DNA of 64,000 bases from Torpedo marmorata. Its lineage: Eukaryota. The stretch lies in contig OZ360246.1 in the NCBI GenBank assembly GCA_977017645.1, forward strand, positions 27,590,001 to 27,654,000. The letters run 5' to 3'. The notes beneath the pieces are model-generated. The model had not been told where the DNA came from. It was given only the letters and a program-made list of their open reading frames with translations, and searched no databases. Below are positions 1 to 64,000 of this stretch, piece by piece. The translations under genes and the position numbers were made by a program. The number at the start of each line of letters is the position of its first letter. The stretch's first letter is position 1.

Positions 1-255
1 CTCCTCCCCCAGTTGATATTTAAACGAGGTGTTTAATTGCTCTATTTATTTGTTGGAAAATTAGAGTCTCAGTTTTTAATGTATTTTTTTGGGGGGGACT
101 GATTATGAAATGCATTTTAGTTGAAATATAATTGATTTTCTAAAAAGATTCAAGAGAACATTCTAATTCTAAGTGGATAGCTGATTCATGTCATGTAAGA
201 GATTCAGTATCCTGTCTGAAGTTGCAGCTCTTAGAGTAATCGAGCCATTAATTTT

Positions 256-655
256 ACATCACAAAACAGGCCATTCAGCCCAAGTGTCCCTGCTGACTAA
301 GTTGTCCACCCAAGCTCGTCCCATTTGCCTGTGATAGGCCCATATCCCTTTCAAACTTTCCTATCCATTTACCTGTCTAAATGTCTTTTAAATGTTGAAA
401 TTGTACCTGCTTCTACAAACTGCCTCTCGAAGCTTATGTTGTCTATCCACTGTCCTCACTTTAAATCTTTTCCCTCTCATCTTAAATCTATGCCATCTAG
501 ACTTAGACTTCCCTATCCTGGGGAAAAAGACTTATCTAGGCCTCTCAGGATTTTATAAATCTCTATTAGGTCCCCCTTTAGCCTCCTACGCTCCAGGGAG
601 AAAAGCCAATGCATTCATCCTTTCATTATAATTCAAGCCTGCCAATCCTCATAAC
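256..655 (-). mobile_element. Degenerate CR1-type LINE 3' fragment
   Basis: Reverse strand resembles the CR1 RT C-terminus/3' tail seen more intact at 29752 and 53335; boundaries approximate. Confidence 0.55.
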
Positions 656-1292
656 ATAATATGCCAGGAATATTCCGGCTTGCATCAGGAATATGTACTT
701 TAAATAAACAAAAGTTCTATATTTTTGATGAGCTTGAGTTTATCTGAATTCAATGTGATTCATGTTGTTCCATGTAGTGCTGATTCAGGAACCAGATCAA
801 TTCCCTAATTCAGCTGTTGTGATACTTTAAGCTGAGGTTTTCAAAAGGGTGACCTGATCCCAGACTGCAAATATGAAATGCGAGAAACCTGAATCAGCAC
901 AATTGAACATGCAGCCATCCCTCACAATGGCAATTTGCTTTTAACATTATTTTAGGACTTGCAGAAAACATTTTGCATTTCTGTGTATTAGCTGTTTTGC
1001 CTTGCAGGACCATGTTAGGGAACCATTCTAGATGTGTTTTGAAATGCCTTGTTACTTTTTGCTTCTTCATATAAACAGATTTACAGTTTTATCTAAATGA
1101 AAATGAAAAAAATTTACTGTTCCCTGTCTGTGATATTAATGAAACCAATCTGGTTTTGAAACAAATATATAAACAGAAAAAAATACCAATTTGAAAGCCT
1201 ATGGAGTGCAGAATTTCAGATGGCTGCCAATCAAGTGGGCTTCAAGCTTCTTGAGAATTGTTGTTGCTGTACTCATCCAGAAATTTTTATTT

Positions 1293-1527
1293 TTTAGACA
1301 TACAGCACAGTAACAGGCCGTTCCAGCCCATGAGCCCGTGCCGTACAATTTCACTCAATTAATCTACAATCCCCTTGCAGTTTTGAAGGGTGGGAGGAAA
1401 CCAGAGCACCCGGAAGAAACCCACGCAGACATGGGGAGAACGTACAAATTCCTTACACAGTGCCCGATTCGAACTCAGGTTGCTGGCTCGGTAACAGCAT
1501 TGCACTAACCGCTACACTAACCGTGCC
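1293..1527 (-). mobile_element. tRNA-derived V-SINE (HE1-like)
   Basis: Minus strand reads GGCACGGTTAGTGTAGCGGTTAG (A box), GAGTTCGAATC (B box), V-domain GTTCTCCCCATGTCTGCGTGGGTTT and a CR1-like tail; several copies in the window. Confidence 0.85.
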
Positions 1528-1906
1528 ATGTAGAACGTATTCATGAGGCTCCTGATGTGCCTTGTAACTGGTGGAAAGGCCTTGGGTGTCAGGAGGTCTC
1601 AACACAACCTTGGCTAGAGCACAGCTATATCTGGAGTGCAGGTCTTCTGTGCCACAAGGAACTGAATTCCAGACTTGCTCTGACTTGTTCTTGTAGCCAT
1701 AATACTTTTGTGGCTGGTCAAACTGAGTTGGTCAGTAGTACACTCTGGGATATTTTAGGTGGGGGACCTGGCAGTGGTAATGCCATTGAAAGTTGAGGAT
1801 AAAGAGATATATTGTTTTGTTCAGGATGGCTATTCCTGGCACTTTTGAAACACAAATTTTATTTGCTGCTATGGGCTCAGGCCTAAATACGATTTAGCTG
1901 CCAATA

Positions 1907-1979
1907 GGCTCCATAGCTCAGTGGTTAGAGCACTGGTCTTGTAAACCAGGGGTTGCGAGTTCGTTCCTCGCTGGGGCCT
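1907..1979 (+). tRNA. tRNA-Thr(TGT)-like sequence; probably a SINE head or pseudogene
   Basis: Full cloverleaf: acceptor GGCTCCA/TGGGGCC, anticodon arm CTGGT-CT TGT AA-ACCAG (anticodon 1940-1942), T arm GCGAG-TTCGTTC-CTCGC. Position 58 is T rather than A, position 48 is T rather than C, and no T4 terminator follows. Confidence 0.7.
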
Positions 1980-2108
1980 CATTTCTGTGAGGGGCGCTGG
2001 ACAAAGTAGCGACTCTCTGTCTTCCTTACGGTAGACAAAGTTAAAGAATTTCATGTATGTTACATTCTAAATGTAGTATTACGTGACAATAATGGAACCT
2101 TTACCTTT
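1907..2108 (+). mobile_element. tRNA-Thr-headed SINE-like retroposon with (ACCTTT)n tail
   Basis: tRNA head fused to a ~126-nt body nearly identical to 51023-51149 (reverse strand), ending TGACAATAATGGAACCTTTACCTTT. Confidence 0.85.
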
Positions 2109-3670
2109 ATAGGGCCAGGGCTGCTAATGGAATTAAGTAATGTGCAAACACCACCAGTTCTGACCTTATGATGGAAGGAATGTCATGGATGAAGCAGCTG
2201 AAGTTGTTTGGGTCTAGGACACTGCCTTAAGGAACTCCTGCAGTGACTCCTGGAGCTGTGATGATTGACCTCTGACAACCAGAACCATGGAAGTAACTCC
2301 AACCATTAATGCCTATTGATTTTAGCATTAATACTGAAATATTAACACACTGAATATTAATATATTCAGTATTAATATTCCAGTATTAATATAGCATATA
2401 TAGTAATAGTATATTAAAACTGAGGACATTGATGACATAGTCTTGTCAAGTGCTGCCTTGATGAAAAGAGCTGTACAGTACTCTGGTTCACTTTTGGTAT
2501 TCAGCTTTTTGGTCCATGTTTAAACCAAGACTGTTATGAAATCTGGAACCAGGTGCCTCTGGTGAAATCCATACTGTGCACTGGTGACCAAATGTCACTT
2601 GATAGTACTATTGGCGATGGCTTCCATTACCTTGCTTATTTAGTTATATGGTCAATTAGTTCTGTGTATTGCATGGCATTTTAGTTGGTGAGCACACAAG
2701 TATTATTTTAATCATACTGCTGTCATCTCCTCTCGTATTGCTAACCAATTCTCCTTTTTGAAGTAACAGATTGACACATCACAATTTTTAGGATTATTTT
2801 GTTCATACAGCACTGATGTTTTCTCTGGCCTGCCAGTATTATTTGAAACATAAGTTGTTTTTACCCTGTGTCCTCATCAAGCTTGTACATGAAGTCTTAT
2901 CAGTTTATATCTATTGATTATGTTTTTCAACTTTTTCAAGATTTTTATATCACTACAAATGTGCTATAGATTTTTTTTTTACTAAATGGGATAGCACTTT
3001 ATAATCCACGCAAAGTATAAATAAAGTTGGAAGGTGGTCACTGAAATGGAATAAGCAATTAATTTGAATGCTTATAAAATGCTGCTGCTGGAGACTACAC
3101 ATTCACAGCAAAATATGAGTTTCTGCACACATAGTTAGCATTATGGGAATTCATAAATTGTGCAGCAGTATATTGTGTCGCTTAAATACATTTTGGTATT
3201 TGTAAAGAAATGTGATAATGCACTGCAGAGTACTACATGTAGAAAGGCATTCTACTGATTGAATAACATTGATGTGAAACGCAGCAAAGGAATGGCTTAT
3301 TGATTTATCATAGAACAGTATTTTTTTTTAAAAATTGCTACACTTTTTAGAAAAATATTTTAAGACATTAATATGAATTTATACTAACCAGAACAAAACA
3401 ACATTTGTATCTGAGTGAGTGCATAACCTACTTTAAGATTGTTTTTGCTGCCACTCTAAACTTGACTGTAAAGCGCCTGAGTTGATTTTTATTTACAGCA
3501 TTGTCTCTTTGGGCAAGTATAAATGCTCTCCATAGCAACAAGATTGAGATTGTAAGATAGATATAAATAGTTATATACTGTTTAGTCTGTAACTATAATG
3601 GAAATATACTAATTTTTTTCTAATGTGGGCACAGTCAGTTAATTCTAACTGGTAGCTTTCTTTTTCGCAG

Positions 3671-3831
3671 TAGCGATTCAAGTAGCAGCTCCAGTGACGA
3701 GTCTCCAGCAAGATCCGTTCAGTCTGCTGCAGTTCCTGCACCACCAGTTCAACTCCCAACACCTGTGGAAAAGGATGAACCACGTAAGAGCTATGGAATC
3801 AAGGTCCAAAATTTGCCAGTCCGTTCTACTG
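3671..3831 (+). CDS. SPEN: SPEN (Msx2-interacting protein/SHARP) coding exon, Ser-rich linker and start of RRM2
   Basis: cgcag|T...ACTG|gtgagt; translates SDSSSSSSDESPARSVQSAAVPAPPVQLPTPVEKDEPRKSYGIKVQNLPVRST. Upstream exons lie outside the window. Confidence 0.93.
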
Positions 3832-4294
3832 GTGAGTAAACACAGCATTTGAAACGTTTCTTCCAGTTGGGAGACATAGTCTAGAGAACATTAGATAGTT
3901 GGAAGAAATTGCCCAGCACCAAACAAACAAGTACTCTTTTTAAATTAAAAAAAAAAAACAGATTTTTTTAGAAAATACCAGGAAAGCTATATTTGGACAT
4001 AATTTTGATCCAGTTTTATGAAATACCTTGTATATATCATAAAATACCAATGATGTAACTGCAGAAAAAAAATTGGTTTTAAATCACTGGCATTTCAATT
4101 TGATTTAAATTAGCAGATAGCAATTTCTGTATATATTCACTGATTTCATTTCTTGGTGTGATTATTGTTGGTAAGTTAACTGGTCTCATTACATTGCCCC
4201 TGGTGTGCAGGTGAGTGGTTGAATCTTGGGAGTTTATGAGATTGTGGGAGAATAAAATAGGAAGTTTAAAAATGTTCATCAATGTTTTGCACCA

Positions 4295-4860
4295 AACTTT
4301 GCAGGTCACACAGCATCCATAGAAGCAAAAGGCAGTCGACGTTTCAGGCCTGAGTCCTTCTTCAGTAGTGCCGAAAATCAGGCAACCGCTTGAATAAAAA
4401 GGTGGGGAAGGGGGAGGTACAAAGCTAACGGGTAAGAGGTAATCGGTAAATGCAGGTGGGAGGGTAGAAAAAAAAGCTGAGAAGTGATAGGGGGAGAGGG
4501 CAAAGGGCTAAAAAAGATAGGAAAGAAAGGGGGTGGCTGGAGGAAGGGAGACAGGGATGGGGAAAAGAGCGAGAATGTAAATGGGAGAAGTCGATAGTGA
4601 TGCCATCTGGTTGGAGACTGCCGAGACTGTATACAAAGTGTTGTCCTCCAATTTGTGGGCGGTGCAATACGTGAGGCTACGGACAGACAAGTCAGTGTGG
4701 AATTGAAGTGGTTGGCCACTGGTAGGTCCTTGCTACTGCATCGAACAGAACAAAGGTACTCAATGAGGTGATATCTCAGTATGCGTCCAGCCTCCCCGAT
4801 GTAGGCATTGGGAGCACCAGATGCAGATTTATTTGGCAAAGTAAAAATTAAAGTGACAAA
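4295..4860 (-). mobile_element. Penelope-like element 3' fragment (GIY-YIG remnant plus pLTR)
   Basis: ORFs 4378..4872 and 4425..4667 contain YIGEAGR...LPVANHFNS and LGSLQPDGITIDFS; pLTR carries CTGAAGA...GAAACGTC. Confidence 0.8.
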
Positions 4861-4924
4861 GCATTGGAACATACTTCAGGCAAAAGAACATTGAGAGCAG
4901 TTAAAGCACTAAATAAATGATAGA

Positions 4925-5330
4925 TTACAACAACAATTTTTATTCATGTTATGCTTCTAATGCTGTAAAATTTCCCAGAGTACTTTACAGGGACATAATC
5001 AAGCATTTGACACTGAGTCACAAGTATAAACCCAAGGTCAAGGGAGAGGCTTTAAGGAATGACTTAACAAAGAAAAGTAATTTAGAGGTTTCGGGAAGCA
5101 ATTCCACCCAAATCTATGACAGTTCTAAACTAGGGCACAATATCAAGGCCAGAATTCGAAGAATACAAAGTTTTCAGTGTTGTAGGCTAGAGGAGAATAC
5201 AAAGCAAAGAGTGATGTGGCTATGGGAGGACTTTAGATATATGGGTGAGTACTTTAAAATTGAGTCACCAAAGGTCTTTGGCTTAATAAGATGATTTCAG
5301 CATGTTGGTAATTGCAAGTCGAATTTGGTC
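4925..5330 (-). mobile_element. Old L2-like LINE 3' end
   Basis: (TTG)n-type tail and similarity to DeuSINE/L2 3' tails on the reverse strand; degenerate. Confidence 0.4.
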
Positions 5331-6115
5331 TGAAAATTAACCAGTTTATGGGTAGAAAAGTGGATTTTATTTCCTGCTCCTGATCTTTGTCCAGTATCTC
5401 TGCAATCTTGCAAACATTAGGTGAGAGTAGGTGATTTGAACAGTCTGCCAGTACTTATTGCAGAAGGTGCACATGAAAAGTGATAATTTCTACATATACT
5501 TGAGCCATCATGCAGTTGTACCCCAGCATGAATGAATCTCTTCAGTCTAGAGGAAAAACAATTAGCAGGAAGTGTGAAGAAAAACACTCAGTTCTTACTT
5601 TAGACTAGCACCCTTTGGGGGAAAAAGAATGCAGTCGCTTATTTTCTTCCTCTAGCCATTAACTTCAGCAAGACTGACAAAGCTTTTTTTCAGAACTGAA
5701 AACAGGTATGGAGGAAGTAATTTTTTACTGAGATTTTGAGATAATATCAAAGAATAGCCTAGAATTTCAAACATCAGATGTTTACTGCGCAGTTGAATAC
5801 TGTGTTTTAATTTCACAACCATAGTTGATTGCTTTCTTAACATTATATTTTAAAGAGAATTTTTAATCATTTGAAATGCTAAAATTCATTATTATTTATT
5901 ATTAGTATTCAAAAACTCATGAATAAACTAAAATTATTAATACTGGTGTCATAGTCAAGTATAGAAGTTAGAATATGAACTCGCAATAAAGCCGATGTTT
6001 GTTTTTATTCAACAAAAGCATTTAATTGAAATTGTCCCACTTTGTTTAATTTTGAGATGACATTTTGTGTCATAATTACTTTTACATAAATTGCAATTGA
6101 AGATTTGGGATTTTA

Positions 6116-6365
6116 ATTTAGACATACAGCACAGTAACAGGCCATTTCGGCCCACGAGTCCGTGCCGCCCAATTTACACCCCATTAATCTACACCCCTGG
6201 TACGTTTTGAACGATGGGAGGAAACTGGAGCCCCCAGAGAAAACCCACGCAGACACGGGGAGAACGTACAAACTCCTTACAGGCAGCGCAGGATTCGAAC
6301 CTCGGTCCGGTCCCGATCGCAGTCGCTGTAAAGTCGTTGCACTAACCGCTACGCCAGCCCTGCCT
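6116..6365 (-). mobile_element. V-SINE (HE1-like), young copy
   Basis: A and B boxes, V-domain and tail; very similar to 48110-48353. Confidence 0.88.
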
Positions 6366-6760
6366 CTTTTTGTGTCCTCATTTCTCCAAATGTTGTTTCC
6401 TATTTAAGTTAGTAATATTAATTGAAAAGAAAAGTAAAGATCTAGCTTAAAATTGAACAAAGCCTTGGAATTATAATTATTGGTCAACTCCTTTTAGTCC
6501 AATTTTCCCATCATTTGATTTTACAAGGGTTATAATGTTTACCACCTGCAGCATGGCCAGTGCTCACCATACTTTCATTTTGTTAGCTCTCATCTGAGAA
6601 TCTCTGAAACCCAGGAGTGTATACCATTATAAATCAGAGCACACTAGATGTCAGCAACTGTAAAATTGGAGATTCCTTTGGTTACTAAATACACTAAAGA
6701 AAATGATACTTTGCATCATGTGAACAATATTGTTCTGAAACTGTTCATTTTTGCATTTAG

Positions 6761-6961
6761 ACACTAGCCTTAAAGATGGTCTATTCCATGAATTTAAGAA
6801 GTATGGGAAGGTAACATCTGTCCAGATCCATGGTGCTTCAGAAGAGCGCTATGGCCTTGTTTTCTTTCGACAACAAGAAGATCAAGAGAAAGCTATGAAT
6901 GCGTCCAAGGGAAAATTATTTTTTGGCATGCAAATTGAAGTTACCGCTTGGACTGGCCCAG
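6761..6961 (+). CDS. SPEN: SPEN exon, RRM2
   Basis: tttag|ACACT...CCAG|gtaggt; DTSLKDGLFHEFKKYGKVTSVQIHG...EVTAWTGP. Confidence 0.97.
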
Positions 6962-7269
6962 GTAGGTGTTTACTGAGCAGCATTGAGTTTTGAGGGAGCA
7001 TGGTTGTGTCAAAGGCTTTATGAAAGCAAGAAACAATTGTGTATTAAATTAGTTAAATTACATAGAAACTGTATTGCATTGCCTGTTAATTTAATTTGCT
7101 GAAGAAATGAGAGGTGCATGAACTTAAATTAGTTTAATCAATTAAATTCATTGACTGTCACAATCCTAGCATGCATCCAACTAAAGGGCCATTCTTGGAC
7201 ATAAAGAAAGAAATGAATGCTCATTCAGCTCTTCATCTCAGTTCTGATATTCAGGAAGATCACGATTGT

Positions 7270-7340
7270 TTGCACTGTGATGCTGCTGCAAAACAACGAA
7301 TTTTGTGACTTGTTCATGACAATAAATTCTGATTCTGATT
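7270..7340 (+). mobile_element. Rex1-like LINE extreme 3' end
   Basis: GAATTTTGTGAC...TGACAATAAA(TTCTGA)n microsatellite-type tail. Confidence 0.5.
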
Positions 7341-7726
7341 GATCTTTTGCCAGAAATCCACTTTCCTGATAATCTCTTATCCTTTGATTCTATTAATTTT
7401 AAAGTATTTAACACTCTGGATGAAGATGTTTCTTATTTCTGTCTGACTCTTTATTTTAAGTTTGAGTCCTGGTTCTAAATACTCTGACCATGGGAACATC
7501 AACTCTACTGTATGTTTTATTGAGAGATGCTGTAATGGAATGCACCACCTGGTGGATCTGTGTGCAGCATTGCCTATTTGGCCTGCAGATCTCAGTCCTA
7601 TCTTTAAATGAAAATTATTGATTGTGTAGTGTGGGTAGAGTGTAAGGGCAATAGTTCACCTCAATTAAGGAATCTTTGGTTCTGAAAGCATTTTGATTTG
7701 ATAATCTTAATGATGCATACATACAC

Positions 7727-7942
7727 TGCGGTAGTATCCTATTCCAGCCATTAAAACTCGTGTTGCCCAATTACACCCAATTAACGTACTGACCCTGTAT
7801 GTTTTGGAGGGTGGAGAAAACTGGAGCACCCGGGGAAAACCCACGCAGGTCATGGGGAGAATGTACAAACTCCTTACAGAAAGTGCCGGATTCAAACCGG
7901 AGTCACTGGCGCTGTAATAGCATTGCATTAACCGTGCCGCCC
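7727..7942 (-). mobile_element. V-SINE (HE1-like)
   Basis: V-domain GGAGCACCCGGGGAAAACCCACGCAG on the + strand; head GGGCGGCACGG on the - strand. Confidence 0.8.
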
Positions 7943-8304
7943 TATGGATTCTGTAATAACCATGCTTTTGATAGGGTTTCTTGCTCACTTGAATTGGAAA
8001 TAAATACAGGGAATATCGCTGAGTCTTGGCAGCAGCATCATTTAGTGACAGACTGTTAACATCTCCAGATGTATCTACAGCAGCAAATTGTCTGTCATGG
8101 ATCTATTTGATAAACAGATGGCGCAGTTGAGTTATTTCATCAGTTATAGCTTAGTTAAAGCATTTGAAGATTGAAGAATATGAAATAACTGCGTGATTAC
8201 ACAACATTGTCACTCTGAAAGTGTAAAGAGTTAGCATAAATAATGTTCTGGTGCTGGTGACGTAATATATTTTCGAGGTTTTTTTTGTTTGGGTCCCCTT
8301 GTAG

Positions 8305-8456
8305 AAACGGAAAGTGAGAATGAATTTCGACCACTAGATGACCGAATAGATGAGTTTCATCCCAAGGCCACAAGAACATTATTTATTGGAAACCTGGAAA
8401 AAACCACAACCTACGGTGATCTTCGAAACATCTTTGAACGCTTTGGGGAGATCGTG
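8305..8456 (+). CDS. SPEN: SPEN exon, RRM3 N-terminal part
   Basis: gtag|AAACG...ATCGTG|gtatgt; ETESENEFRPLDDRIDEFHPKATRTLFIGNLEKTT...GEIV. Confidence 0.97.
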
Positions 8457-9564
8457 GTATGTACCCTGTTGGGTTGGTCAATATCAAATTGACAGGATTT
8501 TCTGTAAACTTCTGACTTGGAAGTGACTTGTGTTTTTTTTTTGGAGAATAAACATCAATATTTGTTGTTTGTTTTGTATTTAATTTTAATAATCTAATTG
8601 CCACGTACTAGGAGTTGAGCAAAAATGGTAAGCAGGGTCAAATCGATTCCAAGTCCATGTATGTGATACTCAAAGGTTGAAACTGATTCAGCTCTCTGCA
8701 GACTCCAAATACCTGATTTGGGAAGACCTACAGTATTTCGAGGCAGTATTAAGCACTGCTTGGTTTATCATTCGAAACTAGAAAAATTAACTGAAATCAT
8801 GAATAGATTTAAACATGATTAAGAATTTTATATTGGAAGCATTTGGACTTCCAGTACCAATGAAGGTGAGCAGGTGAATGAGATTTTTGGTTAATACGAC
8901 CTGGTGGGGTGTAGGACATAGACATTATTTTTTTAAAGAGCCTGGGATGATTCTCATTTCATCCTTTTTTTTCGCACACATTGGAATCTAAACAAAACTT
9001 GGTAAGTATATATTATTGAAACTTGGGACCATATTTGCAAGGAATTAAACAATTAATGTGATGTAATCTGGTTTCCACATAAATCTATAAATGACTCCTA
9101 GTTTAAAGAGGTTGAATTTGAATTCTTGCTGGTATCAACTCTGAGTTCAAGCATTACCATCCACGAAGAAGAAGATATTGTTGAAATAAACAGTAGCCTA
9201 CAGGGAAAGAATGAACGTTATCCAAGTAGGCATCTTAATAATTTTGGATGTACTTTCCCTCTTATAATTCAAGTATACATGCTAACGCATTTCCTCAAGG
9301 AATGTTCTAATTGCCCACTTCTTTCCTCAAGATACTAGTAGACATGATAGTGGGTTGATAATGTGTACTACTGTTCCACACAAATCAAAAATGAAATGTT
9401 TAACAAAATGATTTTTTTGCAGCAAAATGTATATTTAATAAGCCGTACAAAAGGAAAATAATCAATGTCTAAATCATTAAAATTGCCAAGATTAGGTTTT
9501 GAAATGAGGCAAAGCCCCAGAATTCAAAGTCCATGCTATTGTCTTTTTTTATTTAAAATGACAG

Positions 9565-9690
9565 GATATTGACATCAAGAAGGTAAATGGGGTTCCTCAA
9601 TACGCCTTCCTACAATACTGTGACATTGCAAGTGTCTGCAAAGCCATCAAGAAAATGGACGGAGAGTACTTAGGAAATAATCGGCTCAAG
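9565..9690 (+). CDS. SPEN: SPEN exon, RRM3 C-terminal part
   Basis: acag|GATATT...CTCAAG|gtcagg; DIDIKKVNGVPQYAFLQYCDIASVCKAIKKMDGEYLGNNRLK. Not in the ORF track. Confidence 0.97.
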
Positions 9691-11333
9691 GTCAGGAAGG
9701 AGAAATACAGTCATTTGCTTATCAGGAATATTCACTTATCAGGAATTCACAGTGAAATATTAGTAAGAATTTTCTGTTGAACAATTTCTTGTATATTGTT
9801 TTTTGTTGTAACTTTACTTTTGTAATATTCCCCACTGTTTTCTTGAGTTACTTTTCTCTTTCCTCCCTCCAAGTTTTGCATTGTTCTCCATGGCACATTA
9901 GCTAGATCGTCCAACCTGCAGTCTGTGGATGTAATTGTTATTACCTTTAGTCAACCTGTCTGAGCTGTGATTGAACAGTATGTGACAGCAAACATTACTG
10001 TTGCTCTCAGATAGAGTTGAGACAAGCAAAATTAAACTGAGCTATGGGGAAGATCAGGTGCATTTGTTACCTGAGCCTGACACTTAAAAACCCATTGGGC
10101 TAGGATGGAAGATTGATCTGCTCTACTTTCCCCTTCTTTACACCCTATTCCTCTCCCATACATCACACAGTAACTAACACACGTGTCACCCTTAATGAAG
10201 GAAATTTGCAGATGAACTTCAGACCTCTATGGTTGAAGCATCTAATTGAAAACGTATCCCCATTCTATTTATTGTTCAATTTCTCTATTTCCATTTTGAA
10301 AATTGCTTTTTTCCCCCATGACTTGGTTCAGTTAAGATCAGGAACTCATCATGTGGGAATCAAGAACAAAGTAATTATGTCTCACAATACGGCATTCGTG
10401 CTTTTTGTAATTCAAATTGAAAGCAAGACTTATCAATTTGAAATTTGCAAGACTTTAACCGGGCGAGTTATAAGAATGTATGCAAAAATATTTTTTAAGA
10501 ATATCTAATCATCACATTTTATCAATGTGACTTTGTTGAACTCCAATGTGAAAACAAAATGAAGCATTTACTTAAGAATGTTCAACCGAAATTCCTTTTT
10601 TCCAAATGAATAGAGCAGACACAGATCAAAACATGTATTGATTTTACATTTATTACTTGCTTAACAGAACCAAAATTATTTCCTGAAGCAGAATTGACTA
10701 TGTACGACAATTTGAGTGATCACCACCGTTAAATATTGTACTTTATTAAATATTGCTATTTATCCTATTAAAATGCAAAAATTAGACTTTTATATGCTCT
10801 TCAGAACATTTTAAGCAGTGAGTAAATACTTCAATATATTATGTCCTGGTGTTACAGAACATAGTGCCAGTACTCTGAGCAATTACCTTGGCAGTAATAG
10901 AAAAGAATAGCAGATTTCCAAGTGGAGTGAGGGAAATTTAAAATGTCGCCTTAATGTGCTTGAGTATTTCCCAAAAGGCCATTTCTTAAGGAAAATGAAA
11001 AACTGAGCCTCTGTTTCAGCTGCTAAGTAATGAATGATTCAGTGATATGTGAAAGAAAGTGAGATGAATAAGATGTTCACAGAACAATATAAATCACATA
11101 TAGATTTTCAATATGCTTCTATACTAATTATCTCCAGTGAAGATTTTCACATAGTGTTCTCTATGTAACTGATAAATAGTAGTTGTGAATTTTGGAAATG
11201 AGCTAATTCAGTAGATTGTCAGCTACATGAAATCTACAATATAGCTTAGTTTTATTGAATTCAAGTCATTGAGTTTTGTGACAATTAAAATACACCTTTT
11301 TTTCTTTTTCTCTCTATTTGTCATTCTCCTCAG

Positions 11334-11447
11334 CTGGGATTTGGAAAGAGTATGCCAACTAATTGTGTATGGCTGGATGGTCTGTCTTCAAATATTACTG
11401 AACAATACTTGTCCAGACATTTCTGTCGTTATGGGCCTGTGCTCAAA
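11334..11447 (+). CDS. SPEN: SPEN exon, RRM4 N-terminal part
   Basis: ctcag|CTGGGA...CTCAAA|gtaagt; LGFGKSMPTNCVWLDGLSSNITEQYLSRHFCRYGPVLK. Confidence 0.97.
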
Positions 11448-12716
11448 GTAAGTGCCTTGTTGCAATGCTCATTCACATCTAACAAATTACTAACAACTGG
11501 CAGCAAAAAGAATTTTTTTCCAATTGTTAATTTTAATTTTTCCCCTTCAAAATATTCCTTCAGTACATTTCATGTTCTGATAAAAACAAATGATGTTTAG
11601 TACATAGCAATGCACATGCTGATCTTGTTAGTTTTCAATTTTGTATTGTACCTTAAAAAAGCTATAGTGAAAAAATGCATTTTAATCGAAGTATTCAGGT
11701 ATAATCTTTTTAAAAACTGTTTAGTTCCATAACAGGATTATGTTTGCTTCTTTGGCCTGTTTAAATAATAAAATGCTTAAAAGGATTGATGTTTCCTTGT
11801 AATGTCACCTTCAAAATGGCTTATTTTATAATATTTTTCTCCATGTTTTTCACCTTGTTGAAAAAGATCAGATATTAAGTAGTTCAATGTGTTGGGTGCA
11901 AGGCCTTCATTGGGTCTCACTTCTAATAAAGATTCTCACCTGAACCATTGAACTGACTTTACTCTTTCAGATGCTGATTGATCTTGTGTTCATTTAGAAC
12001 TATGCTGAATTTTGGTACCAAAGAGTAATCCAATTCTTTCTAGAAAGATGAACTTTTGCAACTTGAAGTTGCTTAGCATTAAACTACTGCATTTTTTTTT
12101 GAACTGGGTATGTGAAGCTGAACAATAATAATGGCTGTAAAGGGCCACAAATCTGTGTTAGTTAATTTTGGACGACCATGGTCTTGGTTTTCCACAAATT
12201 TTGAAACTGGCTGCTGGAGCAACAGTAATGTAATTACTCATAAAAAACACATTGAATCAAATAGATGGCATGTTCACATCCTATTTGAATTATATTTATA
12301 AACAGCTAATTTCTTAAGGGTATAAAATGATGTGAAAATAGTAAGATGATACATTACATCCTCTATAAAGCATTCTTTTTATCTTCAACTCTTCCTTCAA
12401 TTTGTGATTCACGATATCATTCTCTGATACACAACTTCTCCAATAAAATTTTATTACAGGTTCCTTACTCGTAAATAAGCTGCATAAAACATCCTTCACA
12501 ATAATATTCATTGAAATAAGTCAGTTAGTCCACTCTACTTATTGCTCTTTTACAGGAAAATTATATCAAATACCACCCTAACTTGGCCCTTCTCATAAAA
12601 CACATTTGGGTGGATCTCCAAACTGTGCTCTAGAAAGATTCTCCTATACATCTTTCAGTTACTTGCCATTCCTGTTCAGGGAACTAGCTGACTTCTTTCT
12701 TTACCTCCTGGGACAG

Positions 12717-12830
12717 ATTGTGTTGGATCGTCAGAAAGGAATGGCTCTGGTGTTGTACGATGAAATTGAATGCGCACAGACAGCGGTGCAGGAGACCAAG
12801 GGCAGGAAGATTGGAGGAAATAGAATAAAG
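12717..12830 (+). CDS. SPEN: SPEN exon, RRM4
   Basis: gacag|ATTGTG...ATAAAG|gttagt; IVLDRQKGMALVLYDEIECAQTAVQETKGRKIGGNRIK. Confidence 0.96.
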
Positions 12831-13348
12831 GTTAGTATAAGAGAGTTCATGGGGGTTCTAACACTGCGCTTCTTATTCTCTTCATTCTTATAAATCCTCT
12901 CTTTTTCTCCGTCTTTCAGCACAGGTAGATATTTATAGGAATGTTCCCTATCTTCTCACACACTCACACACACACAAAGCTTCCCAACCCTTCCTCGGTT
13001 TTTTGGAATTGCATGAGATGTTAATGTTTTATATACAAAACCAGAGCATGAAATAATATCAACATTGAAGGGGATTATTTGCTTTAAATCTTAAGAAAAA
13101 AAAACTAGAAAGTTAAAGTGGTATTTTGCACACTATTGGCATTCTGCAGTTCAAAGTGGTATTGTGGTTGGCAAGCAAATTGGAAAATCAGTTTAATGCT
13201 TGCAAGAACCAGAAGCATATAAAACTATACTATTTGCTGCCAGTTCAACTTTGCAGTTGAATATTCAGCCATTTTTTGTATGTTTTTTTTTTTTTACTAA
13301 CTATTGTCTCAGATTCTAATGCCTAACAGTGAGATTTATTCCATGTAG

Positions 13349-13449
13349 GTGGATTTTGCAAATCGTGAGAGTCAGTTGGCGTTTTATCGTTCAATGGAAG
13401 TGTCTGGACAAGACATCAGAGATCTCTATGAAATCTTTGCTGAGAGAAG
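13349..13449 (+). CDS. SPEN: SPEN exon, end of RRM4, followed by a GC donor
   Basis: tgtag|GTGGAT...AGAAG|gcaagt; VDFANRESQLAFYRSMEVSGQDIRDLYEIFAER; phase-2 join to 17021. Confidence 0.93.
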
Positions 13450-14081
13450 GCAAGTGAATCTTTTTTTTAAAAAAAAAAAAAAAAAAAAAAGTTTGTTAAA
13501 GCTCTTGAAATGATAAACTATAGTGTGAAAGACATTTGATTTATTACATTGACCAACTGTACCCGTGCACACCAGTAATGATTGAGATCCACTCAAAAGC
13601 AGTTTCTTTTTAACGCAGTGCACTGGAGGAAGTGTTGTCTTAACCATTAGATTCTGCTTTTCACATATTCATCATAATCCAAGGACTGTTGTAATCAGAT
13701 ATAATTATCTCTTTCCTAATTTAGATATTGCACTCAGAGGTTAAAGATTTTAATTCATTTTCTTGTGATCAACTTGTTATTCAGTTTTAATTAGGGATAC
13801 TACACCAACTCAAGATCAGTTTTTTAAAAAAATCAAATTTTGTAATGTCCAAATTCGAAATATCGTTTTAGTATTATTGGGAATGTTTAGGCAACTGTTT
13901 AATCGTGACATGAATAAATAAAATGCACATTTTGAAAAGAAGGCAAAGTAAGTTTTAAACGATCATTCCAGCGATTTGATGAAAATTATCAGAAGTTAGT
14001 CAATGAAGGCACGTGAATCTTAACCAACAGCAGAAAAAAAAAAATGATTAAATAGTAAGATACTTTCAAATGATCAGTTTA

Positions 14082-15785
14082 GGGCAGCACATATACAGCT
14101 CGTAGACCATTCCTCTCAGCTCCACCAATCAGGGTTCATTCTTTTTTTTATTTTTAAAATATTTTATTTAAAATTTTTAATCACATGATAATACATGTTT
14201 ATAAATTTCAGAAATATCAAAATACATGTGATATATTTTCACCCTTCCCCCTCCCTAACCCACCCACCCCCTCTACTCTACTAAAAAAAGAAAGAAAAAA
14301 AGAATAGAGTGTGGAGAATGTCATTCTAAAATAAACAACTATAGATTAATTTTATTGCGGAACACAGGTTCACCAGTCAGACCCGATATCAAGAGATCTT
14401 CAAATCCTTAAACTCACAGTTTTTATATATGGCTTCAAAAAGAAATGATATTTATTACGTAAATTATGTAATTTTTTTCAAGTGGTATGCATGAACGAAG
14501 TTCTGCATGCCATCTTTCTAACCCTAAATCTACATCAGATTTCCATGTAATAGCAATGCATTTCTTTGAAACAGCTAAAGCAATTTGCAAAAATTCTATT
14601 TGGTACATATTTAATCTCATTTTAATACTAATTCTTTTAATATCTCCAAACAAAAATATCATAGGATCCATTGGGAGTATAATTCTCAATACTTTATCTA
14701 AAAAAAATTTCTTTCAACCAAAAATCATATATCTTTGAACAAAGCCACGTAGAATGTACAAAAGAACCTTCCTCTTTATTACATCTAAAACATAAACCTG
14801 ATAATGTCAGATTAAATTTCTTTAGTTTCTTAGGAGTTAAATATAACTGATGCAAAAAGTTATAGTGCACTAACCTATATCTAACATTTATAATCTTCGT
14901 CATACTTTGTTTACATATTTCTTTCCAATGTTCCTCATCTATTATTACATTCAGATCTAATTCCCATTTTCTTCTTGATTTATGAATTCCTGGTTTTGGC
15001 ATTTTTTTCTGTAACAATCTATACATTTGAGAAATAAATTTATTTATACCCCCATTAATAACTAATAGCTCCAATTCACTTTGTTTTGGTAAGATTAAAC
15101 TATGCCCTAACTTTTCAACCAAAAATGCTCTTATTTGATAATAAGCAAAGAAACTTCTCTTTCATTCTTTGAAAAGTGATAAATTTACCAGCTTCAAAAC
15201 CGTCATTTACTTTTTTAATCCCTTTTTGAAACCAAATTTTAAACAATTGATTATCAATAGTAAATGGGATAAGTTATTTTGATATAAAGGCAATTTACAA
15301 GAAATTAACCCTTTCCCTCCTATCTCCCTATCCAGTTTATTCCATATTTCTAACAAATGCCTTAAAATAGGAGAGTTTTTACCTCCTCTTAATAATAATT
15401 TAGAATTCCATTTATAAATAACCTCTTCTTTCAAATCTTCTCCTATATTATTTAGTTCTATTCTAATCCAAGCAGAAGATTTTCCTAAATCAAACATTTC
15501 ATTAATAAATTTTAATTGTCAGGGTTCATTCTTGACCTCAGATAGTCTATTGGAGTTTGCATGTTCTCCCTGTGAAGGTGGATTTCCTCCACCGTCCATC
15601 CATTTCTCAGATATGCAGGTCAGTAGAAAAATTGGCATCTGTAAATTATCCGAAGCATGTACCGGTAATTGAATTGTAGTATTTTGGGGGAGTTGTTAGC
15701 AATGTGGAGCATTAAATGGGTGCTCGATGGTTGTCATGGACTCAGTCGGCTGAATGTCTGGTCCACGCTCTACAACTATGATTTG
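14082..15785 (+). mobile_element. Old V-SINE split by an L1 insertion (parts 14082-14143 and 15519-15785)
   Basis: Head GGGCAGCAC... up to the B box, resuming after the L1 with V-domain GGAGTTTGCATGTTCTCCC. Confidence 0.7.
14144..15518 (-). mobile_element. 5'-truncated L1/Tx1-clade LINE (ORF2 C-terminus plus 3' UTR)
   Basis: ORF 14694..15122 has RYRLVHYNFLHQLYLTP and the CFRC...HSTWLC zinc knuckle; poly(A) at the left end; 15-bp TSD TCAGGGTTCATTCTT at 14129-14143 and 15519-15533. Confidence 0.88.
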
Positions 15786-16284
15786 TTGATTAATTATTTC
15801 TGCACCCTTGACTAGTCAGCAAAGATTGATTGATTGCAACTCCAGATATCAGTCCATTTTCTGTGGAGCATTTGGTAATTGCCTTGTTCGAATCTTAGTT
15901 TTTCAAGGGTGGTCCACTGTTTTTATTGTTTTTGAGAAACCTTGTTATGTACATGAAACGTTCTGATGTAAATAGGTAGTGTCCCATATGTTTTCTGTCT
16001 TGTGTCGTAAACAGTCTTAAAACATCACCATTGAGCTGCTTTGCTTTTCCCAAATTAAAAAGATTATCTTTTTTGTTTTGCTGCCTCTGCTACATGGGAT
16101 AGATCAGACAAAATCCTTGCTTTATTTCCCCACACTATGCAAGTACTTTAGGAACAACCAAATCTGTGCTAACTTCTGTTTCAGCAATGTTTTTCAATAC
16201 ATGGAAACTTACCAATTCTTGAGCAAATATCACCACCAACCCAATGCTGCCCTTTCATATTCTTTTTCGTTTATTTCCATATGA

Positions 16285-16545
16285 TATAGAAGAAGGCATT
16301 TGACCCATCGATTGGTGCCGGGTTTCAGAGCAATTCTATCAGTCCCATTCTATTTTTTTTCCTTAAAAATATTCTCTCTCACATGCCCATTAACTCTGAT
16401 CTGATTCTCCTGCCTCCCATCTGCAATACAGGTAATTTTGACTGGTCAGTTACCAGCACATTTTTGGGATGTGCAAGGAAACCGGTGGACCTTGGGGAAT
16501 CCCACATGATCATAGGGAGAGCTTGCAAACTGCACAAAGTTAGCA
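16285..16545 (-). mobile_element. Degenerate V-SINE-like element
   Basis: GGAAACCGG...CCCACATGATCATAGGGAGAGCTTGCAAACT matches the V-domain reverse complement. Confidence 0.55.
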
Positions 16546-17020
16546 CTGTAGACAGTTTATTTTCCTCACAGACTTCTGTTGAGAAATGTACCCTCAGTGA
16601 AATTAACATCCTTCTCACCGAACAAGATATTTTGTAACAAATTAACTTAAACAGCAGAATTCAGGATCAAACTTATTCAGTTTGCAGGCTTATGTACAAG
16701 AAGGTTGGCTTCCAGGCAGACATTATACTTGTAACAATTTGCAAAATAAAACAGATTTCAAGGTGTTGAGGTAGAAAACTTCAATAGAAGAAATCTTCAT
16801 ACTGGGCCATCACTGAGTGTACGCCTATCGGCAGAAGTTTGTGGGAAAAAATTGTGTATAGTTCTCCATTTGAAAGCAAGTAGCTAATGAAACCAAGATC
16901 AAATCTGGAACACATTATTTTGGTATCAGCCTATTTACAGATAGAAAATTATTTTTATGCTGCCATTGATATGTTTAAAATATTGACATTTGAATTGATG
17001 TTCATTTCTTTAATTAACAG

Positions 17021-20000
17021 GGAGGACCGGAGAGGATCATATCATGAATATCCTACAGATCGAGCATACTTTGAGGCAGTTAGGGGCCCAACTGCCGTAT
17101 TCCCTGAAGACCCTCGTAGAGACTATCGTGCAAGAAGTAGAGATTTTTATGCCGAATGGGATCCCTACCAGGGTGACTATTATGATCCTCGCTATTATGA
17201 AGATCCACGAGAATATCGTGACTACAGAGATCCCTATGAACAGGACATAAGGGAATATAGTTACAGACAGCGAGAAAGGGAAAGAGAGAGAGAACGTTAT
17301 GAATCTGACAGAGAACGAGACCATGAAAGGCGAACTTGTGAACGAAGCCAAAGCCCAACACATTCAAGAAGAGCCCAGAGTTGCAGTGCATCACCAACAC
17401 AATCTGAGAGGCATCAGAGTGACGGCGTGGAGTCTGAACGCCGAATATATAGTCGGTCTTCAGATCGTAGTGGTAGTTGTAGCTCACTATCTCCTCCTCG
17501 ATATGATAAAGTTGATAAGCCTGACAAAATCCGACCAGATCGTTATGATAAAAATGAAAAAGAAAAAGATCGACTGTTTGAACCTGAAAGAGTCGATAAA
17601 CGAACTCAAAGAAAAGAAAAAGTTGAGAAATTGGAAAGAGCAAAAAAGATTGAAAAATCTGAAATGGAGAAAACAGATAAGAAGGAGAAAACTGAGAAGC
17701 TCAAACTACGCAAGGTGAAACCTCCAACTCCAAGTTCCCCATCTTCTGAAACAGACCAGGAAGTAGATAGGGATCTAAATCTTGATGGACAAAAGGGTAA
17801 AATAAAACAAGGGAAAGAAAAAGCAGAGAAAGATGGGGCTTCAAAAAATCGTTTGGATTTAATTCCATGTGTAATATTAACTCGTGTGAAGGAGAGAGAG
17901 ACAAAAGTGATTGAACCCTTGATGTTAGAGAAATGTAGAGGAAAACCAGAAAATGATGTTGTCAAGTCTCCTCCTGTAGAACAAAATAAAGTACAGTTAA
18001 CACGACTTGATCAAACAAAAACAGAGCTGTCAAAATTGGAGCCTACTAGGCCAAAATTGTTAAAAGAGAAACTGCTTGCCAGCCAAATTGAAATTGTGGA
18101 TAATGATGCGAAAGTTAAGCACAAAAAGAACCTCAAATCCGAACTGTGCACTGATATACCAAATGCAATGGATATCGACAAACTGGAAGCTCGGAAGAGA
18201 CGTTTTGCAGATCCAACTTTAAGAACAGACAGGCAGAAGTTAGAGGTTAAACGAAGCAGTCAAGAGGAAGAGGAACTACGTCTAGGCCTAAAAAAACAAC
18301 CTGAGTTGGCTCCCTGGAGAGAAGTGGGTAAAGAAGGAGATTTGGACCGAAGAGCAGTGCGGAAAGAATTATTCAAACGAGAGCACAGAAAAATTAAGCA
18401 GGAAAAATTGCTTCCGGCATTCAGCCCCAGAGAAGGGCAGGACTCTGCCACTGTTTCTGTCGGGCTTGGTTTGCGACCCAATGTGGATATTCAGTCTCGA
18501 TTAAGTGAGGCATCTGAAGAATTGGTGGATGTTCAAGAAATTGGATTGAAGAAAGTAAACACACCAAAAACTCAGACTAAGGGAATTCTTCAGCAACTCC
18601 CTCCACATCTTGATGAGATGTCTGGAGAAGGGGAAATTAAAAGAGAAGAACGGAAGAGAAAATATAGTGGCGCTGAAGACACGAATGATCACAAATCCAC
18701 CCATGAGAAATTGCAGGTCGCTGATACAGAAGAGAAGCTTGGGATTGATATTGATTACACTCAGAGTTATAGGAAACAAATGGAGCAGAACCGCAGGCTT
18801 AAGCAGCAACAGGAAATGGAGATGGCAAAATCTGAAAAATTCAACAGCCCCAGAAAAGAAAATGCAGATGAATTTGAGAGAAGAAGTTTGGTCCATGAAG
18901 TGGGGAAGCCACCACAGGATGTCACAGATGATTCTCCCCCAGTTAAACGGAGAAAAACTGACCAGTTTGATTTTGAAATTAGCATGAAACGAGAGAGAAA
19001 TTACAGGAGTTCTCGTCAGCAAAGCGAGGATTCTGAAAAAACTCCCCTTTCTCCTGGATTTCGACATATTCTGTCTTATCAGGATGAGGATGATAACTCT
19101 GACTCTCCACATCAGACATTGCTACCAAAAGAACCTAAAGTTTCTCCAAAATTAGACTCTACGATTCAAGTTCCTGTTAGAGAAGAATCTTTAAAATGCA
19201 ATGCTAATGAATCAAGTAAACGAGAACAAATATTGGACTTGTCTAGAATTAAAATAACAACTCAGAGCTCTGAAGAGGAGACACCTCGATGGGAAATGCA
19301 CTTGAAACTAGATGCAAGTAGACCTGATGTTAGCTTTCCTAGTAGCATTATAAAACGAGATGGAATTCGCAAGCGTTCTGTGCGTGAGCTAGAACCAGGT
19401 GAAGTTCCGAGTGATTCTGATGAGGATAATGAACATAAATCTCATTCACCAAAAGCTTCAACTTCTTTTGAAAGTTCTAGATTACCTTTGTTTCTACGAA
19501 ATAGGGAGGATAGGATATCAGACTTAAAGCTATCAAGTTCTCTAGAAAGAAATAAATTCTACTCCTTTGCTCTTGATAAGACGATTACCCCTGATACTAA
19601 AGCTTTACTTGAAAGGGCAAAGTCTCTGTCTTCATCCCGAGAAGAAAATTGGTCATTTCTGGATCGAGATTCAAGGTTTGCCAACTTTAGGAAAGATAAA
19701 GATAAAGAAAAGGTAGAATCAGCGCCGAGGCCAATCCCCTCATGGTACATGAAAAAGAAAAAAATTAGAACAGATTCTGAAGGTAAAATGGACGAAAAGA
19801 AAGAAGACCATAAGGAAGATGAGCAGGAGAGGCAAGAACTATTTGCTTCTCGTTTCCTGCATAGTTCAATTTTTGAGCAGGATTCAAAACGCCTACAGCA
19901 CCTTGAAAGAAAAGAAGATGATTTGGATGTAATTTCTGGTAAATTATTTGGAAGGCAAGGATCTTTAGATGGCTCTAATAACACCCTAGAATTGATACAA

Positions 20001-23000
20001 GAACCTGTAGTCTTATTTCACAGTCGGTTCATTGAATTGACACGAATGCAACAAAAGGAAAAGGAAAAGGATCAGAAACCAAAGGAACTTGAGCGACGTG
20101 AAATTGAAAAAGAAGTTCAGCCTAAAACACTAGAATCTCTCCCCGAATCAGAGGTTAAGAATGCCATCCCTCTTTTTAGGACTCTTATACCACAGCCACC
20201 ACCACCATCAGTTGCTCCCCAGGTAGTTTCCCTTGAACCGCAAGAAGCTGTTCAGAATAAAGTAGTGAACGAAGCCTCAGTGGTAGAAAATGTAACTTCC
20301 AGCTCGGGGGAGAATCGTGCAGAATTTGCCTCTGCAACTGATGCCATGAAACCTGCTGTTGTTAGTGTGAGCCCTTGTGAAGAAGTAGAACCTATTGTAA
20401 ACAAGCAGTTAGATGCAAATGTTACTTCAGATGACATGGCTACTGAGGAGGAGATATCAGTTGGAGAACATCCCTCTTACTTGAATACTAAACCACCAAC
20501 TCCAGGTGGGACTGACTTGCAAGAAAACTGCACAAATCCGGAAACTGAGGTGCAAGAGCTTGTTGCAGATTCCTCCAAAATTAACAAAAAAGAAGTTGCA
20601 TTAGATGACCACAGAGGAGATAAAAATCCTTCCAACGCTGTTCAGTTGGATGTCAACCAGCAAGAAGAACATGTGGAGATACAGTCACAGATTTCAGATA
20701 ATGAAGTAGATACAGAACCTTCTGTAGGTGTAAAAGAGAAAAGGTCTTCTCAAACCAAAAGAACAAAGACTTCACTTCAGACAGTCATGGCAACCATCCC
20801 AGAAAAACCTGTCACTAGAAAAAGTGAGAGGATAGACCGAGAAAAGCTGAAGAGGTCATCATCACCCCGCGTTGACACTCAGAAACTTCAGGAGCAGAAA
20901 TCGGAGATAGAAAGAGTCTCAAAAAACACAGCAAAGTCTCCAAGTTCTGCCACAGAGTCTGAAGCTGTGGAGCCAAGCTTGCCTTTAGGTAGAACAAGAC
21001 GTAGAAATGTGCGATCGGTTTATGCAACAATTGACGATGGCCCAAATCTAACAAAAGACTTGGCTGATACATTACGATCAACCAGGAAAAGAGGTGATAA
21101 AGAAATTCATGAACCATCAAATGTACAAACTCCACCACGACGGGGAAGGCCTCCAAAATCCCGCCGTAGACTAGGAGAAGAAATCCCGTGTTTTAAAGCT
21201 GACCAAGTAAAACAAGAAGTTGAAGAAACAGAAACTAAAGACAATGTTGAAAGCACCAAACCTGTAGAAGGATGGAAATCACCAAGATCACAGAAAGCTG
21301 CACAGATTCATTCTTCACCTGCTTCAGCTGCTTTTAGCAGCCACATAGGAAAGAAAGGCATTAAATCAGAATCAAGAACATCTGAGATTTGTGTTGACCA
21401 TAGAGATGATGTTGCAGAGCCCTTGCCTGAGCAAAGTTCAAATGAAAACACCGTCAAAACTTTGCCAGATGAAAATGAGATGCTAAGTGACCAAAAAACA
21501 GATAAAAATGATGTTGTATTAGAGAAATGTTCTTCAGATAAAATTCCTGTTGAATTTGTAGATAAAAGAGTTTTGGAAAAAAGCTCAAAGTCAAAGTGTG
21601 GAAGAGGAAGGAATTCAAAGGCCAATGAAGACAAAATGTGTCTACGAAATTTGGAAATAAGACTTAGTACTGAAGAGTTAAAAGTTGTTAAAGGTGATGT
21701 AGAGGTGACTGGGACAGTGAAGAAAGACTCTGTGAAAAATGACAATCAGTCACCCAAGCTAATTAAAGAAGAAACAACTGATCCATTTTCAGAACCACCA
21801 AAATCACCAGAAAAAGAAACTCCAAAAATTGAGTGTTCACCAGAAGCTGTGCAACGGGCTAAGCAGATAGAACTTGAAAGAGCAGTGGAGAACATTGCAA
21901 AATTAACAGAAATCCCAACTGTACATCCTTACAAAGAGACTACAAATGATCCCGATGTCAGACCAGAGGAAGAAGTAGAAAAGCCTGCTCATCAGGCTAG
22001 TGAAACTGAGCTCGCAGCTGCCATTGATTCCATTATTGCAGATGAATCTGCAGAACCTGACAGCTTCTCATCTGCTCCAAGATATTCTGCTGAACAAACT
22101 GAGGCAGGTATCTCTGAAGATCAGATGGTACTCCCTACACCCCCTGATACATTACAGCCTGAAACTGATCAGGCAATTGTAAATATATTGGAGTCTAACA
22201 ATGATAGTGGTGCCTCAGGTCGGTTGTTGGCAAAAGCACCACCTTCAAGTCGTTTGATATCAAAGGTCCCAACTTCAGATCGTAGCATTTCTAAAGCCTC
22301 ACCCTCAGGCCTTTCCGTTTCTAAATCTCCAGCATCAGCAGATACTATGACTACAGAAGTTCCCTCCTCAGTGGAAAAAATAGTTTCTGAAGTTCCCTCT
22401 TCAACAGAGAGCATGATTTCTAAAGTTCCTACCTCAACAAATAGTGTAGTGACTGAAGCTTCTGTAGTAGTAGATCCCACCTTAGCAGACAGTGTAATTT
22501 CTAATGCTTCAGCTTCATTAGAAACTGTGATTTCTAAAGTTCCTGTCTCAGAGGAGAGCATATTATCTAAAGGCACCATTACAGAAGAGAGTGTGATATC
22601 TAAAGCACCTGTCTCTGTGGAGAGTGTGATATCTAAAGCTCCTGCCTCAGTGGACAGTGTGATTTCCAAAGCTCCAACCTCTGAGAATGTGATTTCTGAA
22701 ACTCCCATTGGAATAGTCAGTGTTGTTTCTCCAGTTATGTCTTCAGACAGTTTGGCTTCTAAAACCTCAACTGTGGACGATCAGTCAGCAGTTTCAATTG
22801 GTCCTGTTTCTAGATCTGCTTTATTGACTACTTTAGCTGAGGCAAAAGATGCTGACACATGCCTCCAGCAGTCTGAAAATATCTCCCAGAACACAGAGAA
22901 CCTTCCAAAACCAGAACCCGTTGAAGTCCCACGAACTCCAAGTCGAAGAGGACGCTCTAAACCTAGAATATCAAGACGTAATAGGCGGGGAAGCACCGGC

Positions 23001-25619
23001 AGGAAAGGAGAACTAGTAGATGGCAACAACTCTGAACCTGAGCCCGTGCCTATTTCTACTGACATTAAGCAAAGCTCTGTTACAACAGAAGCCATTGTAG
23101 AAAAATCTACAAAAAGAACAGTGGTGGAGCCACTTTGTGTTCCCAAGAGTGATATTGACAACCTGGCTAGATTAGAAGAGTGTAAACCTGATGAAATGAA
23201 AGTCACTGCACCACACAAGGAGTCAGTAACTGAAGCTATTTCACCTCAGGATCCACACCATTCTTCATGTAATGAAGATAACAAAAGTCCTCCATATTTT
23301 AAAATAAAACAACTCAATGACCATCCACCTGAGGCTCAACCTAAGCAAAGCATGTCAAGAGTAGCTATTACTGCACTCCCGGCCACCACTACTGCAAAGA
23401 TTTCAGTAACTCCAGCACCTATTTTGGCAGCTACACATGTCAGTTCTGGGGCTGTGTCAGATTGGATATCAAGACATGAGGCATCCCGTTCTTGTTCCAC
23501 GCCCCCTCCTGCTGCACCTCCCCCAGATACCAAAGCTTCTGATCTTGACACAAACTCCAGTACGTTGCGGAAAATTCTCATGGAGCCAAAATATGTGTCA
23601 GCCACAGGAGTCCCTACAACATTTGTAACTACAGCAATAAATGAACCATTGACTTCAGTTCGGACAGAAGAAACTTTTTCTTCAGCTGAAATCAACAAAC
23701 TGGTCTTGGATGAGAAGCCTACAGTTCCACCAAGCACTACTTCAGGGCAACAATTGGTAGAGGTACCGACCTTTAATGAGAAAGAAAAACATGTTGGTTC
23801 TTTGATCTCACCTAAAATTACTTCTGTAATAAGCAGAATGCCACCAAGTTTGGATCAAGAGGAAATGGCAAAAGTTTCAATGAACAACAGAGGCCCTGTT
23901 AACCTTCCGTCTCAGTCACCCAGCCTCACAAATATACCTCTGACAAAACAGAAATATCGGTCGAACTTGACTGAAAACAGCAGGTACAAGATTGGAACAA
24001 TGCCATTCATTGCAGATGAGTCTAGACCAGTGGATAATATGCAGTTAAATCAGGGATCAAGTCCAGGACTGAGAGTAAATACATCTGAGGGAGTTGTGGT
24101 ACTGAGTTACTCAGGCCAGAAGACAGAGGGTCCTCAAAGGATAAGTGCTCCAATCAGCCAGATTCCACCAGCTAGTGCAGTAGACATAGAGTTCCAGCAA
24201 TCTGTGTCTAAGTCACAAGCCAAACAGGAGCCAGTTTCACAATCACAACCTGTAACAAAAGGGTCACAAACTCCAACAGGCTATAGCAATGTGATTGGCA
24301 CTCATTCTTCAAGCATACTTGCTGGACATGGTGGCATTCAGCCATACAGCACACCACCTGTAATTTCAAGTATTAAACAGGAGCATCAGATTCTTGAAAA
24401 ATCTGAATCTGCTATCCATTCCCAACCAGCAGCAGTGAAGATTGTCTACAATCTTCTGCCAAACATTATAACCGCTAACAAAAAAGGTGGAGAACCAGTC
24501 GTTCCCAAGATTGAACCTGTCAAAGTTTCTCAACAGTCAACACTGAGCCCAGGAATCAGTACTCACCATGCTGCTATGCCAAGTAAGATGCAATCAGACA
24601 CTAACCACATCAGTTCTGGGCGTGGCACACCAACAGAACGTGCTCTGTCTCTGCCAGTTTCCATTAAACAGGAACCCCATTCCCCACACACATCTGTTCA
24701 TTCTCCTTCCTCATTTCCCAAAGTTTGCCAGCCTAGTAGCACATCTGCTTCCCAGTCAATAAATGCAAATGTGGTTCTGAATGCTGGCCTCACAATGGCA
24801 CAATTTGTTCCTAATGTCCATTTGCCAGAGCAGTCGGTCATTATGCCCCCTCACAGTGTGACACAGACACAGGTAGTCTCCTTAGGACATCTTTCTCAGG
24901 GCGAAGTAAGAATGAATGCCCCTTCAGTACCAGGTATCCCATATGGCATAAGACCTGAGACTCATCACCCCTCCCCCAGAGCTGTCCTCCAATCTCAGAT
25001 GGAACTCCGTTCCCAGCGATCAAACACACCACAGTCAACAGTTATCAGGGACTTGTGTATGCCTCAGATATCCAATCAGCATCAACCTGATGAAGAATTA
25101 CTCCATTATCATGGGATTAGAAGAGGGTCAGGTCCCCTACAAACTGATGTACTTGTGATGCAGCCAGACTACAGAATTCATCCTGGAGGTTTACGATTGG
25201 ACCAATATAATGTACCCCAGGAGATGCTGCTGCGTGACGTTCGGATGATGTATCCACCTCTGACAGCAGTTGGTGATGTCCACAATGAATCCAGACAAGC
25301 CAGGACCCCAGAAGGATCCGTTAAAACTCCACCAGCTAGTAAAACTACTCCTCAGCCAACAAAAGAGGCGCCTAAAACATCTGAAGTGAAAATGGCAAAG
25401 TCACCTCACAGTGAAGCTAGATTGATCAATGTCCCCCCTGGATTGCCCATGTCTCAGTCTGTCATGGTCCCCCATGGCGTTCAGCTCATGCATCAGGTTC
25501 CTAGTTCCTTCCATGACTATCCACGTGTTTATCCAGATCTTAGGAATTTCCATCCTTCTCACCTCAGTCACCCGCAGTTTGGTGGAATAAACCTACCATC
25601 ACACAGTATGACTCCTCAG
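17021..25619 (+). CDS. SPEN: SPEN giant exon (8599 bp): RE/RS-rich region, receptor-interaction region, RBPJ-binding motif
   Basis: aacag|GGAGGAC...CCTCAG|gtatgt inside the 2939-aa ORF; SPEN motifs YEQDIREYSYRQRERE, LEARKRRFAD, APRPIPSWYMKKKK, ETELAAAIDSII, GLRVNTSEGVVVLSYSGQK. Confidence 0.97.
22219..22770 (+). repeat. Coding minisatellite, ~30-33-bp unit encoding (E/D)SVISKAP(A/V/T)S(V)
   Basis: Best copies GAGAGTGTGATATCTAAAGCACCTGTCTCTGTG / GAGAGTGTGATATCTAAAGCTCCTGCCTCAGTG at ~22587-22685; roughly 15 degenerate units. Confidence 0.85.
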
Positions 25620-26184
25620 GTATGTACAGCATTTTTTCTGCAATGCTTCTTCCCCTTAAGCAATTCTGTTTTGGAATTATTGTTATCTATGATACTGTAT
25701 TGGTGAGGGAATACAATGCAGCTTGTGAAATATATTCCTGAGAACAACAGTGCTCAAGACTGCATTAATCAATTCTGATTGTCATTGTATCCCATAAACA
25801 AATTGTGAAGTCGGCCAACCTTTTGGACTTTGCTGTATATGTCAGTTTCTGGAACCTACGTGAATTCCAAGCTTAGTTAAATTCTTATGATTCCAGAATT
25901 GTAAAATTCAGGAGAACATTTTGGCATGTGCTAGCTCTTAAATGAGCAATTCTGATTGTTTCTACCCTGCAATTTTTGTTGTCTTTCCAATTCTAGTTTC
26001 AGTGGAGTTCCACAATCATTTTGGGCAAGGATTTCTAAATCATAAGAGTTGCAATATCAAAAATAAACCTCTTCAACTCTGAGTCTTTTACCACTTACCT
26101 TAAATAGGTCTCTCATGGTTTCTCACTCTTCTGTTTCTGAATAATGTTTCCTTTTTGCTCTCTCAAAACTTCATAATTTTGAGC

Positions 26185-26410
26185 TGGAATCTGAACATAA
26201 ACACAATCTGCTAGATGAACTCAGCGGGTCAAGCAGGATTAGTGGGAGAAAAAGAATGGTCGACTTTTCAAACTGAAATTCATTGTCAAGACCCAAAGAC
26301 TCCTGTACATAGAGTCTGAATAAAAGGATTTGGCTTGAACATTGACTATTTTTCTCCCACTGATGTTGTTTGACCCACTGAGTTCCTCCAGCAGATTATA
26401 TTTGGCATTC
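26185..26410. mobile_element. Penelope pLTR inverted pair (foldback)
   Basis: AATCTGCTAGATGAACTCAGCGGGTCAA...AGTGGGAGAAAAA is mirrored by TTTTTCTCCCACT...TTGACCCACTGAGTTCCTCCAGCAGATT. Confidence 0.65.
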
Positions 26411-26739
26411 ATAATTTGAATGTCTTTATTAGATCTTTTCAGAACATTCTTTGCTTTGGAGAGTAAAATTCCAGTGGTCTCTCTAGAAGTCTCTTTCTAC
26501 CATTTACCACTTTTCTTTATTCTCTGCCACATCTGTTCTTAGACCATTCTTTGCTTCTAAATCTAAATATGGTCTCTTAACAATATGATCAGAAAACATT
26601 TTGCATGTACTCTTAACACATCCCGATTACTGTCTTCTCAACCCCACTTCTGTCATTCAATTTTCTTTTAATTAATTTTTTAGGATGTGGGTGTTGCTGG
26701 CAATGCCAGCATTTATTCCCCATTCCTAATAGCCCTTGA

Positions 26740-27045
26740 GAAGGTTTATAAAATCATGAGGGGCATTGATAGGGTGGACAGGCAAAATCTTTTCCCAGGG
26801 TTAAAGTGTCACACACTGGACGATCTAAGGTGGGGGGTGGAGGTTTAAGGGCAAATATTTTACACAGAGTGGTGTGTGTCTGAAACAGGCTGCAGGAATA
26901 ATGGAGGCTTCTAGAGAGACACATGATTATGGAGGGATATTTATCAAGAGTAAGCAGCAGAGTTTTAGTTTGATTTAGACATCCTGCTTGGCACAGACAT
27001 GTAGGCCAAAGGGACTGTTTCTGTGCTGTATTGTTCCATATGTTC
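26740..27045 (+). mobile_element. Degenerate CR1 3' end
   Basis: GTTTATAAAATCATGAGGGGCATTGATAGG (VYKIMRGIDR) through the tail GGCCAAAGGGACTGTTTCTGTGCTGTA. Confidence 0.7.
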
Positions 27046-27047
27046 TC

Positions 27048-27362
27048 ACTGCTGCCACCAGGAAAGAGGTATAGGTGCCACAAGACTTGTACCACCAGGT
27101 TCAGTAACAGCTGCTACCCCTCCACCATCAGACTTCTAAACAGAAAACTCGATCACAGGCTCAATTAAGGACTCTTACTTTGCACATTATTTATTATGAT
27201 CAGTTTGTTCACATTTCTTTTTTTGTTTACATTTCTCTCTTTTGTATACGTATCTTTTCTTGAGTACAGTTTTTTGCACTGCCGATGGGTAGGGGTTCTG
27301 CCTGGCCCGCAGGAAATTGTATGTGATGTCTTGTATGTACTCTGACAATACATCTGAACTTT
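27048..27362 (+). mobile_element. Rex1-like LINE 3' fragment
   Basis: Same family as 52060-52878 (TTRFSNSCYPSTIRLLN-like ORF end, TGACAATA tail). Confidence 0.7.
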
Positions 27363-27943
27363 AAACTACAATGTCACATCCAGAAATCTATTTTAACAAT
27401 TTAGCACTTGTTCAATTCTTTTCTGTTCCACCTACAAATAGATATGTAGGAACAGTTCTGTAGGATGATCTCCTAAACATTTTGGTGTCCTTGTAAAGCC
27501 CAAATCTCTTTGTCAATTAGATCTCTTTCTTCCATTTTATTCACACCACTAACATCTTTCAACCATATCATCAATTGAAACTTTTCCAAAAGCCATTTTC
27601 CAAAATGATATTATCCAATAATGGAGTTCTCTGTTTCTGGAATTATCTATTAAAGTTATGGTTCTAGTTCTACATAATGTGTCAAATCATTGCTTTCTTC
27701 CAATAAAAAGCTTTGACTCATATTTTCTAAAATATTGTGGAATTGTTGCTAATTCTCAGCATTAAAAACAAGCCTTAAAAGATGATTTCCAGTTGACAAT
27801 TTAGACCAGACTTTTGAAGATGTGGACTAATTCTTATGCATTTTTGCTGTGGTTTCAATGCATTAATAAAACAATTGAAGTGTAAGATTGAGTGCAAGAA
27901 TATTTTTAGTTCTATGTTTGTATAACTGTCTATTCCTTATTAG

Positions 27944-28324
27944 GGTATTTCGGAAGGGGAACACGTCCATCCTGGACAAAGAAGTAAAACTCCACAAATA
28001 TCCCAGGATAACAGACTGTCAGGGCAGGTGGAACTGCACTCACCTCACTTGCAGCATCTGCAGAGAGAGCGTGTTCAACCAGAAGCTAATCCAACTTCCT
28101 ATCCTTCTCCAACTGGAGTATCTTTGCCAATCAAACATGAACTGTCCTCGCCTCACCAAACACTAACCCCAAAACAGTCATCGTTTATTTCCACGCAATC
28201 CTCAACACCAGGAGCAGCCCCATCACCAGTGATATCCAGGCCAGAACATCAGACCACTGGAAAGCAAGAACCACAGGCATCATCAGGCTCACAAAGACCT
28301 GTGGACATGGTGCAGCTTCTAACT
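27944..28324 (+). CDS. SPEN: SPEN exon preceding SPOC
   Basis: attag|GGTATT...CTAACT|gtaagc; phase 0/0, 381 bp; ends SQRPVDMVQLLT. Confidence 0.92.
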
Positions 28325-28719
28325 GTAAGCATCAACTTCATCGTTGTATTTAAGACAACCATCTTGGATTTGTATAATGTGAGAGTTTAAAGTTAAATAA
28401 ACCCAAGATTACAAATCATTTATCAGATGTTAAGATTGAATGCAGAGGTTAGTTATATCGATGTTTCCTCATGATGACTATTGCTCCTTTATCCACGTCT
28501 AATGTTACTTTACTTTGCCTATTTTGCTTCTTATCTTCTCTACTTTGTTTCATACTGCCATTTTCCATGATTTAAAAAAAAATGCCAACTAAAATTTGAG
28601 GAATAATTTGCTTTTCAGGAAATTGCATTTTTAGAGGGGTTGATTGAATAATGTTGAAATGCGATGAGATTAAAGGATTGGTAAGTGTGATTTACATTTT
28701 AAAACATTTATTTCTTTAG

Positions 28720-28914
28720 AAATACCCAATTGTGTGGCAGGGTCTGCTAGCTCTTAAGAATGATACAGCTGCAGTACAACTACATTTTGTGTCTGGCAAC
28801 AATGTACTGGCCCATCGATCACTTCCAGCATCTGAGGGTGGACCTCCTCTCAGAATTGCTCAGCGTATGCGGCTGGAGGCAACACAGCTGGAAGGCGTGG
28901 CACGCAGAATGACA
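28720..28914 (+). CDS. SPEN: SPEN exon, SPOC domain
   Basis: tttag|AAATAC...ATGACA|gtaagt; KYPIVWQGLLALKNDTAAVQLHFVSGN...RIAQRMRLEATQLEGVARRMT. Confidence 0.98.
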
Positions 28915-29052
28915 GTAAGTGACTTTAAAATGCCTTATTGGGATGTTTAAATGACCTATCACAAATTGTTTTGACACTGAGTTTAATTTGGGGATTTACA
29001 AAGTAAGAAATCTTGGTTGTTCAAAAATTAATTCACAAATTTTGTTTGCTAG

Positions 29053-29211
29053 GTGGAAACTGATTACTGCTTATTATTGGCATTACCTTGTGGCCGTGAT
29101 CAGGGAGATGTAGTGAGTCAGACCGAGTCACTGAAGGCTGGTTTTATCAGCTATCTACAGCTCAAACAAGCTGCTGGAATCATCAATGTACCAAATCCTG
29201 GCTCGAATCAG
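29053..29211 (+). CDS. SPEN: SPEN exon, SPOC domain
   Basis: gctag|GTGGAA...AATCAG|gtatgt; VETDYCLLLALPCGRD...KQAAGIINVPNPGSNQ. Confidence 0.98.
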
Positions 29212-29751
29212 GTATGTTATCGAACTAAAATCCATTTATGTTTTTGCCATCAGAGGGAATGCCAAATACGTATGGTGGGTTGCAGACAATGTCATTCGTT
29301 CAGGGTGACAACATGTTGCTCTCTGATTCTTAGTGTTGTAATCATGCTGTCATTTTGAATTAGTTTTATTGCAATAATTGGCAATACTGTGCTGCCCCAG
29401 AAAAGCAAGTGAACACTGGAATGCAACTAAGTAGTATTACAGGAATTTTTAGTGGGCTGTCGGAAATAGTTAATTGCACTTTGTTGTGTGATGTAAATAA
29501 TAGCATGTACTTCAGGATGAGAGATGGTAGCAGAAAGGTAAGGCACTCTTTCATTTCTTACCTTAGTTCTTCCACCTCTCAATGAAACTGACCATTTCTA
29601 TGCTGTTTCTGTCTTCTTGCCCGTTGAACGTGGTGTATTTTTCTTCCTGATTCCTAATTTGAAAAGAGGAACCTGATCAGTTTATAAACATTTAATATTG
29701 ATGAGTTTAAAGGGGTTCATTTCTGAGCCTCCTGACGTAATGGCTTGACGT

Positions 29752-30308
29752 AATGGTGAGACCTCATTTGGAGTACTGTGTGCAGTTTTGGGCCCCTTAT
29801 CTTGGAAGGGATGTAATGATGTTGGAGAGAGTACAGAGAAGATTTACCAGGATGATTCCTGGAATGCAAGGGGTAACATATGAGGAACGTTTAGTGGCTC
29901 TTGGACTGTATTCATTGGAGTATAGAAGAATGAGAGGGGATCTCAAAGAAACATTTCGAATACTGAAAGGATTGGACAGATGGAAATAAGATGTTTCCCT
30001 TGGTGGGTGAATCCAGGACAAGAGGGCACAGTCTTAGAATTAGAAAGTACCCATTTGGAACAGAGATGAGGAGGAATTTCTTTAGCCAGAGGGTCGTGGA
30101 TTTGTGGAATTCATTACCACATACAGCTGTGGAGGCCCGATCATTGGGGGAGATTGATAGGTATCTGATTGGTCAGGGTATCAAGATATATGGGGAAAAG
30201 GCCGGAAATTGGAATTAGATGTGAGAACAGTTTAGCTCAGGGTAGAGTTGCGGAGCAGACTCGATGGGCCGAATGGCCTACTTCTATTTCTTTATCTTGT
30301 GATTGTGA
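29752..30308 (+). mobile_element. 5'-truncated CR1 LINE
   Basis: VRPHLEYCVQFWAP...LERVQRRFTRMIPG...RRMRGDL...SRTRGHSL...FFSQRVVDLWNSLP, then GGGCCGAATGGCCT and a (TTGTGA)n tail. Confidence 0.92.
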
Positions 30309-30507
30309 ATGAAGTTGATTTTTCTCCCCTTCAACCAAATAAAATTAAATCTTACTAGTGATCCTTTTTGCATATCAGAATGATTCTTGGAGAGTTAGAA
30401 TGGTATTTTAAAAGTAACCTTGTTGTATATATTTAGTTTTTTTCTACAGGAAACCTAGTAATGCTTTGAAAACCACATCTATTCATTTTATTTTTTTCTC
30501 TTTACAG

Positions 30508-30639
30508 CCTGCATATGTTCTTCAAATATTCCCACCCTGTGAATTCTCTGAAAGTCATCTATCCCGCCTAGCCCCAGATTTGCTTGCCAGCATCTCCAAC
30601 ATATCCCCCCATTTGATGATCGTCATTGCTTCAGTGTGA
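30508..30639 (+). CDS. SPEN: SPEN last coding exon (SPOC C-terminus, stop TGA 30637-30639)
   Basis: tacag|CCTGCA; PAYVLQIFPPCEFSESHLSRLAPDLLASISNISPHLMIVIASV*. Confidence 0.98.
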   Translation, partial: PAYVLQIFPPCEFSESHLSRLAPDLLASISNISPHLMIVIASV

Positions 30640-31638
30640 GCATTTGGTTTGCTCTCTTTTTTTAATCTTGGACTCCGTTACACTGCCAACTGCCAATGTT
30701 CTTCCTAGCAAAGCCCGACTTGGACAATGGGCAGCTACGTGTTTACAATGTTTCCAGTCCTGGGCGAACTGGTGGGCTCCAGTGGCAGAATGGAAACCCT
30801 TCTATGTAATCCTGCACTCTCGGCGATTCCTGTTATGTGAATTGGGATTACCATTGCACTATATTAGTGACTTGGTGACTGTATGGCAGTAGATTGTTAT
30901 GGATCTTATCATGGTAGCATCCTGGACCTCGCTAATGGACCTGAAGGCAGGACCTTAGAATCCCTACCTATTTCAGCAGGGCTATATTTGGGATGCTTTT
31001 CAACCCCACCATCAATTGTAATGATCAACTTTTATCCTTTTGTAAATCTCCTTTGAGAAGGAATCAAATGGACCGATTGCTAAGAGAAGAAAGATGGACA
31101 GTTTTAGCCGAAAAGGGAAATAACGCTGGTGGGAAACGCTGAATCCTTGGAACCATGAATTCAAACTTTGCTGAGATGAAAACACATACAATTTTACCTG
31201 TGCCAAAATGCATTTTCAGAGAAATCTTATTTTCATATGCGGACTTTGTACTTTCATTCATTCTTAAGTGCGCTTCACTGCTCCTTAACGCTGCCCTTCA
31301 AGATGTGAGTGTATTTTATGCTTGTCAGGACATCAGTTCAATCTCATTAATTTATAAATTCTTTCCACAGTCCTTTGTTTTTTTAAAATCCTTTTGTTTT
31401 TTTTTGTTTTTTGGAGCGATCCAAGTCAGATTTAAGCCAATGTGGTGAAAAGTGGTCTCCAATATGCAGCAAAAACTGGTACTGAATAAACAAGACCCCT
31501 TTTCCTAACCAATATAGGAGGGGGACACAAAGGGACTGGTACTCCTGAGAAAATGGGGGCTGCGCTGTCTGAGCCAGCCATGAATGCTGTAACTACCTAC
31601 CGACAGCAAGCAGTCTCCTTGTACTTTTTAATGGCGTT

Positions 31639-31750
31639 TGTACATAGTACTTTTGGAATTCTGTGCTTTGGTCTGATCTGATTAACTTGTGTAAAAAAGA
31701 AAGTAAATCCCAACCCCAGACTTGAACCGTGTTACACAGTGCTGTAAATA
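31639..31750 (+). promoter_or_regulatory. Two Pumilio-type elements (TGTANATA) in the SPEN 3' UTR
   Basis: TGTACATA 31639-31646 and TGTAAATA 31743-31750, just upstream of AATAAA. Confidence 0.5.
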
Positions 31751-31814
31751 TTTGTAAAACTCAAAACAATTCTTTCATGGTATTGTTGAAGGCACTTATA
31801 ATTTTGATACACAG

Positions 31815-31820
31815 AATAAA
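31815..31820 (+). terminator. Probable SPEN polyadenylation signal (alternative AATAAA at 31485-31490)
   Basis: AATAAA at the end of an AU-rich, repeat-free ~1.2-kb 3' UTR-like stretch. Confidence 0.55.
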
Positions 31821-33785
31821 AATCTTAGCACATTATAAAATCTTAGCACTCTTCTCTCTGATCTGAACATCCAAATTACCTGTCAGCTGGAATCATTTAG
31901 TGGCGCTGGATTGTTTTGATGAGTGGATAATCTTCAAGATGTCGCACAGGGTTTAACATCAACAATGCCTGTTTCAGCTTGTATCACCACATAAGATCAT
32001 GGCAAGTGCACCTGCTGGACCTATCCTGTGACCACAGAATCCTCAAATGATTTGAAGGCGTAGTCTAGTCATGAATGCTAATGCTGACACTGCTCTGTGA
32101 TGTGGTTATATAACTATTCTGCTGATGATCTGGGAGCAACTACAGAAAGCAGAACTTATTTTCTCTGTTTAAGACATGAGTATGTTTATTTTCTGATTTT
32201 AACTCTTTCCCTTCTTGTCAGATGGTTGTATAGGAACATTTCAGAATATATTTCTTTTTGCGTATGAAAGAGAGGAGCGATCACATATTGGAGTTTTCCA
32301 GCTATACTGTTGTCTCTAATATGTCAAGTTAATAGTCACTGTCCTGGCATTTCAGTCAGGACTGAAATGGGTTTAAAAAAAAAAAAAAACCCAAAATAAA
32401 GTTATTTAAATTTTGAAGTCTGCTCGAGCATCAAAACCTGAAATAGAACATTATCAAAAATTTATATCTTAACTGAAGTAATTGTTTAAATGAGATGTTC
32501 TATGCTCTTCTCCAATTCTGTTGTCATAATTTTAAATGGTTTCATTCTTAAAGCTTATGGGGATATCAGTTCTGAGAAAGTTAAAACTTTATTTTTCTAA
32601 CTGAATGAATAGTATTTCTGGTAATAATATGGCTGAGTGGAGCCCTCAGATATATTTTATCTTTGCTCAGATAAAAATATGATGTTTATAGTCTTGATTG
32701 CACAGTTTACACACTTGGTGTTTGGATCTGGATGTATTTCCAAGACAGGTACAGTATTGTGCACATTACATTCCAGAGACACAAAGATCTCTTGTACAGT
32801 ATGTAATTTTGTTTATCATGCAGTTACTAGTTCTAGGCATAAATGAGGGATTTGCATTTATAAATGGACGTTGAGAATAGATCATGCAGTCTCTACAGTA
32901 AGATTATTGTGTCTTCCAAAGATAGTTTCAAATTCTGGACAGATATTTTAAAAAACTTGTAACAAATAAAACCCAGCTTGAACTAGACAGGGGGCTTTAA
33001 AAGTAAATCATAAAATTGATTTTTTTTTTGGTTAATAACCCCGTGGATTTACTTCTATGTGTAGTCATTACACAGTTGATGTAGACATCCTTGCAATCTC
33101 ATGTCAGATGATGAAAAATTTCAACATGCCAGTGCCTGGATCAGGTGTCTTGACATAATGTCTTGTGCTTGTCTCTGACAAAACAGATTACGACAAAGAC
33201 TACTACAGACATTTTATCAGGAGGATGATTCTTGGTTTTCGTCTCTCCTTGCCAATCACACCCCTTCAGAGGACTGTGCCTTTATTATATTGACATTGAA
33301 ATTTCCAAGATGAGGTTTTTTTGTTTTTTTTTCCCTCTGAAATGTATGCCAGAACCTTTTCAAGATCAGAGTAGACGTCATCTTTGGTCTTATCCACAAC
33401 TTCTAGGATCAAGCCATATATTCCATTTTAGAAAGGGTCATGAGGTTTTTTACTTAACCCACGAAAAGAGTCAATGAAATGTAAAACTCATTCCATGGAG
33501 ACTGCTTTCTTCCTCTTGTTTGACCTACCATGAAAAGGTGCATCTGCTACTAATATAGCCTGTCGTTCCCATATAGTAGGTGCTTATTCTTAGGACTCGT
33601 ATATTTTGGGCAAAGTGTTCTTTTTCAGAAGAGTATTAAAGGTTTGAAAATTGAAGAGAAACAATGAGTGACTATTGAATAGTTAAAGAATAAAGGATAA
33701 CAATTATATCCACAAAATAGATTTAAAAAGTAAGAAAAAGGAGGTACAAGCCAGCTCCGTTATTCAAAGGGATCACGAATAATTT

Positions 33786-33964
33786 CATTGGACAACGAAG
33801 ATTTTGCTTCCTGAACACTTGGGTGTATTTTATGGATTTTGGGCTGCTGATCACGAAAATCACCTTAAAATGTACCATTTTTTTAACGTATAACCTATTT
33901 TTGTGATTTCCTGTCATATTTTTTTCAGGAAGCAAATCTTTTGAAAAAAATTTGTTGTCCAGTG
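33786..33964 (+). mobile_element. Chapaev3-like non-autonomous deletion derivative (179 bp)
   Basis: CATTGGACAACGAAGATTTTGCTTCCTGAA...TTCAGGAAGCAAATCTT...GTTGTCCAGTG; same ends as 45598-46213. Confidence 0.8.
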
Positions 33965-35519
33965 TTCTTTGCCTCAGCTGGGCACCTTCCCACCCAATTC
34001 CCAAAGATATTTCTAAGAAATCTAATACTTATTCATGTGCTCCAATAGCATTGCACTGAGAAATACACATCCTTGGTGTGTGCTCAGTCAGCTGATTGCA
34101 CATCAGTACTTAAATGGCCTCTCAGTGGTCACTCAGCTCTGATGCAAAATGACTAGTGGAGCAATGTAGTGGGGGTTATCTGTCATCTATGGGACAGTAA
34201 TCCAAAACATTTCAAAGGAAGACAGAATGTTTGGAAAAAAATGCCCACTGTGAGACAAAGTCAAATTAATTTTGAGAGTTGCTAATTATTAGATAGCTGC
34301 TTATTTATTCCCTTCTCTTTTGGGGGGATGTCATTGCTATTTTTTTTTGTCTTCAAATCTCTAGTGATTTCCAACTCCTTCCAGTAACTGCAGTATATTT
34401 AGATTTGGACTTGAACTTTTAATGTGATTTCATGTGGAGGAATCCAGTGCAGCCATTAGGTCTTCACTCTCTCCCAATAGATGTGAAATGTTGTGAACCT
34501 TAATTTCTTTAAAAGATTAAACTTTTAAGAACACCTTGAATTTTAAATTAAGAATATTTTCCTGAGAAGTGCATGCCTATGCAAGTGTCATGTTGTAATT
34601 GATGTATGAATATGGAAATCCTGAACTTCCTGACTGGTGCTTGCCAAGAGTTTATGGGTTGGATGCAAACATCCGGCAGTTCTGTAGTGCCTGCACTAGG
34701 CAATCTGTGCAGTGAACTTGTATCAATTTAGATTGATTTATTATTTGCAAGGAATAAAGGGATATATATCATTTGCAAACAGCAGAGATTTAGTTTAATT
34801 TGGCATCATGTTTGGTGCAGACATTGTGGACTGAAAGGCCTTGCTCCTGTACTGTTCTATGTTCTATTTAGCGTTTGATATTTTGTTTTGTACTGAGAAA
34901 CATTGTTTTAGGCAGGTTTGATAGCTAACTCAGCCCACGTATGTGTGTTAGCCAGCTATCTGGCTCTTTCACCTCGTGTTGGGTATTATACCAAGAATCC
35001 ATAAACATTCTCAGATCTTCATTGCAGGTGATGAAGATCATGTTGGCTTCTGAAAGGAAGTTCTTGCCTTGGGATCTACACAAAGCATGGCTGTGTAGGA
35101 GTGGGCAAAAAAAATCACCATTGATATCCAAGATCACAGCCACTGATATTATCTTCAGTTGTGCAATCTTATGCCTGTCTTCCTGTGCCTAGTCCTTTGC
35201 AAAAGACTACCTGCATTCCTAATGCTACCAAAATGACCAGAGTCTAAACACAGATATCAACTTTGTTGGTCCCATCTATCAACATTGTGACTAATGAATA
35301 ACAATTCTAGAAAAAAAGTTGCACCTGGGTTTTTCCTGCAAGGGAGTTTCTCGAGGAGATGGTCTTCACCCTCCTTGAATGCTGTTTCGATACAAATGAA
35401 CGTAAACAGGCATGTTATCATGAGACTGAATTAAGTGAACATTCTTCCCAAGAGGATATTAAGGCACGATTTAAGTTTAACAATGAAAGAACAGCTGTGT
35501 GTATATTTTTAATGTAGAC

Positions 35520-35790
35520 AGTTTGTTTCTTTATATATACAGTATATAGCAAGAGAGATTTATATATAGATATATATGTGTGTATGTGCACTTCATGGTT
35601 TTGAAGTGCAGAATCACCATGAATCAGCATCAAATTTTACCCCCACTGAACCTCCTTGGACATTTCTAGAGTGCTCCATATTGATTTGCATGGAGAACAG
35701 ACATACATGCTCAAACATATATTAGATAGCTAGATATACATATACATACATACACACACACACATATATATGAATGTGTGTATAAAGGAT
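35520..35790. repeat. (TA)n/(CA)n low-complexity microsatellites
   Basis: Visible TATATA/CACACA runs. Confidence 0.6.
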
Positions 35791-37769
35791 ATGATTTGAG
35801 CACATGACCAGTTCGGTACAATATATTCCTGTGAATTAACACAGTTACATAGTTTCCCCATACAATTCTAATGTAGAACAGCCATTCTGGCCGGGAGCCA
35901 CAGCACAACAAAGGGGGCCACAGACTGAAATCAGAAAATATTTTTTAATGTAGCCAGTATGAGAGAAGTACGGAAGAAACCAACTAACCATGACTGCTTC
36001 ACAGGGAAGGGGCCCCATAAACTTTGAGTAGAGTCCCAAGGGGGCCATAGCCAAAAAATGTTGAGAATGGGTAATGTAGAATACTGAGTGCTGTTGGAAC
36101 ACTTTTGTAGTCTCACAATCTTAAGCAAGAATACTTTCCCTGGGGACATGGTGCCTATTTAAAAGAACTCCCAGATTTTTGTAAAATAACTCCCTGACTT
36201 AGATCTGGCCTTGTACAACTTAAGCGATTCCACTTAAAACATCAGTTTTAACACATTTTTTTTTTGTCTTATAAACTGACTGAAGAGCTTATGTACATAT
36301 ATTAACATTTGAAAAGTAGAAATGTTTGGAAATGTTTTGGATTTATCCAAAAGTCATGTGAGGACAGGATCAGGCTTAATACTGATACCCAGTCACCAAA
36401 ACCAAATTGCTACTCAACCAATGCGCCCCTTTGTGTAAAGATTGGGCATTTTGCTGAGGTACCAAAGAACTTTATATGCTGGTAAAGAAACTCTTACAAG
36501 ATGTCAGTACCATCACTGTGAAATGCAAAATACTTGGTTTATGCACTTGTTCATTAATATTCAGATAGAATTAGAATCACCAAAATTAATAAATTCCATC
36601 ATTGTATATGAAGACTATGTACATTTGTTTCAAAAGGCTATAAAATTATGTTTTGAGTGAAGTAAATTAAGATCTGAAAGTTGCAAAGAAATAGATCTGG
36701 TGCTGAAGAATTCTTGGCTAATTTTAAGCCGGTTTATTACTCTATATGTTCTAGGTTTTGGTATGTAATACAGCCTGCTTGCTGCATTAAATTTTGTACA
36801 GGAATGTATGGATAGAAGGGCCATTATTGTTACATGGATTTGCTTACTATCAGTGAACAGTATTTAAAATGTTCTCAAAAGTGAAGTCCTTCAATTTGCA
36901 ATAATACTTAAAAGTAGTTTCATTGGAAATATCCCAGCAGAATTGCTGCTACTTCGTCCAACTTTTTAAGATTAATTTAATTTCTATTGTGTTGTTAGCA
37001 TGTTTTCCTATTTCACTTCCCCACCGCACCCCCTCCATACCACAGCTGGAGCCACTCTGGAATTATTTTGGTACAAAGAATGCTGTGTAGCTGGGGTTGT
37101 CAGCAGAAAGCCCATGAATGAATTGAAGACAATGCACACACTGTGATTTCAGTCATTCAGACATTGTGCAAACAGGCAAGGAATTAAACTAGAGGGTACT
37201 GAATTTCAGAGGCTCAGGCATTCACAGAATTTGTCTGTCAACAAGACCAAAAGGGCAATTCAATTGTGAGAGCTCACAATCCACTAACCCAACTCCTTCC
37301 CCACCACGTGACTCCCAACTTATTTCCAGGACCCACAGCTGCAAGCACACACATCTGCAAACTTGTTGCATTAACGCAGCAAAGGTGGGAATCGTATAGA
37401 AAAGAACTTTGTAAATTATGTTCTATTGCACTATAAAGTTTTGCTGCCATGGGGTGCATAAAACTGGCATAAGCCCCTGCCCAGTGTCAGTCTTTTGTCC
37501 TTCCATGCACCATAGAGTTTCTAGTTCACTGACTATCTTAGCAGGTACTCTTGCTGATAGTCAGAATTAAGAATTCATTGCATGAAATAATTAATAACTG
37601 TTTTCAGTAGAACTTGTATTGGACATTATTATTCCAGTACCAGTGGACAGTTTTGGCCAGATGGCTTTGAAAAACATTGCTAAAATTTCAGAGTTTAGTA
37701 CTTGAGGATGAACCGCTTGAAGAAATGATTGATAATCAAAAAACATTTTTTTAAAAATCATTCATTTTC

Positions 37770-38380
37770 AGGATCCTGGCATTGCTGGCAAGGCTGCATT
37801 TATTTTCCATCCCTCAGTGCCCTGAGATGGTAGTGATGGGCACTGAGGGATGCAGACCTTTGAGTAACAGTGCTCCCACAAGGGAAGGGGTTCTATGATG
37901 TAGACCCAGTGACAATAAAGGATCAGCAAGGTATTTCCAAATCTGTGTGCTGTACAACTTTTAGAGAGCTGGTAAATCATTGTTTCTCCATGCACCTCCT
38001 ACCTTTGTCCCTCATGGCAATAGAGATCAAGAATTTGGGAGATGCTGTCAGAATAGCATGGGTGAATAACAGTAGTGCATTTTGTAAATGGTACACGTTG
38101 CCAGCACTGTTTGCTAGTGATGGGGGGTAATGAATGTTTAGGAATGGTTGATGGGATGCCAGTTGTCTAGACAACTTTGTCCTGGATGGTGTGGAGCTTT
38201 TTCAGTCATTGGCACTGGCACACATCCAGACAAATGGAGAGTATCCCACGATGCTCTTGACTTTTGCCTTGGGGTGACAGGATTTGCTTCTCTTGGATGC
38301 TCAGCCTCCAACCAGCTCTTTCAGCCAAGGTATTTAAATTTGTAGTCCAGTTAAGTTTAGGTCAATAGCAACACCCAGAT
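37770..38380 (-). mobile_element. Old CR1/L2-clade LINE 3' fragment
   Basis: GCTGGCAAGGCTGCATTTATT...CCCT matches 26695-26745; degenerate. Confidence 0.5.
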
Positions 38381-38639
38381 ATAAAAGGTGTGAAACATTT
38401 AAAAAAATAATATGAGCAGGTTATTAATTAAGATAAGAAAGTTGTGAGCACAAGTATAAAATTAATGAGTTAAATAAATGTATGTGGAACAGAGTGCGAG
38501 TAAAAGCAGTTCAAGCCATGTCCATGAACTGACAAATTGTTGTCAAGGAAGGCTTAAAGGTAATACCTGGGATTGTGGAATTCTATGCCTAGGGCCATCA
38601 TTATATAGGGAATGGCAATTAAAAATATATATATATTTA

Positions 38640-38860
38640 TTTGCAGCATGGTAGAAGCCGATTCCGGCTCTTCTAGGCTGCTCAATTTTATCAAAATTAA
38701 CCTACAACCCTGTACGTTTTGAAGGGTGGGTGGAAACCAGAGCACCTAGGTAAAATCCACACAGACACAGGGAGATCGTACAAACTCCTTACAGACAGCG
38801 CCGAATTCGAACCCGGGTTGCTGGCACTGTAACAGCATTGCCCTAACCATGCCGCCACCC
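38640..38860 (-). mobile_element. V-SINE (HE1-like)
   Basis: V-domain and B box GGGTTCGAATTC on the - strand. Confidence 0.82.
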
Positions 38861-39109
38861 TAACCAATTCGATTTGATTAAAGTATTGCACTTATTTAGA
38901 AATGTAAAGAGGGGCAGCAGGCTAATCCCTTGTATCATGAAAGGATTGCAGGATTGGGCTCTTCACCCTTGAATGAGTGGGCATTTTATTGGGGTGTAAA
39001 ACATCAAGTGAATTATTTCAAATAAAATCAAAACAAACAGATGGAGGTGCACACTGCCAAAGGCAAGTTCAGTATTGATGTTGGAAAAGTTCCAGCCTCT
39101 GATATTCTG

Positions 39110-41527
39110 AAGGAGGAGGGTGCATAGCCAGCAGTTTTGGTGCAGGTTGATACCAACCACATCGGTAAGAAAGAGACGAGGTCTGCAACAGGAGTTTAGG
39201 GAACTAGGTAGCTGTTTAAAAAGCAAAACCTCAAAGGTTGTAATCTCTGGGTTGGTTCTGGTGCCACAAGTTTGTGAGTATAGGAATAGAAGGATAGGTC
39301 AGATTAATGCGTGGTAAAAGGGACAATGCAAGGAGATTACCTATAGGTTCTTGGATCGTTGGGACTGTTTCTGGAAAATGTGGGATCTGGACAAGCAGTA
39401 ATGGGTTACACCTTAACCAGAACAGAACCAATATCCTTGTAAGAAAGTATGCTCGTGCAGTTGGGCAGGGCAAAGGGGCTCAGAGTAGGTGCTCTGATAA
39501 AGAGATATAATCAATCACCGAGAGAGTGGTAAACCCAGGAGGCAGAACAAGCAGATAGATACACATCTTGGGAATTCAAAGCTGAATTGCATCTATTTTA
39601 ATGCAAGGAAGGTAGGTGTACACGAAGCTGTAATTTACACAGGGAATACAGTGTTGAAGGGGAATCAGCACTAGCAACTTGATATCATTGGGTATAAAAT
39701 ATTTGTGCAAAACGGAATAAAAGAAGATTTGGCATTGCACAGCTAGTTAATGATTACTTCAGAATGGAGAGGGGATATCCTGGAAGGTTCCTCAAAAGAG
39801 GCCACATACGAGTGAACAAGAGGTAAAGCAACAGATATTAGAGAGATGTGATTAAAAAATCAGGTTATAATACTAGAGGAGTTTATTTTCCTGGATGTTA
39901 ACTGCAATTGCCTTAATATAAAATACTCAGAGGAATTTTTGCAATGTTCAAGAAAGCTTTTTGGCACAGTATGTCGATAGACCAACATGAGAAGGAGTAC
40001 TACTAGGCCTCATCTTGGGGAATTAAACTGACCAGGTGGAGAGAGTATCTGGGCTGGCATTTTGGGGATAGTGGCCATATCTTCATGTATTTCAAAGTCA
40101 TGGACAAAGATTGAGATGGAGCATAAAATAATCTTTGAAATTGGGGCAAGGCCAATTTCATTGGAGTAAGATAGGACCTACATAAGGTTGACCGAGAGCA
40201 TCTACTTGCCGGCAAGTCTACGTCTCCACAGTGGTAAGCATTCAAAGGAGAAATAGCAAAAGCCCAAGAGCAACATGTTCCTGTAAGCGTGATGCTGTAA
40301 TGCTCCTCCCCCTGCCATTCTTCAGTCTTTATTCGATGCCTTCCTGGGTTTTTCTTTCCTTATACCTTGAAGAAGAGCTCAGGCCTGAAACTTCGGTAAT
40401 ATATCTTTACCTCCTCTGGACACTGCGAGACCAGCTGAGTTCTTCCAGCATTTTTTTTGTGTTTTTACTGTAAGCATAAAAGCCAAGGGTGACAAGTTCA
40501 GGAATTGAATGTTGAAAGTTATTTAGTCTTCGATAAAGAGAGAAAGGAAACATGGCAGATTCAGGAACTATAGACAAGTGAGGCATATCAGGAGTACAGA
40601 AGTGTAGGGGTGCTTAAAAAGGAAGTAATGAAAGCAAAGAAAGGTCACAAAATATCACTGGCAGACAGGATTAAGGTTAATCTGAAAGCATTCTGTAAGC
40701 ATATTAAGAGCAAATGAACAAGTAGGGAGGAGTAGGGTTCATTGGGGACAACAGGCAACATGTGTATGGAACAAGAAGGTATAGGAGTGGTCCTAATTGA
40801 ATACTTTTTGTCAGTATTCACTAAGGAAACAGACTAGTTGCAGAATTTAGCAAAGGGAAAGATGAAAGTCCAGTGATGGCTTTGATTCAATGCCTCAGCA
40901 GACTGAAAGGTGGCTAAACCCTCGGAGCCAAGGGAAGCAGGGGTAGAGATTGCTGGGAGACGGGGGGGGGGGGGGGGGGTGTTAAAGTGAGATCTAAATC
41001 CTCGCAGACCAGAAATCAGGTTCCTGTTAATGAATGGACTAAAAATGTAGTCCCCCTTTTCAAGAAGGATAGCAGGGAAAAGTGGTAACTACGCCTGATA
41101 TTAGTAGGGAGGTTACTGGAGAAATTGCTGAGGGACAGGATTAAACTCTTGGAATGACAGGGCCTAATCAGAGGCAGCCAACATGGCTTTGTCAAGGGCA
41201 GATCCTGTCTGATTAAATTTTTGAAGAGGTAAACAAGTGTACTGATGAGGACACAGTAATAAATGTGGTTTAAATGAATATCAGGCCTTTGATAAGGTCT
41301 CACAAGGTTCAAAAGGTCAGGGCTCATTGGATCCAGAGCAGTTTGGTAAACTGGATCCAAAATTGGCTTGGCAATAGGAAACAGAGGGTATTGCTAGAGT
41401 GTTGTGATGTTGAATGTTTTTTGTGATTGGATGCATGTTACCTGTGGTGTTCCTCGGAGATTGGTGGGACCTTAGCTGTTTGTAATATATGTGAATGTAG
41501 GATCCATGATCAGTAAGTTTACAGATG
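39110..41527 (+). mobile_element. Long degenerate CR1 LINE (ORF1 esterase-like, endonuclease and RT remnants)
   Basis: KVVISGL...GLHLN (SGNH-like ORF1), then NVVPLFKK, SQHGFVKGRSCL and ISKF segments broken by stops and frameshifts. Confidence 0.75.
40289..40467 (+). mobile_element. Penelope pLTR solo fragment nested in CR1
   Basis: TACCTTGAAGAAGAGCTCAGGCCTGAAAC...CTGAGTTCTTCCAGCA, flanked by CTGTAAGC direct repeats (40281-40288, 40468-40475). Confidence 0.75.
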
Positions 41528-41775
41528 AACCATAGAACACTACAGCACAGAAACAGGCCCCTTCGGCCCTTCTAGTCTGTGCTGAACCATTTTTTTATGC
41601 CTAGTCCCACTGACCTGCACCCAGTCCATAGCCCTCCATACCTCTCCCATCCATGTACCTGTCCAAATTCTTAAATGTTAAAATTGAGCCCGCATTCACC
41701 ACCTCAGCTGGCAGCTCGTTCCACACTTCCACCACTCTGTGTGAAGAAGTTCCCCCTAAACCTTTCCCCTTTCAC
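41528..41775 (-). mobile_element. CR1 3' end (young)
   Basis: Reverse complement of the tail at 54050-54277 (ACAGACTAGAAGGGCCGAA...TTCTATGGTTC). Confidence 0.85.
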
Positions 41776-43814
41776 GTAATCCAGGAAATTAATCCTTTCA
41801 GCTGACTTTTGACATGACAAGGTCAATGCACAGGGGAACAGTGTTCAGCAGTGGTCTCTCTTCTCACAAACATTCAGCATTTTAAGGAGGCTGGTCTATG
41901 TGTATAATTATGTCACTTCAAAGCAGTCAAGTTTGAATTCTTTAGCACAATAAAAAATTGCTCGTCTGAACAGAACAGATAGATCTTTGTCAAGTGGTAC
42001 TAAATCTATTTCCTCTGGAGCAAGAGCAGAATTTTGGAACCTAACAACTGTCCAGTATTCCTGTGCCATGAGTAATAGAATTGCAATTCAGTACAGGCTA
42101 TTTTGTTTAAATTGTATGCATCATATAGGTCACTAGTGATCAGGTACAAAGAATCCTGCACCAGTCATCCAATCCTCATGGCAATGAATCATGGGTGAGA
42201 AGAGTTGTGGAAGCAATGTTTTTTATTACAACTGAATAAAGCTTTATATCAGCTTAATGTCAGGATTTAGAAATCTATAACAATAGCAACCAAATTGGTG
42301 AGTTACGTGTTTTTCGATTGGTTCGGAGGAACAAACGCTACTGACTTAATAACAATGAAAACAATTTACACTAATCTTTAAAAGCTCTACGTTAAAATAT
42401 AAAAAGCCTTTGTCCTGACCTCTACCAAGCTGTGAGAACTGCACTGATTTGGTCTCTGAATAAATTGGTCTCCTGGTCAGTGGTTTGGTTTGCAGTTGCA
42501 CACACTGCATCACTGAACGAATGGTTGGGCAGGAAGTGGTTGGGATTGGTGGAAATTTGGGTGCTTCCTGGATTGAAACATGATCATGGAATCAAAGGCT
42601 GTCCACAATCCACAAAAACATCAACATAAGAACTTGGAACTGAGTGGATCAAAGCCCCTTGAGCCTGCTCTACCATTTAATGTTTTAAATTTATTTACAG
42701 CACAGTAGAAGCCAATTCCGGCCATTGAAACCCGTGCAGAGGGCGGCACGGTTGGCGTAGCAGTTATCAGGGTCATTAATGACAATAAATCTTCCTTGCA
42801 GATCATGATGCTCAATGCCCATTTTTATAGCATTTCTGTTGAAGGGTATCTCAGTTAAACTTCAATCTGTGTTTCTTTAAGAAGCTGCTGTTAACTGTCC
42901 AACATCTGCAGTTTTCATCTGTACCTTGCAGCACATCTTTCACTGCCATGTTGTATATGTTGATGCAGTGGTTCTGCCCTGCAATATGGGAACTGCACTC
43001 AATACTGCTGTTCTGAGCACTTTGAAACCATAAATTTGGCAATAATTTCTTAATGAATAAGCCCAAAGTCAATGAGAACCAGAGATATTGAACAAAAGTT
43101 GAAGTATATCATGTATATTACATTTTTAATTATTTCATGTCAAGAAGAGGAAACTTTAAAGGAACCTTTGACCTGCTGTTAACTTTATATTTCATGTACA
43201 AGAATCCCCAGATCCTTTTGTACCATAAAAATCAAGTCTTTCTCCATTAAAATAGTTTGCTTTTTCATTCTTCCTTGCAAAGCAGTTCATCTCACATTTT
43301 CCTACATTACACTCCATCCGCCAACTTCAAGCCCACCAACAACCTATTTATATCTTATACATTGTATTGAAAGTATATCCAGTTTATAAAAAAAACAATA
43401 CTTTCACTGTCTTAAGATCAAATGCTGAGAAATTCTCACGCTTCCGAGATGAACAGAAATTTAGCAAGGCGTTTTCTAATACTCCTGAGATATTTGTATA
43501 AATAGCACTTGGAATTAAAAGTCTTGGCATCAGAGTAGAACTCCTCCACACTTCATCCTTTTAATTGTGACTCAGCTCAGACCCACGTGATGTTTACCAG
43601 CTGAGAATGTACTCAATTCCTGTCCTACATTGTCTACTAGTGGCAACGAAGAGGCAGCACAGGCAGAGAACAGGAACCATTTGCAGAGGGAACTGGATGA
43701 GACTGGGACAATAACCCATATTCCACATCAGTTGAAGGCTAAAGTATAATTTGAAATGGGCAGAACTAAATACACCTGGAACTCCCAGTGTCCAACTATT
43801 TTAATACCCCCAAG

Positions 43815-44290
43815 GACACACGAGAGACTGCAGATGCTGGAATTTGGAGCAAAAACACAATCTGCTGGAGGAACTCAGCCGGTCGAGCAGCATCGGTTGG
43901 AGAAATAGAACGGTCAACGTTTCAGGCTGGAGCCCTTCATCTAATATTGTCAGTTGTTTTACACCCGTCAATGCTGCTCGAGTTGCAGAGTTCCTCTAGC
44001 AGATTGCGATTTTAATTCACTGTACAGTTCTCAGCCACATCCCTTGCCAAAGGTGAGGCCAAACAAACGTGCAGAACAATGACTCTGTTCTGTCCAATAC
44101 TCATCACCCTTTAGTCCCTGCACACCTTTGCCCCATGATATTTTTCTCCCCTTGATAATACTTGATATCACCCCTTCCTATTTCAGTCTTGAACAAAAGG
44201 TCCCAAGCTAAAATGTTGACTGACCCTTTCTACCCCTGGACACTGCCTGACCCGGCGAGTCCCTCCTGCTTTTCATTGTTTGCTCAGAAT
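43815..44290. mobile_element. Penelope pLTR foldback (43815-44010) plus degenerate + strand fragment
   Basis: AATCTGCTGGAGGAACTC...TCGAGCAGCAT is mirrored by ATGCTGCTCGAG...GAGTTCCTCTAGCAGATT. Confidence 0.65.
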
Positions 44291-44661
44291 CGAATAAACA
44301 TTTTAGTTACTCGCATTATTTTTTCCCAATTGTTGAAGTGATGAGGTAGCTTTTATTTTCAAAGATAGAATACATTAATTAATTTATCCTCCATGGTCCA
44401 TAGAAGTAACTTGTGCGACTAATTCAGATATCCCAGTTTGAAAAGTTTGGGTTAAATTTTTATTTCACTTTCCATTTGAAGAAACAGCACCACCATGTGG
44501 TCATCCAGCTAATCTGATTGGAAGAAGTTGATCTGCACAGAACATGACAGCTGGATTTTTGAAAGAACTATCAAAATCTCCACTCTTTCCTGTTAGTTCC
44601 TCAATTTTTTTCAAACCTATATATACCTCTCCTTTTTTGAAAGTTGCTATTCAATCTACTT

Positions 44662-44880
44662 CAGTAGTTTTCAAACTGCCCCCCTAAACTCACATTCCAC
44701 CTTAAGCAATCCCTATGCCATAAGTGCTCTGTGATTAGTAAGGGATTGCTTAAGGTGGTATGTGAGTGGGAAGAAAAAGTTTGAAAACCACTGTTTTAAT
44801 CGTACCTAATTGACTCATTATGTGCACGGTTTCATAACTCCAAAGGAAATGGGCCAATGACAATTTTTCTCAAGCAATAA
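44662..44880 (-). mobile_element. hAT/Charlie-like palindromic MITE unit (44662-44793) plus shared spacer
   Basis: CAGTAGTTTTCAAAC...GTTTGAAAACCACTG; the adjacent sequence is the reverse complement of ~52635-52718. Confidence 0.8.
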
Positions 44881-44884
44881 TCAT

Positions 44885-45035
44885 TTTTTGATTATACCTT
44901 GAAGAAAGGCTCAGGACTGAAACGTTGGTAATATATCTTTACCTCCTATGGATGCTGCGAGACCGGCTGAGTTCCTCCAGTATTTCTGTGTGTTTTCATT
45001 ACAATTACAGCGTCGGCAGACTTTCGTATTTCACA
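44885..45035 (+). mobile_element. Penelope pLTR fragment
   Basis: TACCTTGAAGAAAGGCTCAGGACTGAAACGTTGGTA...CTGAGTTCCTCCAG. Confidence 0.75.
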
Positions 45036-45597
45036 TCATGTGCAAGAAGCAGAGTTCAGTTTAATTTGGGCATCATGTTTGGCGCAGACACGTGGCGCAG
45101 ACACGTGGCCAAACGGCTGGTTTCTGTGCTGTTCTATGTCAAGTCTGGAATGTGAGTGGAAAACGGAGCAGCTGAAGGAAAGCCATATGGTCACAGGGAG
45201 AGGATGTACACAGAAGCCTCTACTAGCTGCACCACGTCACCACCCCATTTCCAGCCTCAAACACCTCCTTAAAAATTCAAAAATTGAAACAATTCCAGAA
45301 TTTCAACCCAGAACTCCTGTATTCTCTGATCCCCACTTTTTCTTGCCATTATCTTGGTTTGCAAATTCCCAGACTTGTATTTCACAAATGACCATCCACA
45401 TCCAAATATTCCTGTATTCCAGCAGCAGTCTCTAATTAGTGATCAAGAGTAGAATACAAGAATGATTTATTCTCACCCCAGCCGATGAATTGCGTGCCCA
45501 ATATACCATCCCAACCTCTAGCTATATTTGGTTGATCAACAAAAAGCAAGTTTTGAACCTGGATTTTTCTCAACTTGATCCCAGGAATCTTCAATAA

Positions 45598-46213
45598 CAC
45601 TGAACAACGAAGATTTTGCTTCCTGAACACGTTTGGGTGTATTTTATGGATTTTGGGCTGCTGCTCACGAAAATCAACTTAAAAATTTTCTATCACGTAC
45701 CGTTTTTTTAGATACAACCTATTTTGTGATTTCCTGTCATATTTTAAGTCTACTTCAAGCATACAAAACCATGAATTACAACATGTCATTAAAAATTCAT
45801 TTACTGCATTCACACTTGGACTTCTTCCCTGCTGATCTTGGTGCAGCCAGTGACGAACATGGTGAAAGGTTTCACCAGGACATTGCGACCATGGAAAAGC
45901 GGTATCAGGGCAACTGGAATCCATCAATGCTGGCCGACTATTGTTGGACACTGACACGAGAGGCATCAGATGCTGAGTACAAACGAAAATCAGCGGCAAA
46001 ACATTTTTAGGTCAGTTGAACTAATACAATGTGTCAACATCATTACGCGATTAAAAATGCTAAATTCAATAAAAGTTAATTTAGTGTTTCTCCAACTTCC
46101 TACGTGATAGAGCAAATCTGAAATTATCTTTGTGTTCAGCTTGAAGTTGTCTATCATAATCCCCAATTTCTTTTCAGGAAGCAAAGCTTTTGGAAAAAAA
46201 TTGTTGTCCAGTG
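45598..46213 (+). mobile_element. Chapaev3-like (CMC superfamily) DNA transposon deletion derivative with transposase C-terminus
   Basis: TIRs CACTGAACAAC/GTTGTCCAGTG, flanks TAA/TTA; ORF NMSLKIHLLHSHLDFFPADLGAASDEHGERFHQDIATMEKRYQGNWNPSMLADYCW. Confidence 0.8.
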
Positions 46214-46969
46214 TTATCTATCCAATTTAATTCCACACCATCTCTAAAGCCTTTGTTAATGGTACAAGAAAATCACAGGGTGTTTGGGTGGAGGGGTAAT
46301 ACGTCCAGAAGTATGTGTCATTCAATTCATTGACAAACCTATTTGAAAAGAAAGGGAGTAACTAACTTAGGATGTCCAAAAATAAAATAGTGCAGATGCT
46401 GGAAATACTTAGCAGATCAGGCAACGTCTGAGAGAAACACAGTCCAAGTCAAAGGAGAGAAATTATTTTGAGATAATTAAAGTTTGGAACTACAGGAAAC
46501 ACAAGATTGTCTGAGAGTTGTGTCTGAGCACAGAAGAAAGGTAAGGGTTGTCCACCAAACATAGAATAGTATCATCTAAATTTTTGGATTTCTAAAAATT
46601 ATTAACAGAGACTCAAGTCCGATGAGAAAATCACAGGGAGAAAAGAAATGCGTAGTCGTCTTAAGTCTGCACATTATTCTTCATACTGACTGTATGTAAC
46701 ACGAGTCAGTACAACTAGAATGGGGAAGCTGGGTTCTGGTGAAGGGGATCATAGGGATTACCAAATGTCTGATCCTTTCGGGGGTTTTATCAGAATCATA
46801 CAAGCAGCATATGTACTAACTTCAAACAACCACATCTTCTGTCCCCTCTTCTAGTTGTTTGAGACAAAAGGATATAATGCACAAGAATTGTTCTTGGATG
46901 AGTAAAAAAAAAAATGCACAAAAGAGCCAGGCTTTGTGAAAAGTATCCAGTGATTGTTATCTAACTGGA

Positions 46970-48680
46970 GTGAAACAAGAAAGTCTGTAGACGCTGTGAT
47001 TGGAGTTAAAACACAGAAATGCTGGAGGAACTCAGCAGGTCTCGCAGCGACCAGAGGAGGTAAAGATATATTGCCAATATTTCGGGCCTGAGCCCTTCTT
47101 CAAGGTATGAGAAAAAGCAGGCAGGCGCCTGAATAAAAGAAATGCCGGGGGAGGAGTACAGACCAACAGAAAAAAGGTGATAATTTGGATATGGAGAGGA
47201 GGCCAGGAAAAAGGAAAGCTGAGAATTGATTGGGGGGAGGAGGGTTTTTTTTGGCAGAGCTGGGGGAAAGGAGACAGGGAAGAGAGAGCGAGTCAGAGAT
47301 AGAGTAAAGAGACAGAGGGATCGATGTGGGGGGGTGGGGGTGAGGCTAACGGAAACCAGAGAAGTCGATGTTAATGTCATCTGGTTGGAGGGTACCCAGA
47401 TGCAATATGAGGTGTTGTTCCTCCAATTTGCGGGTCTCAGTCTGCCAGTGCATGAGACCACGGACAGGCACGTCAGCAAGGGAATGGGGCGGGGAATTGA
47501 AATGGGTGGCCATTGGGAGATCCACGCTATTGCGGCGGACAGAACTGAGGTGCTCAATGAAGCGATCTCCCAGTCTTTGTCCAGTCTCTCCGCTGTAGCG
47601 ACAACACCTGCAGATTCACAAGTGAAGTGTTGCTTCACTTCGAAGGACTGTTTGGGGCCCCGAATGGTGCTGAGGGAGAAGGTGTGGGCACAAGTGGAGC
47701 ACCTCCTGCTGTCACAGGGGTAGGTGCCAAGGGGACAATTGGTGGGGAGGGAGGAGTGGACGAGGGAATTACGGAGAGAGCAGTCCCTGCGGAAGGCAGA
47801 GAGGGGAGGGGCAGGAAAGATGCGTCTGGTGGTGGGATCACGTGGTTGGTGGAAATGGCAGAGATCGCTTCGTTGAGCACCTCAGCTCTGTTCTCCACAA
47901 TAGCGGGAATCTCCCAGTGGCCACCCATTTCAATTCCCTTGCCGACATGTCTGTCTATGGTCTCATGCCCTGCCAGACTGAAACCACCCACAAATTGGAA
48001 GAACACCTCATATTCCGTCTGGGCACCCTCCAACCGATGGTATTAACATAGACATCTCCAGTTTCCGTTACCCACTACCCCACTTTTTTTTTTTAAATTT
48101 AAAAAAAAATTTAAACATACAGCACGGTAACGCCATTTCGGCACATGAGTCTGTGCCGCCCAATTTACACTCCATTAACCTGCACCCCCGGTATGTTTTG
48201 AACGGTGGGAGGAAACCGGAGCCCCCGGAGAAAACCCATGCAGACACGGGGAGAACGTACAAACTCCTTACAGACAGCGTGGGATTTGAACCCCGGTCCA
48301 GTCCCGATTGCTGGCGCTGTAAAGGTGTTGCGCTAACCGCTACACCAACTGTGTTTCCCCATGTCTCCTTTCATCTTGCTCTGTCTCTCTTCCCTTTTCC
48401 CACTGTCTCCTTTACCCCAGCTCTGTATTCAGAGCCAAAAACCTCGCTACCCTGATCAATTCTCACCTTTCCTCTCTCCTGGCCTCTTCTCCATATCCAA
48501 TTATCACCTTTTGTCTGTTGGTCTGTACTCCTCCCCTTGCCAATTCTTTTATTCAGGCACCTGCCTGCTTTTTCTCATACCTTGAAGGCGGTCTCAGGCC
48601 TGAAACATCAGTAATACATCTTTACCTCCTATGGACGCTGCGAGAACTGCTGATTTCCTCCAGCATTTCTGTGTTTTTAC
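46970..48680. mobile_element. Penelope-like element inverted pair: minus-strand arm ~46970-47855, plus-strand arm ~47860-48680 (interrupted by a V-SINE)
   Basis: GIY-YIG C-terminal motifs on both strands (KQHFTCES..., DRFVEHL...LPVATHFNS...KLEEHLIFRLGTLQP) with mirrored pLTRs. Confidence 0.82.
48110..48353 (-). mobile_element. V-SINE (HE1-like) nested in Penelope
   Basis: Very similar to 6116-6365; A/T-rich tail at 48084-48112. Confidence 0.88.
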
Positions 48681-49597
48681 AGTTGCCTGATTGGGACAGC
48701 AAACGAGGAAAACCAACAATTATTGGCTATCACAGAAGAAGATCGAATGATCCTTTGGCTTGCAGCCAGAGGTTTAGATAAAGCTACAGCAACTTGCAAC
48801 CTTCTTTAGTAGAAAACAGAGATGTCTCATTCAACCTGCCTTGCAGATGTCCTTGTTAAATTCAGGTGTTATTTCTGCAGTTTGCAGCTAAGAAAGGTTT
48901 TTCCAAAGGCCTTGTCAATGGGGATATATTGGCTGTGCAGAGTCTAATTAATTTGAACATAAATAGTTGTGGAGTAAAATAGAAGACCTGCGACCTCTCG
49001 ACTCCTACACCATGTGCCAATGATTAGCATTGCTGTTGTAACTGACAAATGGATCATGCCCTCCGTCAAACCCAGTGTCAAGTTCAGTTCATAACTCCGC
49101 AGAGACGTCACTCAAATGGCACAAAATTGGGAAGAAAAGTCCAAGACCAAGATGACAGCAGAAACCCTGTCATGGCATGAGAACTCGTGTACTGGGTTTC
49201 CGTCACAGATACCAACAATTGGAGACAAAAGCTGCAGACTATCTGGAGAAAAAGATCATTTCGCTTCAGAGATTGTCCCTGAAGAGAACAGGCAGTGCTT
49301 GCTTCTAAAATATATCCTCTACTAACCGACCAAAATGTGGACACTTTGATGCAGATGGTAAAAATAGTTGCTTCAGTTTCAGTGACTCAATAGCAGGTGC
49401 TCATTCAATTCCTTGGTTCTGCCTTCACTTACCATCCCTGTGGAATCCAATACCAATCAGTGTCAACCTCAACAGATTCCTGATTCCAAGTGACAAGAAT
49501 CTCGTTTTGAAGATGAAATCCCATTAATTTACGGATCTTAAATATTGTACAATACAGACACACACCACTACGCAGCACTGGCATAATCAGCTCCCAC

Positions 49598-49603
49598 TTT
49601 ATT
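49598..49603 (-). terminator. Candidate ZBTB17 poly(A) signal
   Basis: AATAAA on the - strand ~770 nt downstream of the stop; not confirmed. Confidence 0.3.
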
Positions 49604-50367
49604 ACTTGTGGATAGCAGCTGCCTTACATAAATAAGTCCTGCTGAGTTTAGATCCCATCAATGAAGTGCCTTAGATGGGTCTTTCTGCCAATGAGCTCTC
49701 CAGCAGCTGACAATGAAGCTTGGTGCCCAATATGCGTTCTTCATTATAGACTGCACGATGGGCAAGACGATGACTTGTCCTTGACAGCTCCCCTGACTGA
49801 ACCAGCCAGTGACCAACAGCGCGGCACACGGGTGCTGCCTGACTGATGGTAACTAGCTCTCACTCATTGGAGGTATATTTCCTTAGTCACTCCTCAGTAT
49901 TAATACTCCAGTGGAGTGCGTAATGATGACTTCTAATTTAGACAGTTATAAGTTCAGTCCCATGAGATTCCGAAAGCTTGTTTCCACTCCACCCCTCCTC
50001 CAACCCAAATTGTGCTGGACGTAGTGCATTCAATGTGGAGAAATCAGATCAGACACCAATGTAATAGGCCAATCCCTGACAGTCTACAGCAGGCACCGTT
50101 AGTTTAAATCATCCCAACCATTTTATCATGGTCCTCAGCTGTGAAATGTTAGTGTCAGTTTTGACGTTACATTTAGTTTGATTGTAGAGCTCATATATAA
50201 TCTCTCTATTACGTGTTACGTTGTAGTCATGGAGTTGACCTTGCAGCTTCCTATACTTTAATGAGCAGGTTGCGTTTGAGTTGCAGCAGTCAGGATGGTT
50301 GATGGAGTAGAGCATTTCTGCTATGTGACACAACTTGCACGGTGTGTCTCATCCCTGCAACAACCCT

Positions 50368-50645
50368 CTACTGTGAGGGATTCTGGCAGCTCAACACTGG
50401 TGTCTGTTCGGCAGCCGTGGTCGGGAGATCCGTCCCGTCCCGTGTTCGGAAGAAGAGCTCTCCCGGTTGGATGACGTGTTCGGTTTGCCAGCTGCCATTG
50501 CTGTACTGCTGGTAAAAGTCCGTGTCAGCCTGGAACATGACCAGGGCCTGAGCTGTGTGAATGCGCACGTGCTGCGCCAGACTGTTGGCATCCAGGAACT
50601 TCTCCCCACAGGAATCACAGGCGTACAGGATGTGAGCATTTGGAT
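50368..50645 (-). CDS. ZBTB17: ZBTB17 (Miz-1) last coding exon, isolated zinc finger 13, stop TAG
   Basis: tacag|ATCCA; DPNAHILYACDSCGEKFLDANSLAQHVRIHTAQALVMFQADTDFYQQY... Confidence 0.96.
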
Positions 50646-50814
50646 CTGTAGAGAAAACAGCCAGCGAAGATGGCATTAACTAAAATATCCAATGCTGAAC
50701 TAAACAAGTCCAATGGCTGACAGTGACCCAATCTCACAGTGAAAATACATCATGATTTTTACTAAATTGGAAAGCTATAATATTGTTTCACAGAAACCTA
50801 GGAAGCCATCCCAA

Positions 50815-51010
50815 TGCAGCAAAGGATAGCTGCACTCTCAGAGGTGACACCCTATAGGCAAGTTAAATCAACACTGCCCTCTGAGGGAGATGTAAACAAT
50901 GCCATGAAGAAGAGGGGGTTATTCCAATGTCCTTCCCTCAATCAACATTTCTAAACCTTGTTTATGGGAATTTACTTGCTGTTGCACTTCCCACGTTACA
51001 ACACTTCATG
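50815..51010 (+). mobile_element. Degenerate DeuSINE (SacSINE1/AmnSINE1-like Deu domain)
   Basis: GCTGCACT..GAGGTG, GAAGAAGAG.GGG, CCCTCAA.CAACAT and TTACAACA blocks in Deu-domain order (consensus recalled from memory). Confidence 0.55.
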
Positions 51011-51022
51011 TGGGGAACAGTT

Positions 51023-51266
51023 AAGGTAAAGGTTCCATTATTGTCACGTAATACTACATTTAGAATGTAATATACATGAAATTCTTTAATTTTTGTCTAC
51101 CGCAAGGCAGACAGAGGGTCGCTACTTTGTCCAGCGCCCCTCACAGAAACCTACAGCACCTGGTGTTCCTTGGCGGTCTCCCCTCCAAGTACTGACCAGT
51201 CCTGTGCCTGCTTAGCTTCTGAGATCAGACAATCCCAGTCGTATTCAGGCTACTGGTGCTGTAGAG
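51023..51266 (-). mobile_element. 5S rRNA-derived SINE (SINE3) with (ACCTTT)n tail
   Basis: Minus strand: ~120-nt 5S-like head followed by TTTCTGTGAGGGGCGCTGGAC... body shared with 1982-2107. Confidence 0.88.
51147..51266 (-). pseudogene. Diverged 5S rRNA-derived head
   Basis: GTCTGATCTCAGAAGCTAAGCAGG (A box), AGTACTTGGAGGGGAGACCGCC (C box) and GGTGCTGTAGGTTT 3' end; 5' third strongly diverged from vertebrate 5S. Confidence 0.85.
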
Positions 51267-51447
51267 CTGCAGTTGGCATATAGTGGGGAATAGGTGCAGG
51301 TGGGAAAAGTGGGGTACAATGGAGGCACAGTAGGGAATAAGTCGAAGAGATATCAAATTGTGGTGTTTAGATTGCATTCTAGGTGTTGAGATGACTTCAA
51401 TACCGAAGCCCTAATAACAAAACACTTATCCCCTCCCCGTTGCTCAC

Positions 51448-51537
51448 CTGCCTCCTGAACCTGTTCCACTGCTTTTGTAATCTCTGCCTTCAGGACCTCC
51501 GTTTCATCTGTAGTTACAGCCGTTGCCACCGGGACCA
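51448..51537 (-). CDS. ZBTB17: ZBTB17 exon (linker between zinc fingers 12 and 13, Myc-interacting helical region)
   Basis: ttcag|TGGTC...GCAG|gtgagc; VVPVATAVTTDETEVLKAEITKAVEQVQEA; 90 bp. Confidence 0.95.
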
Positions 51538-51574
51538 CTGAAAGAAAACAGCAATCAAACCAATCTTCATGAAT

Positions 51575-51653
51575 ACAGAGACCAAACACCAATGGGAAAT
51601 CAGAACATTATCAGTGACAGGGATCAAACACCAATGGGAAGTCAGAAACATTA
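51575..51653. repeat. ~42-bp tandem repeat, interrupted by the Chapaev3-like element
   Basis: CAG(A/G)GA(C/T)CAAACACCAATGGGAA(A/G)TCAGAACATTA twice; the unit resumes as TTATCAGTAACATGGA at 53086. Confidence 0.75.
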
Positions 51654-52059
51654 CACTGGACAACGAAGATGTTGCTTCCTGAACACTTTTGGGTGTATTT
51701 TATGAATTTTGGGCTGATCACAAAAATCACCTTAAAATTTTCCTATCACGTACCATTTTTTTAAGATATAACCTATTTTTGTGATCTCCTGTCATATATT
51801 GTCTACTTCAAGCATACAAAACCATGAAGTGCAACATGTCATTGAAAATTCATTTTCTGCATTCGCACTTGGACTTCTTCCCTGCTGATCTTGGAGCAGT
51901 CAGTGCAGAAAGGTTTCACCAGGACATTGCGACCATGGAAAAGTGGTATCGGGGCAACTGGAATCCATCAATGCTGCCTGACTATTATTGGACACTGATA
52001 CAAGAGGCATCAGTTGCTGACTACAAACGAAAATCAGCAGCAAAACATTTTTAGGTCAG

Positions 52060-52878
52060 ATTTCAGATTTATTGTCAGAGTACATACATGGCATCACATA
52101 CAACCCTGAGATTCTTTTTTCTGCGGGCATGGCAGAATTACCACTAATTGGTAGTGCAAACAAACTGTACACAGCGTATACATGTAAACAAATAAAGAAC
52201 TGTAAACAGATAACGAATGTAAACAAAATGACTGTGCAATACAGAGAAAAAAAATCAATAAAGTGCACAAGTAAGAGTCCTTAAATGAGTCCCTGATTGA
52301 GTTTGTTGTTGAGCAGTCTGATGGTGGAGGGGTAGCAGCTGTTCCTGAACCTGGTGGTGCGAGTCTTGTGGCACCTATACCTCTTTCCTGATGGCAGCAG
52401 CGAGAACAGCATGTGTGCTGGGTGATGTGGATCCTTGATGATTGCTGCTGCTCTCCGACGGCAGCATTCCCTGTAGATCAGTGGTTTTCAAACTTTTCTT
52501 TCCACTCACATACCATAAGTAATCCCTATGTCATAGGTGCTCTGTGATTAGTAAGGGATTACTTAAAGTGGTATGTGAGTGGGGAAAAAAAGGTTGAGAA
52601 CCACTGCTCTAGACCCAATTGTTATTGAAATATTTTGCTTGAGAAACATTGTCATTGGCCCATTTCCTTTGGAGTTATGAAACCGTGCACATAATGAGTC
52701 AATTAGGTACGATTAAAACAAGCCTGGATGTCAATGTCTTAGAGTCTATGGCATAGGGATTACTTAAGGTGGTACGTGAGTGGAAAGAAAAAGTTTGAAA
52801 ACCACTGCTGTAGATGTTCTCGATAGTGGGGAGGGTTTTGTCTGTGATGTCCTGGGCTGTGTCCACTACCTTTTGGAG
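52060..52878 (-). mobile_element. Rex1-like LINE 3' fragment nested in Chapaev3
   Basis: LQKVVDTAQDIT..LPTIENIY RT C-terminal motif; tail AATAAA(TCTGAAA)n; GGTCAG repeated at both junctions. Confidence 0.78.
52479..52807 (+). mobile_element. Composite hAT/Charlie-like MITE nested in the Rex1-like LINE
   Basis: CAGTGGTTTTCAAAC...GTTTGAAAACCACTG with perfect 8-bp TSD CTGTAGAT (52471-52478, 52808-52815); internal TIR at 52592-52606. Confidence 0.88.
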
Positions 52879-53334
52879 GGTCAGTTGAACTAACACAATG
52901 TGTCAGCATCATTATGCGATTAAACATGCTAAATTCAATAAAAGTTAATCTAATGTTTCTCCAACTTTATATGTAATACTGTACAGCAAATCTGAAACTA
53001 TCTTTGTGTTCAGTTTGAAATTGTCTATCATAATCCCCAATTTTTTTCAGGATGCAAATCTTTTGAAAACATTTGTTGTCCAGTGTTATCAGTAACATGG
53101 ACAAATATTGCAACACCCATTCACCTCGGGAACATCTTTTGGCTGGTGACATTTGTGTCCACATGAGTAAATCATGATGACCTTGATTTGATCAAATTTC
53201 ACATTGCAAACTCTTGACTTATTGGCCATTTTATTTATTTCAAAATTATATTATTTCAAAATGTACTTTATTCATAAAGGTTTCTAAAATATATAAATAC
53301 AGAATGTTCAAGTCAACATCCCAATAACAATAAT

Positions 53335-54277
53335 GATAATGTGGGAAATTGAATCAGCAAGTTTGCTGATGACACTACGATTGGAGGCGTTGTGGACGGC
53401 GAGGAAGGTTTTCAAAGCTTGCAGAGGGATCTGGACCAGCTGGAAAAATGGGCCAGAAATGGCAGATGGAATTTAATGCAGACAAGTGTGAGGTGTTGTA
53501 TTTTGGAAAGACAAACCAAGGTAGGACATATACAGTAAATGGTAGGGCACTGAGGAGTGCAGAGGAACAAAGGGATCTGGGAATACAGATACATAATTCC
53601 CTGAAAGTGGCGTCACAGGTAGACAGGGTTGTAAAGAAAGCTTTTGGCATCTTGGCCTTCATAAATCAAAGTATTGAGTATACGAGTTAGGATGTTATGG
53701 TGAGGTTGTATAAGACATTGGTGAGGCCAAATTTGGAGTATTGTGTGCAGTTCTGGTCGCCAAACTACAGGAAGGATATCAGTAAGATCGAAAGAGTGCA
53801 GAGAAGATTTACTAGGATGTTGCCGGGGCTTCAGGAGTTGAGTTACAGGGAAAGATTAAACAGGTTGGGACTTTATTCCTTAGAGCGTAGAAGAATGAGG
53901 GGAGATTTGATAGAGGTTTACAAAATTATGAGGGGAATAGACAGAGTAAATGCGAGTAAGCTCTTTCCACTTAGATTAGGAGAGATAAATACAAGAGGAC
54001 ATGGCTTTAGGGTGAAAGGTTTAGGGGGAACATTAGGGGGAACTCCTTCACTCAGAGTGTGGTGGGAGTGTGGAACGAGCTGCCGTCTGACGTGGTAAAT
54101 GCGGGCTCACTCTTAAATTTTAAGAATAAATTGGATAGATACATGGATGGGAGAGGTCTGGAGGGTTATGGAATGGGTGCAGGTCAGTGGGACTAGCGGA
54201 ATGACGTTTCAGCACAGACTAGAAGGGCCGAATGACCTGTTTTCTGCGCTGTAGTTTTCTATGGTTCGATGGTTCTA
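53335..54277 (+). mobile_element. 5'-truncated CR1 LINE (RT C-terminal half)
   Basis: ISKFADDTTIGG, KWQMEFNADKCEVL, LYKTLVRPNLEYCVQFWSP, RRRMRGDLIEVYKI; (ATGGTTCT)-type tail. Confidence 0.93.
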
Positions 54278-54468
54278 AGTGTCGATATTCCACGATCTAC
54301 CTTAATGTATTATCAAATTTACAAACTTAAATAGTTCCTGCCTTCTAACAAGAGTTTTAACTAATTTGTCTGCAACAGCAGAAGCATCCAGAACTGTGGC
54401 CTTTCCCTGCAGACCCTTCACAGTAGGTGTTTTATAAATGGTAACTTTATTTACAATGCTCCAAACTG

Positions 54469-54682
54469 TAGTAAAACCCCTGGTATCTGGCACCTAGGGG
54501 ATTGGTAGATGCCAGTAAAGTGAATTTTCCGGTTGCTTCAGATTGCGTGTTGCATGATTGGCAACTAACGGCGAGGTGCGCCAATTTTAAACTTCCGTAT
54601 TTTTTACCTATTTTCTGCAATTTTTTTGCCGGTTGCTTGAGGCTTTTGGTTGCTTGAATTCTGTATAACAGGGGTTTTACTG
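54469..54682. mobile_element. Tigger/pogo-like MITE
   Basis: TIRs AGTAAAACCCCTG...CAGGGGTTTTACTG followed by TA. Confidence 0.7.
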
Positions 54683-54852
54683 TATTTTACTGGCAAGGTT
54701 AGATTTTTTTTTAAAAGCTGCATGCCCTATCGTACCAGATGCCTGACTGGTTGAAGTCACTTTCTGAAACTTATTTCTCTGCTCTCAATGTTTCAACATA
54801 TCTATCGACAGAACCAACGATACTATATAGTCACAGTAATGGCAACGCTCAC

Positions 54853-55077
54853 CTGTCAGCTGGGTCACGGCTGTAGCGGCCAGAGCCTCAGTTGCCAAGG
54901 TAACCATTGTATCCGTTGTGACAGTGACAACATTCCTGTCTTCATCTTCATCTTCGTCTTTGCTTTTGAGTTTTTTCAGTCCCGTCTTTCCCTGATGCAC
55001 GGTTTTAACATGCGAACGGAGGTTGTCAACCCGATTGAAGCCTCGTCCACACGTGTCACAGAGATAGGGCTTTTCAC
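54853..55077 (-). CDS. ZBTB17: ZBTB17 exon, zinc finger 12 and linker
   Basis: tgcag|GTGAA...ACAG|gtgagc; GEKPYLCDTCGRGFNRVDNLRSHVKTVHQGK...MVTLATEALAATAVTQLT; 225 bp. Confidence 0.96.
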
Positions 55078-55439
55078 CTGCACGGGAAGTGGATGGTTAC
55101 AGGTATCAGCACTGAACCATCTCCTGCACACAGCCTACCTGCACTGGTTATTCTTCATTGAAATGGGCCCCAAATTATAAGCAACACTCATTGATCAGAT
55201 CGCAGATTATTCCGCCATACTCATACTCTCTCAAGACATAAGGAGGCTCCATGTTATATGGAACAGACTTTAACCAGCCATTTTCCATTTGAAACAGTAG
55301 ACAACAGAATTTTTTAAATGCCTCGAATGCTACCTGACATCTTTAACTAGATACCAGAGTATTTGCATGTAGAAGTATTTCCTTCACTCCTAAAAGCTTA
55401 TACCTCACCACGTCTTAGCTTCTTTAACCAATTAAAACA

Positions 55440-56600
55440 TTCTCTCTATGTCTTCTCCAATTATAAAATCAATCAAATCATCACTTGACTTTCAAATTTC
55501 AAGGAATAAACCTGCTATTAAAGTCAACCCTTGGATTCATTCAAGTCAATCTCCCCTTTTCTCTCTCTCGAAGCTTCATAAATACTTCCCAACATGTATG
55601 CACAAGTTAAGTTATTCCAGGTGTAGTCTAATGAGGGCTTCATATAGCTATAGTGTAACTCCTAGTCCCCTGTACTCAAATACTCTAGATATGAAGACTA
55701 GCATTTCTTCCCTGTACCCATCTTTACCATTTTACAATCTATGTACATGTCCCTTTGGACGTCCACCATATTTAACTTTCTCTGTCTGATTTGTCTGAAA
55801 TAGATGCCCTCATATTTGCCAAGATCAAAATCCATTTGCCACACGCACATGAGAAATAGAAATGTGGGATATTTGCCTTCCTTGAATCTTCCTCATCAGA
55901 TGGTTGATCTTTTATCTCAGCATCACTTTTCCACATCCCTTAATTGCCCAAATATCCAAACTCCAACTATCTCTACCTCAGTGAACGAGCCTCCACATCC
56001 CTCTTGGGTAGATTCACTCTCCTCTGGTGTGAAGAATGTCTTTTCATCTCTGTCCTGAATGGTCAACACATTATTTTGAGTCCCCTGTTTCAAGACACCC
56101 CAGCCAGGGGAACATTGTCCTTGCACTCATCATTCTAAGCCCCAGTATTGGGCTAGTTTGCTTAATCTCTCCTCAGACAAGTTCCCCAAAGCCAGGAAGC
56201 AATTTGGTGAAACTTTGCTGCACTTTCTCTCTTCCAAGTATATCCTTCCATCTGTAGGGACACCAGAGTTGTACAAGTGAGTCTCACAAGAACCCAATAT
56301 AGTTTCAGTATGATGCCTTTGCCCTTGCATTCAGATCCAAAGTTTAAAAGGGCAAAACACCTTTTACCTTCCTGTTTTTTGCTGTACCTACACATTTGCT
56401 TTCAGTAATTAACGTGCAAGAACATTCTGGTCCCTCTGATAACAGCACTTTTCAGTCTTTAACACTAAAGTCTTTCTCTTTTCCTCACCAACATTTCCCT
56501 ACACCCATCTTCTGGGTATGGCTTTCTGCCACATCATCCAAATTATTTATTACACACTGTAAAGTTGTGGATCCACTTTGCTGGACCCCACTGTCAATTT
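55440..56600 (-). mobile_element. Very degenerate CR1 fragments
   Basis: Scattered CR1 RT-like blocks on the - strand (e.g. LKLYWVLVR); boundaries approximate. Confidence 0.45.
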
Positions 56601-56696
56601 GACCACCTCGCTGTTATTCCTCCTCGGTGTCTCCTGCTGTTCAGCTACTTACCTAATCAGCTCAATAGTTTGCCTTTAAATAAGAGAGTCTCTCTC

Positions 56697-57700
56697 GGCC
56701 CTTTTATAGTGGAAAAAAAAGCAATTGTAAAGACAGATATTCTCTGTCTTTAAAATGCTTCACTTACCTCCATAAAAGGTCCGAAGGAGGATTGATTGGT
56801 CGAACTCGCTCCATCTTCCATCCGCCTAGGGGGGTTGACTCAGAGGTGGAGTGAAGTCGCTCCACCTCCTGTGTAAAAGGATTGCCGCTGAAAGCGGCTC
56901 CAAACAGGAAGGTAAGATGATTGACGTCGCGCTGACAGCCCTGTCGGCCCGCTGCGCTGTCACAGAGCGGCCGGTGGAGCTGTCAGGCTGCGCCCGCTCA
57001 CTCCACCACGCTCCTCACGCCACCCGCTCCCTCACGCCGCTCCCCCACCCCGCCCCTCCCCTCTCCCTCACACCGCTCCCCCGCCCCGCCCCTCCCCTCT
57101 CCCTCACACCGCTCCCCGCCCCGCTCCCTCACGCCGCCCCCCGCCCCGCTCCCTCATGCCGCCCGCTCCCTCACGCCGCCCCTTGGACCGAATGGCCGGG
57201 ACTCTGCAAGCTCCTGGCGGCGGCACCGCTTCATTCAACGCTGGGTGTACGGGGCTTGCAAATTCCATGAACTGCGCAGCGGGGCTGTCAGGATGGAGTG
57301 GGATCGGTGTGGGGCTGATAGGGGGGAGATGGGGCAAGAGGAAGGGGGAATGGAGAGAGGGAGGGGGTGGGTGGGGAGGGAGAGGAATGGAGGAGGAAGG
57401 GAGCGGGGCGGGGGACTGTCAGGCAGTGGGGCTCAGGCAGCGGGATGGGGGGCTGTCAGGCAGCAGGGTGGTGGGGCTCAGGCAGCGGGGCTCAGGCAGC
57501 AGGGTGGCGGGGCTGTCGCAGGCCAGCCACTACTATGCTGCACATCCCGTCCCCTTTTGCCCTGGGAAGCCGGCGCGCTGCTCTGGGCTACATAAAAGGA
57601 CTGCGCTATCCGCCTTTTCCGTCCTCTGCATAAAAGGTAAATTCGCCTTTTTTTTAAAAAACGAGCAAGCGATAATGCGGCTTTTGTGCATAAAAACCCC
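56697..57700. repeat. GC/CpG-rich insertion with internal minisatellites; possible non-autonomous DNA transposon
   Basis: (CCCCGCCCCTCCCCTCTCCCTCACACCGCT)-type and (GGGGCTCAGGCAGC)-type repeats; recurring RTAAAAGG/CCTTTT motifs near both ends. Confidence 0.55.
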
Positions 57701-58764
57701 TTCTCACTGCTCCCCATCTGCATTCCCCGCTAACTACCCTCAATAATTTGCCTTCAACTGTTAGAGGTCCTTATCAGATGTATTTTGGACATGCGTAAAG
57801 ATATTTTAATCACCTTGTCAAAAGATTTAATGAGGTTCTTCAAGCATTACCTACCCATTACAAATCCAGGCTGCCTCTTTCTCATTAACAGAACATTTTC
57901 AAACACTCTATCCTTAATTACAGAGTGGTGATATTTCCCAATTGCCAATTACAGATTAACAAATCCATAATTCCCTCTTTTCCGTTTCACACCTTCCTTA
58001 AATAACAGAGTAACATGCATGATTTTCTATGATAAAGGAATGCTTCTCAAAACGAGAAACTTTAGAGGATTATAGATACGGCATTGATAATGTCTTCACC
58101 CAATTCCTCAAAACTCTGGGATGGACAAGTTCATGAATTTTTCCTGACAGTTGTTAGGTTCGTGTTATGTTTGATATCCCAATCCCTGATTCAATACTAG
58201 TTTCCTTTGGATATCCAGGAATTTTGATCAGCATTACAAGTTTTTAAGTGTTCATTTTGCTATCCATTACAAGTTTCTGTCTTTGATACCCCTTGGAAAT
58301 TATAAACTTTAGCAAACCTCAGATTATACCAGGTACTCTTTAACCAGGGTGCAGATTATACTGTTTGCACAATCAACTGGCTCCACATCGTGGATGACTG
58401 GATCCAGAAGCCCAGTTCTGTGATTATAAACTAGGTGTCAGGTGACATCTGGTCTTGGATCCAGAACAATAAAAAAAAAATTTTTTTAATTGTGGCACGC
58501 AAAATCCAGTTGAACCTTTTATTTGAAGTTGTACTTCTACCATGTTTCTTTCAGCTCCAGAGACAAGACAATCAGCCTTGGATCCACGTAGAGTGTGACA
58601 AACGCACGACTTATGCCATGGAACTGCAATGGAGTTCTGAATTGACTAGTTGCTTCTGGTATCTGTCATTTCAAATTCCTGAGATTTGAGCAATAATAGT
58701 CTCTGTTACTAATTTGTTGATGCCTCAAAACAGCAACAAAATGCAGGCCTGGATCATTCCAATG

Positions 58765-59045
58765 CTGTAAAACCACAATGCTGGAGAAACTCAGCAGGTC
58801 AAACAATGTACTTTATGTAGCAAAGATAAAGATACATCACCAACGTTTCAGGCTTGAGCCCTTCATCAAGGTATGAGTAAAATGTAGGCAGGTGCCCGGC
58901 CTTGAAGAAGGGCTCAAGCCCAAAACGTTGGTTCTGTGCTGTATTTTTATCTTTGCTATATAAAGTACATTGTTTGACCTGCTGAGTTTCTCCAGCATTG
59001 TGTTTTTACTTCAAGCACAGTGTTTGCAGACTTTCATGTTTTACT
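58765..59045. mobile_element. Penelope pLTR inverted pair (~100-bp arms, ~28-bp spacer)
   Basis: 58769-58871 is the near-perfect reverse complement of 58900-59007. Confidence 0.85.
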
Positions 59046-59353
59046 CATTCCAGTGCTGACCAGGTCAGCTCTGCCTTTGCAAAGAATATCATTTGGAGAC
59101 AAATTAAAATTCTAAAATTGGAAGTTCTTGTGCTCATATTTTTCACATTTATCCTGGTTATCCTGTTACTATAAGCACTGAACCGGCATATTCACGCTAA
59201 TTTTAACCATTCTTTGCACAACATCCGTCAACAGTGGAAATCTTCTCAGCATCACGGATTTGAAGAGGACTCGTCTCAGAAATCACTGCAGCTTGGGGTC
59301 TGTGGGTCCTGAATACAGATAGACCAAGGTCAATGGCATCTGCTGCGCCTCAC

Positions 59354-59484
59354 CTGTGTGGATGATGACGTGCTTGGCAAGGTCGCCGGCATTGACGAAC
59401 GCCTTGTTACAGATGTGGCACTGGTGCGGCCGAATGTTGTCGTGGTGCCGAATATGATTGGCCAACTGGCTGGACTGCGTAAAT
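59354..59484 (-). CDS. ZBTB17: ZBTB17 exon, zinc fingers 10-11
   Basis: ctaag|ATTT...ACAG|gtgagg; [45 protein letters not shown]; 131 bp. Confidence 0.96.
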
Positions 59485-59916
59485 CTTAGGGGAGAAAAAA
59501 AATCACTTGAAAAGAGCAAGCTCAAACTACACCCGAGTAATGTTACCTCCACTATTGCCCTTAGAACTGGTGAGTTTATTATATCCCCAGACACGGAGAC
59601 CTCAGAACTCATTAAAATTAATCCGTTCAGTATAACCTCCAAAATTGATGGCGGCCTCTGTGCAAAACGTAGTACTGGTTACATCAGTATCACTCCCAGT
59701 CCTTCAAAATGTACGGGGGTCATAGGTCAATTGGGTGTAATTGGGCTGAAAGGGTCTGTTACCATGCTATATGTCCAATTTTTTTTAAAACATTGAGTTA
59801 TACTGCTATTTACTCCTCTCCACTCCTTCCCTGACAGCTACTTCTCTTTCCTCAGGAACCCCATTCTTTCCTTTTTCTGAGTTTGCAACCTCGATCATCA
59901 CGGCAGACGAGGCTTA

Positions 59917-60309
<393 letters not shown>

Positions 60310-60454
60310 TTAATGTTTCAGGTTGAAAACTCTTCCTCAGAAGAGTTATAAAATGTTATAAACCAGTCACGTTAGTTTATTTTCCTTCCCACTACATCTG
60401 GCCACCATCAGCTTTCCATCCTCTCCAGCAATTGCCAATTCTTCCTGAGATACT

Positions 60455-60910
60455 GCACACACCACTCCCATGCTCACATGTCTGTTCATGGCCTCATGTA
60501 CTGTCCCACCAAGACCACCCGTAAATTGGAGGAACACTTGATTTTCCGCCTGGGCACTCTCCAACCGGATGGCATTAACATCGATTTCTCTGGTTTCTGC
60601 AAGACCACTCTCCTTTCTCCCTTCCTTCCCCATCCCGTTGTCTCCTTTCCTCCAGCTCTCCACCCCCTTCCCTCTCCATTCACAGAGCCATCCCCCTCCC
60701 CCTGTTTGCTGGTGTGCCCTCCCTCCCTCATCCACCTATTACCTCCCGCCTGTGGGTCTGTGCTTCTCCCCCTCCCCCCAACATTTTGTTCGAGTGTTTC
60801 ATACTTTGATGAAGGGCTCAAAACCAAAATGTTGGTTATGTACCTTTATCTTTGCTATATAAAGTACACTGCTTGACCAGCTGAGTTTCTCCAGCATTGT
60901 GTTTTTAGTA
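60455..60910 (+). mobile_element. Penelope-like 3' fragment (opposite-strand pLTR end at ~60205-60340)
   Basis: MSVHGLMYC...RKLEEHLIFRLGTLQPDGINIDFS plus pLTR. Confidence 0.82.
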
Positions 60911-61129
60911 CCACATTACCTCAGCCGATTTGCAGATTCAAGCGGTGAGTGCCAAGAGGTTCTGTACGCAGGGAATGGGCCCAAACCTGACCCGGTCCTT
61001 GCCTGATTTGTACATGTTTGCAAGTGAACAGGGACAAGAAAACTGTGTGGTTTCTCCCCTTCCTGGACGTGGGGCACTGGGAAAATCAGGAAGGACTTGC
61101 TGGTCCCTGGAATCCTGATGCCTTACAAA

Positions 61130-61450
61130 AGTTAAAAATGCTCTGCTTTGGAAGTGTGGTCACGATGGTGATATTGGAACTGTGCAGCCAATTTGCTCAC
61201 AGCAAGCTCACAGGCACGGCAGCGTGATAATGGTTGATAGAGGGATAAACATCAGCCAAACATACGGCTATGTCCCCTGCCATGACATCTCTATCCATGA
61301 GGCTAGTTTAATGTCTCATGTAAAACCCTTACTGTACAGCATTCCCTTACTGCTGGTCTGGAAGGTCAGCCTGTTTTATTTGTGTTCCCTCTCAGGACAG
61401 GGTCTTGACCTCGCAGTTTTCTGACTCAGTGAGACCTGTCAGAGCCATTG
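61130..61450 (-). mobile_element. DeuSINE (SacSINE1-like), degenerate
   Basis: Reverse strand has GAGCTTGCTGTGAGCAAATTGGCTGC and TTTATCCCTC, typical of the Deu domain and tail. Confidence 0.6.
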
Positions 61451-61887
61451 TACCACCAATTACAGTGGTTGAGCCTAGACCTCTGCGGTCTGCATCCCAG
61501 CAGGGAATGTATTGCTAGTTATCAAGTCGAACTCTTATTGTGCTTTTGAGTGGCGTGGGAAACTAATCCAAGGAGGAAAAAAGGAACAAAGAAAAACAAC
61601 AGATGGCACCTGGTAAATGCAGGCACGCAGCTAGCTGCAAAGATCAGAGGGAAAACGGCAAAGAGACGTGACAGGTCCTCCGTCCCCAGGGAAAGCAGAC
61701 GCCAATATGATTACAACCACACCCTGATCAGTAGAGAAGCTGTGACCCAGCCAATGATCTGACTCAGCTCGAGGTCCCCAGCAGCAGACAAAAGGCAGCA
61801 TCATTACCAAACAACAGATCTCCTCCCGACTGCTTCGAATGTTACAAGCTCTGATGATCTGATCTGAACAGCGGGATATTCAGATAC

Positions 61888-62004
61888 CTGTGTGAATGCG
61901 TACATGGCGTTGCAGTGCTCCAGGATCGGAAAACGCTCGCTGGCAGTGTGAGCAGATGTATGGCTTCTCCCCACTGTGGATCCGCAGGTGCCGCTTAAGG
62001 TTTC
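61888..62004 (-). CDS. ZBTB17: ZBTB17 exon, zinc fingers 7-8 (upstream exons outside the window)
   Basis: ttcag|GAAAC...ACAG|gtatct; [40 protein letters not shown]; 117 bp. Confidence 0.97.
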
Positions 62005-62161
62005 CTGAAAACAAAATCAAACATAGTTGGAGCAAGGATCAAGTGAAAAGGACTCGTAATAAATCTGTGGTGTCCAACAAGAAAGCCACAAAGCATCTCA
62101 CACCTCTGCAGGAATGCATCGCAGCTCCTGACCATAAATGACTTGTTTCTTTTTTGTAAGA

Positions 62162-62233
62162 GGTACAGCACAGTAACAGGCCCTTCCGGCCCACGAGCCC
62201 ACGCTGCCCAAATACACCCATGCGACCAACTAC
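62162..62233 (-). mobile_element. V-SINE 3' tail, interrupted by the LTR element
   Basis: TACAGCACAGTAACAGGCCCTTCCGGCCCACGAGCCC, as in the other SINE tails. Confidence 0.7.
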
Positions 62234-63109
62234 TGTTACAAATTCAAACCAGAAACGACAGAAGACGCAATGCAAAAGGGGTAAAATTGAAATTTATATT
62301 TATTAAAGACAATTAAACATATAATTTCACAACAATTAACCCCACTATAAACGTCTATAAACACTATTCTTATCTAAAAGGTGTGTGTGTGTGTGTGTAA
62401 ATCCCAGACCATTACAGTCTGTGCCAAACCCTCATGTAAAAATGGAAAAACTTTCCCCAAAAACCCCAAGTCAGTCATAAAAACAAGTCAGTCAAAAAAA
62501 TATAATACAGTCCACAAAAATTCACTCTCTAAGTTCAGGTTCCAAATTCAGCTCTGTGTGCTGGTAGAAGGACAGAAGGACTTTTCAATGAACGTTGGAG
62601 AGAGACAATGACTGTTTATGCTTACGAATACTTGGCTTGTTTTTTTCTTCTCTGATGACTTTCCCTTTTGGTAGAGATTCACGAGGATTGCGACTCCAAA
62701 TCAGTATACCACTGATTGACGCGTGTGCTTGGTTCTCACAGCTGGTCTCGCTGATCTCACACCTGTTCTCCACAAAATTTGCTTTAACTCAGGATTTCTC
62801 TGAGACAGGAGGCCATGTGCTATTCTTCCAGCCTTTTCCTCTGGGATGCACAAGCCTGGATTTGGTGGTGTTCTCTAGCCTTTGCAACTCCAAACTGCCT
62901 GCTTTTTGCAGAGGTCTGCACCTGCTTTTGCAAAAGTGCAACAAAGTATCTTTTCCACAGCCTGTCTCTCTCTGCTCTCTCTCTCTCTGGGTACACCAAG
63001 TCCTGGGCAAGTTAACTCTTTCAGTACCTGGTCCCAGTGTGCACTCCAAAAGACTTCATCCTTCCTGCTGACCGTCCGCAGTCCAAATGGTCAGTCATGG
63101 TCCATAACA
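62234..63109 (-). mobile_element. 3' LTR (876 bp) of a Gypsy element
   Basis: Minus strand: PPT-like GTGGGTGGGAGG, then TGTTA...TAACA; AATAAA at 62299-62304. Confidence 0.82.
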
Positions 63110-63241
63110 CCTCCCACCCACAAAGAAAATTTTGGTCTGCAAGAACAAAATTTTGGAAATTAATTGAGGAGTCACAATATAAACAAAATCTACAATGTTC
63201 ATCCACAAATACAAAATATGAACTATTTTCATTGATAAAGT

Positions 63242-64000
63242 TTAACATCTAGAAAGACAATCAGCAATTACATTATCTTTCCCTTTTATATGTGTTATTA
63301 CCAAATCATATTCTTGCAAAATTAGACTCCAATTCAACAACCGTCGATTCTTATTTTTCATTTTACAAAGAAAAACCAATGGATTATGGTCAGTATACAC
63401 TATGAGTGGTTTTTGAGCTGTACATATATAAACATCAAAGTGTTGCAGAGCCAACACAAGAGCCAACAACTCTTTTTCTATGGTTGAATAATTCCTTTGA
63501 TGATCATTGAACTTCTTCGAGAAGTAGGATACTGGATGGTCAATGTCCTCTTCGTTCTTCTTCTGTAACAGTACCGCACCCACAGCTTCATCGCTGGCAT
63601 CCACGGCTAAAGAAAACGGCTGTTCTAAATTAGGTGACTTAAGCACAGGTTGGTGGCATAACATGGCTTTCAATTTGACAAATGCTTCCTGACAACCTGT
63701 CGACCATACAAAATTTTCTTTCTTTCTAAGCAAATTTGTGAGAGGGAGCGCAAGATCAGGAAAGTTTTTACAGAACTTGCGGTAGTAGCCAATCATTCCC
63801 AGGAACCTCCTCAGAGTTTTCTTACCAGTTGGAACAGGGAACTCGGAAATAGTCACAACCTTTGCCTCTACTGGCGCCAACTGCCCCTGTCCTACTACAT
63901 AACTCAGAGAATTAACAGTCCCATGACCCTCTCTGAAACTGGTTTTATCTGTCTCCTCCTTACCCCGGTCAATAACCAGCACCTCTGGTAAATGTTCAGT
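63242..64000 (-). mobile_element. Ty3/Gypsy pol RT-thumb/RNase H (Gmr1-like domain order); continues beyond the window
   Basis: LRRFLGMIGYYRKF, AVDASDEAVGAVLLQ, YFSKK...NYSTIEKELLAL, VYTDHNPL, HIKGKDNVIADCLSR*. Confidence 0.92.

Follow-up and report, generated by a model that had tools for sequence, protein, structure and literature searches.

Two SINE Families with a tRNA-Thr Head and a 5S rRNA Head on One Tail in the Genome of Torpedo marmorata

Introduction

Pairs of SINE families in which a 5S rRNA-derived and a tRNA-derived head stand on a common LINE-derived 3′ part have already been described in springhare, coelacanth, and moth. In springhare, Ped-1 (5S) and Ped-2 (tRNA/ID) have the same partner LINE, BovB_Pca (PMC3747384), and both are listed as bipartite RTE-derived SINEs (PMC5786205). 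Similar LINE-derived 3′ sequences are also reported for CoeSINE4 (tRNA) and CoeSINE5 (5S) of coelacanth and for HaSE1 (tRNA) and HaSE3 (5S) of Helicoverpa (PMC5786205), in passages that give neither a donor gene nor a junction mechanism. The SINE3 class, which includes zebrafish SINE3, OS-SINE1, and AmnSINE1, has a 5S-derived head on a LINE-type tail, as do the elements described here; the passages on this class list a Deu domain and CR1-type or RSg-1 partners, and vertebrate SINE3 families are reported to be moved by the CR1 clade (PMC7245038). In addition, a tRNA-headed SINE with the partner Rex1-24_NV, SINE2-5_NV, is listed for the sea anemone Nematostella, with no 5S-headed sister beside it in that list (PMC3747384). 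The exchange of heads and tails by template switching is the standing model (PMC5499810, PMC5786205), and in the model of Kojima a SINE is born by a template switch onto a non-autonomous LINE derivative (PMC5786205). Most inferences of head exchange between SINE classes are based on families that are old and diverged.

Here, we describe a pair of families from Torpedo marmorata, whose genome contains both SINE families as well as the sources of their parts, namely a tRNA gene, the 5S gene, and the element that donated the tail. The analysis covered a window of 64,000 nt, by which we mean the whole stretch of DNA analyzed, and searches of the genome of 6.22 Gb. Like Ped-1 and Ped-2, the pair comprises 5S- and tRNA-headed SINEs in one genome on a common, likely LINE-derived part, and, as in CoeSINE4/5 and HaSE1/3, different Pol III heads stand on similar 3′ parts; because such pairs were already known, the original prediction that this could be an undescribed kind of system did not hold. 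The structures differ. The LINE part of Ped-1/Ped-2 is described as belonging to the RTE clade and as combining 5′ plus 3′ UTR, and the 3′ parts of CoeSINE4/5 and HaSE1/3 are likewise given as RTE-derived, with a central domain in HaSE1 as well, whereas the T. marmorata pair has a 3′ end alone, which is Rex1-like. The RTE 5′ UTR plus 3′ UTR body structure of the Ped-1/Ped-2 and CoeSINE4/5 type was not found in it, and the pair is set apart by a body that is collinear over its whole length with one donor 3′ end; since the whole body aligns in this way, there would be no room for a central domain (Deu, CORE, or V-SINE). The tRNA head of T. marmorata is a near-perfect gene copy, whereas the head of Ped-2 is described as an older SINE (ID). 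The likeness to SINE2-5_NV is one of published description. As in Kojima's model, as far as its published passages go, a small-RNA head was added to a non-autonomous element, although no more than the last 125 nt of an ~850-nt element were kept in this case. We regard the case as an unusually clean head replacement of an already known type, the family having been compared with the known ones by published description.

Results

Two copies of the SINE were found in the window. On the forward strand, ARAGORN identified a tRNA-Thr(TGT) at positions 1907–1980, and the Rfam tRNA model matched 1907–1979 with 67.6 bits; C48T and A58T are the only differences between this head, of SINE2 form, and the genomic gene. 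On the reverse strand, a 5S rRNA-derived head of SINE3 form was matched by Rfam at 51148–51266 (53.4 bits, model positions 1–120). The common body occupies 1982–2108 (+) behind the tRNA head and 51023–51149 (−) behind the 5S head, and the alignment of 1982–2107 with 51149–51023 was identical in 121 of 127 columns (95.3%, E ~3e-53), which confirmed the prediction of one body with about six differences under two heads. Identity between the copies begins at a TTT directly after each head (1982–1984 in the tRNA-headed copy), so that the switch had been rightly placed exactly at the head–body junction. The same TTT is present in the donor element described below, at the end of the 5S gene, and in the terminator of the tRNA gene, and it may have provided microhomology. 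Between the tRNA head and the TTT lies the dinucleotide CA (1980–1981). The body contains a TGACAATAA motif at 2084–2092 and two ACCTTT repeats at 2097–2108.

Over 1907–2108, the window copy has the majority base of its family at 202 of 202 positions, and 68 others differ from the majority at 1–11 positions (mean, 4.6); this copy is either very young or has been well preserved. It has the leader TA, which precedes 5 of the 37 full-length tRNA-headed copies. The window also contains a giant SPEN/MINT exon at 16884–25703 (+; 2940 codons) and, facing it, zinc-finger exons most like ZBTB17 at ~50500–60300 (−), between which the 5S-headed copy sits. An RT-linked RNase H reading frame of an LTR-type retroelement at 63245–64000 (−) runs off the window end.

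We then counted both families in the whole genome by exact patterns, which give lower bounds. The 5S junction had 13,614 matches and the tRNA-Thr junction 705; the tRNA-Thr-headed family is 19-fold rarer than the 5S-headed family. A 29-nt body word had 8,925 exact matches compared with none for its reversed control, and the body match is therefore far beyond chance. Among the first 30 body matches, 26 had a 5S head, 3 had a tRNA head, and 1 was truncated, and 20 further matches, 12 of them chosen as lacking both junction patterns, added 18 5S heads, 1 tRNA head, and 1 rearranged copy. Both forms are dispersed and multi-copy, with the same tail. The many uniform copies of the SINE3 form have a 5S-derived head with its internal promoter region, and the tRNA-derived head of the SINE2 form has A and B boxes, the A box region being unchanged and the B box carrying A58T; no run of four or more T was found inside either form. 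Head and tail of the tRNA-headed form move as one unit, as seen from the 705 matches, the single junction type, and the near-fixed changes presented below. Because these 705 matches are dispersed, the tRNA-headed copy is not a genomic tRNA gene beside a truncated SINE3, an alternative that the original prediction had itself raised and that is now ruled out.

One clear target site duplication (TSD) of 15 nt brackets head plus tail. TSDs of at least 8 nt were found for 8/60 tRNA-headed and 2/53 5S-headed copies, compared with 36/1118 control pairs; poor TSDs are usual for CR1-group elements. The median divergence from the column majority was 1.9% in each family, which indicates that the two families amplified at about the same time.

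A set of 70 tRNA-headed copies was selected by the junction alone. All 70 carried T58, 67 carried T48, and 67 had CA at the junction. One hairpin position of the body, at 2023 in the window, was T in 66 of them and G in 40 of 40 5S-headed copies. A single junction type together with private, near-fixed changes in head and body means that one captured head was amplified, with no repeated sampling, and the tRNA-headed family likely arose once, by one head swap. Within this family, minor subfamilies with junction variants of their own (L157, L158, L161, and L177; L155 and L179), in the form of a 4-nt duplication and of CG-CCT, show that there were several source copies. Copies that combine the tRNA head, or its last bases, with 5S-type body states (L019, L035, L043, L154, L178, L182, L183, and L233) are either recombinants or early intermediates. 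In the 5S-headed copies, a head variant at 5S positions 96–97 and a C/T body variant were found in each of the four possible combinations, a pattern suggestive of recombination or template switching between source elements.

A third head was found neither among the 50 sampled body matches, nor among 29 matches to a pattern excluding both junctions, nor among 6 matches to a CCA junction pattern; the exclusion pattern covers only ~3/16 of possible flanks, and a small third family could escape it. The 29 exclusion matches consisted of 15 headless copies beginning at TTT, 11 copies with damaged 5S heads, and 3 others (one internal duplication, one donor-family element, and one copy interrupted by an insertion). 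ARAGORN found a tRNA in the 400 nt upstream of none of these 29, and Rfam, run on 20 of the loci, returned 5S, one tRNA that was the Thr head again, and weak miRNA-hairpin matches. The 6 CCA matches were two tRNA heads with T73 changed to C and four headless copies, so that T73-CCA was present in 0/6.

These results bear on the reading first put forward, namely that the heads are interchangeable and that an ongoing promoter-sampling system captures mature, CCA-ended tRNAs repeatedly. Two heads do exist, 9 of 102 tRNA-headed copies have 5S-type body states, and the frequent occurrence of all four variant combinations in 5S-headed copies hints at template switching between SINE RNAs. However, the single junction type, the near-fixed private changes, the lack of T73-CCA, and the lack of a third head within the sampled and covered matches make repeated sampling highly improbable, and we retain the capture of one head.

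The common body corresponds to the 3′-terminal ~125 nt of an older, non-coding element of ~850 nt (98/128 positions identical to copy L187; z = 22.6), with which it aligned end to end and collinearly, the opening TTT included. The donor element is common and diverse, being present at 33 examined loci, 12 of which were chosen for it, and has no obvious coding frame; at the loci L027, L141, L184–L195, and L223, its 5′ part is GC-rich and starts at a AAGATGGCG-like motif, and its 3′ end is Rex1-like. Among the examined loci, we found neither an autonomous parent of this element nor a LINE match to its 5′ part. A likely decayed 3′ remnant of the donor family lies in the window at 43092–43158 (+), with 75–76% identity to the SINE tail. 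At L141:616–1630, a locus selected for its changed junction, an ~815-nt donor-family element sits exactly between tRNA head and body, and the donor family was thus still moving after the tRNA-headed SINE arose. The body is predicted to fold strongly (z = −5.7) into hairpins, in which compensatory changes were found in 0/23 pairs among the donors.

A TGACAATAAA-like motif followed by a short repeat terminates several LINE families that have RT and PF09004 domains, the domains being shown for one family. The combination of RT and PF09004 is one that we take to be typical of Rex1, and this motif with a short tandem repeat closes the otherwise distinct 3′ ends of six or more Rex1-type LINE families. 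Among nine LINE tails compared, two resembled the SINE 3′ end with its ACCTTT repeats and TGACAATAA (z = 4.8 and 3.7; z ≤ 2.7 for the other seven), and a young donor copy resembled the same two Rex1-type tails (z = 7.4 and 6.9); none of the nine matched the SINE tail closely. A Rex1-type family from the PF09004 search, which gave 268,505 candidates in the genome, was rejected as the partner because its tail did not match (z = 0.7). Rays are listed among the Rex1-richest vertebrates (PMC13343379). From these tail sequences, a Rex1 link of the SINE tail is likely, and Rex1 would then be an addition to the LINE partners known for vertebrate SINE3 elements.

To place the two heads in order, we compared each with its own gene. 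A Rfam search recovered a 5S rDNA tandem array at G000:C25:86.20–86.56 Mb (spacing ~3.2–3.8 kb; 47 scored matches), for which a sequence pattern had given 0 matches. The 5S head was identical to the genomic 5S gene at 97 of 120 positions (81%), its 3′ promoter half being better kept than the 5′ half, and the tRNA head was identical to its gene at 71/73 (97%). The 5S head is thus the more diverged, as had been predicted, and the distances suggest that it is probably the older: it lies 19% from its gene and the body lies 23% from the nearest donor found, compared with 3% between the tRNA head and its gene, and only 2–3 diagnostic places distinguish the two bodies. Ancestry of the 5S version is therefore upheld as probable, by an argument of distance. 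The further argument that the TTT is the 3′ end of 5S and proves its ancestry was dropped, since the older donor element has TTT at the same place. The hairpin position was G in 10 of 11 aligned sequences (the 5S-headed copy and all nine donors) and T only in the tRNA-headed copy, from which it follows that the T is derived. In the body tree, all bodies of both families grouped together, separated from three donors by a stem of 0.13 (support 99/95); within this clade nothing was resolved and neither family was rejected as a clade, so that the tree left polarity undecided and was set aside as evidence on that point.

The two families could also have been born independently, with 5S RNA and pre-tRNA joined in two separate events to one donor subfamily and no descent of either SINE from the other; the TTT border belongs to the donor, the tree nests neither family in the other, and the closest donor may be unsampled. 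Yet a long stem separates the two bodies together from all donors found, they start at the same base, and the 2–3 diagnostic places at which they differ are near the 3% by which the tRNA head departs from its gene. We consider independent births improbable, and derivation of the tRNA-headed family from the 5S-headed one is preferred.

Regarding the source of the tRNA head, the 73-nt tRNA-Thr sequence is present in two genes, L062 and L067, both intact with their own trailers. L062, at G000:C40:146.37 Mb, has the leader GT and a trailer beginning with CG, and L067, the second identical gene, has the leader CT and the trailer TA, one change away at each end. GT precedes 19/37 full-length tRNA-headed copies. 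A search for other junctions gave 32 matches, of which 19 read CG: gene L062 itself, 16 verified SINE copies, and 2 further matches. About 3 CG copies would be expected from the A-to-G background (11/2134) compared with the 16 found, an expectation that assumes ~650 independent copies, some CG copies sharing a minor source. Two copies with a TG junction also point to an original CpG. The CA at 1980–1981 is likely a decayed CG of the tRNA gene trailer; its earlier reading as a CCA remnant was dismissed, given the absence of T73-CCA from the CCA-junction matches and the fit of the CG variant to the real trailer of L062. CG copies were also considered as ancestral intermediates and rejected, because 5S-type body states showed no significant excess in them (3/18 vs. 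6/84; p = 0.19).

The CG variant and the GT leader, both matching L062, favor a precursor tRNA, and the evidence points to the precursor tRNA-Thr of an L062-type gene as the donor RNA, not the mature CCA tRNA. Three other loci (L064, L068, and L170, at G000 C48:11.29 Mb, C80:21.45 Mb, and C49:65.20 Mb) are copies of a second tRNA-Thr(TGT) gene, L065, with at most 5 nt of leader and 13–15 nt of trailer to the terminator, joined to the 5′ part of another SINE, which we take to be a V-SINE-like repeat. They are likely pre-tRNA template-jump chimeras, and their trailers, reaching the terminator, indicate that pre-tRNA-Thr has been captured in this genome. Template jumping, named at the outset as the route of capture, is the likeliest route.

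A DNA-level origin was weighed against it. A headless, 5′-truncated 5S SINE might have inserted 2 nt behind a tRNA-Thr gene duplicate and removed its terminator, read-through then giving a source element in which A58T arose later by methylation of the tRNA-folded SINE RNA and miscopying. Headless copies starting at TTT exist, as 15 of the 29 exclusion matches, and the GT leader and CG trailer would fit directly, whereas the template-jump model must assume the loss of 3 nt, since the L062 trailer has 5 nt before the T-run and the SINE keeps 2. However, the base at −3 is A in 16/19 GT-leader copies and C in the gene, the only two genes found with this tRNA sequence are both intact with their own trailers, and a first-generation copy with C48 and A58 was not found. 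We judge this origin unlikely and hold to a template jump onto precursor tRNA.

Discussion

We proposed that the tRNA-headed family arose by one head swap, in which a reverse transcriptase copying the 5S SINE tail jumped onto precursor tRNA-Thr and gave rise to the rarer family; on balance, we think this probably correct, with a good deal of room for error. In this model, 5S RNA would first have been joined to the 3′ end of the ~850-nt element. Pol III would have transcribed the resulting 5S SINE, using the internal promoter of its head, and a Rex1-type LINE enzyme recognizing the tail would have copied it. At the TTT border between head and tail, the cDNA may have switched to the oligo-U end of pre-tRNA-Thr(TGT) from an L062-type gene, with leader and trailer each contributing 2 nt at the capture. 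The methylated A58 would have been miscopied as T, either at the capture or in an early round. A single tRNA-headed source lineage would then have amplified alongside the 5S family, and the weakened B box may account for its lower copy number. With their bodies only 2–3 places apart, the two families make it possible to compare Pol III promoters of the 5S type and the tRNA type directly on one tail.

The two changes in the tRNA head were considered separately. C48T is an ordinary CpG change. A58T alters a conserved adenine of the B box, the gene having A58-T59, and position 58 of tRNA carries m1A (m1A58). Published passages list position 58 and describe very efficient dATP misincorporation where m1A is followed by U (PMC4787781), with enzymes that are not shown there to be LINE enzymes. 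Such misincorporation would read as A-to-T, and A58T at this one site fits a reverse-transcription error at m1A58. The three pre-tRNA chimeras keep A58, base 59 being A in them. Three SINE copies with A58 were also considered as founders and rejected, since their number matches the ~2 expected from reversion. No early tRNA-headed copy with both C48 and A58 was found, and the order of the head changes is therefore not seen. Per-copy miscopying at m3C32 was rejected as well: 6/70 copies appeared to support it at first, but after better alignment the count was 4/101 compared with a background of 1.35% (p = 0.049, uncorrected), and other sites were similar.

As a tentative and rather doubtful extension, a Rex1-moved vertebrate 5S SINE may have exchanged its head for an unprocessed pre-tRNA of an identifiable gene, with the fixed A58T standing as a fossil of m1A58 in ~700 loci, written by a LINE reverse transcriptase. 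If this is true, fixed changes in young tRNA-derived SINE heads would be a readable record of RNA modification. Neither a description of this family nor an m1A58 trace in a SINE was among the literature matches listed (the best 25 of 1,970 in one loose query).

Words of window positions 1800–2250 were present at 0.22–0.73 in 17 of 24 listed public runs from 7 organisms, the top run being possibly the source sample; as a lead only, this shared sequence hints that relatives may have the SINE family. The parts consulted of a shark and ray genome preprint contain no occurrence of "SINE" and report abundant tRNA loci (10.1101/2025.06.08.657570). The 67.6-bit tRNA score of the window copy has a practical side: with hundreds of similar copies present, the number of tRNA-Thr(TGT) genes in such genomes could be overestimated.
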